This document shows positions 1-64,000 of a stretch of 64,000 nucleotides of DNA, in pieces. The notes below the pieces were generated by a model. That model made no database searches, was not told the origin of the DNA, and saw only the letters and a list, made by a program, of their open reading frames with translations. The number at the start of each line of letters is the position of its first letter. Positions within the stretch are counted from its first letter, which is position 1. The stretch lies in NCBI GenBank assembly GCA_963709345.1, contig CAVPVX010000007.1:640001-704000 (forward strand), written 5' to 3'. The DNA is from an uncultured Actinomycetes bacterium (GTDB lineage: Bacteria; Actinomycetota; Thermoleophilia; UBA2241). Both the position numbers and the translations under genes were made by a program.

Positions 1-124
1 GGACGCTCCCGAGGTCTTCTCGGGTGAGAGACGCGCGATCGACTCCACGGCCTGCGCAGCCGGAGGCCCGGGAAGCCGCGCGATCGCGCACGGCAGCCCG
101 ACCCGCGAACGACAGGCGACCCGA

Positions 125-170
125 GACGGCGAAGGGGCCGGCTCCTCACGGAACCGGCCCCTTCGCCGTC
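125..170 (-). terminator. 17-bp stem hairpin downstream of the ferredoxin gene
   Basis: GACGGCGAAGGGGCCGG (125-141) pairs perfectly with CCGGCCCCTTCGCCGTC (154-170), 19 nt after the stop; weak U tail. Confidence 0.65.
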
Positions 171-188
171 GGTCTCTGCCGGTTCAGA

Positions 189-446
<258 letters not shown>

Positions 447-486
447 TCAAGACGACGAGGAGCCCGGGCCGGGAACCCGGCACCGG

Positions 487-1522
487 TCACGTCGTGGAAT
501 GAGGACCCGGCGACCGTCCGTCGCCCGGGAAGAGCTCCGTGAGCGCCAGCGCGGCGGCGCCGATGAAGCCGGCATCGGCGCCCAGCGCGGCCGGGACGAT
601 GCGCACGCGGTCGCGCGCCGGAGGCAGGCCGCGGGCGGCGAGGACGCGCCGGGCGGGAGCCAGCAGGAGCTCGCCCGCCGCCGCCGCGCCGCCGCCGATG
701 ACGACCAGCTCGGGGTCGAAGATGTTGACCAGCGTCACGAGTCCCGCGCCCAGATACTCGCCGGCGCGCTCGACGAGAGCGGCGGCGCCGGCGTCGCCGC
801 CCAGCGCCAGTTCCGTGAGCAGGCGGCTGTCGACCGCGCTCGCCGGCGGCCAGGGCGCGGCCCAGCGCCGAGTCCGGGTGGGCGCGGGCATGCGCCGCAG
901 CCGCCGCGCCCATCGCGGTACCGGAAGCGTACGCCTCGAGACACCCCCTGCCGGGACACCCGCCCGGGCAGTCGGGGCCGTCGATGTCCAGGATGATGTG
1001 GCCGAGCTCCGCGGCCGCACCGCTCGCGCCGCGGTACGGACGGCCCCGGCAGATGATGCCGCCGCCGACGCCGGTCCCAAGGGTGAGCATGAGCATCTCG
1101 CTCGTCCCCGCACCGGCGCCGAAGACGTGCTCCCCGACCGTAGCCGCCGTGGCGTCGTTGTCGAGAGCGACGGGCAGCCCGGTGTGGGCGCGCAGGATGT
1201 CGCGCAACGGCACGTCGGCGAGCGGCAGGTTGACCGACTCGATGACGGCGCCGGCGTCGAAGTCGACCATGGAGGCCACCCCGACGCCGATCGCGTCGGC
1301 GTCGCCCGCCGCTGCGAGCCGGTCGACGCAGGCGAGAATGCCGGCCAGACACTCCGCCGACGAAGACTGGCTCGTCGGCGCCACGAACCGTTCGCCCACG
1401 AGCGGCGTCTCCAGCCCGGGAGACGGATGCGCGCCGCGAGCGGGCAGACTCCCGCGCACGAGCGCTCCGGCGACCTTGGTGCCGCCGATGTCGACGCCGA
1501 TGATCGTGTGCTCCGGGCCCAT
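487..1522 (-). pseudogene. ROK family sugar kinase (glucokinase-like), split by one frameshift near 838 (possibly a sequencing error)
   Basis: IGVDIGGTK, DNDAT, TLGTGVGGG and ELGH..CPGGCPGRGCLE in ORF 413..1765; the C-terminal DPELVVIGGG and LGADAGFIGAA motifs continue in ORF 487..1911. Confidence 0.85.
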
Positions 1523-1665
1523 GACGACCCGCAGCTTACCATGGTGTAGACTCGGCACCAGAGGAAGCGCCCGCTCTCGGGCGTGATCAGCTGAAACGCC
1601 GGCGCCCCGCCCCCCGCGACCACCAACGCACCAGGCGTTGCCTCGCGCGCGCGAGGCGCACTCGC

Positions 1666-2856
1666 ATGACGAGACAGGACGACAGAGAAGGGCCGAAGGC
1701 CTACCGGACGTACAAGGCGCGCCGCACCCGGCGCAGCCACGTCGACGACGAGCTCGCCGGAGCACGCCGCGCGCGCGAGCCTCGCCCTCGCAGCCACGAG
1801 GCGAAGGTCGGCCGAGCCTCCGCCGACTACCCGGAGCGCAGCGACAAGGCGTACCACACCTACGGGCCCGCCCCGTCCGGGGGCAAGGGCGGCGGCAAGA
1901 AGAGCAGGCACGGAGGAGGCGGCCGACCGGCCAGACGGCGGCGGCGCTTCCGCTGGTGGTACGTACCCGTGGGCGTCTTCGCGGCCCTGGCGATCGCCGG
2001 CGTCGTCCTCACCGTCCTCGCCTGGCCCGGCTACCAGACCTTCGACCGCGCCGTCGACAAGTCCAACAAGCGCCTCGACAAGAAGACCAAGGCGCGGCTC
2101 GACCCCGACGCCGGCTGGATCTGGCGCAACGGGACCACACTGCTGCTGCTGGGCGTCGACAGCAAGGCGGGTGAGCCCGCCCGCTCGGACACGATCATGC
2201 TGATGCGCTTCAACCCGAAGACTCGCACGATCAACCAGCTCTCCATCCCGCGCGACACGAAGGTCGAGATCCCCGGCCGCGGCACCGGCAAGATCAACAC
2301 CGCGATGTTCTGGGGCGGCCCGTCACTCGCCCTCCAGACCGTGCAGGAGTTCACCGGCATCCCCATCAACCACGTGATGGTCGTCGACTTCAAGGGCTTC
2401 CCCCGCCTCGTCAACGCGGTGGGCGGCGTCGACATGAGGATCCCGAAGACGGTCACGACGACCGCCGGCAGCAACGCCCGGACGGTCGTCTTCAAGAAGG
2501 GCATGCACCACTTCGACGGCAAGTACGCGATGCTCTACGTACGCATCCGTTACGCCGACGACGACTTCCACCGCGCCTCCCGCCAGCAGGCGTTCATCCA
2601 GGCGCTCCAGAAGAAGATCGCGCAGCCGTCAAACGTCACCCGGCTTCCCGAGATCGGCAAGCGGTTCATGAGCGGCGTCGCCACAGATCTGACGACCAAC
2701 CAGATCCTCGAGCTCGCCTACCTCAAGTGGCGCTCCGGCGACGGCAAGAAGATGGTCATGACCGGCACTCCCGGCTGGGAAGGCGGAGTCTCATACGTCT
2801 TCCCGCCCGACGAGGCCACCCGCACCCGCCAGCTCGAGCGCTTCCTCGGCGACTGA
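1666..2856 (+). CDS. LCP (LytR-CpsA-Psr) family cell-wall glycopolymer ligase
   Basis: Basic N-terminus, one TM helix, LLLGVD..RSDTIML..SIPRDT..KIN and YVRIR..DDFHRASRQQ motifs. Confidence 0.93.
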   Translation: MTRQDDREGPKAYRTYKARRTRRSHVDDELAGARRAREPRPRSHEAKVGRASADYPERSDKAYHTYGPAPSGGKGGGKKSRHGGGGRPARRRRRFRWWYVPVGVFAALAIAGVVLTVLAWPGYQTFDRAVDKSNKRLDKKTKARLDPDAGWIWRNGTTLLLLGVDSKAGEPARSDTIMLMRFNPKTRTINQLSIPRDTKVEIPGRGTGKINTAMFWGGPSLALQTVQEFTGIPINHVMVVDFKGFPRLVNAVGGVDMRIPKTVTTTAGSNARTVVFKKGMHHFDGKYAMLYVRIRYADDDFHRASRQQAFIQALQKKIAQPSNVTRLPEIGKRFMSGVATDLTTNQILELAYLKWRSGDGKKMVMTGTPGWEGGVSYVFPPDEATRTRQLERFLGD

Positions 2857-2863
2857 GTCGCGC

Positions 2864-3649
2864 TCAGTACTCCACGGCGACCAGAGCGAGGCCGCGCGCC
2901 GGAGCAGTCTGACCCATGCGCCGGCGCTCCCCGGTCGCCAGGGCTGCGGCGAAGTCGTCGCACGTCGTGCGCCCCTGGCCCACGTCGACCATCGAGCCCA
3001 CGGCCACTCGCACCATGTTGTGCAGGAAGCTGCCGGCGGTGATCTCGAAGCGCCACTCGCCGCCCTCTCCGTCCGGCGTGGGACCCACGCGGCGCCACTC
3101 CGCCGAGAGCACCTCGCGCACGCAGGTGTGGTACATGTGCGCCGACGGGGTGAGAGCGGCGAAGTCGCGGTGGCCGGGCAGCAGCCGCGCCGCCGCCGCC
3201 AGCGCCGCCCCGTCGAGCGCGCCGCGCAGATTCCAGACGAAGGTGCGCTCGGCGACGGGCTTCACCGGAGACGCCCACAGCCGGTAGACGTAGGTGCGCG
3301 AGCGCGCCGCCCTGGCGCTGAAACCGGGCGCCGCCGGTGACACCTTCACAACCGCGACGGCCGGCGGCAGCAGAGCGTTGAGCGACATCCGCAGGCGCTC
3401 CGGCCGGACGTCTCGACGGGCGCAGGAGAACGAAGCCACCTGCGCCCACGCGTGGACGCCGGCGTCCGTCCGGCCGGCGACGCTGAGGCGGACGCTCTCA
3501 CGAAGCACGGTGGCGAGCGCCTCTTCCAGCACGCCTTCGACGGTCCGCTGCCCGGGCTGCTTCGCCCAGCCCCGGAAACCGGTGCCCTCGTACGTCAGAT
3601 CCAGACGCCAGACCGGCGGCGCGTCGCCGCCCCGTGTCGCCTCGCTCAC
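2864..3649 (-). CDS. truA: tRNA pseudouridine(38-40) synthase
   Basis: YEGTGFRGW, AGRTDAGVHA and FLHNMVR motifs; AAGGAGG SD. Confidence 0.97.
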   Translation of the reverse strand: MSEATRGGDAPPVWRLDLTYEGTGFRGWAKQPGQRTVEGVLEEALATVLRESVRLSVAGRTDAGVHAWAQVASFSCARRDVRPERLRMSLNALLPPAVAVVKVSPAAPGFSARAARSRTYVYRLWASPVKPVAERTFVWNLRGALDGAALAAAARLLPGHRDFAALTPSAHMYHTCVREVLSAEWRRVGPTPDGEGGEWRFEITAGSFLHNMVRVAVGSMVDVGQGRTTCDDFAAALATGERRRMGQTAPARGLALVAVEY

Positions 3650-3691
3650 GTGGCCTCCTTGCGGCGTCTCGAGTACAGGATCCCCGGCATC

Positions 3692-4474
3692 CTATACGAG
3701 GAGCCCCACGGCGATGACCGCCGCAGTGAGGGCCAGAAGGACGGCGTCGGCCACTCCGGCGCGCAGCGGGTGCAGCCTCGTCCGGACGATCCCCGGCCGG
3801 TAGCAGCGCGCCTCCATGGCCAGCGCCAGCTCGTCCGCGCGGCGAAAGCTGAGCACGAACAGCGGGACGAGCACGGGCACAAGAGCGCGGGCGCGCCTGC
3901 CGATGCCGCCGCTGCGAAAGTCGGCGCCACGGGCGCGCTGGGCACGCATGATCTGGTCGAGTTCGACGAGCAACGTCGGGATGAAGCGCAGGGCGATCGT
4001 GACCATGAGCGCCAGTTCGTCGGTCGGCACGCGCAGGCGACGGAGCGGCCTGCCCAGCCAGGCGAGACCGTCGGTGAGCGCGATCGGCGGCGTCGTGAGG
4101 GTGAGCACGGAGCCGATCAGGACGAGGACGATGAGCCGTAGACTGAGGAAGGCCGCGAGGTCGAGACCGGCCCACGAGAGCTCAAAGATCCAGAAGCTGA
4201 AGAAGGGCACCCCGGGAGCGAAGAGCACCTGGGCGAGAAAGGTGAAGCCGACCAGCCACAGGAGCGGCCGCACGGCGCGCCAGAACCAGGCCGCAGGGAC
4301 ACCGCTGAGCGCGAAGGCAGCCGCGCCGGCGCCGGCGAACACGAGCAGCCCCGCGTAGGAGTCGCGCACGAACAGCGCCACCGCGAGCACGCTGACGGCG
4401 ACGAACTTGGTGCGAGGGTCGAGACGGTGGATCGGCGACGTGCCCGGGTAGTATTGGGCGATGGTCGCCTTCAC
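3692..4474 (-). CDS. ecfT: ECF transporter transmembrane component T
   Basis: HRLDPRTK, AQRARG and AMEARCY signature motifs; hydrophobic. Confidence 0.95.
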   Translation of the reverse strand: MKATIAQYYPGTSPIHRLDPRTKFVAVSVLAVALFVRDSYAGLLVFAGAGAAAFALSGVPAAWFWRAVRPLLWLVGFTFLAQVLFAPGVPFFSFWIFELSWAGLDLAAFLSLRLIVLVLIGSVLTLTTPPIALTDGLAWLGRPLRRLRVPTDELALMVTIALRFIPTLLVELDQIMRAQRARGADFRSGGIGRRARALVPVLVPLFVLSFRRADELALAMEARCYRPGIVRTRLHPLRAGVADAVLLALTAAVIAVGLLV

Positions 4475-5337
4475 GACAGGAGTTCGGCGGCCGCGGCGGC
4501 CGTTCGGGGAGCTTCACGAGGGTCGCGCCCGAGGCGCCGCCACAGCGTGACCAACAAGGGCTCGCGCAGGCGGTTCGCAGCGAGCAGACGGGCGCCGGCG
4601 TCACCGAAGTCCCAGGCGCCGACGCTCACCACGCGCCCCTCGTCGAGGAGGAGCAGCTCGTCGCAAAGCGCCCAGGCGAGGTCGATGTCGTGCGTCGCGA
4701 GCACCAGCGTCACCCCGCCGTCCTTGAGCCGCCGCAGGATGTGCACAAGCTCGCGCCGCGTCTGAGGGTCGAGGCTCACGAAAGGCTCGTCGAGCAAGAG
4801 CAGACGAGGCTTCATCGCGAGCACGCCGGCCAGGGCGAGCCGCCGCTGTTCGCCCCCGGAAAGCGTGTACGGGTGGCGGTCGCCGAAGTCCGCCGGCGGC
4901 AGCCCCGACAGATCCATCGCCGCATCGACCGCAGCCGTGACATCGGCGTCGGACCAGCCCAGACGACGCGGACCAAAGGCCACGTCCTCCTTCGCCGTCG
5001 CCGCGAAGAGCTGCAGCTCGGGCGCCTGGAACACGAGGCCGACCTCACGGCGCAGCTCCGCGTGGCCCGACTCACCAGAGGCACACCCGTCGAGGAAGAC
5101 GACGCCGGACTCGGCCTCGTCGAGTCCGCGCACGACCTGCAGAAGCGTCGACTTGCCGGAGCCTGACGCCCCCAGCAACGCCAGCGACCCGCCGGCGGCC
5201 AGCTCGAAGCTCACGTCGCGAAGGGCGGGTATCGCACGCCGCCCCTCGCTGTAGGAGAAGCCGACACCGCGGCAAGCGACGGCTATGCCGGGCGGCGAGC
5301 CTCCCCGGCCGGCCGGTGCCGAGGACCTCTGGCTCAC
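4471..5337 (-). CDS. ecfA2: ECF transporter ATPase A2
   Basis: GASGSGKS, VFQAPELQLF, LSGGEQRR and LLLDEP; next to ecfT. Confidence 0.92.
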   Translation of the reverse strand: MSQRSSAPAGRGGSPPGIAVACRGVGFSYSEGRRAIPALRDVSFELAAGGSLALLGASGSGKSTLLQVVRGLDEAESGVVFLDGCASGESGHAELRREVGLVFQAPELQLFAATAKEDVAFGPRRLGWSDADVTAAVDAAMDLSGLPPADFGDRHPYTLSGGEQRRLALAGVLAMKPRLLLLDEPFVSLDPQTRRELVHILRRLKDGGVTLVLATHDIDLAWALCDELLLLDEGRVVSVGAWDFGDAGARLLAANRLREPLLVTLWRRLGRDPREAPRTAAAAAELLS

Positions 5338-6188
5338 GACGGCCCCTGCAGAGCGCCGACGAGATCGTCCAGCGTCAGCGGCAACGGGCCGTCGAGACGG
5401 CGCCCGCGGCCGGCGAGCTCGAGCGCGACCTCACCGGCCGCGGGCAGCCCGAGACCCAGACGCCGCACCAGAGCGCCGTCGCCGAAGAGACCGGCGGCGG
5501 CGCCCGCGTACACGACAGACCCGCGTTCGAGCGCCAGCGCGCGGTCGGCGCCGGGCACCTCGTCCATCTCCTGCGTGACGAAGACGATCGCGAGGCCGCC
5601 GTCCCGCAGCGCCGCGACGGCCTCGAGCACCTCTTCGCGGCCCGCCGGGTCGAGCATCGCCGTCGGCTCGTCCAGCACCAGCACCTTCCGCGGCACGGCC
5701 AGGACGCCCGCCAGCGCCGTGCGCTGCTTCTGGCCGCCGGAGAGCAGGTGCGGCTCGCGGCGGCGCAGGTCGCCCAGCCCGAACCTCTCAAGCATCTCGT
5801 CGACCCGGGCCCGCATGTCGGCCGGCGGCCAGCCGAGGTTCTCGAGGCCGAAGGCTATGTCGTCCTCCACGCAGTCGGCGACCAGCTGGTTCTCGGGATT
5901 CTGGAAAAGGACGCCCACGTCTCGCCGCGCCCCGAACCTGCCATCCTCGCTCAGCAGGTCGTGCCCGACGGCGACGGCGCGACGCGCGAAGGCGGCCTTC
6001 TCGAGGCCGCCCAGGATACGCGCCAGCGTGGACTTGCCGGAGCCGTTGGCGCCCACGACGGCGAGTGTCCGCCCGGCCTCGACCACCAGGGAGAGGTCGG
6101 CGAGCGCGTCGGCGCGCGCGCCGGCGTACCGGTAGTGCAGACCGGCGATGTCGACGAGCGGAGGTGAGCTGGGCAGAGGCGGGATCAT
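5334..6188 (-). CDS. ecfA1: ECF transporter ATPase A1
   Basis: GANGSGKS, FQNPENQLV, LSGGQKQR and LDEPTAMLDP; start codon uncertain. Confidence 0.92.
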   Translation of the reverse strand: MIPPLPSSPPLVDIAGLHYRYAGARADALADLSLVVEAGRTLAVVGANGSGKSTLARILGGLEKAAFARRAVAVGHDLLSEDGRFGARRDVGVLFQNPENQLVADCVEDDIAFGLENLGWPPADMRARVDEMLERFGLGDLRRREPHLLSGGQKQRTALAGVLAVPRKVLVLDEPTAMLDPAGREEVLEAVAALRDGGLAIVFVTQEMDEVPGADRALALERGSVVYAGAAAGLFGDGALVRRLGLGLPAAGEVALELAGRGRRLDGPLPLTLDDLVGALQGPS

Positions 6189-6282
6189 ACGAGCCGAAGC
6201 TTATCGCATCGTCCACGGCGGCCCGGCCGTCCCGGCCGGCATGGCCACCGGATGCCTCGCCGGCCGCTGCGATGGGAGCGGA

Positions 6283-6331
6283 ACCATGAGCGACGGGGCG
6301 GGCCCTTCGAGCCCGCCCCGTCGCTCATGGT
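6283..6331 (-). terminator. 21-bp stem hairpin closing the hdr/sulfurtransferase operon
   Basis: ACCATGAGCGACGGGGCGGGC (6283-6303) pairs perfectly with GCCCGCCCCGTCGCTCATGGT (6311-6331), about 50 nt after the FmdB stop. Confidence 0.75.
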
Positions 6332-6381
6332 CATTGGGTACTGCCGACGGACGGCGCGACCGCGCCGCGAGATCGTCAGCC

Positions 6382-6582
6382 TCAGCCGAACCCGCTGCTG
6401 CGCTGCGGAGCGCCGCACGACGGATCCGAGAGGGCGCCGTTGCGGAAGAAGCTCGCGAGCGTCTGCCGCACATGCTGCGAGCGACACTCGGGACAGCGCT
6501 TCTGTTTGTCGCGTATCGCGACCCGCGTCAGAACCTCGAACGTGTGGCCGCAGTCCTTGCAGATGAGATCGATGTGCGCCAT
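6382..6582 (-). CDS. FmdB-family zinc-ribbon protein
   Basis: CKDCGHTFE...CPECRS (CxxC-CxxC) with a short Ser/Gly tail; AAGGAG SD. Confidence 0.85.
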   Translation of the reverse strand: MAHIDLICKDCGHTFEVLTRVAIRDKQKRCPECRSQHVRQTLASFFRNGALSDPSCGAPQRSSGFG

Positions 6583-6616
6583 GGGCGGTGCCTGCTCCTT
6601 GGGTGAGTCGGGGGCG

Positions 6617-7099
6617 TCAGATGAACAGGTTGACGTTGGCCTCGTCGGCCTTTCCGAGGTAGGCCGCCACGCCCTCGAACTCGATGTCGTCGATGAGCTC
6701 CTCCTTCGTGAAGCCCAGGATGTCCATCGAGAGCGTGCAAGCGACGAACTCCACGCCCATCTCGCGGGCGCTGTCGAAGAGCTCCTCGAGCGACATTCCG
6801 CCGGCGTCCTTTGTGGCCTTCCTCATCATGGGACTGCCGGCTCCGGCGAAGTTCATCTTGGAGAGTCCGAGCTTCTTCGTGCCCTTGGGCATCATCCGGC
6901 CGAACATCGACTGAAGCGTAGACTTCTTGGCCTCGGTCGGGACCTTCTCCGGCTTGCGGAGGATGTTCAGACCCCAGAAGGTGCAGAAGATCGTGACGTC
7001 GTCGCCCATAGCGGCGGCGCCGTTGGCGATGATGAGTGCCGCCATCACCTTGTCGAAGTCGCCACTGAACAGGATGATCGTCTTCTTGGTCGTGTCCAC
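6617..7099 (-). CDS. DsrE2/DsrE-F-like sulfurtransferase
   Basis: LFSGDFDKVMAALIIANGAAAMG, FCTFWGL, SKMNFAGAG and ACTLSMD (conserved Cys). Confidence 0.92.
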   Translation of the reverse strand: MDTTKKTIILFSGDFDKVMAALIIANGAAAMGDDVTIFCTFWGLNILRKPEKVPTEAKKSTLQSMFGRMMPKGTKKLGLSKMNFAGAGSPMMRKATKDAGGMSLEELFDSAREMGVEFVACTLSMDILGFTKEELIDDIEFEGVAAYLGKADEANVNLFI

Positions 7100-7163
7100 T
7101 CCAGCACCTCCAGTGCTGTCCGTTTGTTGCCTTTCGAGACCGGGGGCCTGCGCGGGCCCTGCC

Positions 7164-8150
7164 TCAGGAGGCGGATGCCTCGCGCAGGTACTCGGAGATA
7201 TCCTTGAACCGCATGGTGTCGCCGGCGGCGGTACTCAGGTTGACGAAGCACATGGGGCACATCGTGACGCACTCGGGCGCGGCGGCTCGCAGCTGCTCGA
7301 CGCGCTTCTGCGCGTTGGCGGCCGCCTTCTGCGGGTAGAGTGACTCGACGGGGCCGCCGCAGCACCAGGTCTGGCGACCCGCGTACTCCGGGTCGAGGAC
7401 GGTGACGCCGGCGGCCGCAAGCAGCTCGCGCGGCTCGTCGACGACGCCCTCGTAGCGGGCGAAGACGCAGGAGTCGTGCAGCACGACTTCAGCGGGGGAG
7501 ATGCCGGCGCGTTTGCCGCCGCTTCCGTTGCCGCCGAAGTCCCTCTCCGCCAGCACCTCGAGGTAGCTCTTCACCTCGACGTCGTACCCCTTGAGGATCT
7601 TGGGATACACGGTGCGAAGCATCGTCGTGGTGTGCGGGTCGACGGTGATCACGGTCTTCACGGCGTGCTTCTTGAACACCGCGTGGACCTTCTTGGCGTG
7701 CTCGACGACGACCTCGTCGAGCCCGAGATCGTAGGCCAGGGCGCCCGAGTACAGGTCGTCCTCGTAGAGAGCGCCGAACTCGACGCCGGCGTCGCGGAGC
7801 AGATGCACGACATTGATCGGCACCTGATCGTAGCGGGCGCGCTCCTTCGCCGAGGGGCGCGCCATGAACGCCGAGATGTTGACGAACCGGTTCACCTTTC
7901 GACCGAGGCCGGTGTACTTGGCCAGCCATGAGTCGCCGAACTTCACCTCGGCCTTGACGAGGCCTTCGATGTACGGGATGAGCTGGTACATCATCCCCGT
8001 GTAGAGCACGGTCGCGCCGCCGCGCGGGAGGCCGAGGCCCTCGGTCCACTTGGTCGCCACCTTGGGGGACAGCGGCAGCACCGACTTGCGCAGGCGCAGG
8101 TTGTCGCCGAGGATGCCGATCACGTCGCCGGTCGGGAGAGGCATCGTCAT
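7164..8150 (-). CDS. CCG-domain Fe-S protein (HdrB/HdrD-like); only the C-terminal CCG domain keeps its Cys ligands
   Basis: HDSC, WCCGG and TMCPMC in the C-terminal half; ATGA overlap with the upstream gene at 8147-8150. Confidence 0.88.
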   Translation of the reverse strand: MTMPLPTGDVIGILGDNLRLRKSVLPLSPKVATKWTEGLGLPRGGATVLYTGMMYQLIPYIEGLVKAEVKFGDSWLAKYTGLGRKVNRFVNISAFMARPSAKERARYDQVPINVVHLLRDAGVEFGALYEDDLYSGALAYDLGLDEVVVEHAKKVHAVFKKHAVKTVITVDPHTTTMLRTVYPKILKGYDVEVKSYLEVLAERDFGGNGSGGKRAGISPAEVVLHDSCVFARYEGVVDEPRELLAAAGVTVLDPEYAGRQTWCCGGPVESLYPQKAAANAQKRVEQLRAAAPECVTMCPMCFVNLSTAAGDTMRFKDISEYLREASAS

Positions 8151-8461
8151 CCCTCCCCGTGGCCGAACGTCGTACGGACGATGTGATGCCGGAGCGTGCG
8201 CACGTTCTCGGCGATGTGTACGCCGGACGGGCAGTTCTCCTCGCACATCTTGCACAGCAGACAGGAGAAGACGCTCTCCGTCTCCTCCCGAACCTTGTCC
8301 TCCATGCCGAGAAGCACGTGGCGGAACAGCTTGCGCACCTCGACGTCGACACCCATCGGGCAGATGGCGGAGCACACCCCGCAGTTCATGCAGGCGTCGG
8401 CGTTGAACTCATCAGAGCACGCCAGTTCCGTCGCCAGCCCGGGGTTCACGAGAGCAGTCAT
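8147..8461 (-). CDS. HdrC-like 4Fe-4S dicluster protein
   Basis: CMNCGVCSAICP and CLLCKMCEENCP; 104 aa. Confidence 0.9.
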   Translation of the reverse strand: MTALVNPGLATELACSDEFNADACMNCGVCSAICPMGVDVEVRKLFRHVLLGMEDKVREETESVFSCLLCKMCEENCPSGVHIAENVRTLRHHIVRTTFGHGEG

Positions 8462-8751
8462 TTGCCCTCCCTCTCCACCACTTGATAGCGGTAGTAGCCG
8501 TCGTCGGTGACTTCTTTGATCTCGGCGAGCCAGCCGTACTTGCGCAGGCCCATGACCCAGAACATCACCTCATGGGTCGGGCGCTCGACGGCGGCCGCGA
8601 TCTCGGGCACCGTGAGCGGTCCGTCTTCAAGCGCTGCGAGGATGCGGCGGCGCATGACCTGCTCGTCGCGGACGACCTCACGGACGTCGCGTTGTCCTGG
8701 AGCGGCGTCCCGGATCACGGGTCGCCGGCCTGACCCGGTGGTCTGCGTCAT
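8458..8751 (-). CDS. Small winged-helix-like protein inside the hdr operon
   Basis: RRILAALEDGPLTVPEIAAAVE...VMGLRKYG...YYRY wHTH pattern; ATGA overlaps at both ends. Confidence 0.8.
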   Translation of the reverse strand: MTQTTGSGRRPVIRDAAPGQRDVREVVRDEQVMRRRILAALEDGPLTVPEIAAAVERPTHEVMFWVMGLRKYGWLAEIKEVTDDGYYRYQVVEREGK

Positions 8752-10487
8752 GAGCAGCTCACCTCCATCATGCCGTCGATCATCGATCTGATCTGGGCGT
8801 CGGTGTAGCCCTGCAGGTCGGTCGCGTCCACGGGGCAGACGGGCACGCAGCCGCCGCAGCCCTTGCACGCCGTCTTGATGACCTGCGCCACCTGTTTGCC
8901 GTCCATCTCGACCTGCTCGATGGCGTCGTAGGGACACGCCTCAAGACACTTGCCGCACCAGGTGCAGGCGGCGGTGTCGACGATGGCGACCATCGGGTCG
9001 AGCTCGGCGTAACCGCGCTTGAGCATGGCGCCACTGTGCGTGACGGCGGCGAGGCCGCTGGCGACCGCCTCGGCCGAGTTCTTCGGCGACTGGCAGGAGC
9101 CACAGATGGTGACGCCGTCCACGATGGTCTCCACCGGGCGCAGCTTGGGGTGGATCTCGTTGTAGAAGCCGTCGTTGCCGACCGGCAGCTTGAGTACGCT
9201 GACGAGCTCGCCGTTCTCGCGCGGTACCATGCCGGTGACGAGCACGACGAGGTCGGCGGGTATGGCGACTTCTTCGCCCCCGGTGAGCAGGTCCTTCGTG
9301 GTGACCTTGAGACCGCCGGACGGGAGCTTCTCCACCTCCGGCGGTTCGTCGTCCGGCATGCGCAGATACAGCGAGCCCTTCTCACGCGACTCGTTCCAGA
9401 GCAGCTCGTACTTGCCGTAGGTGCGGATGTCGCGGTAGAGGTGGTACTGGCGCAGTCCGGCGAGGCCCTTCTCGGCCGCCTTGAGCGCAGCGTGCACGGC
9501 GGCTGTGCAGCAGTAGCGCGAGCAGTAGGTGTGAGCGCCTTCGACGCTCTCGTCCTGGCGACTGCCGACGCAGTAGATGTAGGCGATGGTCTTGACGGGC
9601 CGGCCGTTGTACTCGAGCGAACCGGCCGCTTCATCCACCATCTTCTTGAACTCCGGCAGAGTGACGACACCGTCCAGGCCGTAGCCGAACTCGCCGGCCG
9701 CCGGCTCGTAGGTGTCCGCGCCGGTGGCGACGATGATCGAGCCCACGTCGACCTGGACGGTCTCGAGCTGCTCGCCGTGGATGGCGATCGTCACCTGGTT
9801 GTTGCCGAAGCTGCCGCTCTTGGCCATCAGCTCGGCGTTCGTGTACACGGTGATCGCCGGATGAGCGCGCACCTTCTCTTCGAGGGTCGCGATCAGCTCG
9901 GCGCCCTTGCGCTCGTTCGGGTACATCTCGGCGAATCCGGCGACGCGGCCGCCGAGCTGCGGCTCCTTCTCGACGAGGAATACGCCGAGGCCGATCTCGG
10001 CCAAGCCGAGGGCGGCGCGCAGGCCGGCCACCCCGCCGCCCACCACAAGGCTTCTCGGCGTCGTCTCGACGACGATCGGCTCGAGCGGCTCGGTGAGGCG
10101 CGTCCGGTTGATTCCGGCGCGGACGAGCCGCACCGCCTTCTCGGTCGCGCCCGTATGGTCGTCGGTGTGCGTCCACGAGCACTGCTCGCGGACGTTGACC
10201 TGCGTGTACTGGAACGGGTTCATGCCGGCGCGCTTGGCCACGTCACGGAAGGTGACCGTGTGCAGCTTGGGCGAGCACGAGGCGACGACGAGCGCGTCGA
10301 GGCCCTGCTCCTCCGCGTCCTGCACGATCTCCTGCTGGGTCGCGTCGGAACAGGTGAACATGGCGGAGCGGGCGACGACGACGTCGTCGTCTCCCTTGAT
10401 CTCCTCGACGACCTTGTCGACGTCGACGTAGTCGCCGATGTTGCCGCCGCACTGACAGACGTACACGCCGATCTTGCGGCCGCTCAT
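8748..10487 (-). CDS. hdrA: Heterodisulfide reductase subunit A family flavoprotein, 579 aa (N-terminal domain plus C-terminal ferredoxin)
   Basis: IGVYVCQCGGNI, VVASCSP, NVREQCSW, VVGGGVAG, CVGSR..CSRYCC and two C-terminal CxxCxxCxxxCP. Confidence 0.95.
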   Translation of the reverse strand: MSGRKIGVYVCQCGGNIGDYVDVDKVVEEIKGDDDVVVARSAMFTCSDATQQEIVQDAEEQGLDALVVASCSPKLHTVTFRDVAKRAGMNPFQYTQVNVREQCSWTHTDDHTGATEKAVRLVRAGINRTRLTEPLEPIVVETTPRSLVVGGGVAGLRAALGLAEIGLGVFLVEKEPQLGGRVAGFAEMYPNERKGAELIATLEEKVRAHPAITVYTNAELMAKSGSFGNNQVTIAIHGEQLETVQVDVGSIIVATGADTYEPAAGEFGYGLDGVVTLPEFKKMVDEAAGSLEYNGRPVKTIAYIYCVGSRQDESVEGAHTYCSRYCCTAAVHAALKAAEKGLAGLRQYHLYRDIRTYGKYELLWNESREKGSLYLRMPDDEPPEVEKLPSGGLKVTTKDLLTGGEEVAIPADLVVLVTGMVPRENGELVSVLKLPVGNDGFYNEIHPKLRPVETIVDGVTICGSCQSPKNSAEAVASGLAAVTHSGAMLKRGYAELDPMVAIVDTAACTWCGKCLEACPYDAIEQVEMDGKQVAQVIKTACKGCGGCVPVCPVDATDLQGYTDAQIRSMIDGMMEVSCS

Positions 10488-13255
10488 GCCTTCACCTTCA
10501 CTTTCGACTCTTCCGCGACTTTCGCTCTCTCCAGATGAGCAGCGGCCTGTGCGACCGCGGCGCCCGCGTGGAGAATGGAGTCGGGGATGTCCTTGGCCCC
10601 GGCGGCCGCGCCCGCGACGAACACGCCGGGGAGGTTGGTGCGGCCGGGGTCCATGTCTTCGTCGGCTTCGCCGACGTAGTAGTAGTCGTCGAGCGCCAGG
10701 GCCTCGCCGGCGCCGTCGAAAAGCTCGGCGACGCCGCGACCGGGCTGGACGCCGACCGCGAGCACGACCATGTCGTGCTCCGTCTCGACGAGCGCGCTGC
10801 CGTTCTCGATGTCCTCGTAGCGGAGCGTGAGGTTGCCTTCGTCGGTCTCGGTGATACCCGAGACGCGGCCCTTCACGAAGTTGGCGCCCATGTCTTTGGC
10901 CTGCTCGTAGAACTCGTCGTACCCCTTGCCCACGGAGCGTACGTCGATGTAGTAGACGGTGACGTCGGCGAGCGGCAGGGCGCCCATGATGAGCTGGTTC
11001 TGCTTGACCGAGTACATGCAGCAGATCTTGGAGCACAGCGGGTTGTCCACGGTGTCGTCGCGGGACCCGGTGCACAGGATGTAGGCGATGTTGTCCGGCA
11101 CCTTGCCGTCGCTGGGGCGAAGCACGGCGTTGTACGGCCGGGTCGGCGCCAGCAGGCGGTCCATCTGCATGCCGGTGACGACGTTCTTGTAGCGGCCGAA
11201 TCCGTACTGCGGCTTCGCGTCGGCCGGGAAGAGGTTGAAGCCCGTGGCCAGGACCACGCTGCCGAACTCCGCCTCGATCTCCTTCTCGCGCATGCTGAAG
11301 TCGATGCAGTCGGCGGGGCAGATGTCCACGCACGCGTGGCACTCGGAGCAGACACCGCAGTCGAGGCAGCGGCTCGCGCTGTGCAGCGCCTCTTCCTCGG
11401 TCATCGTCTGCTCGTCCTCGTAGAACTCGCCCGGCGCAAGTGTCACGGTCTCCCGCGGGTTGAGAGGCTCGATGCGGCTGTACGTCGCCTGCCGCCTCAG
11501 AACGGCCTCCTTGTCCACCATCGGCAGAGGGCCGTCGAATGCCGCGGGATCCAGCTCCAGGCCCTGGAGGAAGCGGTCGATCATGAAGGCCGCCCGCCAG
11601 CCCTGGCCGGCGGCGGAAGTGATCATCGAGGGGCCGGAGACGACGTCGCCGGCGGCAAACACGCGAGGCACGCTGGTCTGCAGGGTGCCCGGATCCGCCT
11701 TGATCGTCCCGGTGCTGTTGATGGGGAGACCGAAGGCGCCCGCGTCGGGTCTCATGCCCGCGGCGACGACCACGAGGTCGCACTCAAGGCTTCCGAGGGT
11801 CTCGTCCTCATACTGCGGGCTGAAGCTGCCCTCCTCGTCGAACACCGAGACGCAACGCAGGAGCTCGACGCTGCGCACGGCGTCGCCGCCGCTGAACTGA
11901 CGCACCCCGCACGAGTTCTGGAAGGCGACGCCCTCCTGGCGAGCCTCCTCGACCTCCCAGGCATGCGCGGGCATCTGCTCGTGGGCTTCGAGGCTCGCCA
12001 CCTGTACCGATGCGGCCTTCAGCCGCAGCGCGGTGCGCGCCGCATCGAGGGCGACGTTGCCGCCTCCGACCACAACGACACGCTTGCCCTCGACGTCCAG
12101 CTCTTCGCCAAGCTTGGCGGCGCGGAGGAAGTCGGCGGAGCGCATGACGCCGCGAAGATCCTCGCCGGGCACGCCGAGCTTCGTGCCGAGGTGCGTACCC
12201 ACAGCCACGAGCACGGCGTCGTAGCCTGCCTCCTTCAACTCGTCCAGATCCTCGACGCGCGAGTCCGTCTCTATCACCACGCCGGCCGCCGTCACATTCG
12301 CGAGGTCCTGGTCGACGACTTCGTTCGGGAGGCGGTACGGCGGGAGCGCCAGACGCAGCAGACCACCCGGCTGAGACGCGGCTTCGAAGACCTTCACCCC
12401 GTAGCCCTTGCGGGCCAGATGCCAGGCCGCGGTCACACCGGCCGGGCCGGAGCCGATCACCGCCACCTTCTTACCGTTGGGATCCGCGATCTTGACGCTC
12501 GTCTCGCCCTTGGCGTAGTGAGTGTCTGCGATGAAGCGCTTGAGGCGGCGGATGGAGAGGGATCCCTCCAGATCGCCCCGCATGCACTCAGCCTCGCACG
12601 GGGCGTAGCACGCCCGGCCGAGGCTGCCGACCAGCGGCGTCGCCTCGCAGACAAGGTCGAACGCCTTCTCGTACTCGCCGCTGCGTATGAGCGCGACATA
12701 GCCGTGCGCCTTGATGCCCGCAGGGCACTCGTAGCTGCACGGCGAGACGCCCTCGCGGCTGATCACGGCCTTCTTCGGCACCGCCTGGGGGAAGGCGATG
12801 TACGCCGCCCGCCGCGACACCATGTCGGCGTTGAACTCGTCGGGGACGGCGACGCTGCAGGCCATCTCGCACTGGCGACAGCCGGTGCAGGCGACCTCGT
12901 CGACGTATTTCGGCTTCTGCAGGATCCGGGCGTGATAGGTGCCGTCGCCGTTGGCGCGGATGCCCTCGACCTCGGCGTACGTGAGTACGTCGATGTTGGG
13001 GTGGTGGATGGTCGCGGCCATCTTGGGGGTGGAGATGCAGCTGGCGCAGTCGAGCGTCGGGAACACCTTGCTGAGCAGGATCATCTTGCCGCCGACGCTG
13101 GCGTCCTTCTCGACGACGAGGACCTTGTAGCCCATGTCGCCGAGCTTGAGCGCCGACTCCATACCGCCGATGCCGCTGCCGACCACCAGAGCGTCGTACT
13201 TGAGCGCTGCACCTTCGGCGCCCCGCTCGATAGCTTCGCTTCGTTGGCTGTTCAT
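10484..13255 (-). CDS. HdrA-family flavoprotein with an inserted GltD/NfnB-like NAD(P)H oxidoreductase (HdrL-like), 923 aa
   Basis: HdrA core (VVGSGIGG, KVFPTLDCASC, CTGSRD..CSKICC, GAKDIPDS) interrupted by PCSYECP..GRACYAPCEAEC, IGSGPAG and VGGGNVALD. Confidence 0.93.
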   Translation of the reverse strand: MNSQRSEAIERGAEGAALKYDALVVGSGIGGMESALKLGDMGYKVLVVEKDASVGGKMILLSKVFPTLDCASCISTPKMAATIHHPNIDVLTYAEVEGIRANGDGTYHARILQKPKYVDEVACTGCRQCEMACSVAVPDEFNADMVSRRAAYIAFPQAVPKKAVISREGVSPCSYECPAGIKAHGYVALIRSGEYEKAFDLVCEATPLVGSLGRACYAPCEAECMRGDLEGSLSIRRLKRFIADTHYAKGETSVKIADPNGKKVAVIGSGPAGVTAAWHLARKGYGVKVFEAASQPGGLLRLALPPYRLPNEVVDQDLANVTAAGVVIETDSRVEDLDELKEAGYDAVLVAVGTHLGTKLGVPGEDLRGVMRSADFLRAAKLGEELDVEGKRVVVVGGGNVALDAARTALRLKAASVQVASLEAHEQMPAHAWEVEEARQEGVAFQNSCGVRQFSGGDAVRSVELLRCVSVFDEEGSFSPQYEDETLGSLECDLVVVAAGMRPDAGAFGLPINSTGTIKADPGTLQTSVPRVFAAGDVVSGPSMITSAAGQGWRAAFMIDRFLQGLELDPAAFDGPLPMVDKEAVLRRQATYSRIEPLNPRETVTLAPGEFYEDEQTMTEEEALHSASRCLDCGVCSECHACVDICPADCIDFSMREKEIEAEFGSVVLATGFNLFPADAKPQYGFGRYKNVVTGMQMDRLLAPTRPYNAVLRPSDGKVPDNIAYILCTGSRDDTVDNPLCSKICCMYSVKQNQLIMGALPLADVTVYYIDVRSVGKGYDEFYEQAKDMGANFVKGRVSGITETDEGNLTLRYEDIENGSALVETEHDMVVLAVGVQPGRGVAELFDGAGEALALDDYYYVGEADEDMDPGRTNLPGVFVAGAAAGAKDIPDSILHAGAAVAQAAAHLERAKVAEESKVKVKA

Positions 13256-13692
13256 GCGGTCGCCTTCCGGGTCGTCGGTCCCAAGCCGGAGAGGGACTCC
13301 GAGTATTCGTGCATGTAGTTGGTGAAGGGCTCCGCGCAGACGGAACAGATCGCGGCCATGCGCACTCTCTGCGGCTCGTAGCCCCTCTCGACCAGCAGTG
13401 CCTGCGCGTCCATCATGATCTTGGCGGTGCGCTGGCTGCAGTCGGGCAGGAACGCGCACTCCTCGCCGTCGGCGGCGATGAAGACTCCGTCGAAACCCTG
13501 CTCCATGGCGTAGAGGATCCAGCTCGGCTTGATACCACTGGTGCACGGAACGCTGATCACCATGACCTTGGGCGAGTAGTGCATGTGCGAACTGCCGGCC
13601 AGGTCGATGCCCGGGTCGGAGATGTTGTTGGTGCTGAAGACCAGGATGCGCGGGGAATATGCCTGATCGTCGAGTGCGGCAGTCTCGGCCAT
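13252..13692 (-). CDS. mvhD: MvhD-like (hydrogenase iron-sulfur subunit delta) protein with an atypical Cys pattern
   Basis: PRILVF..DLAG..Y..VISVPC..ILYAMEQGFDGV..EC..L..RGYEPQRV follows the MvhD pattern. Confidence 0.85.
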   Translation of the reverse strand: MAETAALDDQAYSPRILVFSTNNISDPGIDLAGSSHMHYSPKVMVISVPCTSGIKPSWILYAMEQGFDGVFIAADGEECAFLPDCSQRTAKIMMDAQALLVERGYEPQRVRMAAICSVCAEPFTNYMHEYSESLSGLGPTTRKATA

Positions 13693-13694
13693 CG

Positions 13695-13946
13695 TCACTT
13701 CATCTTCTTCACGAAGAGGCGCATGAAGCCCGGCTCCTCGACCACGCCCAGATACTCGTGACCCATCTTCTTGGACCACGCCGGGAGGTCCTTGGTCGTG
13801 CCGCTGTCGGTCGCCTGGACCTCCATCACGCCGCCTACGGAGACGCTGGGAATGCCCTTCTTGGCGGCCAGGATGGGACCAGGGCACGAGGTGCCTCGCG
13901 CGTCGACGACTTTCTCTACCTGGATGTTGGCGAGGTCTTCGGACAT
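13695..13946 (-). CDS. tusA: TusA-family sulfur carrier
   Basis: VDARGTSCPGP motif, ATDSGTTKDLPAW..GHEY; AAGGAG SD. Confidence 0.93.
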   Translation of the reverse strand: MSEDLANIQVEKVVDARGTSCPGPILAAKKGIPSVSVGGVMEVQATDSGTTKDLPAWSKKMGHEYLGVVEEPGFMRLFVKKMK

Positions 13947-14083
13947 GATGGTCTCCTTCGTGCTTGCTAGACTGGATTCGACGCTTGTGCTTGTGATTTC
14001 TTTCTCAATCCAAGGGCCGGTGAGCCCCTCTTCAATGTGCTGACGGAGCGGTGTCCTGCCGCGTGGCCGGCGGCTTCGGTGTC

Positions 14084-14512
14084 TCACACCTGAGGCGCCA
14101 CCGGCGCATCCGGCGCCCCAGTCCCATCCGGCCGGGCACGCGCGGCATCGAGGAACTCGGCGACCTGCAGCGATTCACCCTGTGCGACGTGCTGCTCCAC
14201 CAGCGCCTCGCGGATGAGGGCGCACGCCTCCATGAATTTGCGGTTCGTGACGCGGTAGTACACGGTCTGAGCCTCTTTGCGCGACGCCACGAGCCGGCGC
14301 TCTTTGAGCACGCGCAGGTGCTGCGAGACGTTGTGGACCGAGATACCGACCTCCTCGGCGAGGTCGCCCACGCACTTCTCCTCGTCGCAGATGGCGTGCA
14401 GGATCGCCTGACGATGCTCGTTCGCGAGAGCCCGACAGAGGTCTGCATGCATCCGAAAGAGCGGCTTGAGATCCGGCGCGGCGGGCGTGTCACTGTCGTT
14501 GCATACTTGCAT
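14084..14512 (-). CDS. ArsR/SmtB-family transcriptional repressor, Cys-rich
   Basis: ALANEHRQAIL..EKCVGDLAEEVGISVHNVSQHLRVLK..RKEAQTVYY. Confidence 0.93.
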   Translation of the reverse strand: MQVCNDSDTPAAPDLKPLFRMHADLCRALANEHRQAILHAICDEEKCVGDLAEEVGISVHNVSQHLRVLKERRLVASRKEAQTVYYRVTNRKFMEACALIREALVEQHVAQGESLQVAEFLDAARARPDGTGAPDAPVAPQV

Positions 14513-14548
14513 ACTTACATATATACGCTATAGATGTCGCGCCGTCAA
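14500..14548 (-). promoter_or_regulatory. Sigma70-like promoter TTGACG-N17-TATATA, probably leaderless, with an AT-rich repeat as candidate ArsR operator
   Basis: -35 at 14548-14543, -10 at 14525-14520, ATG 7 nt later with no SD; AAGTATGC repeated twice across the start codon. Confidence 0.6.
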
Positions 14549-14678
14549 GTGCAGTCATTCACAAGCCTGGCGCGCGCGTATTCTCGCCCGCCGGGCGGCG
14601 AGCTCGGTGTGCGTCCTGGGCGCCTTCTCCCACAGGCGCTCCCGCATCCGGCGCCGTGGCCGGCCCGGCAACGCAAGA

Positions 14679-14709
14679 GGGGCGGGCGGCCCTTCCGGCC
14701 GCCCGCCCC
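14679..14709 (-). terminator. Hairpin after rplQ (end of alpha operon)
   Basis: GGGGCGGGCGGCC / GGCCGCCCGCCCC 13-bp stem followed by TCTTG on the minus strand. Confidence 0.7.
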
Positions 14710-14738
14710 CCAAACAAGGGACGTCTGTCTGCTGCGCG

Positions 14739-15089
14739 CTACACCAGCTCGATGTACGCCTGCTCGCTGCCGTCGCCGGGGCGCGGGCCGAGCTTGATGA
14801 TGCGCGTGTACCCGCCGTGACGGTCGGCGTAGCGAGGCGCCACGTCGTTGAACAGCTTGTACACGATCTTCTTGTTGCGCAGCATGGCGATCGCCTGACG
14901 GCGCGCGTGCAGATCGCCGCGCTTGCCCAGCGTGATGGCCTCTTCGACCATCGGGCGGACTTCCTTGGCGCGCGCTACGCCGGTCTTGACCTTCTCGTGC
15001 TCGAGGACCTGGCAGGCGAGACCCGACAGCAGCGACCGCCGCTGGTCGGGAGCCATGTTGAACTTGCGGCCTGAGTTCTGATGGCGCAT
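14739..15089 (-). CDS. rplQ: 50S ribosomal protein L17
   Basis: MRHQNSGRK..RAKEVR..GGYTRIIKLGPRPGDG. Confidence 0.97.
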   Translation of the reverse strand: MRHQNSGRKFNMAPDQRRSLLSGLACQVLEHEKVKTGVARAKEVRPMVEEAITLGKRGDLHARRQAIAMLRNKKIVYKLFNDVAPRYADRHGGYTRIIKLGPRPGDGSEQAYIELV

Positions 15090-15090
15090 G

Positions 15091-16038
15091 TTACTCGTCA
15101 CCCCGCAAAGAGAGCCCGCGCTCGATGAGCTTTTCCTTGACCTCGTCGATGCTCTTCTTGCCGAAGTTCGGGATGTTGAGCAGCTCGGCCTCTGTCTTGG
15201 AGACCAGGTCGCCGACGGTCTGGATACCCTCGCGCTTGAGGCAATTGTAGGAACGGACGCCGAGCTCGAGCTCCTCGATGAGCACGTCGTCCATGCCGCC
15301 TCCGACCTGCATGGAGTCAAGCCCCTCGATCGGGAGCTCCTCGCTGGAACGCGTGCGGTCGGGGTCGGTGAAGATCGACATCCGGTCGACGAGGATCTCG
15401 GCGGCTTCCCTCAGCGCCTCTTCGGGCAGGAGAGCACCGTTGGTCGTGATGTCGAGTATGAGCTTGTCGTAGTCTGTACGCTGGCCGACACGGGCGCTCT
15501 CGACGTGGTACGAGACACGCTTGATGGGGCTGAAGATCGAATCCATCGGAATGACCCCGATGACCGTCTCCGGCGTCTTGTTGCCCTCAGCCTGCACGTA
15601 GCCCGTACCGCGCCTGACGGTGATCAGCATCTCGATGGCGCCGCCGTCGGAGAGCGTCGCGATCTGATGATCCGGGTTGAGGATCTCCAGCTCCGCCGGG
15701 ATGTCGACGTCGGCGGCCACGACCTTGCCGGGCTTGTCCTTGTACAAGCGGACCTGGACCTCGTCGAGCTCACCATGCAGGCGGCAGACGAGCTCCTTGA
15801 GGTTCAGGATGACGTCGGTGACGTCTTCCTTGACGCCCTTGACGGTGGTGAACTCGTGGGCGACGCCTTCGATCTTGACTGAACTGACGGCTGCGCCCTC
15901 GAGCGACGACAGCAGGACCCGGCGCAGCGCGTTGCCGAACGTATGCCCGAAACCGCGATCGAGAGGCTCGACCTCAAAGCGCGCGCGGTTGCCGGCGAGC
16001 TGCTCGCGGGTGATGTTGGGCATCTGAAACTGTAGCAA
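15091..16038 (-). CDS. rpoA: RNA polymerase alpha subunit
   Basis: [30 protein letters not shown] and NFGKKS; TTG start after AGGAGG. Confidence 0.98.
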
Positions 16039-16084
16039 CTGGCCTCCTGTAGACTCTTCGCCGCGGGTTAGCTGCTGCAGCGGA

Positions 16085-16705
16085 TTATTTGGAGTACAGC
16101 TCGACGATGAGCTGCTCCTGCACCGGGGCGTCGATCTCGTCGCGCTCGGGAGCGCGCAGGACCTTGCCGGTGAGGTTGTCATGGTCGACCAGGAGCCACG
16201 GCGAGACCGACGACGTGAGATCGGTCGCGGCGCGCACGGTCTCGACGGCCTTGCTGTTGGAGCGCATCGCCACCACGTCGTCAGGGCGGACCTGGTACGA
16301 CGGGATGTCGACCTTCTTGCCGTTGACGGTGAAGTGGGCGTGGCACACCAGCTGACGCGCCTGGCGCCTCGATGCGCCGAAGCCGAGGCGGTACACGACA
16401 TTGTCGAGCCGCATCTCAAGGATGCGCAGAAGGTTCTCGCCGGTGATGCCGTCCTTGCGGCTGGCCATCACGTAATACCGGTGGAACTGCTTCTCGAGCA
16501 CCTGGTAGTAGCGGCGCGCCTTCTGCTTCTCACGCAACTGCAGAAGGTACTCACTCTGCTTGATGCGGCCGCGGCCGTGCTCCCCCGGCGGGTACGAGCG
16601 CCGCTCTACCGCGCACTTGTCCGTGAGGCACCGCTCGCCCTTGAGAAAGAGCTTCTCAGCCTCGCGGCGACACTGCTTGCACTGTGCTGACGTATCTTTC
16701 GCCAC
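16085..16705 (-). CDS. rpsD: 30S ribosomal protein S4 (zinc-binding form)
   Basis: [35 protein letters not shown]. Confidence 0.98.
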
Positions 16706-16715
16706 GTAGACCTTC

Positions 16716-17114
16716 CTAGACCCTGCGACGCTTGCGCGGGCGGCAGCCGTTGTGCGGCACCGGCGTCACGTCTTTGACACTGATGATCTCGAGGCCGGCG
16801 GCCTGCAGCGACCGCACGGCGGTCTCGCGGCCCGAACCCGGGCCACGCACGAAGACCTCGACCTTCTGGAGACCCTGCTCCATGCCCTTCTTGGCGCATG
16901 ACTCCGCCGTCACCTGTGCGGCGAACGGCGTGCTCTTGCGCGAACCCTTGAAGCCGACCGATCCGGCGCTCTCCCACGCGATGACGTTGCCCTCTTTGTC
17001 GGTGAGCGTCACCAGCGTGTTGTTGAACGACGTCTTGATGTGCGCCTGGCCGACGGCGATGTTCTTGCGGACCTTGCGCCGCTGACGACCCTTGGCTCTC
17101 TGAGGCTTAGCCAC
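16716..17114 (-). CDS. rpsK: 30S ribosomal protein S11
   Basis: [20 protein letters not shown]. Confidence 0.98.
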
Positions 17115-17143
17115 TCTGCTCTACTCCTCCGCTACTGGTGCGG

Positions 17144-17515
17144 TCACTTCTTGCGCTTGCCGCTGATCGTCCTCTTCGGACCCTTGCGAGAGCGCGCGTT
17201 GGTGCGCGTGCGCTGCCCGTTCACCGGCATGCCGCGACGGTGGCGGATGCCCCGGTAGCAGCCGATGTCCATGAGCCGCTTGATGTTCTGGGAGCGCTCG
17301 CGGCGCAGGTCGCCCTCGACCGTGACTTCACGGTCGATGGCGTCGCGGAGCCGGATGATCTCCTCTTCGGTGAGATCACGCACCTTGGTGTTCGGGTCGA
17401 TGCCCACGACACCGAGGACCTTGTTGGACGTCGACCGCCCGACACCGTAGATGTACGTGAGACCGATCTCGACCCGCTTCTGCGGCGGGATGTTGACGCC
17501 TGAGATACGTGCCAT
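17144..17515 (-). CDS. rpsM: 30S ribosomal protein S13
   Basis: [27 protein letters not shown]. Confidence 0.98.
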
Positions 17516-17521
17516 GCGGAC

Positions 17522-17635
17522 TTACCCCTGCCTCTGACGATGACGCGGGTTCGAGCAGATCACCTGCACGGTACCGCGCCGGCGGATGATCTTGCACTTC
17601 TCGCACATCTGCTTGACTGAAGCTCTTACCTTCAT
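17522..17635 (-). CDS. rpmJ: 50S ribosomal protein L36 (below the ORF-track cutoff)
   Basis: Translated by hand: [37 protein letters not shown]. Confidence 0.97.
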
Positions 17636-17707
17636 CGGTGATCCTCGCTTGTGCACGCGGTGCGCCTGAGGCCCCGCGCGCCGCCTCCGGGCGACCGCGC
17701 GCGGCCG

Positions 17708-17929
17708 CTACTTGAACCGGTACGTGATCCTGCCCCTGCTGAGGTCGTAGGGCGACAGTTCCACCTTGACCCTGTCTCCGGGCAGGATGCGGATGTAGTT
17801 CATGCGCATCTTGCCGGAGATGTGGGCGAGCACTTCGTGGTTGTTGTCGAGGTGAACGCGGAACATCGTGTTCGGCAACGCCTCGACAACCTCGCCCTCG
17901 ATCTCGATGGCTTCTTCTTTGTTCGCCAT
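17708..17929 (-). CDS. infA: Translation initiation factor IF-1
   Basis: [29 protein letters not shown]. Confidence 0.98.
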
Positions 17930-18042
17930 GCTCCCTACTCGTCGACAGACAGCGGCCTGACATACTACCATAAACCATGGGGCCCACAAACCCCACCATC
18001 CACGGCGGCGCGGCGGCCGAGGCCCGCGCCGTTCCCACGACG

Positions 18043-18816
18043 CTACACCGCTGCGCCACCATTCTCCGACCGGCGGCGCGTGAACACCCGCGGCGCCTTC
18101 TTGCCGACGCCCACCGTGTGCTCGAAGTGCGCCGAGAGCGAACCGTCGGCGGTGTGGATGGCCCACCCGTCGTCCGCGACGACCACCTCGTGCCCGCCGG
18201 CGTCGACCATCGGCTCGATGGCGAAGACCATGCCCTCCTCGAGTCGCGGGCCGCGCCCGGGATCCCCGTAGTTGGGGATCTGCGGGTCTTCGTGCATCTC
18301 CTTGCCCACACCGTGCCCGACCAGCGAGCGCACCACGCTGAAGCCCGCGGCCTCGACCACTTCCTGGATCGCATGCGAGATGTCACCCAACCGGCGGCCG
18401 TCTCGACACTCCGCGAGTCCGGCCTCCAGCGACTCCGCCGTCACCTCGGCCAGGCGGCGCGCCTCGGCTTCGACGAAGCCGATGAGGAGCGTTTGAGCCG
18501 AGTCGGCGATGTAACCGTCGAGCGTCACCCCGACGTCCAGGCTGAGCAGGTCTCCCTCCGCCACGCGATAGTCGCCGGGGATCCCGTGCACGACCATGTC
18601 GTTCGGCGAGGCGCAGATCGAGCCCGGAAAGCCCTGGTAGCCGAGGAACGTCGGGGTCCCGCCGCGCTCCCTGATGAAACGCTCGGCGAGCGCGTCCAGT
18701 TCCCCGGTCGTCATGCCCGGCCGAGCCGCGTCCGCAAGCGCGTCGAGGCAGTCGGCGAGGATCGCACCGGCAGCTGCGATCTTAGCGAGCTCGGTTGCCG
18801 ACCTGCGGACGATCAC
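18043..18816 (-). CDS. map: Type I methionine aminopeptidase
   Basis: VVHGIPG, GHGVG, AIEPM, SAHFEHT. Confidence 0.97.
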
Positions 18817-18822
18817 GCGGTG

Positions 18823-19491
18823 TCAGTCACCGGAGAGGATGCGCTCGACGTGCGCGTAAACGTCATCCGGCATCTTCCCGCCGCCGAACACGCTGTCGAG
18901 CACGTGGCGCTCCGTGTAGTACTCGACGAGAGGGGCGGTCTGCCGCTCGTACACCTCGAGCCGGTTGCGTACGGTCTCCTCGTTGTCATCGGCGCGCTGG
19001 ACGAGGGTGCCGCCGCAGGCGTCGCAGATGCCGTCCGCTTCCGGCGGATCGAAGGTCACGTTGTAGGGCTTGCCGCAGGCGCCGCACGACCGTCGGCCGG
19101 CGAGTCGCTCCACCAGTTCATCGGCGGGAACGTCGATGAGCACGACGTGAGTGATGGCCCTGCCGGCCTCCGCGAGTATCCCGTCGAGGCGCTCGGCCTG
19201 GGCGATGGTGCGCGGGAAGCCGTCGAGCAGAAAGCCCTCGCGAGCGTCCGGCTCGGCCAGCCGCTCCCGGACCACACCGATCACGACTTCGTCGGGGACG
19301 AGAGAGCCGGAGTCAATGTGCTTCTGCGCTTCACGACCCATGTCGGTGCCATTGGCAACGGCGTCACGCAGCATCTCACCGGTCGAGATGTGCGGAAGTC
19401 CGTATGCCGCCACGATACGCTCGGCCTGCGTCCCCTTTCCGGCGCCGGGGGCGCCGAGGAGGACGATGTTGCGTGCTGTCGGCCGTGTCAT
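18823..19491 (-). CDS. adk: Adenylate kinase with zinc LID
   Basis: GAPGAGKGTQA, LDGFPRT, CGAC..CDAC. Confidence 0.97.
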   Translation of the reverse strand: MTRPTARNIVLLGAPGAGKGTQAERIVAAYGLPHISTGEMLRDAVANGTDMGREAQKHIDSGSLVPDEVVIGVVRERLAEPDAREGFLLDGFPRTIAQAERLDGILAEAGRAITHVVLIDVPADELVERLAGRRSCGACGKPYNVTFDPPEADGICDACGGTLVQRADDNEETVRNRLEVYERQTAPLVEYYTERHVLDSVFGGGKMPDDVYAHVERILSGD

Positions 19492-19498
19492 CGCACTC

Positions 19499-20764
19499 CT
19501 ACTTGAGGAAGCCCTCGTAGTGCCGCATGAGGAGTTGAGCTTCCATCTGCCGCATGGTGTCGAGCGCCACGCCGACGACGATCAGGAGCGAGGTGCCGCC
19601 GAAGTAGAACGGCACATTGACCGGCGGGCGCGACAGCAGCCAGGGCAGCACCGCCAGGGAGGCCAGGAAGAGGGCCCCTGGGAAGGTGAGCCGCGTCAGG
19701 ATACGGTCGAGGAACTCGGCCGTGGGCCGGCCGGGGCGCACACCAGGGATGAACCCGCCGTACTTCTTGAGATTGTCGGCCTGGTCGATCGGGTTGAACG
19801 TCACGGCCGTGTAGAAGTACGTGAAGATGATGATGAGGATGGCCTCGCCGATGATGTACAGGACCGTGCTCGGCCCGAACATCCGCGTGAACCACCCACC
19901 GATGCCGTCGGTGCCCAGGAACTGCGCGAACGTGGGCACGATCATCATCACCGACGAGGCGAAGATGACGGGGATCACGCCAGCCATGTTCACCTTGAGC
20001 GGGATGAACGTGCTGGTACCGCCCATCATGCGGCGCCCCACGACGCGCTTGGCGTACTGCACCGGGACGCGGCGCTCACCGGTCGTGATCCAGATGACCC
20101 CGACGACGACGGCCAGGGCGATGATGCCGAAGAGAAGGATCGGGAGCAGGCTCATCGTGAACAACTGCGCGGCGCCCGACGGGATGCTCGAGACGATACT
20201 GATGAAGATGATGATCGACATGCCGTTGCCGATGCCCCGCGCAGTGATGAGCTCGCCGAGCCACATGACCATCACGGCGCCGGCGACCAGGCTCGTGATG
20301 ATGAGCGCCGCCCGCCACCAGTTGAGGTCCGGCAGGGCATTGTACTGGCGGAACAGGGCGATGTAGCCCACCGACTGTACGAGCGAGAGGGCCACGGTGA
20401 GCCAGCGCGTGTACTTGGTGATCTGCTTCTGGCCCTGCTCGCCCTCTTTGGCCAGCTCCTCGAGCTTGGGAATCACGACGGTGAGGAGCTGCATGATGAT
20501 CGACGCGGTGATGTACGGCATGATGCCGAGCGCAAAGACGGCGACGCGCGCGAGCGCGCCGCCTGAGAACAGGTCAAGGAACCCGACGACCCCGGCTCCA
20601 CCCTCCTCGAAGAACTGCTTGAGCGCGCCGATGTCGATACCCGGGACGGGCACGTACGCGCCGAACCTGTAGATCGCCACCATCCCCGCCGTGAAGAGGA
20701 GCTTCGTGCGAAGCTCCGGGATCATCCAGGCGTTGGTGAGCGACTGCCACAGCTTGTTGTTCAC
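19499..20764 (-). CDS. secY: Preprotein translocase SecY
   Basis: LGIMPYITASII, GIGNGMS, FIPGVRPG, GGTSLLI. Confidence 0.98.
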   Translation of the reverse strand: MNNKLWQSLTNAWMIPELRTKLLFTAGMVAIYRFGAYVPVPGIDIGALKQFFEEGGAGVVGFLDLFSGGALARVAVFALGIMPYITASIIMQLLTVVIPKLEELAKEGEQGQKQITKYTRWLTVALSLVQSVGYIALFRQYNALPDLNWWRAALIITSLVAGAVMVMWLGELITARGIGNGMSIIIFISIVSSIPSGAAQLFTMSLLPILLFGIIALAVVVGVIWITTGERRVPVQYAKRVVGRRMMGGTSTFIPLKVNMAGVIPVIFASSVMMIVPTFAQFLGTDGIGGWFTRMFGPSTVLYIIGEAILIIIFTYFYTAVTFNPIDQADNLKKYGGFIPGVRPGRPTAEFLDRILTRLTFPGALFLASLAVLPWLLSRPPVNVPFYFGGTSLLIVVGVALDTMRQMEAQLLMRHYEGFLK

Positions 20765-20786
20765 AGCCCCATCCCCCCGACGCGTT

Positions 20787-21263
20787 TCAGAGGAGCTCGG
20801 CCTTGCCGCCGGCCGCCTCGATCTTCTCGACGGCGCTGCGAGAGTACATGTGGACGCGGACGTTCAGCGCCACAGGGAGCTCTCCACCGCCGAGCACCTT
20901 GATCGGCGTGCGCGTGTTCTTGACTATGCCCTTGGCGACGAGCGCTTCCGGGGTGACCTCGTCACCGGCCGAGAAGGCGTTCGCCAGCCGGCCGACGTTG
21001 ACCGGCACCGCAAAGGTCCGGAACGGGCCGATCGGCATGCTCTTCTTCATGTGGGGCCCGCGAAGTTTGCCGAGACGCATGTAGAGCGGCATCTGGCCGC
21101 CTTCGTAGCCCGGGCGCACACCTCCGCCGGAGCGGGCATTGTATCCCTTGTGCCCCTTGCCCGACGTCTTGCCCTGGCCGGAGCCCTTGCCGCGACCGAG
21201 ACGCTTGGTCGCTTTGGTCGAGCCGGGGTTGGGGCGCAGGTTATGGAGTCCTAGTTCAGCCAT
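20787..21263 (-). CDS. rplO: 50S ribosomal protein L15
   Basis: RLGRGKGSGQGKTSGKG, EGGQMPL. Confidence 0.97.
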   Translation of the reverse strand: MAELGLHNLRPNPGSTKATKRLGRGKGSGQGKTSGKGHKGYNARSGGGVRPGYEGGQMPLYMRLGKLRGPHMKKSMPIGPFRTFAVPVNVGRLANAFSAGDEVTPEALVAKGIVKNTRTPIKVLGGGELPVALNVRVHMYSRSAVEKIEAAGGKAELL

Positions 21264-21264
21264 G

Positions 21265-21459
21265 TCACGACTTCTTCGCTGCCGGGCGCACCTCGAGGAG
21301 GTACGCGACCTTGTTCACCATGCCGCGGATCACGGGGGTGTCCTCGTGGACCACGGTGTGACGGATCCTCTTCAGGCCGAGGGCGCGAAGCGTGCCGCGG
21401 TGATCGGGCTTGCGACCGATCGCGCTCTTGACCTGGGTGATCTCGAGGTAGCTCGTCAT
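21265..21459 (-). CDS. rpmD: 50S ribosomal protein L30
   Basis: [23 protein letters not shown]; operon position. Confidence 0.97.
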
Positions 21460-21464
21460 ACGCC

Positions 21465-22025
21465 TCAGGCCTCCTTGGCGGGAGCGGCGGCCTCTGCGGC
21501 CTCCGGCACACGCTGGTCGAGGCCGAGCACCTGGGCCACCGAGATGCCGCGCAGGCGCGCCTGGCCCTCGGGCGTCTTCAGGGACTGGAGCCCCGCGACG
21601 GTGGCACGCACCAGGTTGATCGGGTTCGTCGTGCCGAGCGACTTGGTCAGGATGTCGCGCACGCCGGCGAGCTCGAGCACGGCGCGAACGCCGCCGGCGG
21701 CGATGACGCCGGTACCCGGCGCGGCCGGCTTGAGCAGCACGCGCGCCGCACCGAAGCGGCCCGTCACCTGATGGGTGGTCGTCGTGCCGTTGTAGCGGGG
21801 CACGGTGAACAGGTTCTTCTTCGCGTCTTCGATCGCCTTCTGGATCGCCAGCGGCACTTCGCGCGCCTTGCCGTAGCCGGCGCCCACATGACCGTTCTCG
21901 TCACCGACGACGACCAGAGCCGTGAAGGAGAACCGCCGGCCGCCTTTGACGACTTTGGCGACGCGGTTGATGTCGACGACGCGCTCTTTGAGCTCGTTGC
22001 CTTCGCTGAATGATCCTCTAGCCAC
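21465..22025 (-). CDS. rpsE: 30S ribosomal protein S5
   Basis: [23 protein letters not shown]. Confidence 0.98.
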
Positions 22026-22043
22026 GGGGTCCTATTCTCCTTG

Positions 22044-22397
22044 TCAGAAAACCAGGCCGCCCTCGCGGGCGCCCTCGGCGAGAGCCTTGACTCGGCCGTG
22101 ATACAGATAGCCTGAGCGATCGAACACGACGCGCTCGACGCCCTTGTCTTTGGCCCTCTGCGCCAGAAGCTCGCCGACTCTCTTGGCGACCTCGGCCTTC
22201 TTGAGCCCGGCGCCGTCGATCTCGGCGGAGCGGGCGGCGACGATCGTCGCCGCGGCGCCGTCGTCGACGAGCTGGGCGTAGATCGCGCGGTTCGAGCGGA
22301 ACACCGAGACGCGCGGGCGCTCGGTCGTACCCTCGATGCGCCCGCGGATGCGGCGCTTGCGCCGGGTGCGGGCTTCTCTGATGCTTTGTACGCTCAT
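22044..22397 (-). CDS. rplR: 50S ribosomal protein L18
   Basis: [23 protein letters not shown]. Confidence 0.98.
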
Positions 22398-22429
22398 CTT
22401 CTGGTCGTTCCTCTTCTCTCAGGCAGCGC

Positions 22430-22963
22430 CTAGGCGCGCTTGCCGACCTTGCGCTGGACGTACTCGCCGGAGTACCGGATGCCCTTGCCCTTGTACGGCT
22501 CGGGCGGCCGGACGGACCGCACCTTGGCGGCGATCTCGCCGACGACCTGCTTGTCGATACCCTTCACGACGACCACGGTGGCCTGCGGCGTCTCGAAGAC
22601 GATGTGCTCCGGCGGCTCGATGAGCACCGGGTGACTGTAGCCGACCAGCAGCTCGAGGTCGTTGCCCTTGAGGCTGGCGCGGTAGCCGACGCCCACGATC
22701 TCGAGACGCTTCTCGAAACCGTCGGTGACGCCGGTCACCATATTGGCTATCAGCGTGCGCGTGAGTCCGTGCAGCGAGCGATGCTGACCGCTGTCGGTGG
22801 GTCGCTTGACCGCGATGACGCCGTCGGCGACCTCGACGATCATCTCGCGCGGGACCCTCTGGGTGAGTTCACCCTTCGGGCCTTTCACTGTGACGACGGC
22901 GTTGTCGTACTTGAAGTCCACGCCGTCGGGCAGCGGGATGGGTGCTCTTCCGATCCTCGACAT
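22430..22963 (-). CDS. rplF: 50S ribosomal protein L6
   Basis: MSRIG, PEPYKGKGIRY. Confidence 0.98.
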   Translation of the reverse strand: MSRIGRAPIPLPDGVDFKYDNAVVTVKGPKGELTQRVPREMIVEVADGVIAVKRPTDSGQHRSLHGLTRTLIANMVTGVTDGFEKRLEIVGVGYRASLKGNDLELLVGYSHPVLIEPPEHIVFETPQATVVVVKGIDKQVVGEIAAKVRSVRPPEPYKGKGIRYSGEYVQRKVGKRA

Positions 22964-22972
22964 GTGCCGTCC

Positions 22973-23371
<399 letters not shown>

Positions 23372-23384
23372 GATCCTCGCCTCC

Positions 23385-23570
23385 TCACCAGCTCGACTTG
23401 GTCAGACCGGGGATGACGCCCTGGTGCGCGACCTCGCGCAGGCAGATGCGGCAGAGCCCGAACTTGCGGTAGTACGCACGCGGCCGACCGCATCGCTGGC
23501 AGCGGTTGTACTCGCGCGTCTTGTAGCGCTGCTTGCGCCCGGCTTTCACCACGAGGGATGTCTTGGCCAT
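23385..23570 (-). CDS. rpsN: 30S ribosomal protein S14, zinc-binding type Z
   Basis: 61 aa; [18 protein letters not shown]. Confidence 0.97.
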
Positions 23571-23583
23571 GCTTCAGATGCTC

Positions 23584-24126
23584 CTAGTTCGAACGGAACG
23601 GCATGCCGAGCTTGGTCAGCAGAGCACGCCCCTCCTCGTCCGTCTTGGCGGTCGTCGTGATCACGATGTTGAGACCGCGGAACTCCTCCACCGAGTCGTA
23701 GTCGATCTCGGGGAAGATCGTCTGCTCGCGCACGCCCATGGCGAAGTTGCCACGACCGTCGAACTGGTCCGGCGAGATGCCGCGGAAGTCGCGGATGCGC
23801 GGCAGCGCGATGGACACGAGACGGTCGATCATCTCGTACATACGCTCACCGCGCAGCGTCACGCGACAGCCGATGGACATGCCCTCGCGGAGCTTGAAGC
23901 TGGCGATCGACCGGCGCGCCTTGGTGATGGCCGGCCGCTGGCCGGCGATCAGAGCGAGCTCCTCGACGGCTTCGTCCAGCAGCTTCGCATTGGTCTTCGC
24001 CTCACCGACACCCATGTTGAGGGTCACCTTGGTGACGCGAGGGACCTCCATCACGTTGTGATAGCCGAGCTCCTCTTTGAGCTCGGGCACGATCTCGCTG
24101 AAATACTTTTCCTTGAGCCTGGCCAT
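23584..24126 (-). CDS. rplE: 50S ribosomal protein L5
   Basis: [20 protein letters not shown]. Confidence 0.98.
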
Positions 24127-24132
24127 CGTCAC

Positions 24133-24468
24133 TTACGCCTTGTCGATGTCTTTGCCGCAATTCTCGCGACGGCACTTGCGGACCTTGCCGCCACCCTCGA
24201 GCAGCCGGTACCCCACGCGGGTGGGCTGGCCGCAGGCGGGGCAGACGACCATCACGTTCGACACATCGATGGGCGCCTCGCGCTCGATGACTCCGCCTTG
24301 CGGGTTCTTCTTCGGGTTGGGCTTGGTGTGCTTCTTGACCATGTTGAGCCGCTCGAGGAAGACGCGACCCTTCTCGGTGTCGACGCGCATCACCTTGCCG
24401 GTCTTGCCGGATTCCTTGCCGCTGACGACCTTGACCTGGTCGCCCTTCTTCACCTTGATCTTGCTCAT
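24133..24468 (-). CDS. rplX: 50S ribosomal protein L24
   Basis: KKGDQVKVVSGK, EAPIDVSNV. Confidence 0.98.
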   Translation of the reverse strand: MSKIKVKKGDQVKVVSGKESGKTGKVMRVDTEKGRVFLERLNMVKKHTKPNPKKNPQGGVIEREAPIDVSNVMVVCPACGQPTRVGYRLLEGGGKVRKCRRENCGKDIDKA

Positions 24469-24836
24469 CACAGCACCTCAGGAGCGAGCGACACGATCTT
24501 CATGAAGTTCTTCTCGCGCAGCTCGCGAGCGACGGGACCGAAGATGCGGGTCCCTCGCGGGTTGTTCTGGTTGTCGATGAGGACGGCGGCGTTCTCGTCG
24601 AACGCGATGTAGGTGCCGTCTTTGCGACCGTATTCCTTCTTGGTACGCACGATGACCGCGCGCACGACTTCGCCCTTCTTCACGCTGCCGCCGGGCGTGG
24701 CGACCTTGACGGTACCGACGATGATGTCGCCGACCGTGCCGTAGCGCCGCCTGGAGCCGCCACGGATCCGGATACAGAGGATCTCGCGCGCGCCCGTGTT
24801 GTCGGCGACTCGTAGTCTGGACTCAACCTGGATCAT
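24468..24836 (-). CDS. rplN: 50S ribosomal protein L14
   Basis: [26 protein letters not shown]. Confidence 0.98.
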
Positions 24837-24857
24837 TTGCTTCCTCTGCCGGCTTTC

Positions 24858-25313
24858 TTACTTGGCCTTCTCGAGTATCTCGAGGAGGCGCCAACGCTTC
24901 ATCGCGCTCAGCGGACGCGTCTCGACGACTCTCACGAGATCGCCGACGCCGGCCGCGTTCTGCTCATCATGGGCGTGGAGCTTGCTCGAGCGGCGAACGA
25001 CCTTGCCGTACCGCTTGTGCGTCTGCGCCACGTCGATGCGTACCACGATCGTCTTGTCCATGCCGTCGCCGACGACGATGCCGCGACGTTCCTTGCGACC
25101 CGGCACCTTCTCGGGCGCCTTGCGCTCGGCCTTCGCCTTGCCACGCGCCGCCGAGACCTTCTTCGCCGGCTTGACGGCGGGAGCGGCGGTCTTCTTGGCG
25201 GCGGTCTTCTTGGGGGCCGCCTTCTTCGCTGTGGCCTTCTTGGCCGCCGGCTTGCGCGCCGCGGACTGCTTCTGAGCGGGCTTGCCGCTGTCTGTCTTCT
25301 TCGTCGTTGCCAT
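24858..25313 (-). CDS. rpsQ: 30S ribosomal protein S17 with Lys/Ala-rich N-terminal extension
   Basis: [23 protein letters not shown] core after about 70 aa of low-complexity sequence. Confidence 0.95.
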
Positions 25314-25528
25314 CAGGCTTCACCACCGGCTGCCTTGCGTACACGCTCGCGTTCGGCCTGCATGGTGAGCAGGCGAGCGATCTCGCGGCGCGTCGCGTTC
25401 AATTGATGCGGGTTGTCGAGCTGCCCGGTGGCGTGCTGGAAGCGCAGGTTGAAGAGCTCCTTACGCGTATCCTTGAGGCGCACGACGAGCTCGTCGTCGG
25501 AGAGCTCCCGGAGCTTGCTAGCCTTCAA
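25313..25528 (-). CDS. rpmC: 50S ribosomal protein L29
   Basis: [20 protein letters not shown]. Confidence 0.97.
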
Positions 25529-25943
25529 AGAGACTGCCCTCCCTCGTCACGAACTTACACTTGATGGGCAGCTTGTGCGCCGCCAGGCGCATGGCCTCGC
25601 GAGCCACCGGCTCGCTCACGCCGGCCAGCTCGAACATGACTTTGCCCGGCTTGACCACGGCCACCCACGACTCAGGCGATCCCTTGCCGCCGCCCATACG
25701 CGTCTCGGCGGCCTTGCGGGTGATCGGCTTGTGCGGGAAGACGTTGATCCAGACCTTGCCGCCACGCTTGATATGGCGCGTCATGGCGATACGAGCGGCC
25801 TCGATCTGGCGGTTCGTTATCCAGCCGCGGTCCATCGCCTTGAGTCCGAACTGCCCGAACTCGACGCTGGTGCCGCCCTTGGCGGTGCCGGCCATACGAC
25901 CGCGCATCTGTTTTCTATGCTTGACTCTCTTCGGCAGGAGCAT
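25518..25943 (-). CDS. rplP: 50S ribosomal protein L16
   Basis: [27 protein letters not shown]. Confidence 0.98.
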
Positions 25944-25961
25944 CGTCTACGTCCTCTCCCG

Positions 25962-26939
25962 TCAGCTCTGCTCGGTCTTGGGCGCGTCGGGCTTGGTCTC
26001 AGGCTTTGGCGCGTCGGCCGGCTTGGCCGAGCGGTTCGGGGCCTGACGACCCATCGGTGCCTTGGGGCCCACGGACGGCCGCTGGCCGCCGGGACCGCGA
26101 TTCTGGCCGCCGGGACCACGCCCGGGACCGCCGGGACCACGACCCGGGCCGCCGGGACCACGCCCGGGACCGCCGGGACGACCGCCGCCAGCTCCGCCGG
26201 GGCGCCCCCCGCCGGGGCCGTCGCGGCGAGGACCGCGCCGGTCGCGGCCGCGGTCGTCGCGGCGCTGGTCGTCGCGCTCCTGGCGGGCCTTGGCCTCGTC
26301 CATCGGGTAACCTTCGGGCAGGATCTCGCCCTTGTTGATCCAGACCTTCACGCCGATGCGGCCGAACGTCGTTCGAGCCTCACGGAACCCGTAGTCGATG
26401 TCGGCGCGAAGTGTGTGCAGCGGTACGCGGCCTTCACTGTAGTGCTCGTTGCGCGCCATCTCCGCGCCGCCCAGACGACCGCCGCAACGGACGCGCATGC
26501 CGGCGGCCCCGGAGCGCATGGCGCTCGTGAGGGCGCGCTTCATGGCGCGACGGAAGCTGACGCGGTTCTCGAGCTGCTCGGCGATGGACTGGGCGACCAG
26601 CACCGCGTCGAGCTCAGGACGCTTGACCTCGATGATGTTCACCTGGACGTTCTTGTGCGTCATGCCGTGAATCTCTTTGCGCAAGGCGTCGACCTCCGAC
26701 CCGCTCTTGCCGATCACGATGCCCGGCCGAGCGGTGTGGATGTCGATGGTGATGTTGTTCTTGTCCTTACGGATGATGATCCGCGAGAGACCGGCGTGAG
26801 AGAGCTTCCCCAGGATGTGCTCGCGGATGTGCTCGTCCTCGGCCAGGAACTCCTTGAACTCTTTCTCCGTGTACCAGTGCGACTTCCAGTCGTGGATGAT
26901 GCCGACGCGGAAGCCGCCCGGATGCACCTTCTGGCCCAT
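25962..26939 (-). CDS. rpsC: 30S ribosomal protein S3 with long Gly/Pro/Arg C-terminal tail
   Basis: [24 protein letters not shown]. Confidence 0.98.
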
Positions 26940-27283
26940 TAGGAACGGCCCTCCCTCTGATCGACCGCGACGGTGATATGACTGCTGCGCTTGCGGATGC
27001 GATTGACGCGGCCCATCGCGCGGAACTGCCACCGCTTGAGGGTAGGACCCTCATCGACGCGAATTTCCTTGACGTACAGGTCATCAGCCGAGAGGGCATT
27101 GTTGTGCTCGGCGTTCGCGACGGCGGAATCGAGCACCGCGGCGACGACACGAGCGGAGTTACGGTTGGCGAAGAAGAGCGTGCTGCGGGCCTCGGCCACG
27201 GACTTGCCGCGGATGAGGTCGGCCGCCTCGCGCGCCTTGCGCGGGGCCACCCTGACGTACTTCGCCTGTGCTCTGACTGCCAT
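26939..27283 (-). CDS. rplV: 50S ribosomal protein L22
   Basis: APRKAR, SAVANAE, KRSSHIT. Confidence 0.98.
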
Positions 27284-27289
27284 TCCTGC

Positions 27290-27568
27290 TTACCTTCTCG
27301 CCGAGCGGTCGCCCTTGATGTGACCGCGGAACGTCCGGGTGAGCGCGAACTCTCCCAGTTTGTGACCGACCATCGATTCGCTGATGAAGATGGGCACGTG
27401 CTTGCGCCCGTCGTGAACGGCGATGGTGTGACCGACCATGTCGGGGAAGACTGTGGATGCCCGCGACCAGGTCTTGATCATCTTCTTCTGGCCGGCGGCG
27501 TTCATCTGCTCGATGCGCTTGATGAGGCGCTCGTCGACGAACGGACCCTTCTTTGCTGACCTGCTCAA
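27290..27568 (-). CDS. rpsS: 30S ribosomal protein S19
   Basis: [21 protein letters not shown]. Confidence 0.98.
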
Positions 27569-27583
27569 AAGGTGCCTCCTGCC

Positions 27584-28422
<839 letters not shown>

Positions 28423-28423
<1 letters not shown>

Positions 28424-28710
28424 TACCTGCCCTCGAAGAATTCGATCTTGTCGCCGGGCGCCAGCTGCACAACGGCCTTCTTCCAGGCCGAGGTACGCCC
28501 CTTGGTGACTCCGCGGCGCTTCGGCTTGGGACGGATGTTCGCGGTGGCGACGCCCACGACCGTGACGCCGAACAGCTGCTGGACAGCCTGTGCGATCATC
28601 GTCTTGTGCGCGTCGGGATGCACCTCGAACGTGTACCGGCCGTGGTCTATCTGCGCGTAGCTCTTCTCGCTGATGATCGGCCGGATGATGATCTTCTCTG
28701 CTTCAACCAT
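28423..28710 (-). CDS. rplW: 50S ribosomal protein L23
   Basis: [15 protein letters not shown]. Confidence 0.97.
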
Positions 28711-28713
28711 GAC

Positions 28714-29790
28714 TCACGCCTCGTTCAGGGCGGCGAACGCCTTCTCGGTGAAGACCAGCGAGCGGGCACGAAGCACCTGCTCGGTGGACAGGGCGGCCAC
28801 CTCCGACGCCTCGGCGTACGGGAGGTTGCGGACCGACTTCGCGACTGTAGGCTCGTCGTGCGTGACGATGAGCACCGGCGCCGCGATGTCGAGGTTGACG
28901 AGGAACTCGTCGACGGTGCGGGTGCTCGGCTCCGCCAGATCCAGGCCGGCGGCCACGAACACGCGCCCGTTCTCCGCCCGGTCGCTGAGAGCCATGGCGA
29001 GAGCCTGGCGCACGACCTTGCGATTGACCTTGATGGCGAAGCTGCGCGGCTGCGGCCCGAAGGCGATGCCACCGCCCACGCGCACGGGGGACTTGACGCT
29101 GCCGGCGCGCGCACGGCCGGTGCCCTTCTGGCGGTAGAGCTTGGCGGTGGAGCCACTGACCTGGCCGCGCGTCTTGCTCGACGCCGTGCCCCGGCGACGT
29201 GCGGCCTGCTCGGCGCGCACGACGAGGTGAAGCGTGTTGACGTCGGCGGGCACGCCGAAGCGATCTTCCGCCAGCTTGCGCGTCTCCAGTTCCTTGCCCG
29301 AGAGATCCACCACAGTCGCGACCCCGGCGGCGCCGCGGCGCGGCTCCGGCGTGGTCTTCTCGGCGGCGGCGGGCTTCGGCGGGCGCTCGGCCACGAGCTT
29401 CTCGGCCGGCGGCGCGGCCTTCCCGGCGGCCGGTTTCTTGGCGGCGGCCTTCTTGGCGGCGGGCTTCGCAGCCGTGGCCTTCTTGGCAGCGGGCTTCTTC
29501 GCCGGCTTCGCAGCGGCTGCCGACTTATCGGCGGCCGGCTCGGCCTTCTCGGCCGCGGGCTTGGCGGCCGGCTTCTTCGCGGCCGGCTTCTTCGCGGCCG
29601 GCTTCTTCGCGGCCGGCTTCTTCGCGGCCGGCTTGTCGACGGCCTTGTCGGAGGCGCCCGTCTCGGCCTGAGCCTTCTTTGCCGCGGGCTTGCGCGCGGC
29701 AGACTTCGCGGCGGCCGGCTCGGTCTCGGTCTTCTCGGGCGCGGCGGCGGCCTCGACGTCTGATGTGTTCTTGATCTCGTCGGCGGTCAC
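28714..29790 (-). CDS. rplD: 50S ribosomal protein L4 with about 155-aa Lys/Ala/Pro N-terminal extension
   Basis: [25 protein letters not shown] core; GTG start 3 nt after the rplC stop. Confidence 0.95.
29564..29634. repeat. Perfect 15-bp tandem repeat GCGGCCGGCTTCTTC x4.7 (encodes KKPAA) in rplD
   Basis: Read directly from the sequence. Confidence 0.9.
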
Positions 29791-29792
29791 TG

Positions 29793-30407
29793 CTACCTAC
29801 CCTTGATGACGACGACGGAGTTCTTGGCGCCCGGAACGGAGCCCTTGATGAGGAGCAGGTTGTTCTCGACGTCACGGCGGACGATCTTGAGTCCCTGCTG
29901 CGTGACGCGTTCCGCTCCCATGTGCCCACTCATGCGCATGCCCTTGAAGACACGGGCCGGATACGCGCTGGCGCCGATAGAACCCGGCTGGCGGACGTTG
30001 TGCGAACCGTGAGTCTCAGGGCCGCGGGAGAAGTTGTGCCGCTTGATGGTGCCCTGGAACCCCTTGCCCTTGCTCACGCCGGCGACGGTGACGGCTTGGC
30101 CATCCTCAAACGCCTCTACAGTGACGGTGTCGCCGACCTTGAGGTCGCCGGCGCCGTCGAACTCCGCGAGGTGACGCATGCCGTGCTTGAGGCCGGCCTT
30201 CTTGAGATGGCCGAGCTCGGGCTTGCTGATGTGCTTGTCCTTACACTCCTCGAAGGCGAGCTGGACGGCCTCGTAGCCGTCGCAATCGAGAGTGCGCACC
30301 TGTGTGACAGGGCACGGCCCAGCCTGCACGACAGTCACGGCGATCACATTGCCGTCGTCGTCGAACAGCTGGGTCATCCCCATCTTTTTGCCGATGATAC
30401 CTGTCAT
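29793..30407 (-). CDS. rplC: 50S ribosomal protein L3
   Basis: GKKMGMTQ, SKGKGFQG, GSVPG. Confidence 0.98.
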   Translation of the reverse strand: MTGIIGKKMGMTQLFDDDGNVIAVTVVQAGPCPVTQVRTLDCDGYEAVQLAFEECKDKHISKPELGHLKKAGLKHGMRHLAEFDGAGDLKVGDTVTVEAFEDGQAVTVAGVSKGKGFQGTIKRHNFSRGPETHGSHNVRQPGSIGASAYPARVFKGMRMSGHMGAERVTQQGLKIVRRDVENNLLLIKGSVPGAKNSVVVIKGR

Positions 30408-30411
30408 CGCT

Positions 30412-30720
30412 CTACAGCTTGATCTCGATGTGGACACCGGCCGGCAGATCGAGACGCATCAACTGGTCGACGGTCTTGGGCGTCGGCTGATGGATGTCGA
30501 TGAGCCGTTTGTGCGTGCGGATCTCGAAGTGCTCGCGGGAGTCCTTGTCCTTGAACGGGCTCTTGATCACGCAATACACGTTCTTCTCTGTCGGGAGCGG
30601 CACGGGACCAGAGATGGTCGCGCCACTGCGCTGCGCCGTTTCCACGATGGACTGCGCGCTGCGCTCGATCTGCTCCGGATCGTAAGACTTCAACCTTATG
30701 CGAATCTTCTGCTGAGCCAC
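30412..30720 (-). CDS. rpsJ: 30S ribosomal protein S10
   Basis: [24 protein letters not shown]; GTG start. Confidence 0.98.
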
Positions 30721-30808
30721 TCTAGCCTTCTCTGTCCTGTTCACGTGGCCGGGCGTGTCGCGCACGCAGGCGTGCTGGGAGCACGCCCGACCCAATCTGA
30801 TCCTGTGC

Positions 30809-32014
30809 CTATTCGATGATCTTGGTGATAGCGCCGGCGCCCACAGTGCGGCCGCCTTCACGGATGGCGAAACGCAGACCCTCGTCCATGGCGATCGGCG
30901 TGATGAGTTTGACTTCCATCACCGTGTTGTCGCCCGGCATGACCATCTCGACACCCTCCTCGAGGGTGATGACGCCGGTCACGTCGGTCGTGCGGAAGTA
31001 GAACTGCGGACGATAGCCGTTGAAGAACGGCGTGTGGCGGCCGCCCTCGTCCTTGGAGAGGACGTACACCTGGGTCAGGAAGTGCGTGTGACCAGTGATG
31101 CTGCCGGGCTTGCAACAGACCATGCCGCGCTCGACCTCTTCGCGCTTGGTGCCGCGCAGCAGCACACCGACGTTGTCGCCGGCACGTCCCTCGTCGAGCA
31201 GCTTACGGAACATCTCGACGCCGGTGACTGTGGTCTTCATGGGCTTTTCGCGCATACCGACGATCTCGATCTCCTCGCCGACCTTGACGATGCCGCGCTC
31301 GACACGGCCGGTGGCGACGGTGCCGCGACCGGTGATCGTGAAGACGTCCTCGACAGGCATGAGGAACGGCTTGTCGACGTCGCGCTCGGGCTGGGGAAGA
31401 TACGAGTCCAGAGCGTCGGTGAGCTCCAGGATGCTCTTGCACCACTCGCAGTCTTCCTTGCCGCAGCCGCACTCGAGGGCCTTGAGGGCCGAGCCCTTGA
31501 TGACCGGCAGATCGTCGCCCGGGAACTCATACTCGCTGAGCAACTCGCGGACTTCCATCTCGACGAGTTCGATGAGCTCGGGGTCGTCGACCAGGTCGAC
31601 CTTGTTCATGTAGACGATGATGTTCGGCACGTTGACCTGATGCGCCAGGAGGATGTGCTCGCGGGTCTGCGGCATGGGGCCGTCGTCCGCGCCCACCACG
31701 AGGATCGCCGCATCCATCTGGGCGGCGCCGGTGATCATGTTCTTGATGTAGTCGGCGTGGCCCGGGCAGTCGACGTGAGCGTAGTGGCGCTTCTCGGTCT
31801 CGTACTCGACGTGCGCGGTAGCGATGGTGATGCCGCGCTCGCGCTCTTCCGGCGCCTTGTCGATCATGTCGAACGCGGTGAACTCCGTGTTGCCACCGCG
31901 GTTGTGCAGCACGAGCGTGATCGCAGCGGTGAGTGTGGTCTTGCCATGGTCGACGTGACCGATGGTGCCCACGTTCATATGGGGCTTGCTGCGGTCAAAC
32001 TTCTGCTTGGCCAT
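30809..32014 (-). CDS. tuf: Elongation factor Tu
   Basis: [21 protein letters not shown]. Confidence 0.99.
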
Positions 32015-32095
32015 GTCTGCTACTCCTTTTCCCGAAACCCGGAGGTTGAGGTCACACAAAAAGCGGTACGGCAGCCTGCCGCACCAAAGGTCGGC

Positions 32096-32125
32096 AGTAT
32101 ACACGACGCCGGCATGCTTGGGCAA
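32096..32125 (-). promoter_or_regulatory. Internal sigma70-like promoter for tuf (TTGCCC-N18-TATACT)
   Basis: Consensus match in the fusA-tuf spacer. Confidence 0.55.
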
Positions 32126-32150
32126 ACACCCCGGGGTTCACACCGGGTCA

Positions 32151-34223
<2,073 letters not shown>

Positions 34224-34290
34224 GCCTCTTCCGTGTTCCTTCCATGCGAAAGCCCCTCACCGACGAAGGTCAGTGAGGGGCCTCCGGGGA

Positions 34291-34761
34291 TTACCAGCGG
34301 TAGTGTGCGAACGCCTTGTTTGCCTGTGCCATGCGGAAGATGTCGTCCTTCTTCTTGAAGGCGCCGCCCTGACCGGCCAGCGCATCGAGCATCTCACCGG
34401 CCAGGCGCTCAGCCATGACCTTCTCGCGCCGGTCGCGGGAGAACGTGACCAGCCAGCGGATAGCCAGGGTGCGGGCGCGCCGCCCGGGCACCTCGACCGG
34501 CACCTGGTAGGTCGCGCCGCCGACCCGGCGGCTGCGCACCTCGAGGTGCGGCGTGAGCGCCTGGATGGAATCCTGCAGCACCTCGACGGGGTCGCGCCCC
34601 GTCTTCTCGCGGACGATCTCGAGGGCGCCGTAGACGATCTGCTCGGCGGTGCTCTTCTTGCCGCCGAGCAGGACCTTGTTGATGACCTGCGTGACGAGCT
34701 TGCTGTTGTAGACGGGGTCCGGGAGCACTTCCCGGCGCGTGATGGTACCTCTGCGCGGCAT
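34291..34761 (-). CDS. rpsG: 30S ribosomal protein S7
   Basis: [21 protein letters not shown]. Confidence 0.98.
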
Positions 34762-34769
34762 GGTCTACC

Positions 34770-35141
34770 TCACCCCTTCGCCTTGGACCCGTAACGCGAG
34801 CGGGCCTGCTTGCGGTCGGCAACGCCCGAGGCGTCGAGCGACCCGCGGATGACCTTGTAGCGCACGCCCGGAAGGTCCTTGACCCGGCCGCCACGCACGA
34901 GCACCACGGAGTGCTCCTGCAGATTGTGGCCGATGCCGGGGATGTAGGTGGTGACCTCCATGCCGTTCACGAGCCTGACGCGGGCGACCTTGCGCAGGGC
35001 GGAGTTCGGCTTCTTGGGAGTAACGGTGTACACGCGCGTGCAGACACCGCGCTTCTGGGGCGAACCCTTGAGCGCGGGGGTCTTGGAGCGCTTCGACTTG
35101 CTCTCACGCCCTTTGCGGACGAGCTGGCTGATGGTTGTCAT
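34770..35141 (-). CDS. rpsL: 30S ribosomal protein S12
   Basis: [18 protein letters not shown]. Confidence 0.98.
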
Positions 35142-35189
35142 CTGACCTCTCTGGTTACTCTGGCCTGCCGCTGAGGACAGCGGCCACGT

Positions 35190-35218
35190 AGTCTAACGAA
35201 ACGAGGCTGCGGCCGCAA
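35190..35218 (-). promoter_or_regulatory. Sigma70-like promoter for the str operon (TTGCGG-N17-TAGACT)
   Basis: Consensus match; overlaps an imperfect hairpin (about 35204-35243) downstream of rpoC. Confidence 0.55.
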
Positions 35219-35270
35219 CATGTGATGCTCGCGACCGCAGCCTTGCAGTCTCCTGGTGACGGTCCGGCTG

Positions 35271-39518
<4,248 letters not shown>

Positions 39519-39543
39519 TGTCGCTCCCTCTGCCTTGGCGGGG

Positions 39544-43290
<3,747 letters not shown>

Positions 43291-43382
43291 GCGAGTCTCC
43301 TCTGTCTACGCGGTGACCAGGGAAAAAGAGCACACCACACCAGAGGAAGTTCGGTATGGCCGCAGATAGCGCACGACCGAAA

Positions 43383-43411
43383 AAGTTACCACAACGCAAG
43401 ACGCGATGCAA
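43383..43411 (-). promoter_or_regulatory. rpoB promoter (TTGCAT-N17-TAACTT, extended -10 TGG)
   Basis: Consensus match downstream of the rplL terminator. Confidence 0.55.
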
Positions 43412-43494
43412 GAGCGAGGTTCGCGGCTCGTGTCTGTCACCCCCGAGCCTTCCTGCGGCCGCTCGGCACGAACGACGGATGACGACACCAGGTC

Positions 43495-43538
43495 GCAAAG
43501 AAGGAGGGCCGGGGCGCCTGACGGCGCCCCGGCCCTCC
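43495..43538 (-). terminator. Intrinsic terminator after rplL
   Basis: 16-bp stem GGAGGGCCGGGGCGCC / GGCGCCCCGGCCCTCC followed by TTCTTTG. Confidence 0.85.
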
Positions 43539-43563
43539 GGGTCTTCACGCAGGAGAAAACGCT

Positions 43564-43953
43564 CTACTTGATCTCGACGCTCGCGCCGGCGTCCTCGAGC
43601 TGCTTCTTCGCGTCCTCGGCCTCGTCCTTGGTGACGCCCTCTTTGATCGCCTTCGGGGCACCTTCGACGACGTCCTTGGCCTCCTTGAGGCCCAGGCCGG
43701 TCAGAGCACGCACGACCTTGATGACCTGGATCTTCTGGTCGCCGAAGGCGGTGAGCACGACATCGAACTGGGTCTGCTCCTCGACCGGAGCGGCCTCGGC
43801 GCCGGCGGCGGGAGCCGCGGCGACGGCGACGGGCGCGGCGGCGCTGACGCCGAACTCTTCCTCGAGCGCCTTCACCATCTCGCTGAGCTCGAGCACGGTC
43901 ATGCCCTTGATGGCCTCGATGAGCTGGTCCTTGGTAAGTGTCTTGTCTGCCAT
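43564..43953 (-). CDS. rplL: 50S ribosomal protein L7/L12
   Basis: [27 protein letters not shown]. Confidence 0.98.
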
Positions 43954-44013
43954 TGTCAATTCACCTCACGTGGGGCTTGAAAGCCTTGCTGGACAGGATG
44001 GAGCGGCGAAGGC

Positions 44014-44544
44014 TCAAGCCTCGCCGGCGGCGGCCCTCTGCTCGGCCACCTGATTGAGAGCACGCACGAAGCCGCTGACCGTGCCCTGGAGCACGGTGAC
44101 CAGACCCGTCATCGGCGCGGCCATGGTACCGACCACCTGGGCGATGAGGACATCGCGCGTCGGGAGGCTGGCCAGCATCTTGACGCCGTCCGGGTCGATC
44201 AGGCTCGTGGCGAGCAGTCCGCCGCGCACCTCAAGCTGCGGGTGCTTCTTGGCGAAATCGGCGAGCGCCTTCGCGGCGCCGACCAAGTCGTCGCCACAGA
44301 AGGTGACCGCGGTGGGGCCGCTCAGCAGTTCCTTGATCGTCTCACGACCCGACTTGTCGGCGGCGATGCCACCGAGGGTGTTCTTCACGACCTTGAGGGT
44401 CGCGCCGCTCTCGCGGAGCTTGCCGCGGAGCTCGGCGAGCTCCGCCACCGTGAGCCCGCGGTAGTCGCTGACGAACAGGTTCTCGGTGTCCGTCAGCAGC
44501 TGCGCCACGTCGGCGATCACAGCGTCTTTCTCGTTTCTCAGCAT
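44014..44544 (-). CDS. rplJ: 50S ribosomal protein L10
   Basis: DYRGLTV, VVKNTL, LASLP. Confidence 0.97.
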   Translation of the reverse strand: MLRNEKDAVIADVAQLLTDTENLFVSDYRGLTVAELAELRGKLRESGATLKVVKNTLGGIAADKSGRETIKELLSGPTAVTFCGDDLVGAAKALADFAKKHPQLEVRGGLLATSLIDPDGVKMLASLPTRDVLIAQVVGTMAAPMTGLVTVLQGTVSGFVRALNQVAEQRAAAGEA

Positions 44545-44565
44545 CTCGACCTCACAGTCGCAAGC

Positions 44566-44700
44566 AAAAAACCCGCTCCCCGAAGCGGGAAGCGGGCGCG
44601 GGCGCGAACACCGGCTCGTCTCGCCTCGGGTGGCGGACCCGTGTGGATCCATTCTGCTCCCGGAGGAGCACCGACCTTCATCGGCCGCGGCGCGCGAAGC
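44566..44700 (-). promoter_or_regulatory. Probable L10 leader with attenuator/terminator
   Basis: Long 5' UTR ending in a CCCGCT..AGCGGG hairpin plus TTTTTT just before the rplJ SD; position typical of L10 leaders. Confidence 0.7.
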
Positions 44701-44713
44701 ACCGCGAAGCGGC

Positions 44714-44742
44714 AGTATAGAGCAGCAAAGGGGCGCCGGCAA
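44714..44742 (-). promoter_or_regulatory. rplJ promoter (TTGCCG-N17-TATACT)
   Basis: Near-consensus sigma70 elements with 17-nt spacing. Confidence 0.7.
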
Positions 44743-44773
44743 CTGCCGCCGTCGCCGGCGCCCCCGAGTGGCC

Positions 44774-45481
44774 TCAGCTCTCCATGAGGTCGCGCACGCG
44801 CGCCGGGTCCAGCTCGATACCGGGACTCATCGTCGCGGCGATGCTGACGCTCTTGATGTACTTGCCCTTGGCGGAGGCCGGCTTGGCGCGGACGATCTCG
44901 TCCAGAACGGCGCCGTAGTTCTCGACCAGCATCTCCTCGGTGAAGGACTTCTTGCCGATACTCAGATGGATGATGCCGGAGCGGTCGGTCCGGTACTCGA
45001 CCTTGCCGCCCTTGGCGTCGGCGACCGCCTTGCCGACGTCGAAGGTGACCGTGCCGGACTTGGGATTCGGCATGAGGCCGCGCGGGCCGAGGATGCGGCC
45101 GAGCTTGCCGACCGTGCCCATCATGTCGGGCGCGGCGATGGCGATGTCGAAGTCGAAGACGCCCGCCTGGATCTGCTTGGCGAGGTCGTCGCTGCCGACG
45201 ATGTCGGCCCCGGCCTCCTGCGCCTCGCGCGCCTTGTCGCCCTCGGCGAAGACGGCGACGCGCATCTCCTTGCCGGTGCCGTGCGGGAGCACGGTCGTGC
45301 CGCGCACGATCTGGTCGGCGTGGCGCACGTCGACGCCGAGACGGAAGTGGACCTCGACGGTCTCGTCGAACTTGGCGCCCTCGAGCGTCTTGAGCAGGCG
45401 CACACCCTCGAGCGGCGAGTATAGACGGCCGGGCTCGATGGTACGCTGGGAAGCGGTGTATTTGCGGCCATGCTTGGCCAT
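44774..45481 (-). CDS. rplA: 50S ribosomal protein L1
   Basis: [26 protein letters not shown]. Confidence 0.98.
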
Positions 45482-45495
45482 TCGCGCTACCTCCT

Positions 45496-45527
45496 GTGGT
45501 ACAAGCGGCGACCTGGTCGCCTCCCAC
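45496..45527 (-). promoter_or_regulatory. L1-binding autoregulatory RNA site upstream of rplA
   Basis: GTGGGAG-GCGACCAGGTCGCC-GCTTGT-ACCAC forms the L1-type stem with internal loop, next to the AGGAGG SD. Confidence 0.7.
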
Positions 45528-45623
45528 GTCGGCGGCCGGGCGGCGGAGCCTCCCCGGCCTTCAGGCTGACGGACTACCGGCACGCCGCCCGCGGCGGTCG
45601 CGACGATAGGTGGACTGCTTCTC

Positions 45624-46049
45624 TTAGCCTTCGACCTCGATGCCCATGTTGCGGGCGGTGCCCTCGATGATCTTCATCGCAGCGTCGATGTCGTTGGCGT
45701 TGAGGTCGGGCATCTTGGTCTCGGCGATGGTGCGCACCTGCTCGCGCGTCACGGTGCCGACCTTGATCCGGTTGGGCTCGCCCGAGCCCTTGTCGATGCC
45801 GAGGGCCTCGCGCAGCAGCACGGCGGCCGGCGGCGTCTTGGTGATGAAGGTGAACGTGCGGTCTTCGAACACGGTGATCTCGACCGGCACGATGGTGCTG
45901 CCCGACGCCTGCGTCTGGGCGTTGAACGACTTGCAGAACTCCATGATGTTGACGCCGTGCTGGCCGAGCGCCGGGCCTACGGGCGGCGCGGGGCTGGCGG
46001 CGCCGGCGGGGATCTGCAACTTGATCTTGGTGAGGACCTTCTTGGCCAC
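45624..46049 (-). CDS. rplK: 50S ribosomal protein L11
   Basis: [21 protein letters not shown]. Confidence 0.98.
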
Positions 46050-46072
46050 TGCTTGCCTCGCTTACTTCCTGG

Positions 46073-46597
46073 TTAGGACGTCTTCTTGACCTGGTCGAAG
46101 GCGAGCTCGACCGGGGTCTCCCGGCCGAAGATCGACACCATGACCTTGAGCCGGCTCTGGTCGAGGTTGACCTCGACGACTTCGCCGGAGAAATCGCTGA
46201 GCGGGCCGGAGGTGACGCGCACGTCTTCGCCGACGCTGAACTCGGCTTTCTGCTTGGGGCGCTCGACCGAAGCCGTGTGCATGATGCGGTCGACCTCGGC
46301 GCGCGAGAGCGCGACGGGCTTGTTCTGGGCGCCGACGAAGCCGGTGACGCCCGGTGTGTTCTTGACCAGCGACCACGTGTCGTCGGTGAGCTCCATCTGC
46401 ACGAGCACGTAGCCGGGGAACACGCGGCGTTCGCTCGTGACCTTCTCGCCGTCTTTGGTCTCGACGATCTGCTCGGTGGGCACGACGATCTGGTGGATGC
46501 GCTCCTCCTGGTTCATCGATTGACGACGATGTTCCAGGTTGGCCTTGACCTTGTTCTCGTGACCCGAATAGGTGTTGACGACGTACCAGCTGTACAC
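46073..46597 (-). CDS. nusG: Transcription elongation factor NusG
   Basis: WYVVNTYSGHE, FPGYVLV, IFGRETPVEL. Confidence 0.98.
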   Translation of the reverse strand: MYSWYVVNTYSGHENKVKANLEHRRQSMNQEERIHQIVVPTEQIVETKDGEKVTSERRVFPGYVLVQMELTDDTWSLVKNTPGVTGFVGAQNKPVALSRAEVDRIMHTASVERPKQKAEFSVGEDVRVTSGPLSDFSGEVVEVNLDQSRLKVMVSIFGRETPVELAFDQVKKTS

Positions 46598-46610
46598 GTG
46601 TGGGCCCCGA

Positions 46611-46985
46611 TCAGGTAAGAACGTTGACGACCGTGTTGACGATTCTGGAGAAGACGAAGTCGAGCACGCCCGTATAGGCGGTGGCGATGGCGACGGCGAC
46701 GAGCACGACGACGGTGGACTGCAGGAGGTCCTTGCGCGTGGGCCAGGTGACCTTGCCCAGCTCGATGCGGACGTCGCGCAGGAACTTCATGAGACCCTTC
46801 TTCTCGGCGGGCCGTGACGACCGCGCCGGGGCCTTCTGCTTCTGCTGCGACTGCTTCTGCTGCGACTTGCCGCGCGCGGGCTTGGCGTCGGCGCGCTTGG
46901 CCACGGACTTCTTGCCCTGGGCCTGCTTGCCGGTGGGCTTGCCCTTGCCGGATCCACTCTTGCTGTTGCCTGCAGACTTCGCCAC
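46611..46985 (-). CDS. secE: Preprotein translocase SecE with basic N-terminal extension
   Basis: ELGKVTWPTR followed by one TM helix; lies between tRNA-Trp and nusG. Confidence 0.95.
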   Translation of the reverse strand: MAKSAGNSKSGSGKGKPTGKQAQGKKSVAKRADAKPARGKSQQKQSQQKQKAPARSSRPAEKKGLMKFLRDVRIELGKVTWPTRKDLLQSTVVVLVAVAIATAYTGVLDFVFSRIVNTVVNVLT

Positions 46986-47005
46986 TCAACCGCTCCGATG
47001 GTCAT

Positions 47006-47081
47006 TGGCAGGGCTGGAGGGGCTCGAACCCCCGACCCCCGGTTTTGGAGACCGGTGCTCTACCAATTGAGCTACAGCCCT
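47006..47081 (-). tRNA. trnW: tRNA-Trp (CCA), 3' CCA encoded
   Basis: AGGGCTGTAGCTCAATTGGTAGAGCACCGGTCTCCAAAACCGGGGGTCGGGGGTTCGAGCCCCTCCAGCCCTGCCA folds as a cloverleaf. Confidence 0.98.
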
Positions 47082-47102
47082 AAAGAGGCGCACGGTAGAC
47101 GC

Positions 47103-47252
47103 TTAGCGCGTCTCCTTGTGCGCAGTGTGCGTCCCGCACCAGCGACAGTACTTCTTGAGCTCGATGCGGTCCGGGTCGTTCTTCTTGTTCTTGTTCGTAT
47201 GGTAGTTGCGACGCTTGCATTCCTGGCAAGCGAGCGTGACGAGTTGACGCAC
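47103..47252 (-). CDS. rpmG: 50S ribosomal protein L33 (zinc-binding form; below the ORF-track cutoff)
   Basis: Translated by hand: [49 protein letters not shown]. Confidence 0.97.
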
Positions 47253-47281
47253 GTCGTCATCCTTTCAAGCTGGAGCACGTA

Positions 47282-47397
47282 AGGATACCAAGCACCACGC
47301 GGGAGGGTCAACGCGCCTCCCGGCGGCCCCTGAGCGCGGGCGTCAGCCCGAGCCGTCCACGGCGGCGCAGTATAGCAGGCCGGGAGGTACCGGGCAA
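47282..47397 (-). promoter_or_regulatory. Tandem sigma70 promoters for the rpmG-secE-nusG operon
   Basis: TTGCCC-N17-TATACT (47397-47369) and TTGACC-N18-TATCCT (47311-47282), both with extended -10 TG. Confidence 0.65.
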
Positions 47398-47642
47398 AAC
47401 CGCGCTGTTCCGGCAACGCTCCGTGGCTTCGCCGGCCGGGTCCCGGGGCAAGGCGAACCGGGGAGGATCACTTCTCCGCCGTCGCTCGGGTATGCTGTGC
47501 GACCGGCAGCCGGCTGGCGATCGCCGCCGCAGCGGCCGATACTCTGCGCAGACAGGCGAGAGGAGCGAGCATCGACGAGCGGTGGCCGGCCGGCGACGCG
47601 GCGCCGGACGAGAGAGCGCCCCAGGAGCGCGGCGGGACCGGC

Positions 47643-48536
47643 GTGCCGGTCGCCGGCAGACGCGTGCCGCCGCCGGTCGTGCCGGGGCTCGGCGGTGCGG
47701 AGACGGCGCCGGCGGAGCGTGCCTGGACGGCCGCAGCAGTGCCGCCCGCGCCCCGGCCCGGGGAGCGGCCGGCAGTGGAGTCGCCCGGCGCGCTGCCGGC
47801 GGCGCCGCCGCTCGGAGCTCCGAGCGGCGACCGGCCGCGGGCGGCCGACCCGTTCCACGAGCCGGCGGCCGACTGGCGCTGGGGCCGAGCCCTCGCCGGT
47901 CTGGCCGTGGCTACGGCGCCGGAGGCGCTCCTGTACACGGCCGCACTGCTCGCCGGCGCCTCGACGCAGGCAAGCGACGAGGTGACCGCCGGCAGCGCCG
48001 CCGCCCTGGCCGTCGGCTCGCTCATCCTGTACGGCTGGCAGACGCTGGCGGCGTGGCTCTTCTCGCTGCGCACCGCCGGGCGCCGGTTCGCCCTGTGGGG
48101 CTTCCGGCGCCCGACGCTCGCCTTCTTCTGGACCATCCCCCTCGCGCTCGCCGTCGTCTATGCCGTCAGCATCGTGCACGAGCTCATCGTGCAGCCGGAG
48201 CAGCAGGACATCATCAGCGAGTTCCCGCGGAGCACGCTGGGAGTCGGCCTGTTCATCCTGGTCGCGGTCGTCATGGCGCCGCTCTTCGAGGAGATCGTCT
48301 TTCGCGGCTTTCTCTTCCGTGGCTTCGCCAACTCGTGGGGATGGAAGTGGGGGGCGCTCGCGTCGGGCGCGGTGTTCGCGCTCGCGCATCTGCAGCTCGA
48401 TATCTTCGTGCCGCTGGCCGTCCTCGGCGTGGCGCTGGCCTGGGTGTACCGGCGCACCGGCTCGCTGTGGACCTGCATCGTCATGCACGCCCTGTTCAAC
48501 AGCATCGCCGTGGCCGCCTGGGCCTTCACGGGCTGA
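47643..48536 (+). CDS. CPBP/CAAX (Abi) family intramembrane metalloprotease
   Basis: PLFEEIVFRG, FALAH and HALFN motifs; several TM helices; start may be at 47571. Confidence 0.92.
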   Translation: MPVAGRRVPPPVVPGLGGAETAPAERAWTAAAVPPAPRPGERPAVESPGALPAAPPLGAPSGDRPRAADPFHEPAADWRWGRALAGLAVATAPEALLYTAALLAGASTQASDEVTAGSAAALAVGSLILYGWQTLAAWLFSLRTAGRRFALWGFRRPTLAFFWTIPLALAVVYAVSIVHELIVQPEQQDIISEFPRSTLGVGLFILVAVVMAPLFEEIVFRGFLFRGFANSWGWKWGALASGAVFALAHLQLDIFVPLAVLGVALAWVYRRTGSLWTCIVMHALFNSIAVAAWAFTG

Positions 48537-48601
48537 CGCCGCGACGGGACGACGCGACACGCAACGGCTCGGCGCGCCGGTCCGCGGTGGAGCGGCGGCC
48601 G

Positions 48602-49429
48602 TCAGCCCAGCAGCGTCGGCTTGCGCAGCTCGCGGCAGGAGCAGGCGTCGTCCGCCGGCAGCGCCGCCAGCGCCTCGAGCAGGATGCGACCCATCAGGCC
48701 GGCGTCTTCGTGGAAGATCTGCGCGAGCACGTCGTGCTCCCACTCCCGAACGACCCCTTCGCCGTAGTTGACGATGAGGTAGATGCCCGCGTAGCAGGCG
48801 CCGATGTCGCGAGCCAGCCAAACCTCGGGGCAGAAGCTCTGGCCGACCACGTCGCCGAGCGTCTGCAGAAAGCGGATCTCGGCCGGAGACTCGAAGCGCG
48901 GACCCTCCGTGACCACGTAGGTGCCGCGCGTGAACAGACGGCGCTCCGGGGCCAGGCGACGCGCCGCGCCGACCAGCGCCTCTCGTCCCGCGGCGCACAC
49001 CGCGTCGCGCATGATCAGCAGGTGGTCACCCGCGACGACCCCGTACCGGTCGCGGTCGGTGGTCATGTCGACGAAGTCGTCGACGACCACGAGGTCGCCG
49101 GGATCAAGCAGGTGGTCGAGACTGCCGACGCCGGCGTCCGAGAGGATGCGCCTGACGCCGGCGCGGTGCAGGACGCTGAAGACCTGGCGCGAGGCGCGCC
49201 CCCGCGAGACGCCTTTGCGCCAACCGTGCATGCGCACGTGCAACGCGCGCTGCCCGCCGAGCTCGAAGAGGGCGAACGGCGGGCTGTCCCCCCATGGCGT
49301 GTCGAAGACGAGGTCGCGCTCGAGCACCCGGGCGCCGGCGCGCCCGGGCGTGAGGATGTCGGCGGCGAAGGTTCCGGAGCCGCCGATCAGAGCACGGGTT
49401 GCGGCCGGGACGGCGCCGGGCGCGCTCAC
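48602..49429 (-). CDS. MTAP-family purine nucleoside phosphorylase
   Basis: IGGSG, TPWG, VGSL, DDFVDMT, EGPRFESPAE, PEVWLARD. Confidence 0.9.
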   Translation of the reverse strand: MSAPGAVPAATRALIGGSGTFAADILTPGRAGARVLERDLVFDTPWGDSPPFALFELGGQRALHVRMHGWRKGVSRGRASRQVFSVLHRAGVRRILSDAGVGSLDHLLDPGDLVVVDDFVDMTTDRDRYGVVAGDHLLIMRDAVCAAGREALVGAARRLAPERRLFTRGTYVVTEGPRFESPAEIRFLQTLGDVVGQSFCPEVWLARDIGACYAGIYLIVNYGEGVVREWEHDVLAQIFHEDAGLMGRILLEALAALPADDACSCRELRKPTLLG

Positions 49430-50208
49430 AGGCCCGCCAGTTCGGGTGTGACACGCAGCAGAACGAACTGCACGTGATCACCGTTGTCCGAGGTGTACTG
49501 GCTGAGCGCCTGATCGAGCCCCGCCGGGAAGCCGCGGACCGCCCCGAGCACAGTCGTCCCGCGCTTCACGATCTGCCCGATCTCGACCTTGGGCTTCTGG
49601 ATGTGGGTGATCACGAGGAGCAGCGACGGGTCGCTCGCGAGACGGATGTCGATCTGCGTGTCGGCGTAGCGCCCCAGGATGCTGTACTCCTTGATCGCCG
49701 TGACCTTGCCGTCGACGGGAGATGCCACCGGTGAGCCGGGAACGGCGCCGACATCGAGTCCCGCGGTCGAGGAGGACGCGTCGTCGTCGCCGTCCATGAG
49801 GAAGTACTGCATCCCGCCGCCGGCGGCGAAGATGTCGGCGAGACGCTGCCGCAGGCCGCCGCCGCCCATCCGCTCCCCGACCGGGGAGAACGCCACCGTG
49901 TCGGGAGTGTCGACGGGGTGGAAGGCGACGGCCGTGGTCACTTCGCGCGCGACCGGGAGCAGGATGTCGATGCTGTCGACCCGCGCGACTACGACGGCCT
50001 CGTCGGGGTCGGCACTGCGACCGAACGTCGGTACGGCGGCGCCGGCGGGCACGCGGGCCGGCGTCTGGCCGGGAATGGCGTACGCGACCCATATCGCAAG
50101 CAAGATGAGGGTCACGAGAACGACCAGCGCGACCACACGCCGGCGGCGAATCTGGTTGCGCCGGCGAACGTGGTGCCGCCGACGCTGATTGGCCGGGCTT
50201 GTGTGCAT
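49426..50208 (-). CDS. Membrane-anchored M23/LytM-fold protein with apparently degenerate Zn ligands
   Basis: Poly-Arg then TM helix; GLDVGAVPGSPVASPVDGKV, VEIGQIVKRG, DHVQF. Confidence 0.75.
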   Translation of the reverse strand: MHTSPANQRRRHHVRRRNQIRRRRVVALVVLVTLILLAIWVAYAIPGQTPARVPAGAAVPTFGRSADPDEAVVVARVDSIDILLPVAREVTTAVAFHPVDTPDTVAFSPVGERMGGGGLRQRLADIFAAGGGMQYFLMDGDDDASSSTAGLDVGAVPGSPVASPVDGKVTAIKEYSILGRYADTQIDIRLASDPSLLLVITHIQKPKVEIGQIVKRGTTVLGAVRGFPAGLDQALSQYTSDNGDHVQFVLLRVTPELAGL

Positions 50209-50330
50209 ATCGGGCTTCAAGCTACAACGGCGGCCCGCCGGCCGCAAGCCGTCGTGGCCGCGCCGCTGCGCTCAGCCTCGCGATAGCCTCCGGTTCTGGT
50301 CAAGCCGCGACATGCCGATGCGATAGTCGT

Positions 50331-51160
50331 ATGGCGACCATCGCTCCCCTCATCCTCGGCCCTGGTCAGACTCAGCTAGGCGGAGGCCGGTCGGACGCCG
50401 ACCTCGTCGCCGGTCTGAGATCCGGACGCAGTCGCCGCCGCGGCCGGCGGCACCCTGGCCACAGCAGAGCGCCGGCGCGTCGTCGCCCGAGCGGCCCACT
50501 GCCCAGTCTGCCGCAAGACCGTCGAGACCTGGAGCCTGGGCGCGATGGGGCCGAGCATCGCCCTTGGGTCGGCGCCTCTGCCTGCGGCGCTCCAGGGGCG
50601 CTTCCCGCTCGGCCTCACCGAGCCGGGGCGGCGGTGGCGCCGCAGGAGTGGGCGCCGCAGGAGTGGGCGTCTCAGGTGCGGGCGCGGGAGGCGCCGCCGG
50701 AGCAACGCAGGGTCTCACACTCATGGCCGGCGGTCTCATCGCCAATGCCGGCGGTCTCGCCGCCGCCAAGATCGCGACCGTCGCCTACGAGGGGGCCCGC
50801 GCGGCGCAGGGGCACGGACGGCCAGATCCGTCCGCGCCGGCGACGGTGGCCGCGGACGGCGGACCTCAGGGCGACTCCCCGGAAGTCGCGCACGGCCGCC
50901 CGGCGGCGACGCCTCACGGCAATGGGCCCGGCGGCGACTGGGACAGAGGCAACGGGAACGCCGACGAGTGCGAATCGGCTTCATCCAAGGGTGAACCGGA
51001 GAAGCCGGACAAGGCGGGCCGACGTCGCGGCGGCCGGCGCGGCCGGCCTGCCGGGCACGCCGACACGCCAAGTCGGGTCTCGGAGCTCCGCACGCCGATT
51101 CACGGTCCACCTGCCCGCGGCGTACCGCGCACCGAATCGGCAGCGCGGCTGCACGCGTAG
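50331..51160 (+). pseudogene. Probable remnant of an ECF sigma factor/zinc-finger anti-sigma fusion gene
   Basis: SDADLVAGLRSG, then GTLATAERRRVVARAAHCPVCR, then a Gly/Ala-rich hydrophobic segment, in three successive frames. Confidence 0.45.
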
Positions 51161-51253
51161 CCCCTCCTCGACTCGCCCACCTCAGGCTCGACCCCGCCCG
51201 GAGACCGCCCCGGCCGTTGTCCGAATTGGCTAAGGAAGAGGGCCCGTGGGGCC

Positions 51254-51280
51254 TCAACCGATCCCCTGTCACGCCGATAC
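51254..51280 (+). promoter_or_regulatory. Sigma28 (FliA/WhiG/SigD)-like promoter TCAA-N15-GCCGATAC
   Basis: Matches the TAAA-N15-GCCGATAA consensus with exact spacing, 75 nt upstream of the CAP gene. Confidence 0.55.
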
Positions 51281-51354
51281 CAGCAAGTGTCAGGGACCGA
51301 CCCACAGGCGGTCCGACGTGCGTGAGAGCGCGACGCTGGGCTCGGAGGTGAGCC

Positions 51355-51888
51355 ATGAAGACTCGGTGCGGCATGGTAGCCATGATCGCGGCGCTGGCCG
51401 TGATGCTTCTCATGACCGTCCCGGCAGCCGCACCCGCCGCGGTCACGCTGAACTCCTACGAGCGACAGGTCGTGAAGCTCGTCAACAAGGAGAGGGCCAA
51501 GCGCGGTCTCTGCGCGCTGCGCGTCAACGCCAGTCTCGTCCGGTCCGCCCGTAGCCACTCAGCCGAGATGGGTACCGAGAAGTACTTCGACCATTCGTCG
51601 CTGAGCGGCGAGACCTGCTTCAAGCGCATGATCCGCCACGGCTACAAGCGCTCCGGCTACCGCTACTGGAAGGCCGGCGAGAACATCTACTACGGCGCCG
51701 GCATCTATTCGAGTCCCTGCGTCGTCGTGAGCGGGTGGATGAAGTCGCAGTCGCACCGTGCCGTCATCCTCACCAAGGCATTCCGCAACATCGGCGTCGG
51801 GGCGGTCGAGACCAAGGATGGATTCCGCGCCTGCGGCGGCTCCGTATGGTTCTTCACACTCGACGTCGGGCGTCGCATCGCCAAGTGA
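51355..51888 (+). CDS. Secreted CAP (SCP/Tpx-1) domain protein
   Basis: Signal peptide; LVNKERAKRGL, ARSHSAEM, YFDH, GENI, WMKSQSHR; GGAGGTG SD. Confidence 0.93.
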   Translation: MKTRCGMVAMIAALAVMLLMTVPAAAPAAVTLNSYERQVVKLVNKERAKRGLCALRVNASLVRSARSHSAEMGTEKYFDHSSLSGETCFKRMIRHGYKRSGYRYWKAGENIYYGAGIYSSPCVVVSGWMKSQSHRAVILTKAFRNIGVGAVETKDGFRACGGSVWFFTLDVGRRIAK

Positions 51889-51912
51889 CCCCGGAGACAG
51901 AGCCGACCGGTT

Positions 51913-51936
51913 GAAAGGGCGCGTAAGCGCCCTTTC
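51913..51936 (+). terminator. Hairpin after the CAP gene
   Basis: GAAAGGGCGC-GTAA-GCGCCCTTTC, 10-bp stem with a GNRA loop. Confidence 0.65.
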
Positions 51937-52003
51937 GCGTGGGATGAAGGGGAAGCGCGCACGGGCCGATGGGCGGCGCCGTCCACCGGAGTAGGATGGT
52001 GGC

Positions 52004-54305
52004 GTGGACGCCGACCGCAGAATGACCCCCGAAGCGTCGCGCCGCCTGCGCGCCCTCTTCACCGGTGGCGGGCACGAGCAGGTCGTGACGGTGGCGCACG
52101 AGGCGGCGCGGCGCGGGCACGCCGCCGACCTGCCCCCCGACCTCCCGGCCGAGCTGCGCGAAGCGCTGCTCGCGGCCGGCGTGCACTCGCTCTACGGCCA
52201 TCAGGCCGCCGCTCGGGAGCGGCTGGCGGCCGGCGACAACGTCGTCATCAGCACCGGCACGGCGAGCGGCAAGAGCCTCTGCTATCAGCTCGCCGTGCTC
52301 GAGACCTTCGCGGCCGAGCCACAGAGCCGCGCCCTCTTCCTCTTCCCCACCAAAGCGCTTGCGCAGGATCAGGCGCGCAAGCTCACGCGGCTCCACGTCC
52401 CCGGCGCCGTGCCCGGCGATCTACGACGGTGACACGCCGCAGGACCAGCGGGCCCTGCTGCGGCGCAGCGCGACGATCCTCCTCAGCAACCCCGACATGC
52501 TGCACGTCGGCATCCTGCCGGCGCACGAGCGCTGGGCCGAGTACCTGCACCAGCTCCGCTACGTGATCCTCGACGAGGCGCACGTGTACCGCGGCGTCTT
52601 CGGCAGCCACGTCGCCCAGGTCGTGCGCCGTCTGCGGCGGCTCTGCGCGCAGTACGGCGGACACCCGCAGTTTGTGCTCACCTCCGCGACCATCGCCAAC
52701 CCGCGGGCCTTCGCGGAGAAACTCACCGGGCTGCCGTTCGCCGTCGTCGACGGGGACGAGGCGCCGCGGCCGGAACGCACGGTCGTATTCTGGAACCCGC
52801 CGATCGAGGACCCGGCCGCCGGCACGCGGCGCAGCGCTCTCGCGGAGGCCGCGTACATCACCGCCGAGTGCGTGCTCGCAGGTGCGCGCGTGATCGCGTT
52901 CGCGCCCACTCGCAAGGCGGCCGAGCTGGTGTACGGCCACGTGAAGCGGCGCCTCGACGACCGGGCGCCGGGCGCGGCGGAGCGGGTACAGCCGTACCGC
53001 GCCGGCTACACGCCGGAGCAGCGCCGCGACATCGAGCGGCGCCTCTTCGCGCACGAACTGGACGCCGTGGTGGCAACGCAGGCACTGGAGCTGGGAATCG
53101 ACGTCGGCAGCCTCGATGTCTCGCTCGTGACCGGGTTTCCCGGCACGGTCACGAGCCTGCGACAGCGCTGGGGCAGAGCGGGCCGGGCCGGGCACGGCTA
53201 CGCCGTGCTGGTCGCCGGCCAGGACGCCTTGGACCAGTACTTCATGCGCGAGCCCGAGCGCCTCCTGAGCCGCAGCGTGGAGGAGGCGATCATCGACCTG
53301 CACAACCCGCAGATCAGTGCGCCGCACCTGGAGGCGGCCGCCTACGAGCAGCCGCTCACGCCGGCCGACGCCGCGTACTTCGGCGAGCAAGGCCTGCTGC
53401 AGGCCGAGCGGCTGGAGCAGGCCGGCAGGCTGCGGCGGCGCGGCGACGGTCTCGTGTGGGCGCGGCCATACTCGCCCGCCGCCGAGACCGGCCTGCGCAC
53501 CGCGAGCAACGAGCAGTTCGTCATCGTCGAGGGACGCCAGGGCGAGGTCATCGGCAGCGTCGAGCGCGAGCGTGTGCTGCGCTTCTGCCACCCCGGCGCC
53601 GTGTACCTGCACCTCGGGCGCAGCTACCTCGTGGCACACCTCGACCTCGACCACCGCACCGTCATGGTCGACGACTTCGACGGCAGCTACTACACGCAGG
53701 CCAAGACCGACAAGAACGTGCAGATCGCCGGGCAGGCAGGCATGCGCCCGCTGCCCGGCGCCTCCCTCTTCCTCGGTGACCTCGAGGTGACCGAGCAGGT
53801 GGTCGCCTACCAGCGCCGCGACATGACCGACGGTCACGTGCTCGACACCACCAGCCTCGACCTGCCCGAGCAGACCTTCTCCACACAGGCCTTCTGGCTG
53901 GCGATCGCACAGCCGGTGCTGGAGCGCACCCTCGCCGGCCTGAGCGAGACCGACGAGCTCGCCGCCCCCGGCTCGCTGCACGCCGCCGAACATGCGCTGA
54001 TCGCCCTGCTGCCGCTGTATGCGATGTGCGACCGCTGGGACATCGGCGGCCTGAGCACCGCGTGGCACTGGCAGACCGACGCAGCGAGCATCTTCGTCTA
54101 CGACGCCTACCCCGGCGGCATCGGCCTCTCGCGCCGAGGCTACGAGGCCTTCGAGAGCCTCGCCGCCGACGCCCGCACCCTCGTTGCCGAGTGCCCCTGC
54201 GAGAGCGGCTGCCCGAGTTGCGTGCAGAGCCCCAAGTGCGGCAACCTCAACGAGCCGCTGTGCAAGGCCGGGGCGGTCGCGCTGCTGAGGGCCGTCCTCG
54301 GATGA
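52004..54305 (+). pseudogene. DEAH-box helicase with C-terminal DUF1998 Cys domain (MrfA/YprA/SftH/Hrq1-like); one frameshift near 52412, likely an error
   Basis: TGTASGKS and PTKALAQDQ in ORF 52004..52432; YDGD, DEAH, SATIAN, ALELGID, QRWGRAGR and CPCESGCPSC in ORF 52359..54305. Confidence 0.9.
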
Positions 54306-54422
54306 CCGCGGCAGAGCGGTGGGGTCAAGGTTACGAGCCCTCGGTCCGATGTACAGAGGGAGGAACTCGATTCCCGGACCGGCACGCCGCGGGCCGGTGA
54401 CAGTCGTCGCGAGGGAGGCGCC

Positions 54423-57314
54423 ATGAGCATCCGCAGGACAAGCAGATGGACACCGGCGGCGAGGGCGTTCGTACTCCTTGCTCTCGCAACGCTGCTCCTG
54501 CTGATCGCGGCGCCGGCCGTGCCCGCGGCTCAGCCGGCGCAGACCGAGAAGCCGACGGCGGCGCGAGTGCGGGCAGCGCCTCTGAACCCCGACTTCGTGC
54601 TCTGGCAGGCCAGACGGGAGCTCAGCGCCGCACTCCGGAGTGCCGACGGGCTCGGGCTCGGCGAGCGGCCGGCGCCGCAGGCACTCGCCGCCGACGACGC
54701 CGCCGAGGCCGCACGCACGCTCGACGCCTACGCTCCCGACTACGACCTGCGCAGCCTGGGCAAGCTGTCTCCCGTCAAGAACCAAGGCAGCTACGGCACC
54801 TGCTGGGCATTCGCCACCTACGGATCCATGGAGTCGAGCCTGCTGCCCGGTGAGCTCGCCGACTTCTCCGAGGACAACCTGGTGCTGCAGAGCGGCTTCG
54901 ACACCGGCGCCACAGCGACGGAGAAGTACAACCACGGCGGCCACATCTGGTTCTCCACCGCCTACCTCGCCCGCTGGGGCGGCCCCGTCTGGCAATCCGA
55001 GGACGCCTACGGCGACGGCGTGACGCCCGGCGGCCTCTCGGCGCGCAAACACGTGCAGGACATCTCGTGGTACGCCCCGCGCGCCTCAGCCACCGACAAC
55101 GACCGCATCAAGTACGCTGTCTCCACCCACGGCGCCACCTACATATCGATGTCGTGGCAGGGCAGCTCAAGCGGCTCGTCCTACTACAACGCGACCACGC
55201 ACGCCTACTACTACAACGGCGGATCCGACACGAATCACGCAGTCCTCGTCGTCGGCTGGGACGACGGCTACGCGGCAAGCAACTTCGCGACCACGCCGCC
55301 GGGCAACGGCGCCTTCATCGTCAGGAACAGCTGGGGCACGGGCTTCGGCGAGAGCGGGTTCTTCTACGTCTCGTACTACGACACCAAGTTCGCGCGCACC
55401 AGCTACGCCGCCACCTTCGAGGGCGTCGCCCCGACGACCAACTACGACGCTGTCTACCAGTACGACCCGCTCGGGGACGTCAACTCCTTCGGATCGGGCA
55501 GCTCGACGACGCTGTGGGGCGCGAACAGGTACACCGCCACAGCCGCCTCGACGCTGAAGGCAATCGGCTTCTACGCCGAGGTGCCGAATACGGCATACGA
55601 GATCTGGCAGGGCCCGACGACCGCCGCCCTCACCAAGGTCACCCAGGGCACGCTGCCGCAGATGGGCTTCCACACGGTGACCCTGCCCTCGCCGGTGGCC
55701 CTGACCGGCGGCGCCGCCTTCGTGGTCGCGGTCAAGCTCACGACGCCGGGCTACGCCTACCCGTTGGCGGTCGAGTACGCCGAGCCTGGCTACTCGAGCG
55801 CCGCCACGGCCTCGCCCGGACAGAGCTACTACAGCGCGAACGGCACGACGTGGACCGACCTGACCACGTGGAAGTCCAGCGCCAACGCCTGCATCAAGGC
55901 CTATGCGACGACCGTCAGCGACACGACTCCGCCGGTCACTACCGACAACCACCTCTCCGTGTCCCTCGTCGCACCCTGCACGATCACGTTGACGCCGACG
56001 GATTCGGGCTCGGGCATGGTCGGCGGACTCGCCAAGGCCGAGTACAAGGTGGGCGGCGCGGCCTCCTACACGGTGGGCACCAGCGTCGTCCTCGGCGCCG
56101 GCACGCACACCGTCGCCTACCGCTCCACCGATGCCGCCGGCAACCGCGAGACGCCCGACAAGAGCTTCAGCGTCACGGTGGCGACGCCGCCGACGCCGCC
56201 GGCCAGCAGCAGCTCGTACGCCTTCGCCGCCGGCCCGGCCGGCGACTGGAGGACCACGGCGCAGTCGGTCACCGTAGACGCCATCGCGGGATCGGGGACA
56301 GGGCTCACCATCAACTACAGCATCGACGGCGGCACGACCTGGACCGCCGTCGCCGGCTCCACCGCCACCGCCTCGGTGAGCGGCGACGGGTCGCACCGGT
56401 TCCGGTTCTACGCCAGTGACTCACTCTCGACAGAGGCCGTGCACAGCCCCGGGTACGTCAACATCGACACGACCCCGCCGGTCACCGCGGACGACCATCT
56501 GGCCGCCTCGCTGGTCGCCCCGGCGACCATCACGCTCACACCCGCCGACGCCACGTCGGGCATGAGCGGCGGCCTCGCCAAGACGGAGTACAAGGTAGGT
56601 GGCGCAGCCGCCTTCACGGACGGCACGAGCGTCGTCCTCGGCGCCGGCACGCACACCGTCAACTACCGCTCCACCGACGCCGCCGGCAACCTCGAGACGC
56701 CGGACAAGACCTTCACCGTCACGGTGGTCGGCCCGCCGCCGCCGGTCAGCGGCAGCAGCTACGCCTTCGCCCCAGACGCCGTCAGCAGCTGGCGCAAGAC
56801 CACGCAGTCCGTGACGGTCACCGCCTCCGGCGGCACGGGTACGGGACGCACCATCCACTACAGCGCCGACGGCGGCGCCACCTGGGTGTCCGCAGCCGGG
56901 GACAGCGTCACCGCCGCGGTGAACGGCGAGGGCTCCCACGACTTCAGGTACTACGCCAGTGACTCACTGGCCACCGAGTCCGTCCACGAAGCCGGCTTCA
57001 TCAACATCGACACCGTCAGGCCGGCGACCAAGGCCGTCGCCGCGAAGGTCAAGAAGGGCAAGCGGGTGGCGCTGAAGTACCGTGTCGTCGACGGGCGCCC
57101 AGGCTGCGGCAAAGCGGTCGTCAAGATCCAGATCAAGAAGCGCGGCAGGGTCGTGAAGACGATCCGCGTCGGCACCAGAAAGACCAACGTCGCCCTGACC
57201 TACAGGTACAAGGCCACCATCGCAAAGGGCGTGTACACGTATCGAGTGCTGGCCACGGACATTGCCGGCAACGGGACTGCCCGTGTGCGCTCGGCGAAGC
57301 TGACCGTGAGATAG
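54423..57314 (+). CDS. Secreted papain-like C1A cysteine peptidase with lectin-like domain, two Ig-like repeat modules and a basic C-terminal domain
   Basis: Signal peptide; catalytic motifs QGSYGTCWAF, NHAVLVVGW and RNSWG; YQYDPLG..NACIKA lectin-like domain. Confidence 0.93.
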   Translation: MSIRRTSRWTPAARAFVLLALATLLLLIAAPAVPAAQPAQTEKPTAARVRAAPLNPDFVLWQARRELSAALRSADGLGLGERPAPQALAADDAAEAARTLDAYAPDYDLRSLGKLSPVKNQGSYGTCWAFATYGSMESSLLPGELADFSEDNLVLQSGFDTGATATEKYNHGGHIWFSTAYLARWGGPVWQSEDAYGDGVTPGGLSARKHVQDISWYAPRASATDNDRIKYAVSTHGATYISMSWQGSSSGSSYYNATTHAYYYNGGSDTNHAVLVVGWDDGYAASNFATTPPGNGAFIVRNSWGTGFGESGFFYVSYYDTKFARTSYAATFEGVAPTTNYDAVYQYDPLGDVNSFGSGSSTTLWGANRYTATAASTLKAIGFYAEVPNTAYEIWQGPTTAALTKVTQGTLPQMGFHTVTLPSPVALTGGAAFVVAVKLTTPGYAYPLAVEYAEPGYSSAATASPGQSYYSANGTTWTDLTTWKSSANACIKAYATTVSDTTPPVTTDNHLSVSLVAPCTITLTPTDSGSGMVGGLAKAEYKVGGAASYTVGTSVVLGAGTHTVAYRSTDAAGNRETPDKSFSVTVATPPTPPASSSSYAFAAGPAGDWRTTAQSVTVDAIAGSGTGLTINYSIDGGTTWTAVAGSTATASVSGDGSHRFRFYASDSLSTEAVHSPGYVNIDTTPPVTADDHLAASLVAPATITLTPADATSGMSGGLAKTEYKVGGAAAFTDGTSVVLGAGTHTVNYRSTDAAGNLETPDKTFTVTVVGPPPPVSGSSYAFAPDAVSSWRKTTQSVTVTASGGTGTGRTIHYSADGGATWVSAAGDSVTAAVNGEGSHDFRYYASDSLATESVHEAGFINIDTVRPATKAVAAKVKKGKRVALKYRVVDGRPGCGKAVVKIQIKKRGRVVKTIRVGTRKTNVALTYRYKATIAKGVYTYRVLATDIAGNGTARVRSAKLTVR
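55920..57008 (+). repeat. Internal tandem duplication of about 545 bp (two modules of about 182 aa starting DTTPPVT)
   Basis: Units start at 55920 and 56466 with near-identical segments such as GTSVVLGAGTHTV.YRSTDAAGN.ETPDK. Confidence 0.9.
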
Positions 57315-57339
57315 TGATCCGGCGAGGACCCGGAGACCT

Positions 57340-57411
57340 CTGCTGCGTCCGCTTGACGCCACAATCCTCGGTCTTGACGATGCGGCCGCCGTCATCCACC
57401 GCCGTGCCCGT
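57340..57411 (-). pseudogene. Short remnant of a YCF48-like repeat gene
   Basis: TAVDDGGRIVKTEDCGVKRTQQ aligns with WAVGDGGRIVKTAKAGVSWTKQQ of the gene at 60526-61527, also at DNA level. Confidence 0.6.
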
Positions 57412-57675
57412 CCTGGCGGCGGGAGTGCCGCCACGTGACAAGAGCACGCAGGAGTCACCGGCCGCGGCGACTCCTGCCGGGCGGGCTCGTGTGAGCTCCC
57501 GCGGCCGACTGCGACGCCGCGACCCGCCCCCGCCCGCGACGCGTCCGTCTCACTCTGGCGAACGGAGGGACGCAGCGTTAGACTGAAGACGCACCGTGAT
57601 CACGGAAGTGAGGGAGCTCGTCGTCGGCCACGCGCGGCCACGAAGGTACGTTCCCGTGGAGGAGGGGGGTCCCAC

Positions 57676-59789
57676 ATGAGTGCCCAGCACATCGTCAAGC
57701 GTGCGTGCGCAGTCACCGCGGCCGCATTCATGAGTCTCGTGGTGGTACTGCTGCTGTTCGGCGCAGCGGTCGCGGAGGCAACGCCGAACACATTGACGCA
57801 GGAGCCGGCGCCGGCAAAGGTGGGAGCGGCCCCCCTGAACCCCGACTTCGTCCTCTGGCAGGCCCGGCGCAACCTCGACGCCGTGTTCCGCAGCGTCGAC
57901 GGCCACGGACTCGGCGCACGACCGGCTCCGCATGCGCTGTTCTCCGCCGACGCGGCGCCGGCGCAGCGATCCACGCGCGGCTACGCGAGCAGCTTCGACC
58001 TGCGCACCACGGGCAAGCTCACGTCGGTCAAGGACCAGGACCCGTGGGGCACCTGCTGGTCGTTCGCCACCTACGGCTCGATGGAGTCGTGCCTGCTGCC
58101 CGGCGAGTCGCGTGACTTCTCCGAAGACCACATGGTCCTGACCAGCGGGTTCGACATGGGCAGCGACGGCCGCGGCCAAAGTACGACTTCGGCGGCCACT
58201 TCTGGATGTCCACCGCCTACCTCGCCCGCTGGGGCGGCCCGGTCTGGGAATCCGAGGACGCCTACGGCGACGGCGTCACGCCGGGCGGCCTTACGGCGCG
58301 CAAGCACGTGCAGGACGTCTCCTGGTACGCCGCGCGCTCTCGTCCACGGACAACGACCGCATCAAGTACGCGGTCTCCACCCACGGCGCGACCTACATCT
58401 CGATGTCGTGGCAGGGCAGTTCGAGCGGCTCGTCCTACTACAACCCGACCGACGCACGCCTACTACTACAACGGCGGATCCGACTCGAACCACGCCGTGC
58501 TGGTCGTCGGCTGGGACGACGACTACGCGGCGAGCAACTTCGCGACCACGCCGCCGGGCAACGGCGCCTTCATCGTCAGGAACAGCTGGGGCACGGGCTT
58601 CGGCGAGGGCGGCTACTTCTACGTCTCCTACTACGACACGAAGTTCGGACGCGACTCAGCTACGCCGCCACCTTCGAGGGCGCCCAGTCCCCGACGAACT
58701 ACGACACGATCTACCAGTACGACCCGCTGGGCGAGGTCACCGGTTTCGGCGCAGGCGGCACGACCCTTTGGGGCGCCAACCGGTTCACCGCCGGCGTCGA
58801 CCTCGACCCTGAATGCGGTCGGCTTCTACGCCGAGGCGCCGAACACCGCGTACGAGATCTGGCAGGGCCCGACGACCGCCGCCCTCACGAAGGTCACCCA
58901 GGGCACGCTGCCGCAGATGGGCTTCCACACGGTGACCCTGCCGGCGGGGCGCGCCCTGACGAGCGGCGCCGCTTTCGTGGTCGCCGTCAAGCTCACGACG
59001 CCGGGCACAACTTCCCGCTGCCGGTCGAGTACGCCGAGCCCGGCTACTCGAGCGCCGCCACGGCCTCGCCCGGCCAGAGCTACTACAGCTCGAACGGCAC
59101 GACGTGGACCGACCTGACCACGTGGAAGTCCAGCGCCAACGCCTGCATCAAGGCCTACGCGACGACCGGCGGCTCGCCGCCGCCGGGCACCGACACCACG
59201 CCGCCGGTCACGACCGTCACGGGCCTGGACAGCCGCTGGCACAACCGCGACGTGAAGCTCACGCTCACGGCCGTGGACGAGCCGGGAGGCTCGGGCGTCA
59301 AGTCGATCACCGGCCGCTTCAACGACGGCGCGGAACAGGTCATCGAGAGCGCCAAGGTCATCGCGACGATCGACGCTCTCAAGAGCCACTCGAACGACGG
59401 CCTGACGAGACTGACGTACTACGCGACCGACGTCGCCGGCGAACAGGGAGGCGGCGCGCACGCTCACCGTCAAGATCGACACGCGCGGGCCCACCTGCGC
59501 GGCGAAGAAGCTGACAGTCAAGCGCGGCAAGAAGGGCAGGCTGTACTTCGTCGTCCGTGACACGCTCAGCCCCCAGGTGACCTGCCTGGTGCGCATCAAG
59601 ACGCTGCGCGGAAAGACCGTGAAGACGTTGAGCTGGGGCTACGACACGCAGCCGGGAGCCGGACTGTGGTGGTACGTCAACTACCGCTGGACGCTCAAGA
59701 AGGGGACCTACAACGTCTTCGTCACCGGCAAGGACCTGGCCGGCAACAACTCCACGAAGATCGGCAAGGCGAGGCTCGTCGTTCGTAAG
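57676..59789 (+). pseudogene. Second paralogous C1A peptidase/lectin-like gene with at least 7 small indels
   Basis: QDPWGTCWSF, NHAVLVVGW, RNSWG and NACIKAY are spread over several frames; long near-identical DNA stretches with 54423..57314. Confidence 0.88.
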
Positions 59790-59889
59790 CGCGAGAGCGA
59801 AGGGGACGCCGCACTCGGGCCAGCCTCTCGCGGTGCGACGGGGTCATCGACTGAGGTAGTCTGCACGGTGACCGCGCGCGAAAGGAGCC

Positions 59890-60474
59890 GTGCCCGTGCC
59901 CGACGACATCGCCATCGACCTGCTGGACCCCGCCGACATCGAAGACGTGGCGCACCTGTGGAAGGCGTTGCTGGACCACGTGGCGGCACTGCCCGACTCG
60001 ATCGTGCCCGTGCGGCCGTCGGACGAGTCGTGGGAGCTCGAGCGCGCCGAGATGCTCCCGGCGCTCGAGAGCAGCAGCGCCTTCGCGCTCGTCGCCCGGC
60101 GTGGAGGCCGCGCCGTCGGGTACCTCTTCGTGCGCATCGAAGGGCCGGACCCCGTCTGGTACACCGGCGACACGCACGCGGAGCTCGCCCACCTCTGCGT
60201 CGCCGAGGGCGAGCGCGGCAACGGAGTGGGCTCCGCGCTCATGGACGCCATGGACGCCGAGCTTGAGCGCCGCGGCGTCGAAGACGTGGAGATCGGGGTC
60301 GACACCGGCAACGACGCCGCGGTGAGCCTCTACGAGGGTCGCGGTTACCGGCCCGACTTCAGGCTCTTCTACGGCTCGCCCGGCAGAAAGCCTTGGGCGT
60401 GCCTGCGGAGGGAGGCCGAGGACAAGGCGGCCGGGCGCGGCCGCTTCGCGCCGCCCGGCCGCCCGCAGGACTGA
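59890..60474 (+). CDS. GNAT family N-acetyltransferase
   Basis: LCVAEGERGNGVGSALM (motif A), NDAAVSLYEGRGY; AAGGAG SD. Confidence 0.9.
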   Translation: MPVPDDIAIDLLDPADIEDVAHLWKALLDHVAALPDSIVPVRPSDESWELERAEMLPALESSSAFALVARRGGRAVGYLFVRIEGPDPVWYTGDTHAELAHLCVAEGERGNGVGSALMDAMDAELERRGVEDVEIGVDTGNDAAVSLYEGRGYRPDFRLFYGSPGRKPWACLRREAEDKAAGRGRFAPPGRPQD

Positions 60475-60525
60475 CCGGCCGCTCCCGAGCCGACCGCAGG
60501 AGTGGCCGGAGGCGGCCTCAGCGCC

Positions 60526-61527
60526 TCAGAGCCGCCCGGTCCACGTCTTGCCGCCGTTCGTCGTGCGCAGCAGCACGCCGTTGTCGCCGGCGACCCAGCC
60601 GTGAGTCCGGTCGACGAAGCAGACCGCATTGAGCGACTTGGTGGTGCCCGTCTTGAGCCGCTTCCAGTGCCTGCCGCCGTCCGTCGTCTTGAGCACGCGG
60701 CCGCCGGCGCCCGCCGCGTAGCCCACCTTGGTGTTGACGAAGTCCACGCCCGTGAGGCGTGCCGTGCAGCCCGACTGCTGCTTGGTCCACGAGACGCCCG
60801 CCTTGGCCGTCTTCACGATACGGCCGCCGTCACCGACCGCCCAGCCCGTGAGTTTGCCGGGGAAGTCGAGGTCGTAGTAGTACCGGTACTTGACCTTGAA
60901 GGAGGGAAGGAGGCGCCGTACCCACTTGCCGCCGGCGTTGGCCGTAGCGTAGACGCCGCCGCTGCGGCCCCACTTGAGCACGTAGCACCTCTTCGTCGTG
61001 GGAGCGCTCACGCGCGAGAAGCCTCCCGATCCGTCGGGCGCCGGCTTGTCCAGTTGCGCCGTCCACGTCTTGCCGCCGTCGTCCGTCCGGGCGATGCCGC
61101 CCCCGGACTCGGACGTCCCGTTGGACCAGCCCGCCCAGCCACGCGTGAGGCTCACGAAGTCGGCCTGGTTGTAGTTGCCGCCCCCGGCGAACGCAGGATC
61201 CCAGGTGTCGCCGCCGTCGGTGGTGTACTCGACGCCGCCGTAGCCCCACACGCCGATCGTCTTGCTTGCGAACGCCACGAACGAGAGATCGTTACCGGCC
61301 AGGATCTGATCGGCGACGGGGAGCCAGACCGCTCCGCCGTCGGTCGTCCTCCACACCCTCTTGGTGCCGGTCGCATCGTCGACGCCGGAGACCCACCCGT
61401 GGGTGCGGGTGACGAACGACATGGACATGTAGTCGGGGCTTGCTCCGGCCACGCCGACGGGTAGCGCAAGCGCGCACAGCACAAGTACGAAGAGCCCCAG
61501 GATCACGAGGCGACGGACAGCATTCAT
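60526..61527 (-). CDS. Secreted YCF48/BNR-repeat beta-propeller protein
   Basis: Signal peptide; repeated F...GW.VG..G....T.DGG..W units. Confidence 0.9.
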   Translation of the reverse strand: MNAVRRLVILGLFVLVLCALALPVGVAGASPDYMSMSFVTRTHGWVSGVDDATGTKRVWRTTDGGAVWLPVADQILAGNDLSFVAFASKTIGVWGYGGVEYTTDGGDTWDPAFAGGGNYNQADFVSLTRGWAGWSNGTSESGGGIARTDDGGKTWTAQLDKPAPDGSGGFSRVSAPTTKRCYVLKWGRSGGVYATANAGGKWVRRLLPSFKVKYRYYYDLDFPGKLTGWAVGDGGRIVKTAKAGVSWTKQQSGCTARLTGVDFVNTKVGYAAGAGGRVLKTTDGGRHWKRLKTGTTKSLNAVCFVDRTHGWVAGDNGVLLRTTNGGKTWTGRL

Positions 61528-61702
61528 GGCTCTCCCCTCCACGGTCGACCTCCACCATCACAAGCATACTCCCATGGTCCAACGATTCCAGGCGTCGGGG
61601 GGACGGCTCCGGCCTGTGCGCGCCCGGCGGACTGCGGTACGCTTGCCGCACCGACCCCCGGCGGGCGTCGCCCGCCGGGAGCGGAGATGAGCCGGAGGTG
61701 AC

Positions 61703-62185
61703 GTGGGCGCGACCCGGTACGTGAGCGTCATCGGCGCGAGCCGCGCCTCGGCGGAGCTGGCCGCGAAGGCCGAGGAGCTCGGGGAGCTCCTCGCAGAGCG
61801 CGGCTGCGTCGTCGTCTGCGGCGGCCGCGAGGGCGTCATGGAGGCCGTCGCTCGCGGGGCGAAGAAGATGGGCGGCGTCACGCTCGGCATCCTGCCGGAG
61901 GCCGACCGCCACCGCGCCGCCCCCGGCCTCACCTACAGCGTCTGCAGCGCCATGGGCCACGCGCGCAATCTGAGCGTCGTGGCCAGCGGCGACGTCGTCA
62001 TCGCCCTCGGCGGCGCCTGGGGTACGCTCAGCGAGATCGCCCTGGCGCGCAGCGTCGGCAAGCACGTGATCTTGCTGGACACGTGGGACGTCACGCCGCC
62101 GGAAGGCGGCGAGCTCGACGGGGTGCGACGGGCGGAGACGCCCGCCGAGGCCGTCGAGCTGGCGCTCGCCACGCTCGGTGACTGA
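61703..62185 (+). CDS. TIGR00725 family (LOG/Rossmann-like) protein
   Basis: VCGGREGVMEA, GILP, MGHARN, GAWGTLSEIA. Confidence 0.9.
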   Translation: MGATRYVSVIGASRASAELAAKAEELGELLAERGCVVVCGGREGVMEAVARGAKKMGGVTLGILPEADRHRAAPGLTYSVCSAMGHARNLSVVASGDVVIALGGAWGTLSEIALARSVGKHVILLDTWDVTPPEGGELDGVRRAETPAEAVELALATLGD

Positions 62186-62285
62186 ATCGTCCACCACCCG
62201 TACGGTGTCTGGGACACACCTGTGACCGTATCCCTGCTATAGTATCCGCCCCCTGGCGGGGCGATGCGCAAGTTCAGGAGAGACG

Positions 62286-64000
62286 GTGCGGAGCGACGAC
62301 TCGAGATGCAGGCCTGCCGACGCCAAGCTGCTCCATCCGCGGCTTGACGAAGCCAGCCTCCGCGACGACGCCGTCGCCGCGTTCGCGTCGGCCTTCAAGC
62401 GCCGGCTTACCTTGGTGTGCGCGCCGGCCGGATACGGCAAGACGACCACCACGGCCGCCGTGCTCGACCGCCTCGGCTGCCAAGCCGCCTGGTACAAGCT
62501 GGACGTGCTCGACCACGATCCACTCGTCTTCCTCATGGCGATCGTCCGTGCCCTGCGCAGCCGTACTCCCGGCTTCGGCGAGACGCTGCTCCGCGAACTC
62601 GAAGCCGGCTCGGCGACCGACCTGCCCGCCGAGAGCCTCGCAGCTCTGTTCGTCTCCGCCTGCGAAGCATCGCTCCGCTCCAGACAACACCTCGTCCTCG
62701 ACGACTACCACGAGGCCGCCGGCTCCCGTGACCTCGACCGGATGCTGTCCTACCTGCTGGCCAACTCGCCGGCCGACCTCCACTTCGTCGTCCTCACCCG
62801 CTACGAACCGTCCTTCCCCGTGGAGAAGATGCACCTCGAAGGCGATCTGTCGCGTATCGACAGCCAGCTCCTGCGCTTCGACGCGGACCAGGTAGCCACC
62901 GTCATCCAGCAGCGCTCCGGGCAGCGCCACGACCCGGAGCACATCACCCGCCTCCTCGCGCTCACGGAAGGATGGCCGGCAAGCGTAGTCCTTGCCGGGA
63001 TGGCCCTGACCTGGCTGGACGCGGCCTCTCTCGAGAGCGCACTGGCCGACCCGAGACTGAAGACCGACATGTACTCCTACCTCGCCGAGCAGGTGTTCCA
63101 GCGAGAAGCGGCGGACGTTCGCGCCTTTCTCCTGCGCACCTGCTGCCTCGAGCACCTCACCCTCGAACTGGCGGAACTGCTGGCGCCGGCCGGAGACTCC
63201 CACCGGCACCTGCGCCACCTGTCCAGCAACCGGGTGTTCACGTTCGTCGCCGATCGGCAGGGTGCATTTCGCTACCACACCCTGTTCCGCGAGTTCCTCC
63301 GCCAGCGCGTCGTCCAGGATGAGGGTGAGCGTGCGTTCCACGCCCTGCAGGTCGACACCGCGGTGGCGCTCGAAGAGTCGGGTGACAGCCGGCGAGCGGT
63401 GGAACTGCTGCTCGCCGCCAACTCACCCGGAGCCGCCCTCGACGTGATCGCGCGCGCCGGCGAAGCGGGTCTGGATCGCTGCACGACGGAGCAACTCGGC
63501 TCGTGGCTCAAGCGAATCCGCCCGTCGCCGACGGGCGACCGGCCCTGGGCGCTCATCCTCTCCGGAGCGCTGGGCGCGCGCGACGGCGGCTTCGGCGCCG
63601 CCCTGTCGGATCTGCGGCGCGCGTGCGCGCTCCTCGAGCGAGCCGGCGACACGGCGGGGCTGTACGAGGCTCTCTCGATCACCGAGTGCACGGAGTTCTG
63701 GGCCGACGACCCGGAGGCGTGCATCAAGACCTGCCACCGAGCGCTTCCGCTCGCGCAGACGGACGCGCAGAGACTGCACACGCTCCTGAGTCTTCTCTCT
63801 GCCGCCCTGGACATGCGGACGTGGGACGAGGTCGATTCGGCGTCTCGCCAGACCGCGGCCTTCCTTCCCCACGCCCAGCCCGACGAGATCATGCGAGCCC
63901 AGGCGCTGCGGGCACACGCTTCTTTCTACCAGGGCGACATCCGATCTGCCCGGCGCACGATAATCGTGAGCCACCACCCGGGTCAGACGATCGGACTGAA
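62286..64000 (+). CDS. MalT-like STAND ATPase transcriptional regulator, 5' part (runs off the window; not in the ORF track)
   Basis: GTG after CAGGAG; translated by hand: LVCAPAGYGKTT, LVLDDYH, TEGWPA, YLAEQVF, FRYHTLFREFL; the frame checked at the start and end shows no stop. Confidence 0.9.
   Translation, partial: MRSDDSRCRPADAKLLHPRLDEASLRDDAVAAFASAFKRRLTLVCAPAGYGKTTTTAAVLDRLGCQAAWYKLDVLDHDPLVFLMAIVRALRSRTPGFGETLLRELEAGSATDLPAESLAALFVSACEASLRSRQHLVLDDYHEAAGSRDLDRMLSYLLANSPADLHFVVLTRYEPSFPVEKMHLEGDLSRIDSQLLRFDADQVATVIQQRSGQRHDPEHITRLLALTEGWPASVVLAGMALTWLDAASLESALADPRLKTDMYSYLAEQVFQREAADVRAFLLRTCCLEHLTLELAELLAPAGDSHRHLRHLSSNRVFTFVADRQGAFRYHTLFREFLRQRVVQDEGERAFHALQVDTAVALEESGDSRRAVELLLAANSPGAALDVIARAGEAGLDRCTTEQLGSWLKRIRPSPTGDRPWALILSGALGARDGGFGAALSDLRRACALLERAGDTAGLYEALSITECTEFWADDPEACIKTCHRALPLAQTDAQRLHTLLSLLSAALDMRTWDEVDSASRQTAAFLPHAQPDEIMRAQALRAHASFYQGDIRSARRTIIVSHHPGQTIGL

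Follow-up and report, generated by a model that had tools for sequence, protein, structure and literature searches.

Results

Organisation of the locus

The window analysed here is a 64,000-nt stretch of DNA. Between positions 14512 and 6382 its minus strand carries ten co-oriented genes, arsR, tusA, mvhD, hdrL, hdrA, a winged-helix (wHTH) gene, an hdrC-like gene, a CCG gene, dsrE2 and fmdB (Table 1), all at the place given in the initial annotation. The GC3 pattern identifies the minus strand as the coding one, and the long open reading frames of the plus strand are antisense shadows. Five ATGA start/stop overlaps couple the six genes from mvhD through CCG, as had been annotated, although for CCG the family-conserved ATG at 8144 (326 aa; two bases past the hdrC stop), which corresponds to the invariant M3 of the family, is the more likely start. 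The gap between tusA and mvhD is 2 nt, and an alternative GTG start of mvhD at 13698 overlaps the tusA stop.

Table 1. Features of the operon and its flanks, in the direction of transcription.
Feature	Position	Strand	Description
rplQ (upstream flank)	14739..15089	-	Gene call; terminal gene of ribosomal/rpoA operon
Promoter-like site	14520..14548	-	-35 TTGACG 14548..14543, 17-nt spacer, -10 TATATA 14525..14520
arsR	14084..14512	-	ArsR/SmtB-family regulator, 142 aa; PF01022 (HTH_5) 8e-13; NF033788 84.1 bits (cut-off 55)
tusA	13695..13946	-	Sulfur carrier, 83 aa; PF01206 1.2e-18; active-site Cys21 in CPGP motif
mvhD (FlpD family)	13252..13692	-	146 aa; PF02662 2.8e-29; probable [2Fe-2S] electron connector
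hdrL	10484..13255	-	923 aa; HdrA halves and GltD/NfnB module (Pfam, NCBIfam)
hdrA	8748..10487	-	579 aa; methanogen-type; N-terminal, FAD and C-terminal 2x[4Fe-4S] domains
wHTH	8458..8751	-	Winged-helix protein, 97 aa; no Cys; core motif WVMGxRKYG; start and stop overlap both neighbours
hdrC-like	8147..8461	-	2x[4Fe-4S] ferredoxin, 104 aa; Fer4_17 1e-10; Fer4_8
CCG	7164..8150	-	HdrB-like, 328 aa; single PF02754 match, residues 222-305
dsrE2	6617..7099	-	DsrE2-family sulfur-carrier/transferase, 160 aa; PF13686 4.1e-60; Cys121 in ACTLSM
fmdB	6382..6582	-	FmdB-family zinc-ribbon protein, 66 aa; PF09723 (Zn_ribbon_8) 3.4e-10; TIGR02605 40.2 bits (cut-off 31.3)
Terminator hairpin	6282..6332	-	Perfect 24-bp stem, 3-nt loop, no T tract
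ecfA1-like (downstream flank)	5334..6188	-	ABC ATPase; gene call and translation

The ten genes are delimited by a conserved promoter and a hairpin. Since the arsR ATG at 14512 lies 7 nt past the -10 element, the arsR transcript is probably leaderless. The arrangement TTGAC-N18-GTATATA-N-ATGCAA is kept in at least 80% of the rows of an alignment of 27 arsR upstream regions (the window and 26 relatives), and the N-terminus MQ(I/V) of the protein is conserved too; a consensus promoter scan did not flag the site. The predicted terminator was also found, but with a stem of 24 bp rather than 21. When 126 nt around it were folded, the minimum free energy was -83.1 kcal/mol (z = -6.78), and none of 200 shuffles was as stable; the consensus terminator scan missed the hairpin because it has no T tract. 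The ten genes are thus confirmed as a genuine self-contained operon.

Upstream, rplQ has its own hairpin terminator (about 14710..14670, read from the sequence). Downstream, the ecfA1-like gene is followed by ecfA2, ecfT and truA, names that we use as labels, from translations and conserved gene order. All five same-genus genomes (5/5) have rplQ directly followed by ecfA1, and the start-proximal motif of ecfA1, GATGCG(G/A)TAAGCTTCG, is common to the relatives. In the window the two genes are separated by the unit, which is an insertion of 8.4 kb.

The electron-input core

HdrL and HdrA are, by their alignments, complementary halves of a methanogen-type (5odc-type) HdrA. HdrL residues 21-168 and 632-916 match residues 145-291 and 289-573 of 5odc_A, while residues 170-640 match NfnA/NfnB/GltD chains (1e-84 to 1e-46). 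HdrL thus comprises the thioredoxin-reductase-like FAD domain of HdrA with an NfnB/GltD-type NAD(P)H-FAD-2x[4Fe-4S] module inside the inserted-ferredoxin domain; it has neither the N-terminal domain nor the C-terminal ferredoxin domain of HdrA. The separate HdrA lacks the inserted ferredoxin domain and matches 5odc_A at 3.3e-115 and the sHdrA chain 6tjr_A at 1.8e-28; its NCBIfam matches run from residues 5-235 to positions 1-231 of NF040770 and from 240-575 to 320-652 of NF041778. The initial annotation was therefore right to see a built-in NAD(P)H module, but this lies in HdrL and not in the 579-aa HdrA. Conserved cysteines number five in MvhD (61/61), 18 in HdrA (65/65) and 21 in HdrL (52-53 of 53 rows), with HdrL C468 and C492 kept in 49/53 and 42/53.

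The same genome encodes a fused 1481-aa HdrL-HdrA followed by mvhD-metV-metF-hdrC-hdrB, suggesting, by the Rosetta-stone argument, that HdrL and HdrA act as one unit. The hdrL-hdrA-mvhD core is of an already known kind, shared with this MetFV-type cluster. Earlier reports describe HdrL in Desulfobacterium autotrophicum (PMC2702500) and a Moorella MetFV-HdrABC-MvhD complex, whose HdrA has two FAD, that oxidises NADH (PMC5861303).

The wHTH, HdrC-like and CCG proteins

The wHTH protein gave only sub-threshold Pfam HTH matches and no match in an NCBIfam search. Its AF2 model (pLDDT 85.1) has helices at 23-28, 30-43, 48-55 and 59-71 and, after them, a wing of two strands, and Foldseek returned generic wHTH folds only, none at E<=0.001. 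The HdrC-like protein, shorter than methanogen HdrC, scores 53.6 bits on TIGR03290 (cut-off 160), and its eight cysteines are conserved in 75-76 of 76 sequences. In 28 CCG homologues, down to 28% identity, C228, C263, C264, C298 and C301 are invariant and N-terminal cysteines are absent; the first CCG-like half has thus lost all its cysteines, and the five-Cys motif of the second is predicted to bind one non-cubane [4Fe-4S] cluster. The modelled CCG fold (pLDDT 81.8, pTM 0.84) is of the HdrB/LutA/EtfD type, with Foldseek matches to EtfD (9ojn), LutA (9a6l) and HdrB (8rvy_b, 5odc_B, 7bkb_B).

Sulfur carriers and regulators

Both carriers have the annotated motifs, CPGP in TusA and ACTLSM (as ACxxSM) in DsrE2, with their cysteines conserved in 63/63 (Cys21) and 59/60 (Cys121). 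DsrE2 scores 81.8 bits on NF047629, under the cut-off of 210. ArsR, described as Cys-rich, does have five cysteines, three of them conserved (C26 25/26, C47 23/26, C97 26/26). Because its score on the BigR model (45.8 bits) is far below the cut-off (155), a metal(loid) signal is conceivable for it. In Desulfotruncus the unit adjoins a gene for a CsoR-like regulator with CxxC, lacking the later His and Cys of the Geobacillus CsoR chain 4m1p that we take to be copper ligands.

These features bear on a selenium or metalloid system, with a YedF-like selenium carrier, ArsR as metalloid sensor and an Hdr core that reduces Se(0), selenotrisulfide or similar. Three conserved cysteines, as in ArsR, also typify As(III) sensors, TusA weakly matches YedF models (25.7 and 21.2 bits), HdrL, HdrC and CCG weakly match 'diclust_near_Sec' (NF045663), and the GltD part weakly matches YgfK. 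However, these NCBIfam scores are far under the cut-offs and accounted for by shared domains, TusA does better against PF01206 and its own model (TusA, 45.2 bits), and neither the unit nor its conserved neighbours include selD, a selenoprotein or an ars gene, which makes such a system extremely improbable.

Conservation across genomes

The order tusA-mvhD-hdrL-hdrA-wHTH-hdrC-CCG is kept in related loci of four phyla (Actinomycetota, Bacillota, Dormibacterota and Chloroflexota); the hosts are uncultured bacteria of soil and sediment, along with a small number of sulfate reducers in culture. Among the loci whose contig reaches the respective spot, genes in register are tusA in 60/62, mvhD in 62/63, hdrL in 61/66, hdrA in 69/72, wHTH in 76/77 and hdrC-like in 77/78. 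A dsrE2-type gene lies downstream of CCG in 43/74, upstream in 17/62 and on one side or the other in 53/60; a second locus form has four carrier genes (dsrE2-like, tusA2, dsrE, tusA) immediately upstream. The co-occurrence check proposed in the annotation thus holds for tusA and the DsrE2 family; arsR occurs in 28/62 and fmdB in 6/80. The conserved unit is therefore seven genes and a DsrE-type gene rather than all ten, with arsR lineage-specific and fmdB a peripheral, lineage-specific member; an fmdB paralogue (82%) adjoins an arsR paralogue in the same genome (C1:323467-324185). Beyond the module genes and the additional DsrE found in the second form, no family occurs in more than 12 of 81 clustered loci; MoaE is near the unit in nine, and a SulP anion permease adjoins it in Desulfotruncus. 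Relatives are named as Thermoleophilia/Actinomycetota MAGs, which fits the annotated anaerobic actinobacterium.

The carrier, arsR and fmdB shell and the hdr core might have no link in function and be neighbours only as cargo of one inserted island: the unit is inserted here, fmdB and arsR are not conserved alongside the core, and the CCG tree needs nine phylum changes against a minimum of four. The positions of tusA beside mvhD and of the DsrE-type genes, held across four phyla, would not be expected of unrelated cargo, and we consider mobility alone a very improbable explanation.

Discussion

The operon is none of the sHdr, Flx-Hdr, Qmo or Mvh-Hdr systems, and our literature search found no description of this TusA/DsrE2-linked Hdr operon. 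As annotated, mvhAG, flx, lbpA, apr and dsr genes (dsrAB included) are absent from the cluster, with Flx-type genes elsewhere in the genome; the unit also contains no hydrogenase or formate dehydrogenase gene. Gene association and cofactor logic suggest reduction or oxidation of carrier-bound persulfide as its putative function.

Oxidation of carrier-bound sulfane sulfur towards sulfite would follow the sHdr model, with NAD(P)+ receiving the electrons by way of the HdrL module, which would replace the route of lipoate-binding protein and dihydrolipoyl dehydrogenase. This direction is uphill unless a second acceptor takes part. The unit lacks the hdrC1B1 pair and lbpA of sHdr, as well as lipoate ligase and etfAB/emo; the only GcvH match of the genome is far away on contig C1; HdrA is of the methanogen rather than the sHdrA type; there is one non-cubane cluster only; and the Wood-Ljungdahl-type MetFV-Hdr and Flx-Hdr-like clusters of the host are typical of strict anaerobes. 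On the other side, reports on sHdr present that sulfur-oxidising system as the only characterised Hdr-like one tied to TusA/DsrE (PMC11094781, PMC6067878), give it the same local order (hdrA-hyp-hdrC2-hdrB2, here hdrA-small gene-hdrC-hdrB) and place type II sHdr in Chloroflexota, Actinomycetota and Bacillota, where our module also occurs. This precedent counts against a reductive reading, and sequence alone leaves the direction unfixed; still, we regard the oxidative one as distinctly unlikely.

Alternatively, the Hdr core might reduce a small-molecule disulfide, polysulfide or thiosulfate-derived species, or the heterodisulfide of an unknown thiol cofactor, with TusA and DsrE2 only shuttling or scavenging the sulfur product, which might feed the synthesis of, for instance, cysteine, Fe-S or thio-cofactors. 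The host genome, 98% complete, has no match to a NIR_SIR-type sulfite reductase and so must acquire reduced sulfur; its second tusA-dsrE pair adjoins nifS- and nifU-like genes (read from translations), and the SulP and MoaE neighbours agree with such a role. According to PMC4175335, DsrE3A and TusA of M. cuprina carry thiosulfonate and not persulfide. Against this, the carriers are linked more tightly than any transporter or biosynthetic gene, tusA heads the conserved core and abuts mvhD, and the lost first CCG cluster hints at a substrate whose sulfur is free at one end, as on a protein. We think this alternative unlikely.

The reading that we prefer, at about an even chance, is a reductase that draws on NAD(P)H, possibly with ferredoxin coupling, and acts on sulfane sulfur or disulfide carried by TusA/DsrE. 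It is supported by the sulfur-carrier association across four phyla, by the tightly kept hdr core, by the HdrL-HdrA pair with its fused counterpart, by the NAD(P)H module in HdrL and the NADH oxidation of the Moorella complex, by conservation of all cluster ligands, with exactly one five-Cys motif in CCG family-wide, and by the conserved cysteines of the flanking regulators (ArsR; CsoR-like in Desulfotruncus). DsrC, which bacterial Hdr-like enzymes usually have as their protein substrate, was not found in the host genome or in 4/5 other module-bearing genomes, so TusA and DsrE are the candidate substrates at hand. Some points weigh against reduction. A YeeE/YedE importer was not found in the host genome, which leaves the entry of sulfane sulfur into the cell unexplained, and, of the host lineages, Dormibacterota and Acidimicrobiia are often described as aerobes. 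The hosts include sulfate reducers, which are already sulfide producers. The carrier genes could instead serve cofactor or cluster maturation, given the place of the second tusA-dsrE pair beside nifS- and nifU-like genes.

Beyond the observed gene content, order, conservation, domain architecture, cofactor ligands and insertion, we infer the assembly of a complex, its electron path, its substrate and direction, and the regulatory signal. HdrL, HdrA, MvhD, the HdrC-like protein, the single-CCG HdrB-like protein and probably the wHTH protein would form a soluble cytoplasmic Hdr-type iron-sulfur flavoprotein complex, in which an asymmetric HdrL-HdrA heterodimer would take the place of the methanogen HdrA homodimer. 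NAD(P)H would donate electrons to the NfnB/GltD module, and these would pass through the HdrA flavin, the C-terminal HdrA clusters and HdrC to the CCG cluster. Ferredoxin coupling, by bifurcation or confurcation, is possible; with the S0/HS- couple as low as about -270 mV, persulfide reduction could not drive the reduction of ferredoxin by NADH, and bifurcation would call for an S-S species of higher potential. In this lineage the unit would be controlled by the thiol-rich ArsR-type repressor, made leaderless from the conserved promoter. At the CCG cluster, an S-S bond presented by TusA and DsrE2, as a persulfide, a polysulfide or a carrier-carrier di- or trisulfide, would be cleaved reductively, releasing sulfide and regenerating the carrier thiols.

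Gene content and signals of the operon

GC is high in the window (0.63-0.74 over segments of 2 kb), so that open frames are long on both strands, and codon-position GC places the genes of 6283-14548 on the minus strand (table below). Two plus-strand ORFs, 9036..10538 and 10535..13318, were dismissed because their codon-position GC (0.90/0.45/0.68) has the antisense pattern. The initial annotation had described ATGA overlaps from mvhD to the HdrB-like gene (CCG), and the five overlaps found here indeed couple these six genes. The CCG protein probably starts at the family-conserved ATG at 8144.

Genes of the operon, and their occurrence in register at related loci (counts, save that of fmdB, are limited to loci whose contig extends to the expected place)
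Gene	Position	Strand	Product (families assigned with Pfam and NCBIfam)	Related loci
arsR	14512..14084	-	ArsR/SmtB regulator	28/62
tusA	13946..13695	-	TusA, CPGP motif	60/62
mvhD	13692..13252	-	FlpD family	62/63
hdrL	13255..10484	-	923 aa, HdrA parts and GltD/NfnB module	61/66
hdrA	10487..8748	-	579 aa	69/72
wHTH	8751..8458	-	97-aa winged-helix protein	76/77
hdrC-like	8461..8147	-	104-aa ferredoxin	77/78
CCG	8150..7164	-	HdrB-like protein	
dsrE2	7099..6617	-	PF13686	DsrE2-type gene: either side 53/60; downstream, as in the window, 43/74; upstream 17/62
fmdB	6582..6382	-	Zinc-ribbon protein	6/80

At its 3′ end the unit carries a perfect 24-bp hairpin (6332..6282; z = -6.8 on RNA folding), and at its 5′ end TTGACG-17-TATATA, with the arsR ATG 7 nt past the -10 box. 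That the operon has its own promoter, as first proposed, is backed by conservation of the TTGAC-N18-GTATATA region in an alignment of the window with 26 relatives, in which at least 80% of the rows keep the promoter and the MQ(I/V) start of ArsR. A simple consensus scan for promoters and terminators flagged neither the promoter nor the hairpin, so both calls rest on fold and conservation. The 8-nt word AGTATGCA forms a direct repeat across the arsR start codon (14495..14520), its ATGCAA part being kept in relatives, and may be part of an operator. The hairpins of the rplQ terminator (14670..14710) and of the module terminator (6282..6332) have alike G/C-rich arms, with GGGGCGGGC...GCCCGCCCC cores.

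Distribution, conserved order and mobility

The CCG protein has 1779 relatives at E<=1e-10 in a database search and 119 clusters at E<=1e-30 in a 50%-clustered library. It occurs in 14 of 36 other species of the host genus, and 24 other genomes of the host class yielded a single weak match (34% identity, 3e-22). In a collection with a single genome for each of 185,579 species, tblastn confirmed 263 stretches. The top 80 were examined and include 52 from Actinomycetota, 13 from Bacillota, seven from Dormibacterota and five from Chloroflexota. The cultured Bacillota hosts are Desulfotruncus alcoholivorax DSM 16058, D. arcticus DSM 17038, Desulfotomaculum copahuensis and Desulfallas sp.

Whether the sulfur carriers accompany the hdr genes in other genomes was a question raised by the initial annotation, and they do: tusA is in register in 60 of 62 loci, and a DsrE2-type gene lies on one side or the other in 53 of 60. 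Of the ten-gene unit as originally drawn, the core, tusA and the DsrE2-type gene recur widely; arsR (28/62) and fmdB (6/80) are lineage-specific. Where the carriers are found in their upstream form, the order is dsrE2-like, a second tusA, a PF02635 DsrE and then tusA. One locus (L094) consists of the CCG gene alone. Every flank ORF of the window and of the 80 related loci was clustered into families. With the core, dsrE2 and arsR counted as the module's own, the outside families shared most widely are the additional DsrE of the upstream form, in 18 loci, and a family that Pfam does not match, in 12.

A quick tree of 77 CCG proteins follows phylum for the most part, with an Acidimicrobiaceae row inside a Bacillota clade (SH-aLRT 100). 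Since the tree needs nine changes of phylum label against a minimum of four, the unit moves between lineages. Mere co-transfer of the genes would go with this mobility; for an order that recurs in register across the loci examined, we regard it as very improbable.

In its own genome the 8.4-kb unit is a self-contained insertion. It is flanked on one side by rplQ, the end of the rpoA/ribosomal operon with its own terminator, and on the other by ecfA1-ecfA2-ecfT-truA (flank names are labels read from translations and gene order, without a family-library search). Five genomes of the same genus were compared, three lacking the module and two carrying it elsewhere; in all five, rplQ is followed by ecfA1 after ~160-190 bp, and rplQ or rpoA was found within 10 kb of the module in none of the 80 related loci, which together argue for insertion. 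Both edges of the rplQ-ecfA1 spacer are recognisable in the window, and the GC of the unit (0.657-0.679) is slightly under the contig means (0.689-0.701). Minus-strand positions 14739..47252 hold, by translation, the ribosomal-protein, secY, adk, map, infA, rpoA, EF-Tu, EF-G and rpoB/rpoC operons. They take up the greater part of the window on the upstream side of the module, and their order looks ordinary save for the insertion after rplQ.

A Thermoleophilia MAG holds a divergent second copy of the theme 2.7 kb from its main module (L030:13636-18818, minus strand), with matches to arsR (58%), tusA (48%), mvhD (29%), hdrA (43%), wHTH (37%) and hdrC (27%); tblastn found no hdrL or CCG match in it, and it may be a sister system. 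A search of sequencing runs returned no run with half of the words, the best DNA runs reaching 0.24 and 0.20. Two metatranscriptomic runs of one study (X19 and X20) have contigs on 29 of 30 bins, with low cover over arsR; 64 and 29 of the pieces are at least 99% alike and the remainder 90-99%. Since RNA libraries may hold DNA and contig depths are unfit for ranking genes, this is a weak hint that the modules of relatives are transcribed. X19 contigs of other organisms, 90-95% alike, lie on window positions 7098..8493 and 10483..13202 with joints across hdrC-CCG and across hdrL, and may point to natural variants of the module without hdrC-CCG or without hdrL (mvhD directly followed by hdrA).

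Predicted electron-input side

Two parts of HdrL align to HdrA of the solved methanogen complex 5odc (HdrL 21-168 to 145-291; 632-916 to 289-573), and the stretch that separates these two, residues 170-640, matches NfnA/NfnB/GltD chains (1e-84 to 1e-46). This placement indicates an NAD(P)H-FAD-2x[4Fe-4S] module inserted inside what we take, from the presumed domain names and boundaries of 5odc HdrA, to be its inserted-ferredoxin domain. HdrL lacks the N-terminal domain and the C-terminal ferredoxin domain of HdrA, and the 579-aa HdrA of the operon is its mirror image: its N-terminal part (5-235) aligns to model positions 1-231 and its FAD and C-terminal ferredoxin domains (240-575) to 320-652, with nothing for 5odc 232-311. 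Its best solved relative is methanogen HdrA (5odc_A, 3.3e-115, versus 1.8e-28 for sHdrA, 6tjr_A). Cluster-ligand cysteines are conserved at 21 positions of HdrL (52-53 of 53 rows) and 18 of HdrA (65/65), as are five cysteines of MvhD (61/61) and eight of HdrC (75-76 of 76).

The host genome holds three further Hdr sets, at C7:493165-501343, C10:96-104 kb and C10:184-194 kb. The first (L112) encodes a fused 1481-aa HdrL-HdrA (C7:493165-497610; 37% and 35% identical to the module's HdrL and HdrA), then mvhD, metV (PF12225, 3e-31), metF (PF02219, 2e-45), hdrC and a two-CCG hdrB. The fusion argues that the separate HdrL and HdrA would act as one unit, and their split would make a natural asymmetric HdrA dimer, useful for dissecting bifurcation. 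By its gene content, the C7 cluster is a Moorella-type MetFV-HdrABC-MvhD methylene-tetrahydrofolate reductase cluster, which in this Thermoleophilia-like genome hints at Wood-Ljungdahl-type metabolism. The second set (L113, C10:96386-103530) is hdrC-hdrB-hdrA-mvhD followed by three Flx-like genes (C10:96-99 kb), encoding a PF13183 protein, a PF17179 protein and a NAD_binding_1/DHODB Fe-S protein; it forms an Flx-Hdr-like set in a genome in which DsrC was not found.

The Moorella enzyme takes electrons from NADH, and its HdrA contains two FAD (PMC5861303). In Desulfobacterium autotrophicum, hdrA and mvhD have as their neighbour an HdrL described as a 'heterodisulfide reductase/glutamate synthase fusion' (PMC2702500). 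The input side of the module is thus of a known kind.

Predicted output side and sulfur carriers

What is distinctive of the module is its output side. The CCG model has the HdrB/LutA/EtfD fold (pLDDT 81.8), with Foldseek matches to 9ojn, 9a6l, 8rvy_b, 5odc_B and 7bkb_B. Its first half has no cysteine in any of 28 homologues down to 28% identity; Y134, G136, P172 and H173 are invariant there, and D171 is kept among closer relatives. The second half, with the single PF02754 match (222-305), retains C228, C263, C264, C298 and C301. Since only this half keeps the cysteine ligands, the subunit is predicted to bind one non-cubane cluster, not two.

The small winged-helix protein between HdrA and HdrC (wHTH) is modelled as a minimal, Cys-free winged helix (pLDDT 85.1), with no significant Foldseek neighbour past generic wHTH folds; ESM Atlas and a profile search likewise gave nothing past 'small wHTH'. 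The profile search returned 2809 matches at E<=0.001, the best 120 of which are all close relatives, and among the matches listed some are named 'MarR family regulator' or 'hypothetical'. ArsR/SmtB repressors dimerise through N- and C-terminal helices, counterparts of which are missing from wHTH. Prediction of a complex of wHTH with CCG and HdrC, from their own alignments, gave a score of 0.00 (mark 0.32) in a run whose controls were not folded, and counts neither for nor against an interaction. The translationally coupled place of wHTH, fixed in 76 of 77 loci, makes it somewhat more likely that the protein is a subunit or adaptor than a second repressor.

The carriers keep their cysteines: Cys21 of TusA in 63 of 63 sequences and Cys121 of DsrE2 in 59 of 60. 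The dsrE2 product scores 202.7 bits with PF13686, and 81.8 bits with the NF047629 equivalog, under its cut-off of 210. Elsewhere in the genome (C4:220480-223211), NifS- and NifU-like genes (by translation) directly follow a second tusA and a small gene of the DsrE family; if this reading of nifS/nifU is right, the four would make a separate sulfur relay, probably for Fe-S or thiolation chemistry.

Regulators

ArsR resembles the solved chains 3pqj (3e-7) and 6o8l-type (2e-6) as generic ArsR/SmtB similarity only, and on the BigR model it reaches 45.8 bits, far under the equivalog cut-off of 155. Persulfide sensors of the SqrR/BigR group use a pair of cysteines in helices 2 and 5. The ArsR of the operon is Cys-rich, with C26, C47 and C97 conserved, which suggests that its signal is thiol chemistry. 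A selenium or metalloid role for the unit we consider barely plausible. An arsR paralogue (39% identical) adjoins an fmdB paralogue (82% identical to that of the window) at C1:323467-324185, and arsR-fmdB may be an independent pair that became attached to the hdr module in this lineage.

In Desulfotruncus, a CsoR-family regulator and a SulP/STAS anion permease lie divergent from tusA (L088:1627-4028 and L093:3662-4000). The regulator has CxxC where the first ligand stands, and lacks two residues further on, a His and a Cys, that the aligned Geobacillus CsoR chain 4m1p carries and that we take to be copper ligands. Also missing from it is a second Cys that the 7mq1 chain has in the alignment; that chain, from an entry titled CsoR, is presumably a CstR-type persulfide sensor.

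Comparison with known systems

The unit shares parts with the Mvh-Hdr, sHdr, Flx-Hdr and MetFV-Hdr systems, yet lacks defining features of each. With the methanogen MvhAGD-HdrABC complex it has in common homologues of HdrA, HdrC, HdrB and MvhD, with conserved FAD domain and cluster ligands, and the best PDB matches of its Hdr proteins are 5odc and 8rvu. It differs in that the single four-domain HdrA is absent, the domains being divided between HdrL and HdrA with an NfnB module replacing the ferredoxin-side domain; the two-CCG HdrB is missing as well, and no MvhA/MvhG hydrogenase genes were found among the ten genes or the conserved neighbours. Because the hosts are not methanogens, the CoM/CoB heterodisulfide is not an expected substrate.

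The sHdr system (types I and II) likewise links a set of Hdr-like Fe-S flavoproteins genetically to TusA and to carriers of the DsrE family; it has the same local order hdrA-small ORF-hdrC-hdrB and occurs partly in the same phyla (PMC11094781, PMC6067878). Its small ORF, a 'hyp' gene between hdrA and hdrC2, takes the place that wHTH has in the module. Carrier linkage of this type recurs at the loci counted here. Unlike sHdr, the unit has no lipoate ligase or etfAB/emo; it adds HdrL with its NAD(P)H module and MvhD, and has only one CCG cluster. No lbpA (GcvH-like) or lipoate-ligase gene is present in the unit or the conserved neighbour families, and the host genome has a single GCV_H match, at C1:152086-152445. 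The unit contains neither a short sHdrA-type flavoprotein, its 579-aa HdrA being methanogen-like with extra N- and C-terminal domains, nor an hdrC1B1 pair in addition to hdrC2B2 (or hdrB3), having one hdrC-like and one CCG gene. The direction is likely reductive, unlike that of sHdr; an oxidative, lipoate-free sHdr-like role, with which the carrier linkage would also agree, we consider unlikely.

The Moorella thermoacetica MetFV-HdrABC-MvhD enzyme shares the HdrL-type NADH-oxidising HdrA with two flavins, and MvhD (PMC5861303). Its output is MetF/MetV and a two-CCG HdrB, whereas that of the module is TusA, wHTH, a short HdrC, a single-CCG HdrB-like protein and DsrE2; metF and metV are absent from the unit and present only in the paralogous C7 cluster.

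The protein on which bacterial Hdr-like enzymes usually act is DsrC, and its absence matters for that reason: it has no match in the host's own 98%-complete genome and was not found in four of five other module-bearing genomes, only Desulfotruncus having it. Neither NIR_SIR nor a YeeE importer was found in the host genome. Flx-Hdr of Desulfovibrio, whose interaction with DsrC is cited in PMC10504309, is likewise a bacterial Hdr linked to NADH; it too has an MvhD-like connector, and its sulfur substrate is carried on a protein. It differs in its separate NADH module (FlxABC) and two-CCG HdrB. The unit itself has no Flx-like genes, the set at C10:96-99 kb being separate. DsrK of DsrMK(JOP) combines a 2x[4Fe-4S] ferredoxin-like part with one CCG non-cubane cluster and acts on carrier-bound sulfur (DsrC trisulfide). 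The likeness is one of functional analogy, the sequence match being marginal (NF045796, 22-23 bits against a cut-off of 400), and the module differs in being soluble, without a DsrM partner and with another carrier.

Gram-positive sulfate reducers have qmoAB-hdrCB, and a Qmo reading was considered on that account. It was provisionally set aside because the apr linkage is missing in the flanks covered: apr genes were found neither in the unit nor in the conserved neighbour families or the Desulfotruncus flanks.

The same net reaction as that proposed here, NAD(P)H plus sulfane sulfur to H2S, is carried out by NSR, Npsr, SuDH/NfnI and a T. maritima enzyme (PMC9431562), and SuDH shares an NfnB/SudA-like module with HdrL. 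These cytoplasmic NAD(P)H sulfur reductases differ in being flavoproteins of one or two subunits whose substrate is free polysulfide or CoA persulfide, without Hdr core or carriers. A small-molecule S-S substrate of the module, with the carriers shuttling the product, we regard as a real though doubtful possibility. No description of a tusA-mvhD-hdrL-hdrA-x-hdrC-CCG(-dsrE2) cluster was found in the literature, where reviews or survey supplements may already list it.

Proposed function and significance

Taken together, the gene content and its conservation describe what appears to be a mobile Hdr module wired to sulfur carriers, for which cultured hosts exist. Our preferred reading, which we hold to be evenly poised between right and wrong, is an NAD(P)H-driven reductase of sulfur carried on TusA and DsrE. 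NAD(P)H would reduce the NfnB-type flavin of HdrL, from which electrons would reach the HdrA-type flavins by way of the split ferredoxin domain and of MvhD, and then pass through the C-terminal clusters of HdrA, and through HdrC, to the single non-cubane cluster of CCG. There, an S-S bond carried by TusA/DsrE (a persulfide, a polysulfide, or a carrier-carrier di- or trisulfide) would be cleaved.

A more elaborate proposal, which we consider quite doubtful, is a third kind of Hdr/carrier machine: a bifurcating, flavin-based NAD(P)H:ferredoxin oxidoreductase whose acceptor, of high potential, would be a di- or trisulfide on proteins, formed by TusA with DsrE-type carriers, and in which the Cys-free first half of CCG and wHTH would dock the carrier. 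A plain persulfide is too low in potential to drive NADH-dependent ferredoxin reduction. If this proposal were true, the TusA-DsrE di- or trisulfide would be a bacterial stand-in for CoM-S-S-CoB, or for the DsrC trisulfide where DsrC is missing, and zero-valent sulfur would yield energy to fermenting or acetogenic Actinomycetota, Dormibacterota, Chloroflexota and Desulfotomaculia of soil and sediment.

Among the devices with which anaerobes route electrons, Hdr-like complexes are the chief ones still awaiting explanation, and to our knowledge the 'heterodisulfide' of most bacterial ones has not been established. Here the likely partners, TusA and DsrE, are named by the unit's own operon, in an order that is strictly syntenic in four phyla, and because the unit occurs in cultured strains, the question of what a bacterial Hdr reduces becomes directly testable. 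If the module is reductive, as the preferred reading has it, it would give abundant uncultured lineages of wetlands and soils a sink in the cytoplasm, linked to NAD(P)H, into which sulfane sulfur could go, and would bear on cryptic sulfur cycling.

Follow-up and report, generated by a model that had tools for sequence, protein, structure and literature searches.

Introduction

Catalysis by heterodisulfide reductases, and in the final step of sulfate respiration, takes place at noncubane [4Fe-4S] clusters. Methanogen HdrB is described as containing two five-Cys motifs, with the heterodisulfide CoM-S-S-CoB cleaved between the two clusters (PMC10861901; PMC13083937), and its last motif Cys (Cys234) is reported to be a displaceable, 'supernumerary' ligand (PMC13083937; preprint 10.64898/2026.08.25.746951). 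One-cluster CCG proteins have also become an established class that includes DsrK, HmcF, TmcB, sHdrB3, FadF, and DgcB (PMC10861901; PMC13083937; preprint), and in HdrB and DsrK the C-terminal cluster is described as the proximal one (preprint 10.64898/2026.08.25.746951).

DsrK, the catalytic subunit of DsrMK(JOP), is reported to bind a single proximal noncubane cluster, with the distal ligands replaced, and the same is stated for HmcF and TmcB (PMC10861901). In two sources on this protein (PMC10861901; preprint 10.64898/2026.08.25.746951), the substrate of DsrK is protein-bound sulfur, the DsrC trisulfide, which is reduced at the single noncubane cluster; the distal half-site holds one strictly conserved, non-ligating Cys (Cys329) together with His331, many DsrK proteins (A. 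fulgidus AF0502 among them) have Asp as the replacement for the last motif Cys, and a fused two-cluster ferredoxin part is present in a protein docked on membrane DsrM. How a single noncubane cluster works is raised for DsrK as an open mechanistic question in the same sources.

EtfD, as portrayed in one study (PMC13083937), is a membrane protein of ∼1000 aa that takes electrons from ETF; it contains a b heme, its ferredoxin domains are fused, and its first CCG domain holds a linear [3Fe-4S] cluster. Its His583 ligates the noncubane cluster D2, and the authors describe this His as completing D2 coordination and making the cluster non-catalytic. The same study describes FadF and DgcB as lacking the cysteines of the first-domain (D1) cluster, and proposes direct electron uptake at D2 (PMC13083937). 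In type II sHdr systems, sHdrB3, an HdrC2-HdrB2 fusion that acts with sHdrC1B1, LbpA, EtfAB, and EMO, is reported to bind one noncubane cluster and to be co-encoded with TusA and with sulfur transferases of the DsrE type; sHdrB subunits of Aquifex are reported to have been pulled down by TusA (preprint). The idea of HdrL is traced to Desulfobacterium autotrophicum (PMC12142623).

Here we describe an HdrB-like protein encoded in a 64,000-nt stretch of DNA (the window) from an uncultured Actinomycetes bacterium (assembly GCA_963709345.1, contig CAVPVX010000007.1, positions 640,001 to 704,000 of the forward strand). The literature that we searched, which covered few subscription journals, contained no description of the operon or of a Cys-free N-terminal CCG domain.

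Results

The HdrB-like protein has a single predicted noncubane-cluster site

The gene and its two domains are located as follows.

7164..8150, minus strand: HdrB-like subunit, 328 aa, single complete CCG motif, intact frame
7551..8018, minus strand: Cys-free pseudo-CCG N-domain, approximately residues 45-200, in which M53, Y55-Q56, Y134-S135-G136, and D171-P172-H173-T174 take the place of the distal-cluster ligands
7236..7487, minus strand: C-terminal CCG domain, residues 222-305, with C228, C263, C264, C298, and C301 (Pfam PF02754)

The ATG at 8150 overlaps the stop codon of the HdrC gene (ATGA), and an alternative ATG at 8144 lies where homologues begin. An earlier note on this DNA had reported that the N-terminal Cys residues were replaced while the C-terminal motifs were kept, and the translation agrees, with YTGMMY at residue 50, DDLYSG at 131, and TVDPHT at 169, followed by HDSC at 225, WCCGG at 262, and CPMC at 298. 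All six Cys of the protein (228, 263, 264, 294, 298, and 301) are C-terminal, and a check of the whole translation found none in residues 1-227. Only one CCG stretch was detected by Pfam (PF02754, residues 222-305, E 6.3e-12), and C228, C263, C264, C298, and C301 are predicted to form the proximal noncubane [4Fe-4S] site, so named after the C-terminal, proximal cluster of HdrB and DsrK to which it corresponds (preprint 10.64898/2026.08.25.746951). Judged by sequence, the protein is able to form only one noncubane-cluster site, as had been proposed, and the two-cluster homolytic Hdr mechanism therefore cannot apply to it, an argument that is also made in the available DsrK literature (PMC10861901; preprint 10.64898/2026.08.25.746951).

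The five expected N-terminal Cys sites fall at M53, Y134-S135, and D171/T174. Support for this assignment comes from two-CCG relatives, in which Cys is aligned opposite M53, Y134, S135, and T174, and from an alignment with EtfD (PDB 9ojn) that places DDLYSG on GETCTG and VDPHT on TCPHC. In a fold search with an AF2 model (pLDDT 91.9), both halves of the protein, including the N-terminal half, had the HdrB/EtfD fold. H173 was placed opposite EtfD His583 in both single-sequence and profile alignments and, by homology with EtfD, probably adjoins or ligates the proximal noncubane cluster.

Absence of Cys from the N-domain is shared across the family

Among the closest 120 homologues, every protein had none of the five N-terminal Cys and all five C-terminal Cys, and Y134, D171, P172, and H173 were present in 120/120. 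We also examined full-length genes from related loci, which were retrieved with alignment A2, narrower than the broad alignment A1. In this set of 116 genes (that of the window and 115 related ones), the five C-terminal Cys, Y134, G136, and D171-P172-H173 were present in 116/116, and N-terminal Cys were absent except for a lone Cys at position 53 in 18. In A1 itself, Y134, G136, P172, and the five C-terminal Cys were invariant and H173 was near-invariant. Identity ranged from 80 to 89% among the close homologues listed, with the N-domain as conserved as the C-domain. The loss of Cys had been attributed earlier to selection rather than decay, and this interpretation is upheld by its occurrence in every orthologue examined, and by the new invariant residues that fill the old site. 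The same genome encodes four other CCG proteins, each with two CCx and two CxxC motifs.

We define the Cys-free-N-domain CCG family by Y-x-G and D-P-H-[TS] together with one five-Cys motif, and the protein of the window belongs to it by its Y134, G136, D171-P172-H173, and five C-terminal Cys. The family is present in both bacteria and archaea, with Vulcanisaeta thermophila as the only cultured species named among its sources, and H173 is conserved in 98% of its members. Of 150 representatives, 105 were complete at the ten Cys positions; 70 of these had 0/5 and 17 had 1/5 N-terminal Cys. Some family genes adjoin genes for a GlcD-type FAD oxidase or LUD/Fer4 proteins (2-hydroxyacid dehydrogenase type), and on archaeal-type contigs family members lie between GlcD-like and LutB-like genes; TusA, DsrE, and HdrA were not detected near these GlcD/LUD-linked loci. 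The site residues are identical in the GlcD/LUD-linked and TusA-linked settings, and are at least 95% conserved in GlcD/LUD-linked members. The TusA-linked genes form one clade within the family, set apart by 11 positions only, and HdrC-HdrB fusions exist as a separate clade. On the sequence comparisons, the Cys-free N-domain is an ancient, conserved, family-wide trait, neither a local oddity nor specific to the operon, and because GlcD/LUD-linked members without TusA, DsrE, or HdrA share the same residues, the chemistry of the site is not obviously sulfur-specific.

The gene lies in an operon encoding Hdr-type subunits and sulfur carriers

The gene order in the operon is ArsR, TusA, MvhD, HdrL, HdrA, a small wHTH protein, HdrC, HdrB, and DsrE2-family, and the genes other than HdrB are as follows.

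14084..14512, minus strand: ArsR/SmtB-type regulator with two conserved Cys, C26 and C97 (Pfam HTH_5, E 8.4e-13)
13695..13946, minus strand: TusA-type sulfur carrier with CPGP active-site Cys (Pfam PF01206, E 1.2e-18)
13252..13692, minus strand: MvhD/FlpD-type subunit (Pfam PF02662, E 2.8e-29)
10484..13255, minus strand: large HdrA-like protein into which a GltD-type NAD(P)H-binding module is inserted ('HdrL'-like; Pfam Pyr_redox_2, E 2.9e-45, and Fer4_20)
8748..10487, minus strand: HdrA-like flavoprotein with a C-terminal 2x[4Fe-4S] domain (Pfam Pyr_redox_2, Fer4)
8458..8751, minus strand: small winged-helix-like protein, 97 aa, no Cys (weak Pfam HTH matches only)
8147..8461, minus strand: HdrC-like ferredoxin, 104 aa, two CxxCxxCxxxC motifs (Pfam Fer4_17, Fer4_8; TIGR03290 under cut-off)
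6617..7099, minus strand: DsrE2/DsrE3-family protein (PF13686), 160 aa, GTG start (Pfam DrsE_2, E 4e-60)

Start and stop codons overlap by 4 nt at the MvhD-HdrL, HdrL-HdrA, HdrA-wHTH, wHTH-HdrC, and HdrC-HdrB junctions. Several of the products matched NCBIfam models below the cut-offs: the HdrL-like protein scored 439 bits on NF009410 (cut-off 516), with HdrA2 matches at both ends, the HdrA-like flavoprotein matched HdrA2 and HdrA (E 4e-137) under the equivalog cut-offs, and the DsrE2-family protein scored 81.8 bits on DsrE2 (cut-off 210). No NCBIfam match was obtained for the winged-helix-like protein, whose gene lies between HdrA and HdrC wherever a locus includes that stretch, and none of its 74 homologues in related loci had a conserved Cys. 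In the ArsR-type regulator, C26 was found in 47/55 homologues and C97 in 45/55; the active-site Cys of TusA was kept in 57/58 homologues, C121 of the DsrE2-family protein in 43/44, and the eight Cys of the HdrC-like ferredoxin in 80-81 of 81. Pfam searches revealed no membrane or quinone-binding module in the operon.

Operon distribution, genome context, and expression

TusA was encoded upstream of HdrB in all loci that reached far enough, both in genomes (33/33) and in operon-type metagenome loci (17/17). The DsrE2-family gene lay directly downstream of HdrB in 37/45 genome loci and was not constant, since it was missing from 11/17 long operon-type metagenome loci. The gene order is shared by MAGs titled Thermoleophilia, Gaiellales, Acidimicrobiales, Chloroflexia, and Bacillota, and is also present in sediment metagenome contigs. 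The distribution of the operon across several phyla is patchy. Operon flanks differ between genomes, which brings insertion by a mobile element into consideration.

A second TusA gene in the genome adjoins genes for cysteine desulfurase and NifU, which marks the operon TusA as a dedicated copy. A search of this genome (98% complete) for DsrA and for YeeE/YedE-type sulfur importers detected neither, which leaves the operon without a candidate source of sulfane sulfur. Structure prediction with HdrB alignment A3 and TusA alignment A4 gave a score of 0.08, which speaks neither for nor against binding.

Metatranscriptome contigs from relatives, with at least 85% likeness (two runs from one study), covered 29/30 operon bins; with shares of sampled words of only 0.05-0.26, no habitat is assigned. 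These contigs give a weak hint that the operon is expressed in relatives, with DNA carry-over as a possible source of them.

Discussion

A proposed reduction of carrier-bound sulfane sulfur

The reading that we favor, with a probability of roughly one half, is that the operon encodes a soluble complex of Hdr type, linked to NAD(P)H, in which the HdrB-like protein is the terminal subunit and its one proximal cluster is where sulfane sulfur bound to a carrier is reduced. Precedents are the reduction of protein-bound sulfur reported for the single noncubane cluster of DsrK and the reported pull-down of Aquifex sHdrB subunits by TusA. The complex would consist of the HdrL-like NAD(P)H-binding flavoprotein, HdrA, MvhD, HdrC, HdrB, and the small winged-helix protein; TusA, the DsrE2-family protein, and the ArsR-type regulator are co-encoded with it. 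Electrons from NAD(P)H would pass through HdrL to the cofactors of HdrA and MvhD, then to the two clusters of HdrC, and finally to the single noncubane cluster. The Cys-persulfide of TusA would deliver the sulfane sulfur, in some lineages by way of the DsrE2-family protein, for reductive cleavage at this cluster, with the terminal sulfur held on the special iron before release as sulfide. The distal cluster site of the Cys-free family would have become a conserved polar pocket (Y55-Q56, Y134-x-G, D171-P-H173-T/S), whose Tyr/Asp/His residues could protonate the carrier thiol, so that neither a second cluster nor a Cys of the enzyme would be needed. We infer TusA-bound sulfane sulfur as the substrate from gene neighborhood only, and the direction of the reaction, the part played by H173, and a possible bifurcation of electrons are likewise proposals.

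The earlier note had suggested that loss of the first cluster allowed a bulky substrate, such as a protein-bound persulfide, to be accepted. A protein-bound persulfide stays plausible given the constant presence of TusA in the operon, a matter of synteny, but the loss itself should not be viewed as this enzyme's adaptation to a bulky protein, because the Cys-free N-domain is family-wide and occurs with the same site residues in GlcD/LUD clusters that lack TusA and DsrE. Several other observations weigh against sulfur reduction. The Cys-free site, with identical residues, is found in GlcD/LUD-linked members without TusA, DsrE, or HdrA; the EtfD counterpart of H173 is said to render its cluster non-catalytic (PMC13083937); the distal half-site, unlike that of DsrK, has no Cys to carry an intermediate; neither DsrA nor a YeeE/YedE-type importer was detected in the genome to point to a source of sulfane sulfur; and the DsrE2-family gene is missing from many of the long operon-type metagenome loci.

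Among the alternatives, the strongest contender, although one we consider rather unlikely, is that the HdrB-like subunit serves electron transfer only, its cluster being fully coordinated by five Cys and H173 like D2 of EtfD and serving as a point of electron entry or exit towards a non-thiol partner or acceptor, while TusA and the DsrE2-family protein serve elsewhere, for example in regulation or cofactor sulfur supply. The alignment of H173 with His583 would be explained in this way, as would the family profile, which is far nearer to EtfD (E 7.6e-27) than to methanogen HdrB (1.7e-12 or weaker), the closer fold match of the AF2 model to EtfD (Z 28.4 against 19.5), and the family members with identical site residues in GlcD/LUD clusters without sulfur carriers; FadF and DgcB, described as lacking D1 cysteines, provide a precedent for proposed direct electron uptake at D2 (PMC13083937). 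An electron relay is harder to reconcile with an operon-type clade whose members always come with a TusA gene that has its active Cys. A regulator of the ArsR type, in which two Cys are conserved, is also co-encoded, and Pfam revealed neither a membrane module nor a quinone-binding one among the operon products. In addition, all five motif Cys are kept, including the last, whose HdrB counterpart Cys234 is reported to be displaceable. An oxidative, sHdr-like direction, in which sulfane sulfur bound to TusA or DsrE is oxidized and electrons pass to NAD(P)+, with or without ferredoxin, seems improbable. The operon has TusA, a protein of the DsrE family, and a regulator of the ArsR type in common with sHdr loci, and the order HdrA, small protein, HdrC, HdrB resembles shdrA-H-C2-B2, a likeness by cluster name. 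However, there is one HdrC/HdrB pair only, no lipoate-binding protein gene is present among the nine operon genes, and oxidizing sulfane sulfur as far as sulfite is energetically demanding when NAD(P)+ is the acceptor, which counts against this direction. Type II sHdrB3 is also reported to bind one noncubane cluster, but HdrL and MvhD are not among the sHdr components named in the accessible text (preprint).

The polar pocket (D171, H173, Y134, and Q56) might instead bind another cofactor or a mononuclear metal, creating a new two-centre site, which we regard as very improbable: Asp, His, and Tyr typically serve as ligands to metals, and they are invariant across the Cys-free family, but H173 would, by homology, already be engaged with the noncubane cluster, and neither profile nor fold searches indicated a known metal site. 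That the N-terminal domain is a decaying, functionless remnant has a negligible chance; nothing besides the missing Cys favors it, and it was rejected in view of an N-domain as conserved as the C-domain, new invariant residues, and a confident fold in the AF2 model.

Within the preferred reduction of carrier-bound sulfur, a more specific proposal can be offered only tentatively, namely that the complex is a protein-persulfide reductase of a kind not yet described, soluble, driven by NAD(P)H, and possibly capable of flavin-based bifurcation, that cleaves TusA-bound sulfane sulfur at one cluster with a Tyr/Asp/His half-site and no Cys of the enzyme. If this were so, it would represent a third usage of noncubane clusters, beside the two-cluster Hdr and the cluster-plus-Cys arrangement of DsrK, and would be widespread in anoxic-sediment bacteria, and the archaeal GlcD/LUD half-site would couple 2-hydroxyacid oxidation to sulfur reduction. 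The Cys-free family can be viewed as a minimal soluble version, with five proximal ligands, no helper Cys, and a sharply conserved Tyr/Asp-Pro-His pocket at the former second-cluster site. Its two genomic settings, with sulfur carriers and with 2-hydroxyacid dehydrogenases, make it a good system for distinguishing a catalytic from a relay cluster, and the operon is a candidate for sulfane sulfur handling in uncultured sediment and soil Thermoleophilia-like bacteria without Dsr.

Comparison with known systems

Methanogen HdrB (5ODC chain B, from HdrABC-MvhAGD) and the HdrB-like protein have the two-domain CCG fold in common (Z 19.5, rmsd 2.6, 227 residues aligned over model residues 45-328), and in both the C-terminal motif that would hold the proximal noncubane cluster is complete with five Cys. 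HdrC, HdrA, and MvhD-type partners accompany both proteins, here with an adjacent HdrC and two HdrA-like genes. Canonical HdrB contains CXnCCGXmCXXC twice, with five Cys in each copy, whereas the HdrB-like protein contains only the C-terminal copy, and sequence likeness to methanogen HdrB is confined to its C-terminal half. Compared with DsrK, the HdrB-like protein keeps the five motif Cys, lacks N-domain Cys, and has HdrC as a separate protein. It scored only 22 bits on the NCBIfam DsrK model NF045796 (cut-off 400), over residues 221-267 only; no Fer4 domain was found in it by Pfam, and no DsrM-like gene is present in the nine operon ORFs.

The best match in both sequence and fold was EtfD (PDB 9OJN), with the profile match to its CCG module extending over positions 103-317 and the fold match covering 268 aligned residues at rmsd 3.0. 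Both proteins have P-H at the CxxC position of the first domain. In contrast to EtfD, the HdrB-like protein is a free subunit of 328 aa with a CCG match only, encoded in an HdrA-type operon, and Pfam found no ETF match in the nine operon ORFs. Going by published descriptions, FadF and DgcB likewise lack the cluster cysteines of the first domain, and sHdrB3 may be comparable in binding one noncubane cluster. The operon shares with sHdr loci TusA and a PF13686 protein, both with conserved Cys; it differs from them in the absence of sHdrC1B1, LbpA, EtfAB, and EMO, and in having one HdrC/HdrB pair rather than two. A LutA model (9a6l) was also matched in fold (Z 22.1), but unlike LutA/GlcF-type subunits, the gene of the window is located in an HdrA/TusA operon and not in a lactate/glycolate dehydrogenase cluster.

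In overall composition, the operon resembles HdrL-type bacterial Hdr, in which an NAD(P)H-binding module is joined to HdrA, HdrB, HdrC, and an MvhD-like protein. FlxABCD-HdrABC combines the same kind of NAD(P)H module with Hdr subunits, and its proposed acceptor is DsrC, whereas the carrier co-encoded in the operon described here is TusA.

A complete C-terminal CCG motif beside a cysteine-free first domain

The HdrB-like gene (7164–8150, minus strand) is an intact frame of 328 aa. Its start codon, the ATG at 8150, shares an ATGA with the stop of HdrC, and another ATG, two codons downstream of it, lies at the homologues' start position. In the translated frame, all six motifs quoted in the earlier note were found, starting at residues 50, 131, 169, 225, 262 and 298. 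The protein has six cysteines (228, 263, 264, 294, 298 and 301), none of them in residues 1–227, and its C-terminal motif is CX34CCX33CXXC. Pfam detected a single CCG stretch (residues 222–305, E 6.3e-12), and all NCBIfam matches were sub-threshold, to the CCG-bearing enzymes TfrB, LdhH and DsrK (22 bits for the DsrK model, cut-off 400). The note's observation of a Cys-free N-terminal domain beside a complete C-terminal motif was therefore confirmed. Its assignment of the three N-terminal motifs to lost ligands was also right, since M53, Y134, S135 and T174 line up with Cys in the two-CCG relatives among the representatives, and single-sequence and profile alignments to M. smegmatis EtfD (PDB 9ojn) agree in placing DDLYSG on GETCTG and VDPHT on TCPHC.

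An AlphaFold2 model (mean pLDDT 91.9, pTM 0.92) was built from a 70-sequence alignment and compared with other folds by Foldseek and VIA-align. The top match was EtfD (Z 28.4, rmsd 3.0, 268 aligned, model residues 1–328), and a LutA model (Z 22.1) and methanogen HdrB 5odc_B (Z 19.5, rmsd 2.6, 227 aligned, model residues 45–328) were matched as well. By these matches, both halves keep the CCG-domain fold, and only the first-half ligands have been lost.

Alignment of orthologues, a check proposed in the earlier note, showed that the Cys-free first domain is conserved: all 120 closest homologues (77–89% identity) had none of the five N-terminal and all five C-terminal cysteines, together with Y134, D171, P172 and H173. 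A HMMER profile search of 1.84 billion representatives gave 2827 matches at E ≤0.001 and 119 at E ≤1e-30, and the best 150 of the 2827 were scored, leaving out 45, mostly fragments, in which one of the ten positions was empty. Counted as N-terminal/C-terminal cysteines, 70 of the 105 scored representatives were 0/5, 17 were 1/5 and two were 2/5; four N-terminal cysteines were present in nine (six 4/5, three 4/4), and the C-terminal motif was incomplete in seven (three 0/4, three 1/4, one 0/1). Among relatives of P0162, a distant member, 114 of 115 were complete (71 with 0/5, 43 with 1/5), and the lone N-terminal Cys was at position 53. The 115 full-length genes taken from 125 related loci and the window gene (n = 116) all encoded Y134-(S/A/T)-G136, D171-P172-H173-(T/S) and the five C-terminal cysteines, with a Cys kept at position 53 in 18. 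In the 70-sequence alignment, Y134, G136, P172 and the five cysteines were invariant, and W35, Y55, Q56, P59 and H173 were at least 90% conserved. This conservation, with the invariant columns, argues that the first domain is a re-made site, selected as the earlier note had proposed; that it is simply decayed appears extremely improbable, given the agreement of homologues and locus genes and the invariance of the new residues.

Four other CCG proteins of the same genome kept two CCx and two CxxC motifs. Another, different atypical CCG protein of this genome (G000:C4:300850-301095, locus L054) is a long ORF of at least 734 aa within the locus (open frame 989 aa), with two CCG-like motifs, no matching CxxC pairs and one Pfam CCG stretch. 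In two same-family genomes, the HdrB orthologue matches (G380:C3:14363-15145 and G381:C14:208084-208869) start only at profile positions 62–68 and each hold one in-frame TGA; these copies may be broken.

An accessory TusA-linked operon

The other genes of the operon are:

14084–14512, minus strand, ArsR-type regulator
13695–13946, minus strand, TusA
13252–13692, minus strand, MvhD/FlpD protein
10484–13255, minus strand, HdrL-like, an HdrA-like protein of 923 aa into which a GltD-type NAD(P)H module is inserted
8748–10487, minus strand, HdrA
8458–8751, minus strand, winged-helix-like protein of 97 aa
8147–8461, minus strand, HdrC
6617–7099, minus strand, DsrE2-family gene (PF13686)

Five junctions are 4-nt overlaps. 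The gene order was common to 45 species-level genome loci, with record titles naming uncultured Thermoleophilia, Actinomycetota/Actinomycetes, Gaiellales, Acidimicrobiales, Chloroflexia and Bacillota. TusA lay upstream of HdrB in 33 of the 45, and the other 12 are silent on TusA because each stops short of 5.1 kb upstream of HdrB. A DsrE2-family gene was directly downstream of HdrB in 37; of the remainder, three had a distant DsrE-like gene upstream, four had none, and one was too short. Among 80 metagenome loci, the 17 of operon type that extend far enough upstream all had TusA; a DsrE2-family gene lay downstream in two of them, a weak DsrE-like match upstream in four, and none was found in 11. 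The carrier Cys was conserved in TusA (57/58) and in the DsrE2-family protein (C121, 43/44), as were the eight Cys of HdrC (80–81 of 81) and C26 (47/55) and C97 (45/55) of ArsR.

The operon is accessory. Within the order, 34 of 89 genomes had it, its own included (12 of the 32 high-quality ones); an even sample of 300 other genomes from across the phylum gave no orthologue at E ≤1e-60. In the window, it is flanked (2864–6188 and 14739–16100) by rplQ/rpoA on one side and ecfA-ecfA-ecfT-truA on the other; RplQ, RpoA, EcfT and TruA were near the operon in none of the 45 related genome loci, and the operon is therefore placed differently in different genomes.

The 97-aa winged-helix-like protein is Cys-free and lies between HdrA and HdrC wherever a locus covers the stretch, with 74 homologues in related loci, weak Pfam HTH matches only, and no NCBIfam match. 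By place alone, it resembles the small 'H' gene that separates shdrA from shdrC2 in sHdr clusters. A palsa MAG contig (L043) carries on the opposite strand a second, divergent ArsR-TusA-MvhD-HdrL-HdrA-HdrC set (3207–8300, minus strand), adjoining a DsrE2-family gene and 31–60% identical to the window proteins. On a metagenome contig (L133) there are two operon-type HdrC-HdrB pairs (1664–3032 and 8210–9536), the second upstream of ArsR/DsrE-like/TusA genes, and both HdrB copies are sisters on the tree.

The same half-site outside the sulfur setting

Relatives of 35–45% identity came from Sulfolobales, Desulfurococcales, Vulcanisaeta thermophila, Caldisphaera, Korarchaeum, Zixibacteria and Thermodesulfobacteriota. 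Metagenome genes that score more than 400 bits with the operon-type profile lie within the TusA-Hdr operon, and those of 220–390 bits are mostly outside it. Twenty of the latter had a GlcD-like FAD-linked oxidase or LUD-domain/Fer4 (LutB-like) gene within 4.5 kb, usually accompanied by a small HdrC-like ferredoxin; nineteen had neither neighbor, six of them on short contigs and inside the operon clade. Two loci with HdrA-like genes nearby (L111 and L121) were labelled TusA-Hdr, yet fell outside that clade. On three archaeal-type contigs (L072 7222–11161, L084 7240–11140 and L058 8980–12922), a GlcD-like FAD oxidase, a small HdrC-like ferredoxin, a CCG protein with a Cys-free N-domain and a LUD/Fer4 (LutB-like) protein are clustered, in what looks like a 2-hydroxyacid dehydrogenase with the same one-cluster CCG subunit.

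In a quick IQ-TREE phylogeny (124 rows, five two-CCG proteins as outgroup), the single-motif proteins were all on one side of a 99% branch separating them from the outgroups. The TusA-Hdr type formed one 99% clade of 60 rows, and the GlcD/LUD and orphan types fell on several branches outside it; the order of the deeper forks is not firm because their support is 83–92%. Both settings share W35, Y50, T51, Y55, Q56, Y134, G136, D171, P172, H173 and T174, as well as H225, D226, R232, R241 and the Cys, at ≥95%, and the TusA-linked clade is set apart by only 11 positions. HdrC-HdrB fusions of ∼410–430 aa (representatives P0159, P0185, P0201, P0206, P0210, P0223 and P0230) show the Y / D-P-H signature and have a single CCG stretch in Pfam; the majority group in a clade apart, and sHdrB3-type proteins may be among them.

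Most simply read, these data place the loss of the distal cluster ahead of recruitment into the TusA operon, and the loss is therefore not an adaptation to a bulky protein substrate. In this respect the interpretation in the earlier note was not borne out, while its single site and its selection stand.

Proposed role of the complex

The best-supported reading, with a probability of about one half, is that an HdrL-HdrA-MvhD-HdrC-HdrB complex reduces TusA sulfane sulfur at one noncubane cluster. NAD(P)H electrons would enter at the GltD-like module of HdrL and travel by way of the cofactors of HdrA and MvhD and the two clusters of HdrC to HdrB's single noncubane cluster, where TusA-borne sulfane sulfur would be reduced to sulfide. 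The DsrE2-family protein, where present, would feed sulfur to TusA, and the Tyr/Asp/His pocket would protonate the leaving carrier thiol. That a persulfide needs just one cluster-binding sulfur would explain why one cluster suffices. The data show the fold, the conserved single site, the operon and its carrier cysteines; we infer the substrate and direction, as well as the role of H173 and any bifurcation. The genome's second TusA (G000:C4:222978-223187; L138 4481–7398) adjoins genes for a class-V aminotransferase of the cysteine desulfurase type and a NifU-like protein and looks like a housekeeping sulfur relay, so that the operon's TusA is a dedicated copy. A two-component system whose response regulator has an HD domain adjoins the second TusA region.

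Sulfane-sulfur reduction has to be weighed against GlcD/LUD clusters that have the identical half-site but no sulfur carriers, and against the own genome, which shows no known sulfane-sulfur source (neither DsrA nor YeeE was found, at 98% completeness). EtfD offers a further precedent against it, a His-capped relay cluster: its first CCG domain holds a linear cluster of the [3Fe-4S] type, and the noncubane [4Fe-4S] cluster of the second has its coordination completed by His583, 'making it non-catalytic' (PMC13083937). H173 of the window protein aligns with His583, and for the family profile the match to EtfD has E 7.6e-27, compared with 1.7e-12 or weaker for methanogen HdrB. An electron-relay role for the HdrB-like subunit is consistent with these points, and we consider it possible, if rather unlikely. 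TusA and DsrE proteins are reported always to accompany sHdr systems (preprint 10.1101/2023.12.18.572138), and an sHdr-like oxidative role of the complex would fit that company, but seems to us quite doubtful; that the conserved pocket holds a new cofactor is very improbable.

Comparison with known one-cluster CCG proteins

HdrB and HdrD have two CCG motifs, whereas DsrK, HmcF and TmcB are described as having a single one and, from the missing site, a conserved Cys, and DsrMKJOP was shown to reduce the DsrC trisulfide (PMC10861901). The single cluster of DsrK is reported at the proximal HdrB position, with all distal ligands replaced except Cys329, and a protein-bound sulfur intermediate is reduced at this cluster (preprint 10.64898/2026.08.25.746951). 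The sHdrB3 of type II sHdr systems, an HdrC2-B2 fusion, can bind one noncubane cluster only (preprint 10.1101/2023.12.18.572138), and FadF and DgcB are described as without first-domain cysteines (PMC13083937). CCG proteins with a single cluster are thus an established class. No description of the operon or signature was found in the literature searched, most subscription journals being outside its reach. The HdrB-like protein is a clean, soluble test case for the workings of one noncubane cluster, and the core of a TusA-linked Hdr operon, uncharacterised and widely scattered. It differs from the known one-cluster proteins in having no Cys whatsoever in the first domain, in its sharp Y / D-P-H-T signature, and in where it occurs, being a free HdrB-type subunit encoded with TusA in an HdrA/HdrL/MvhD operon.
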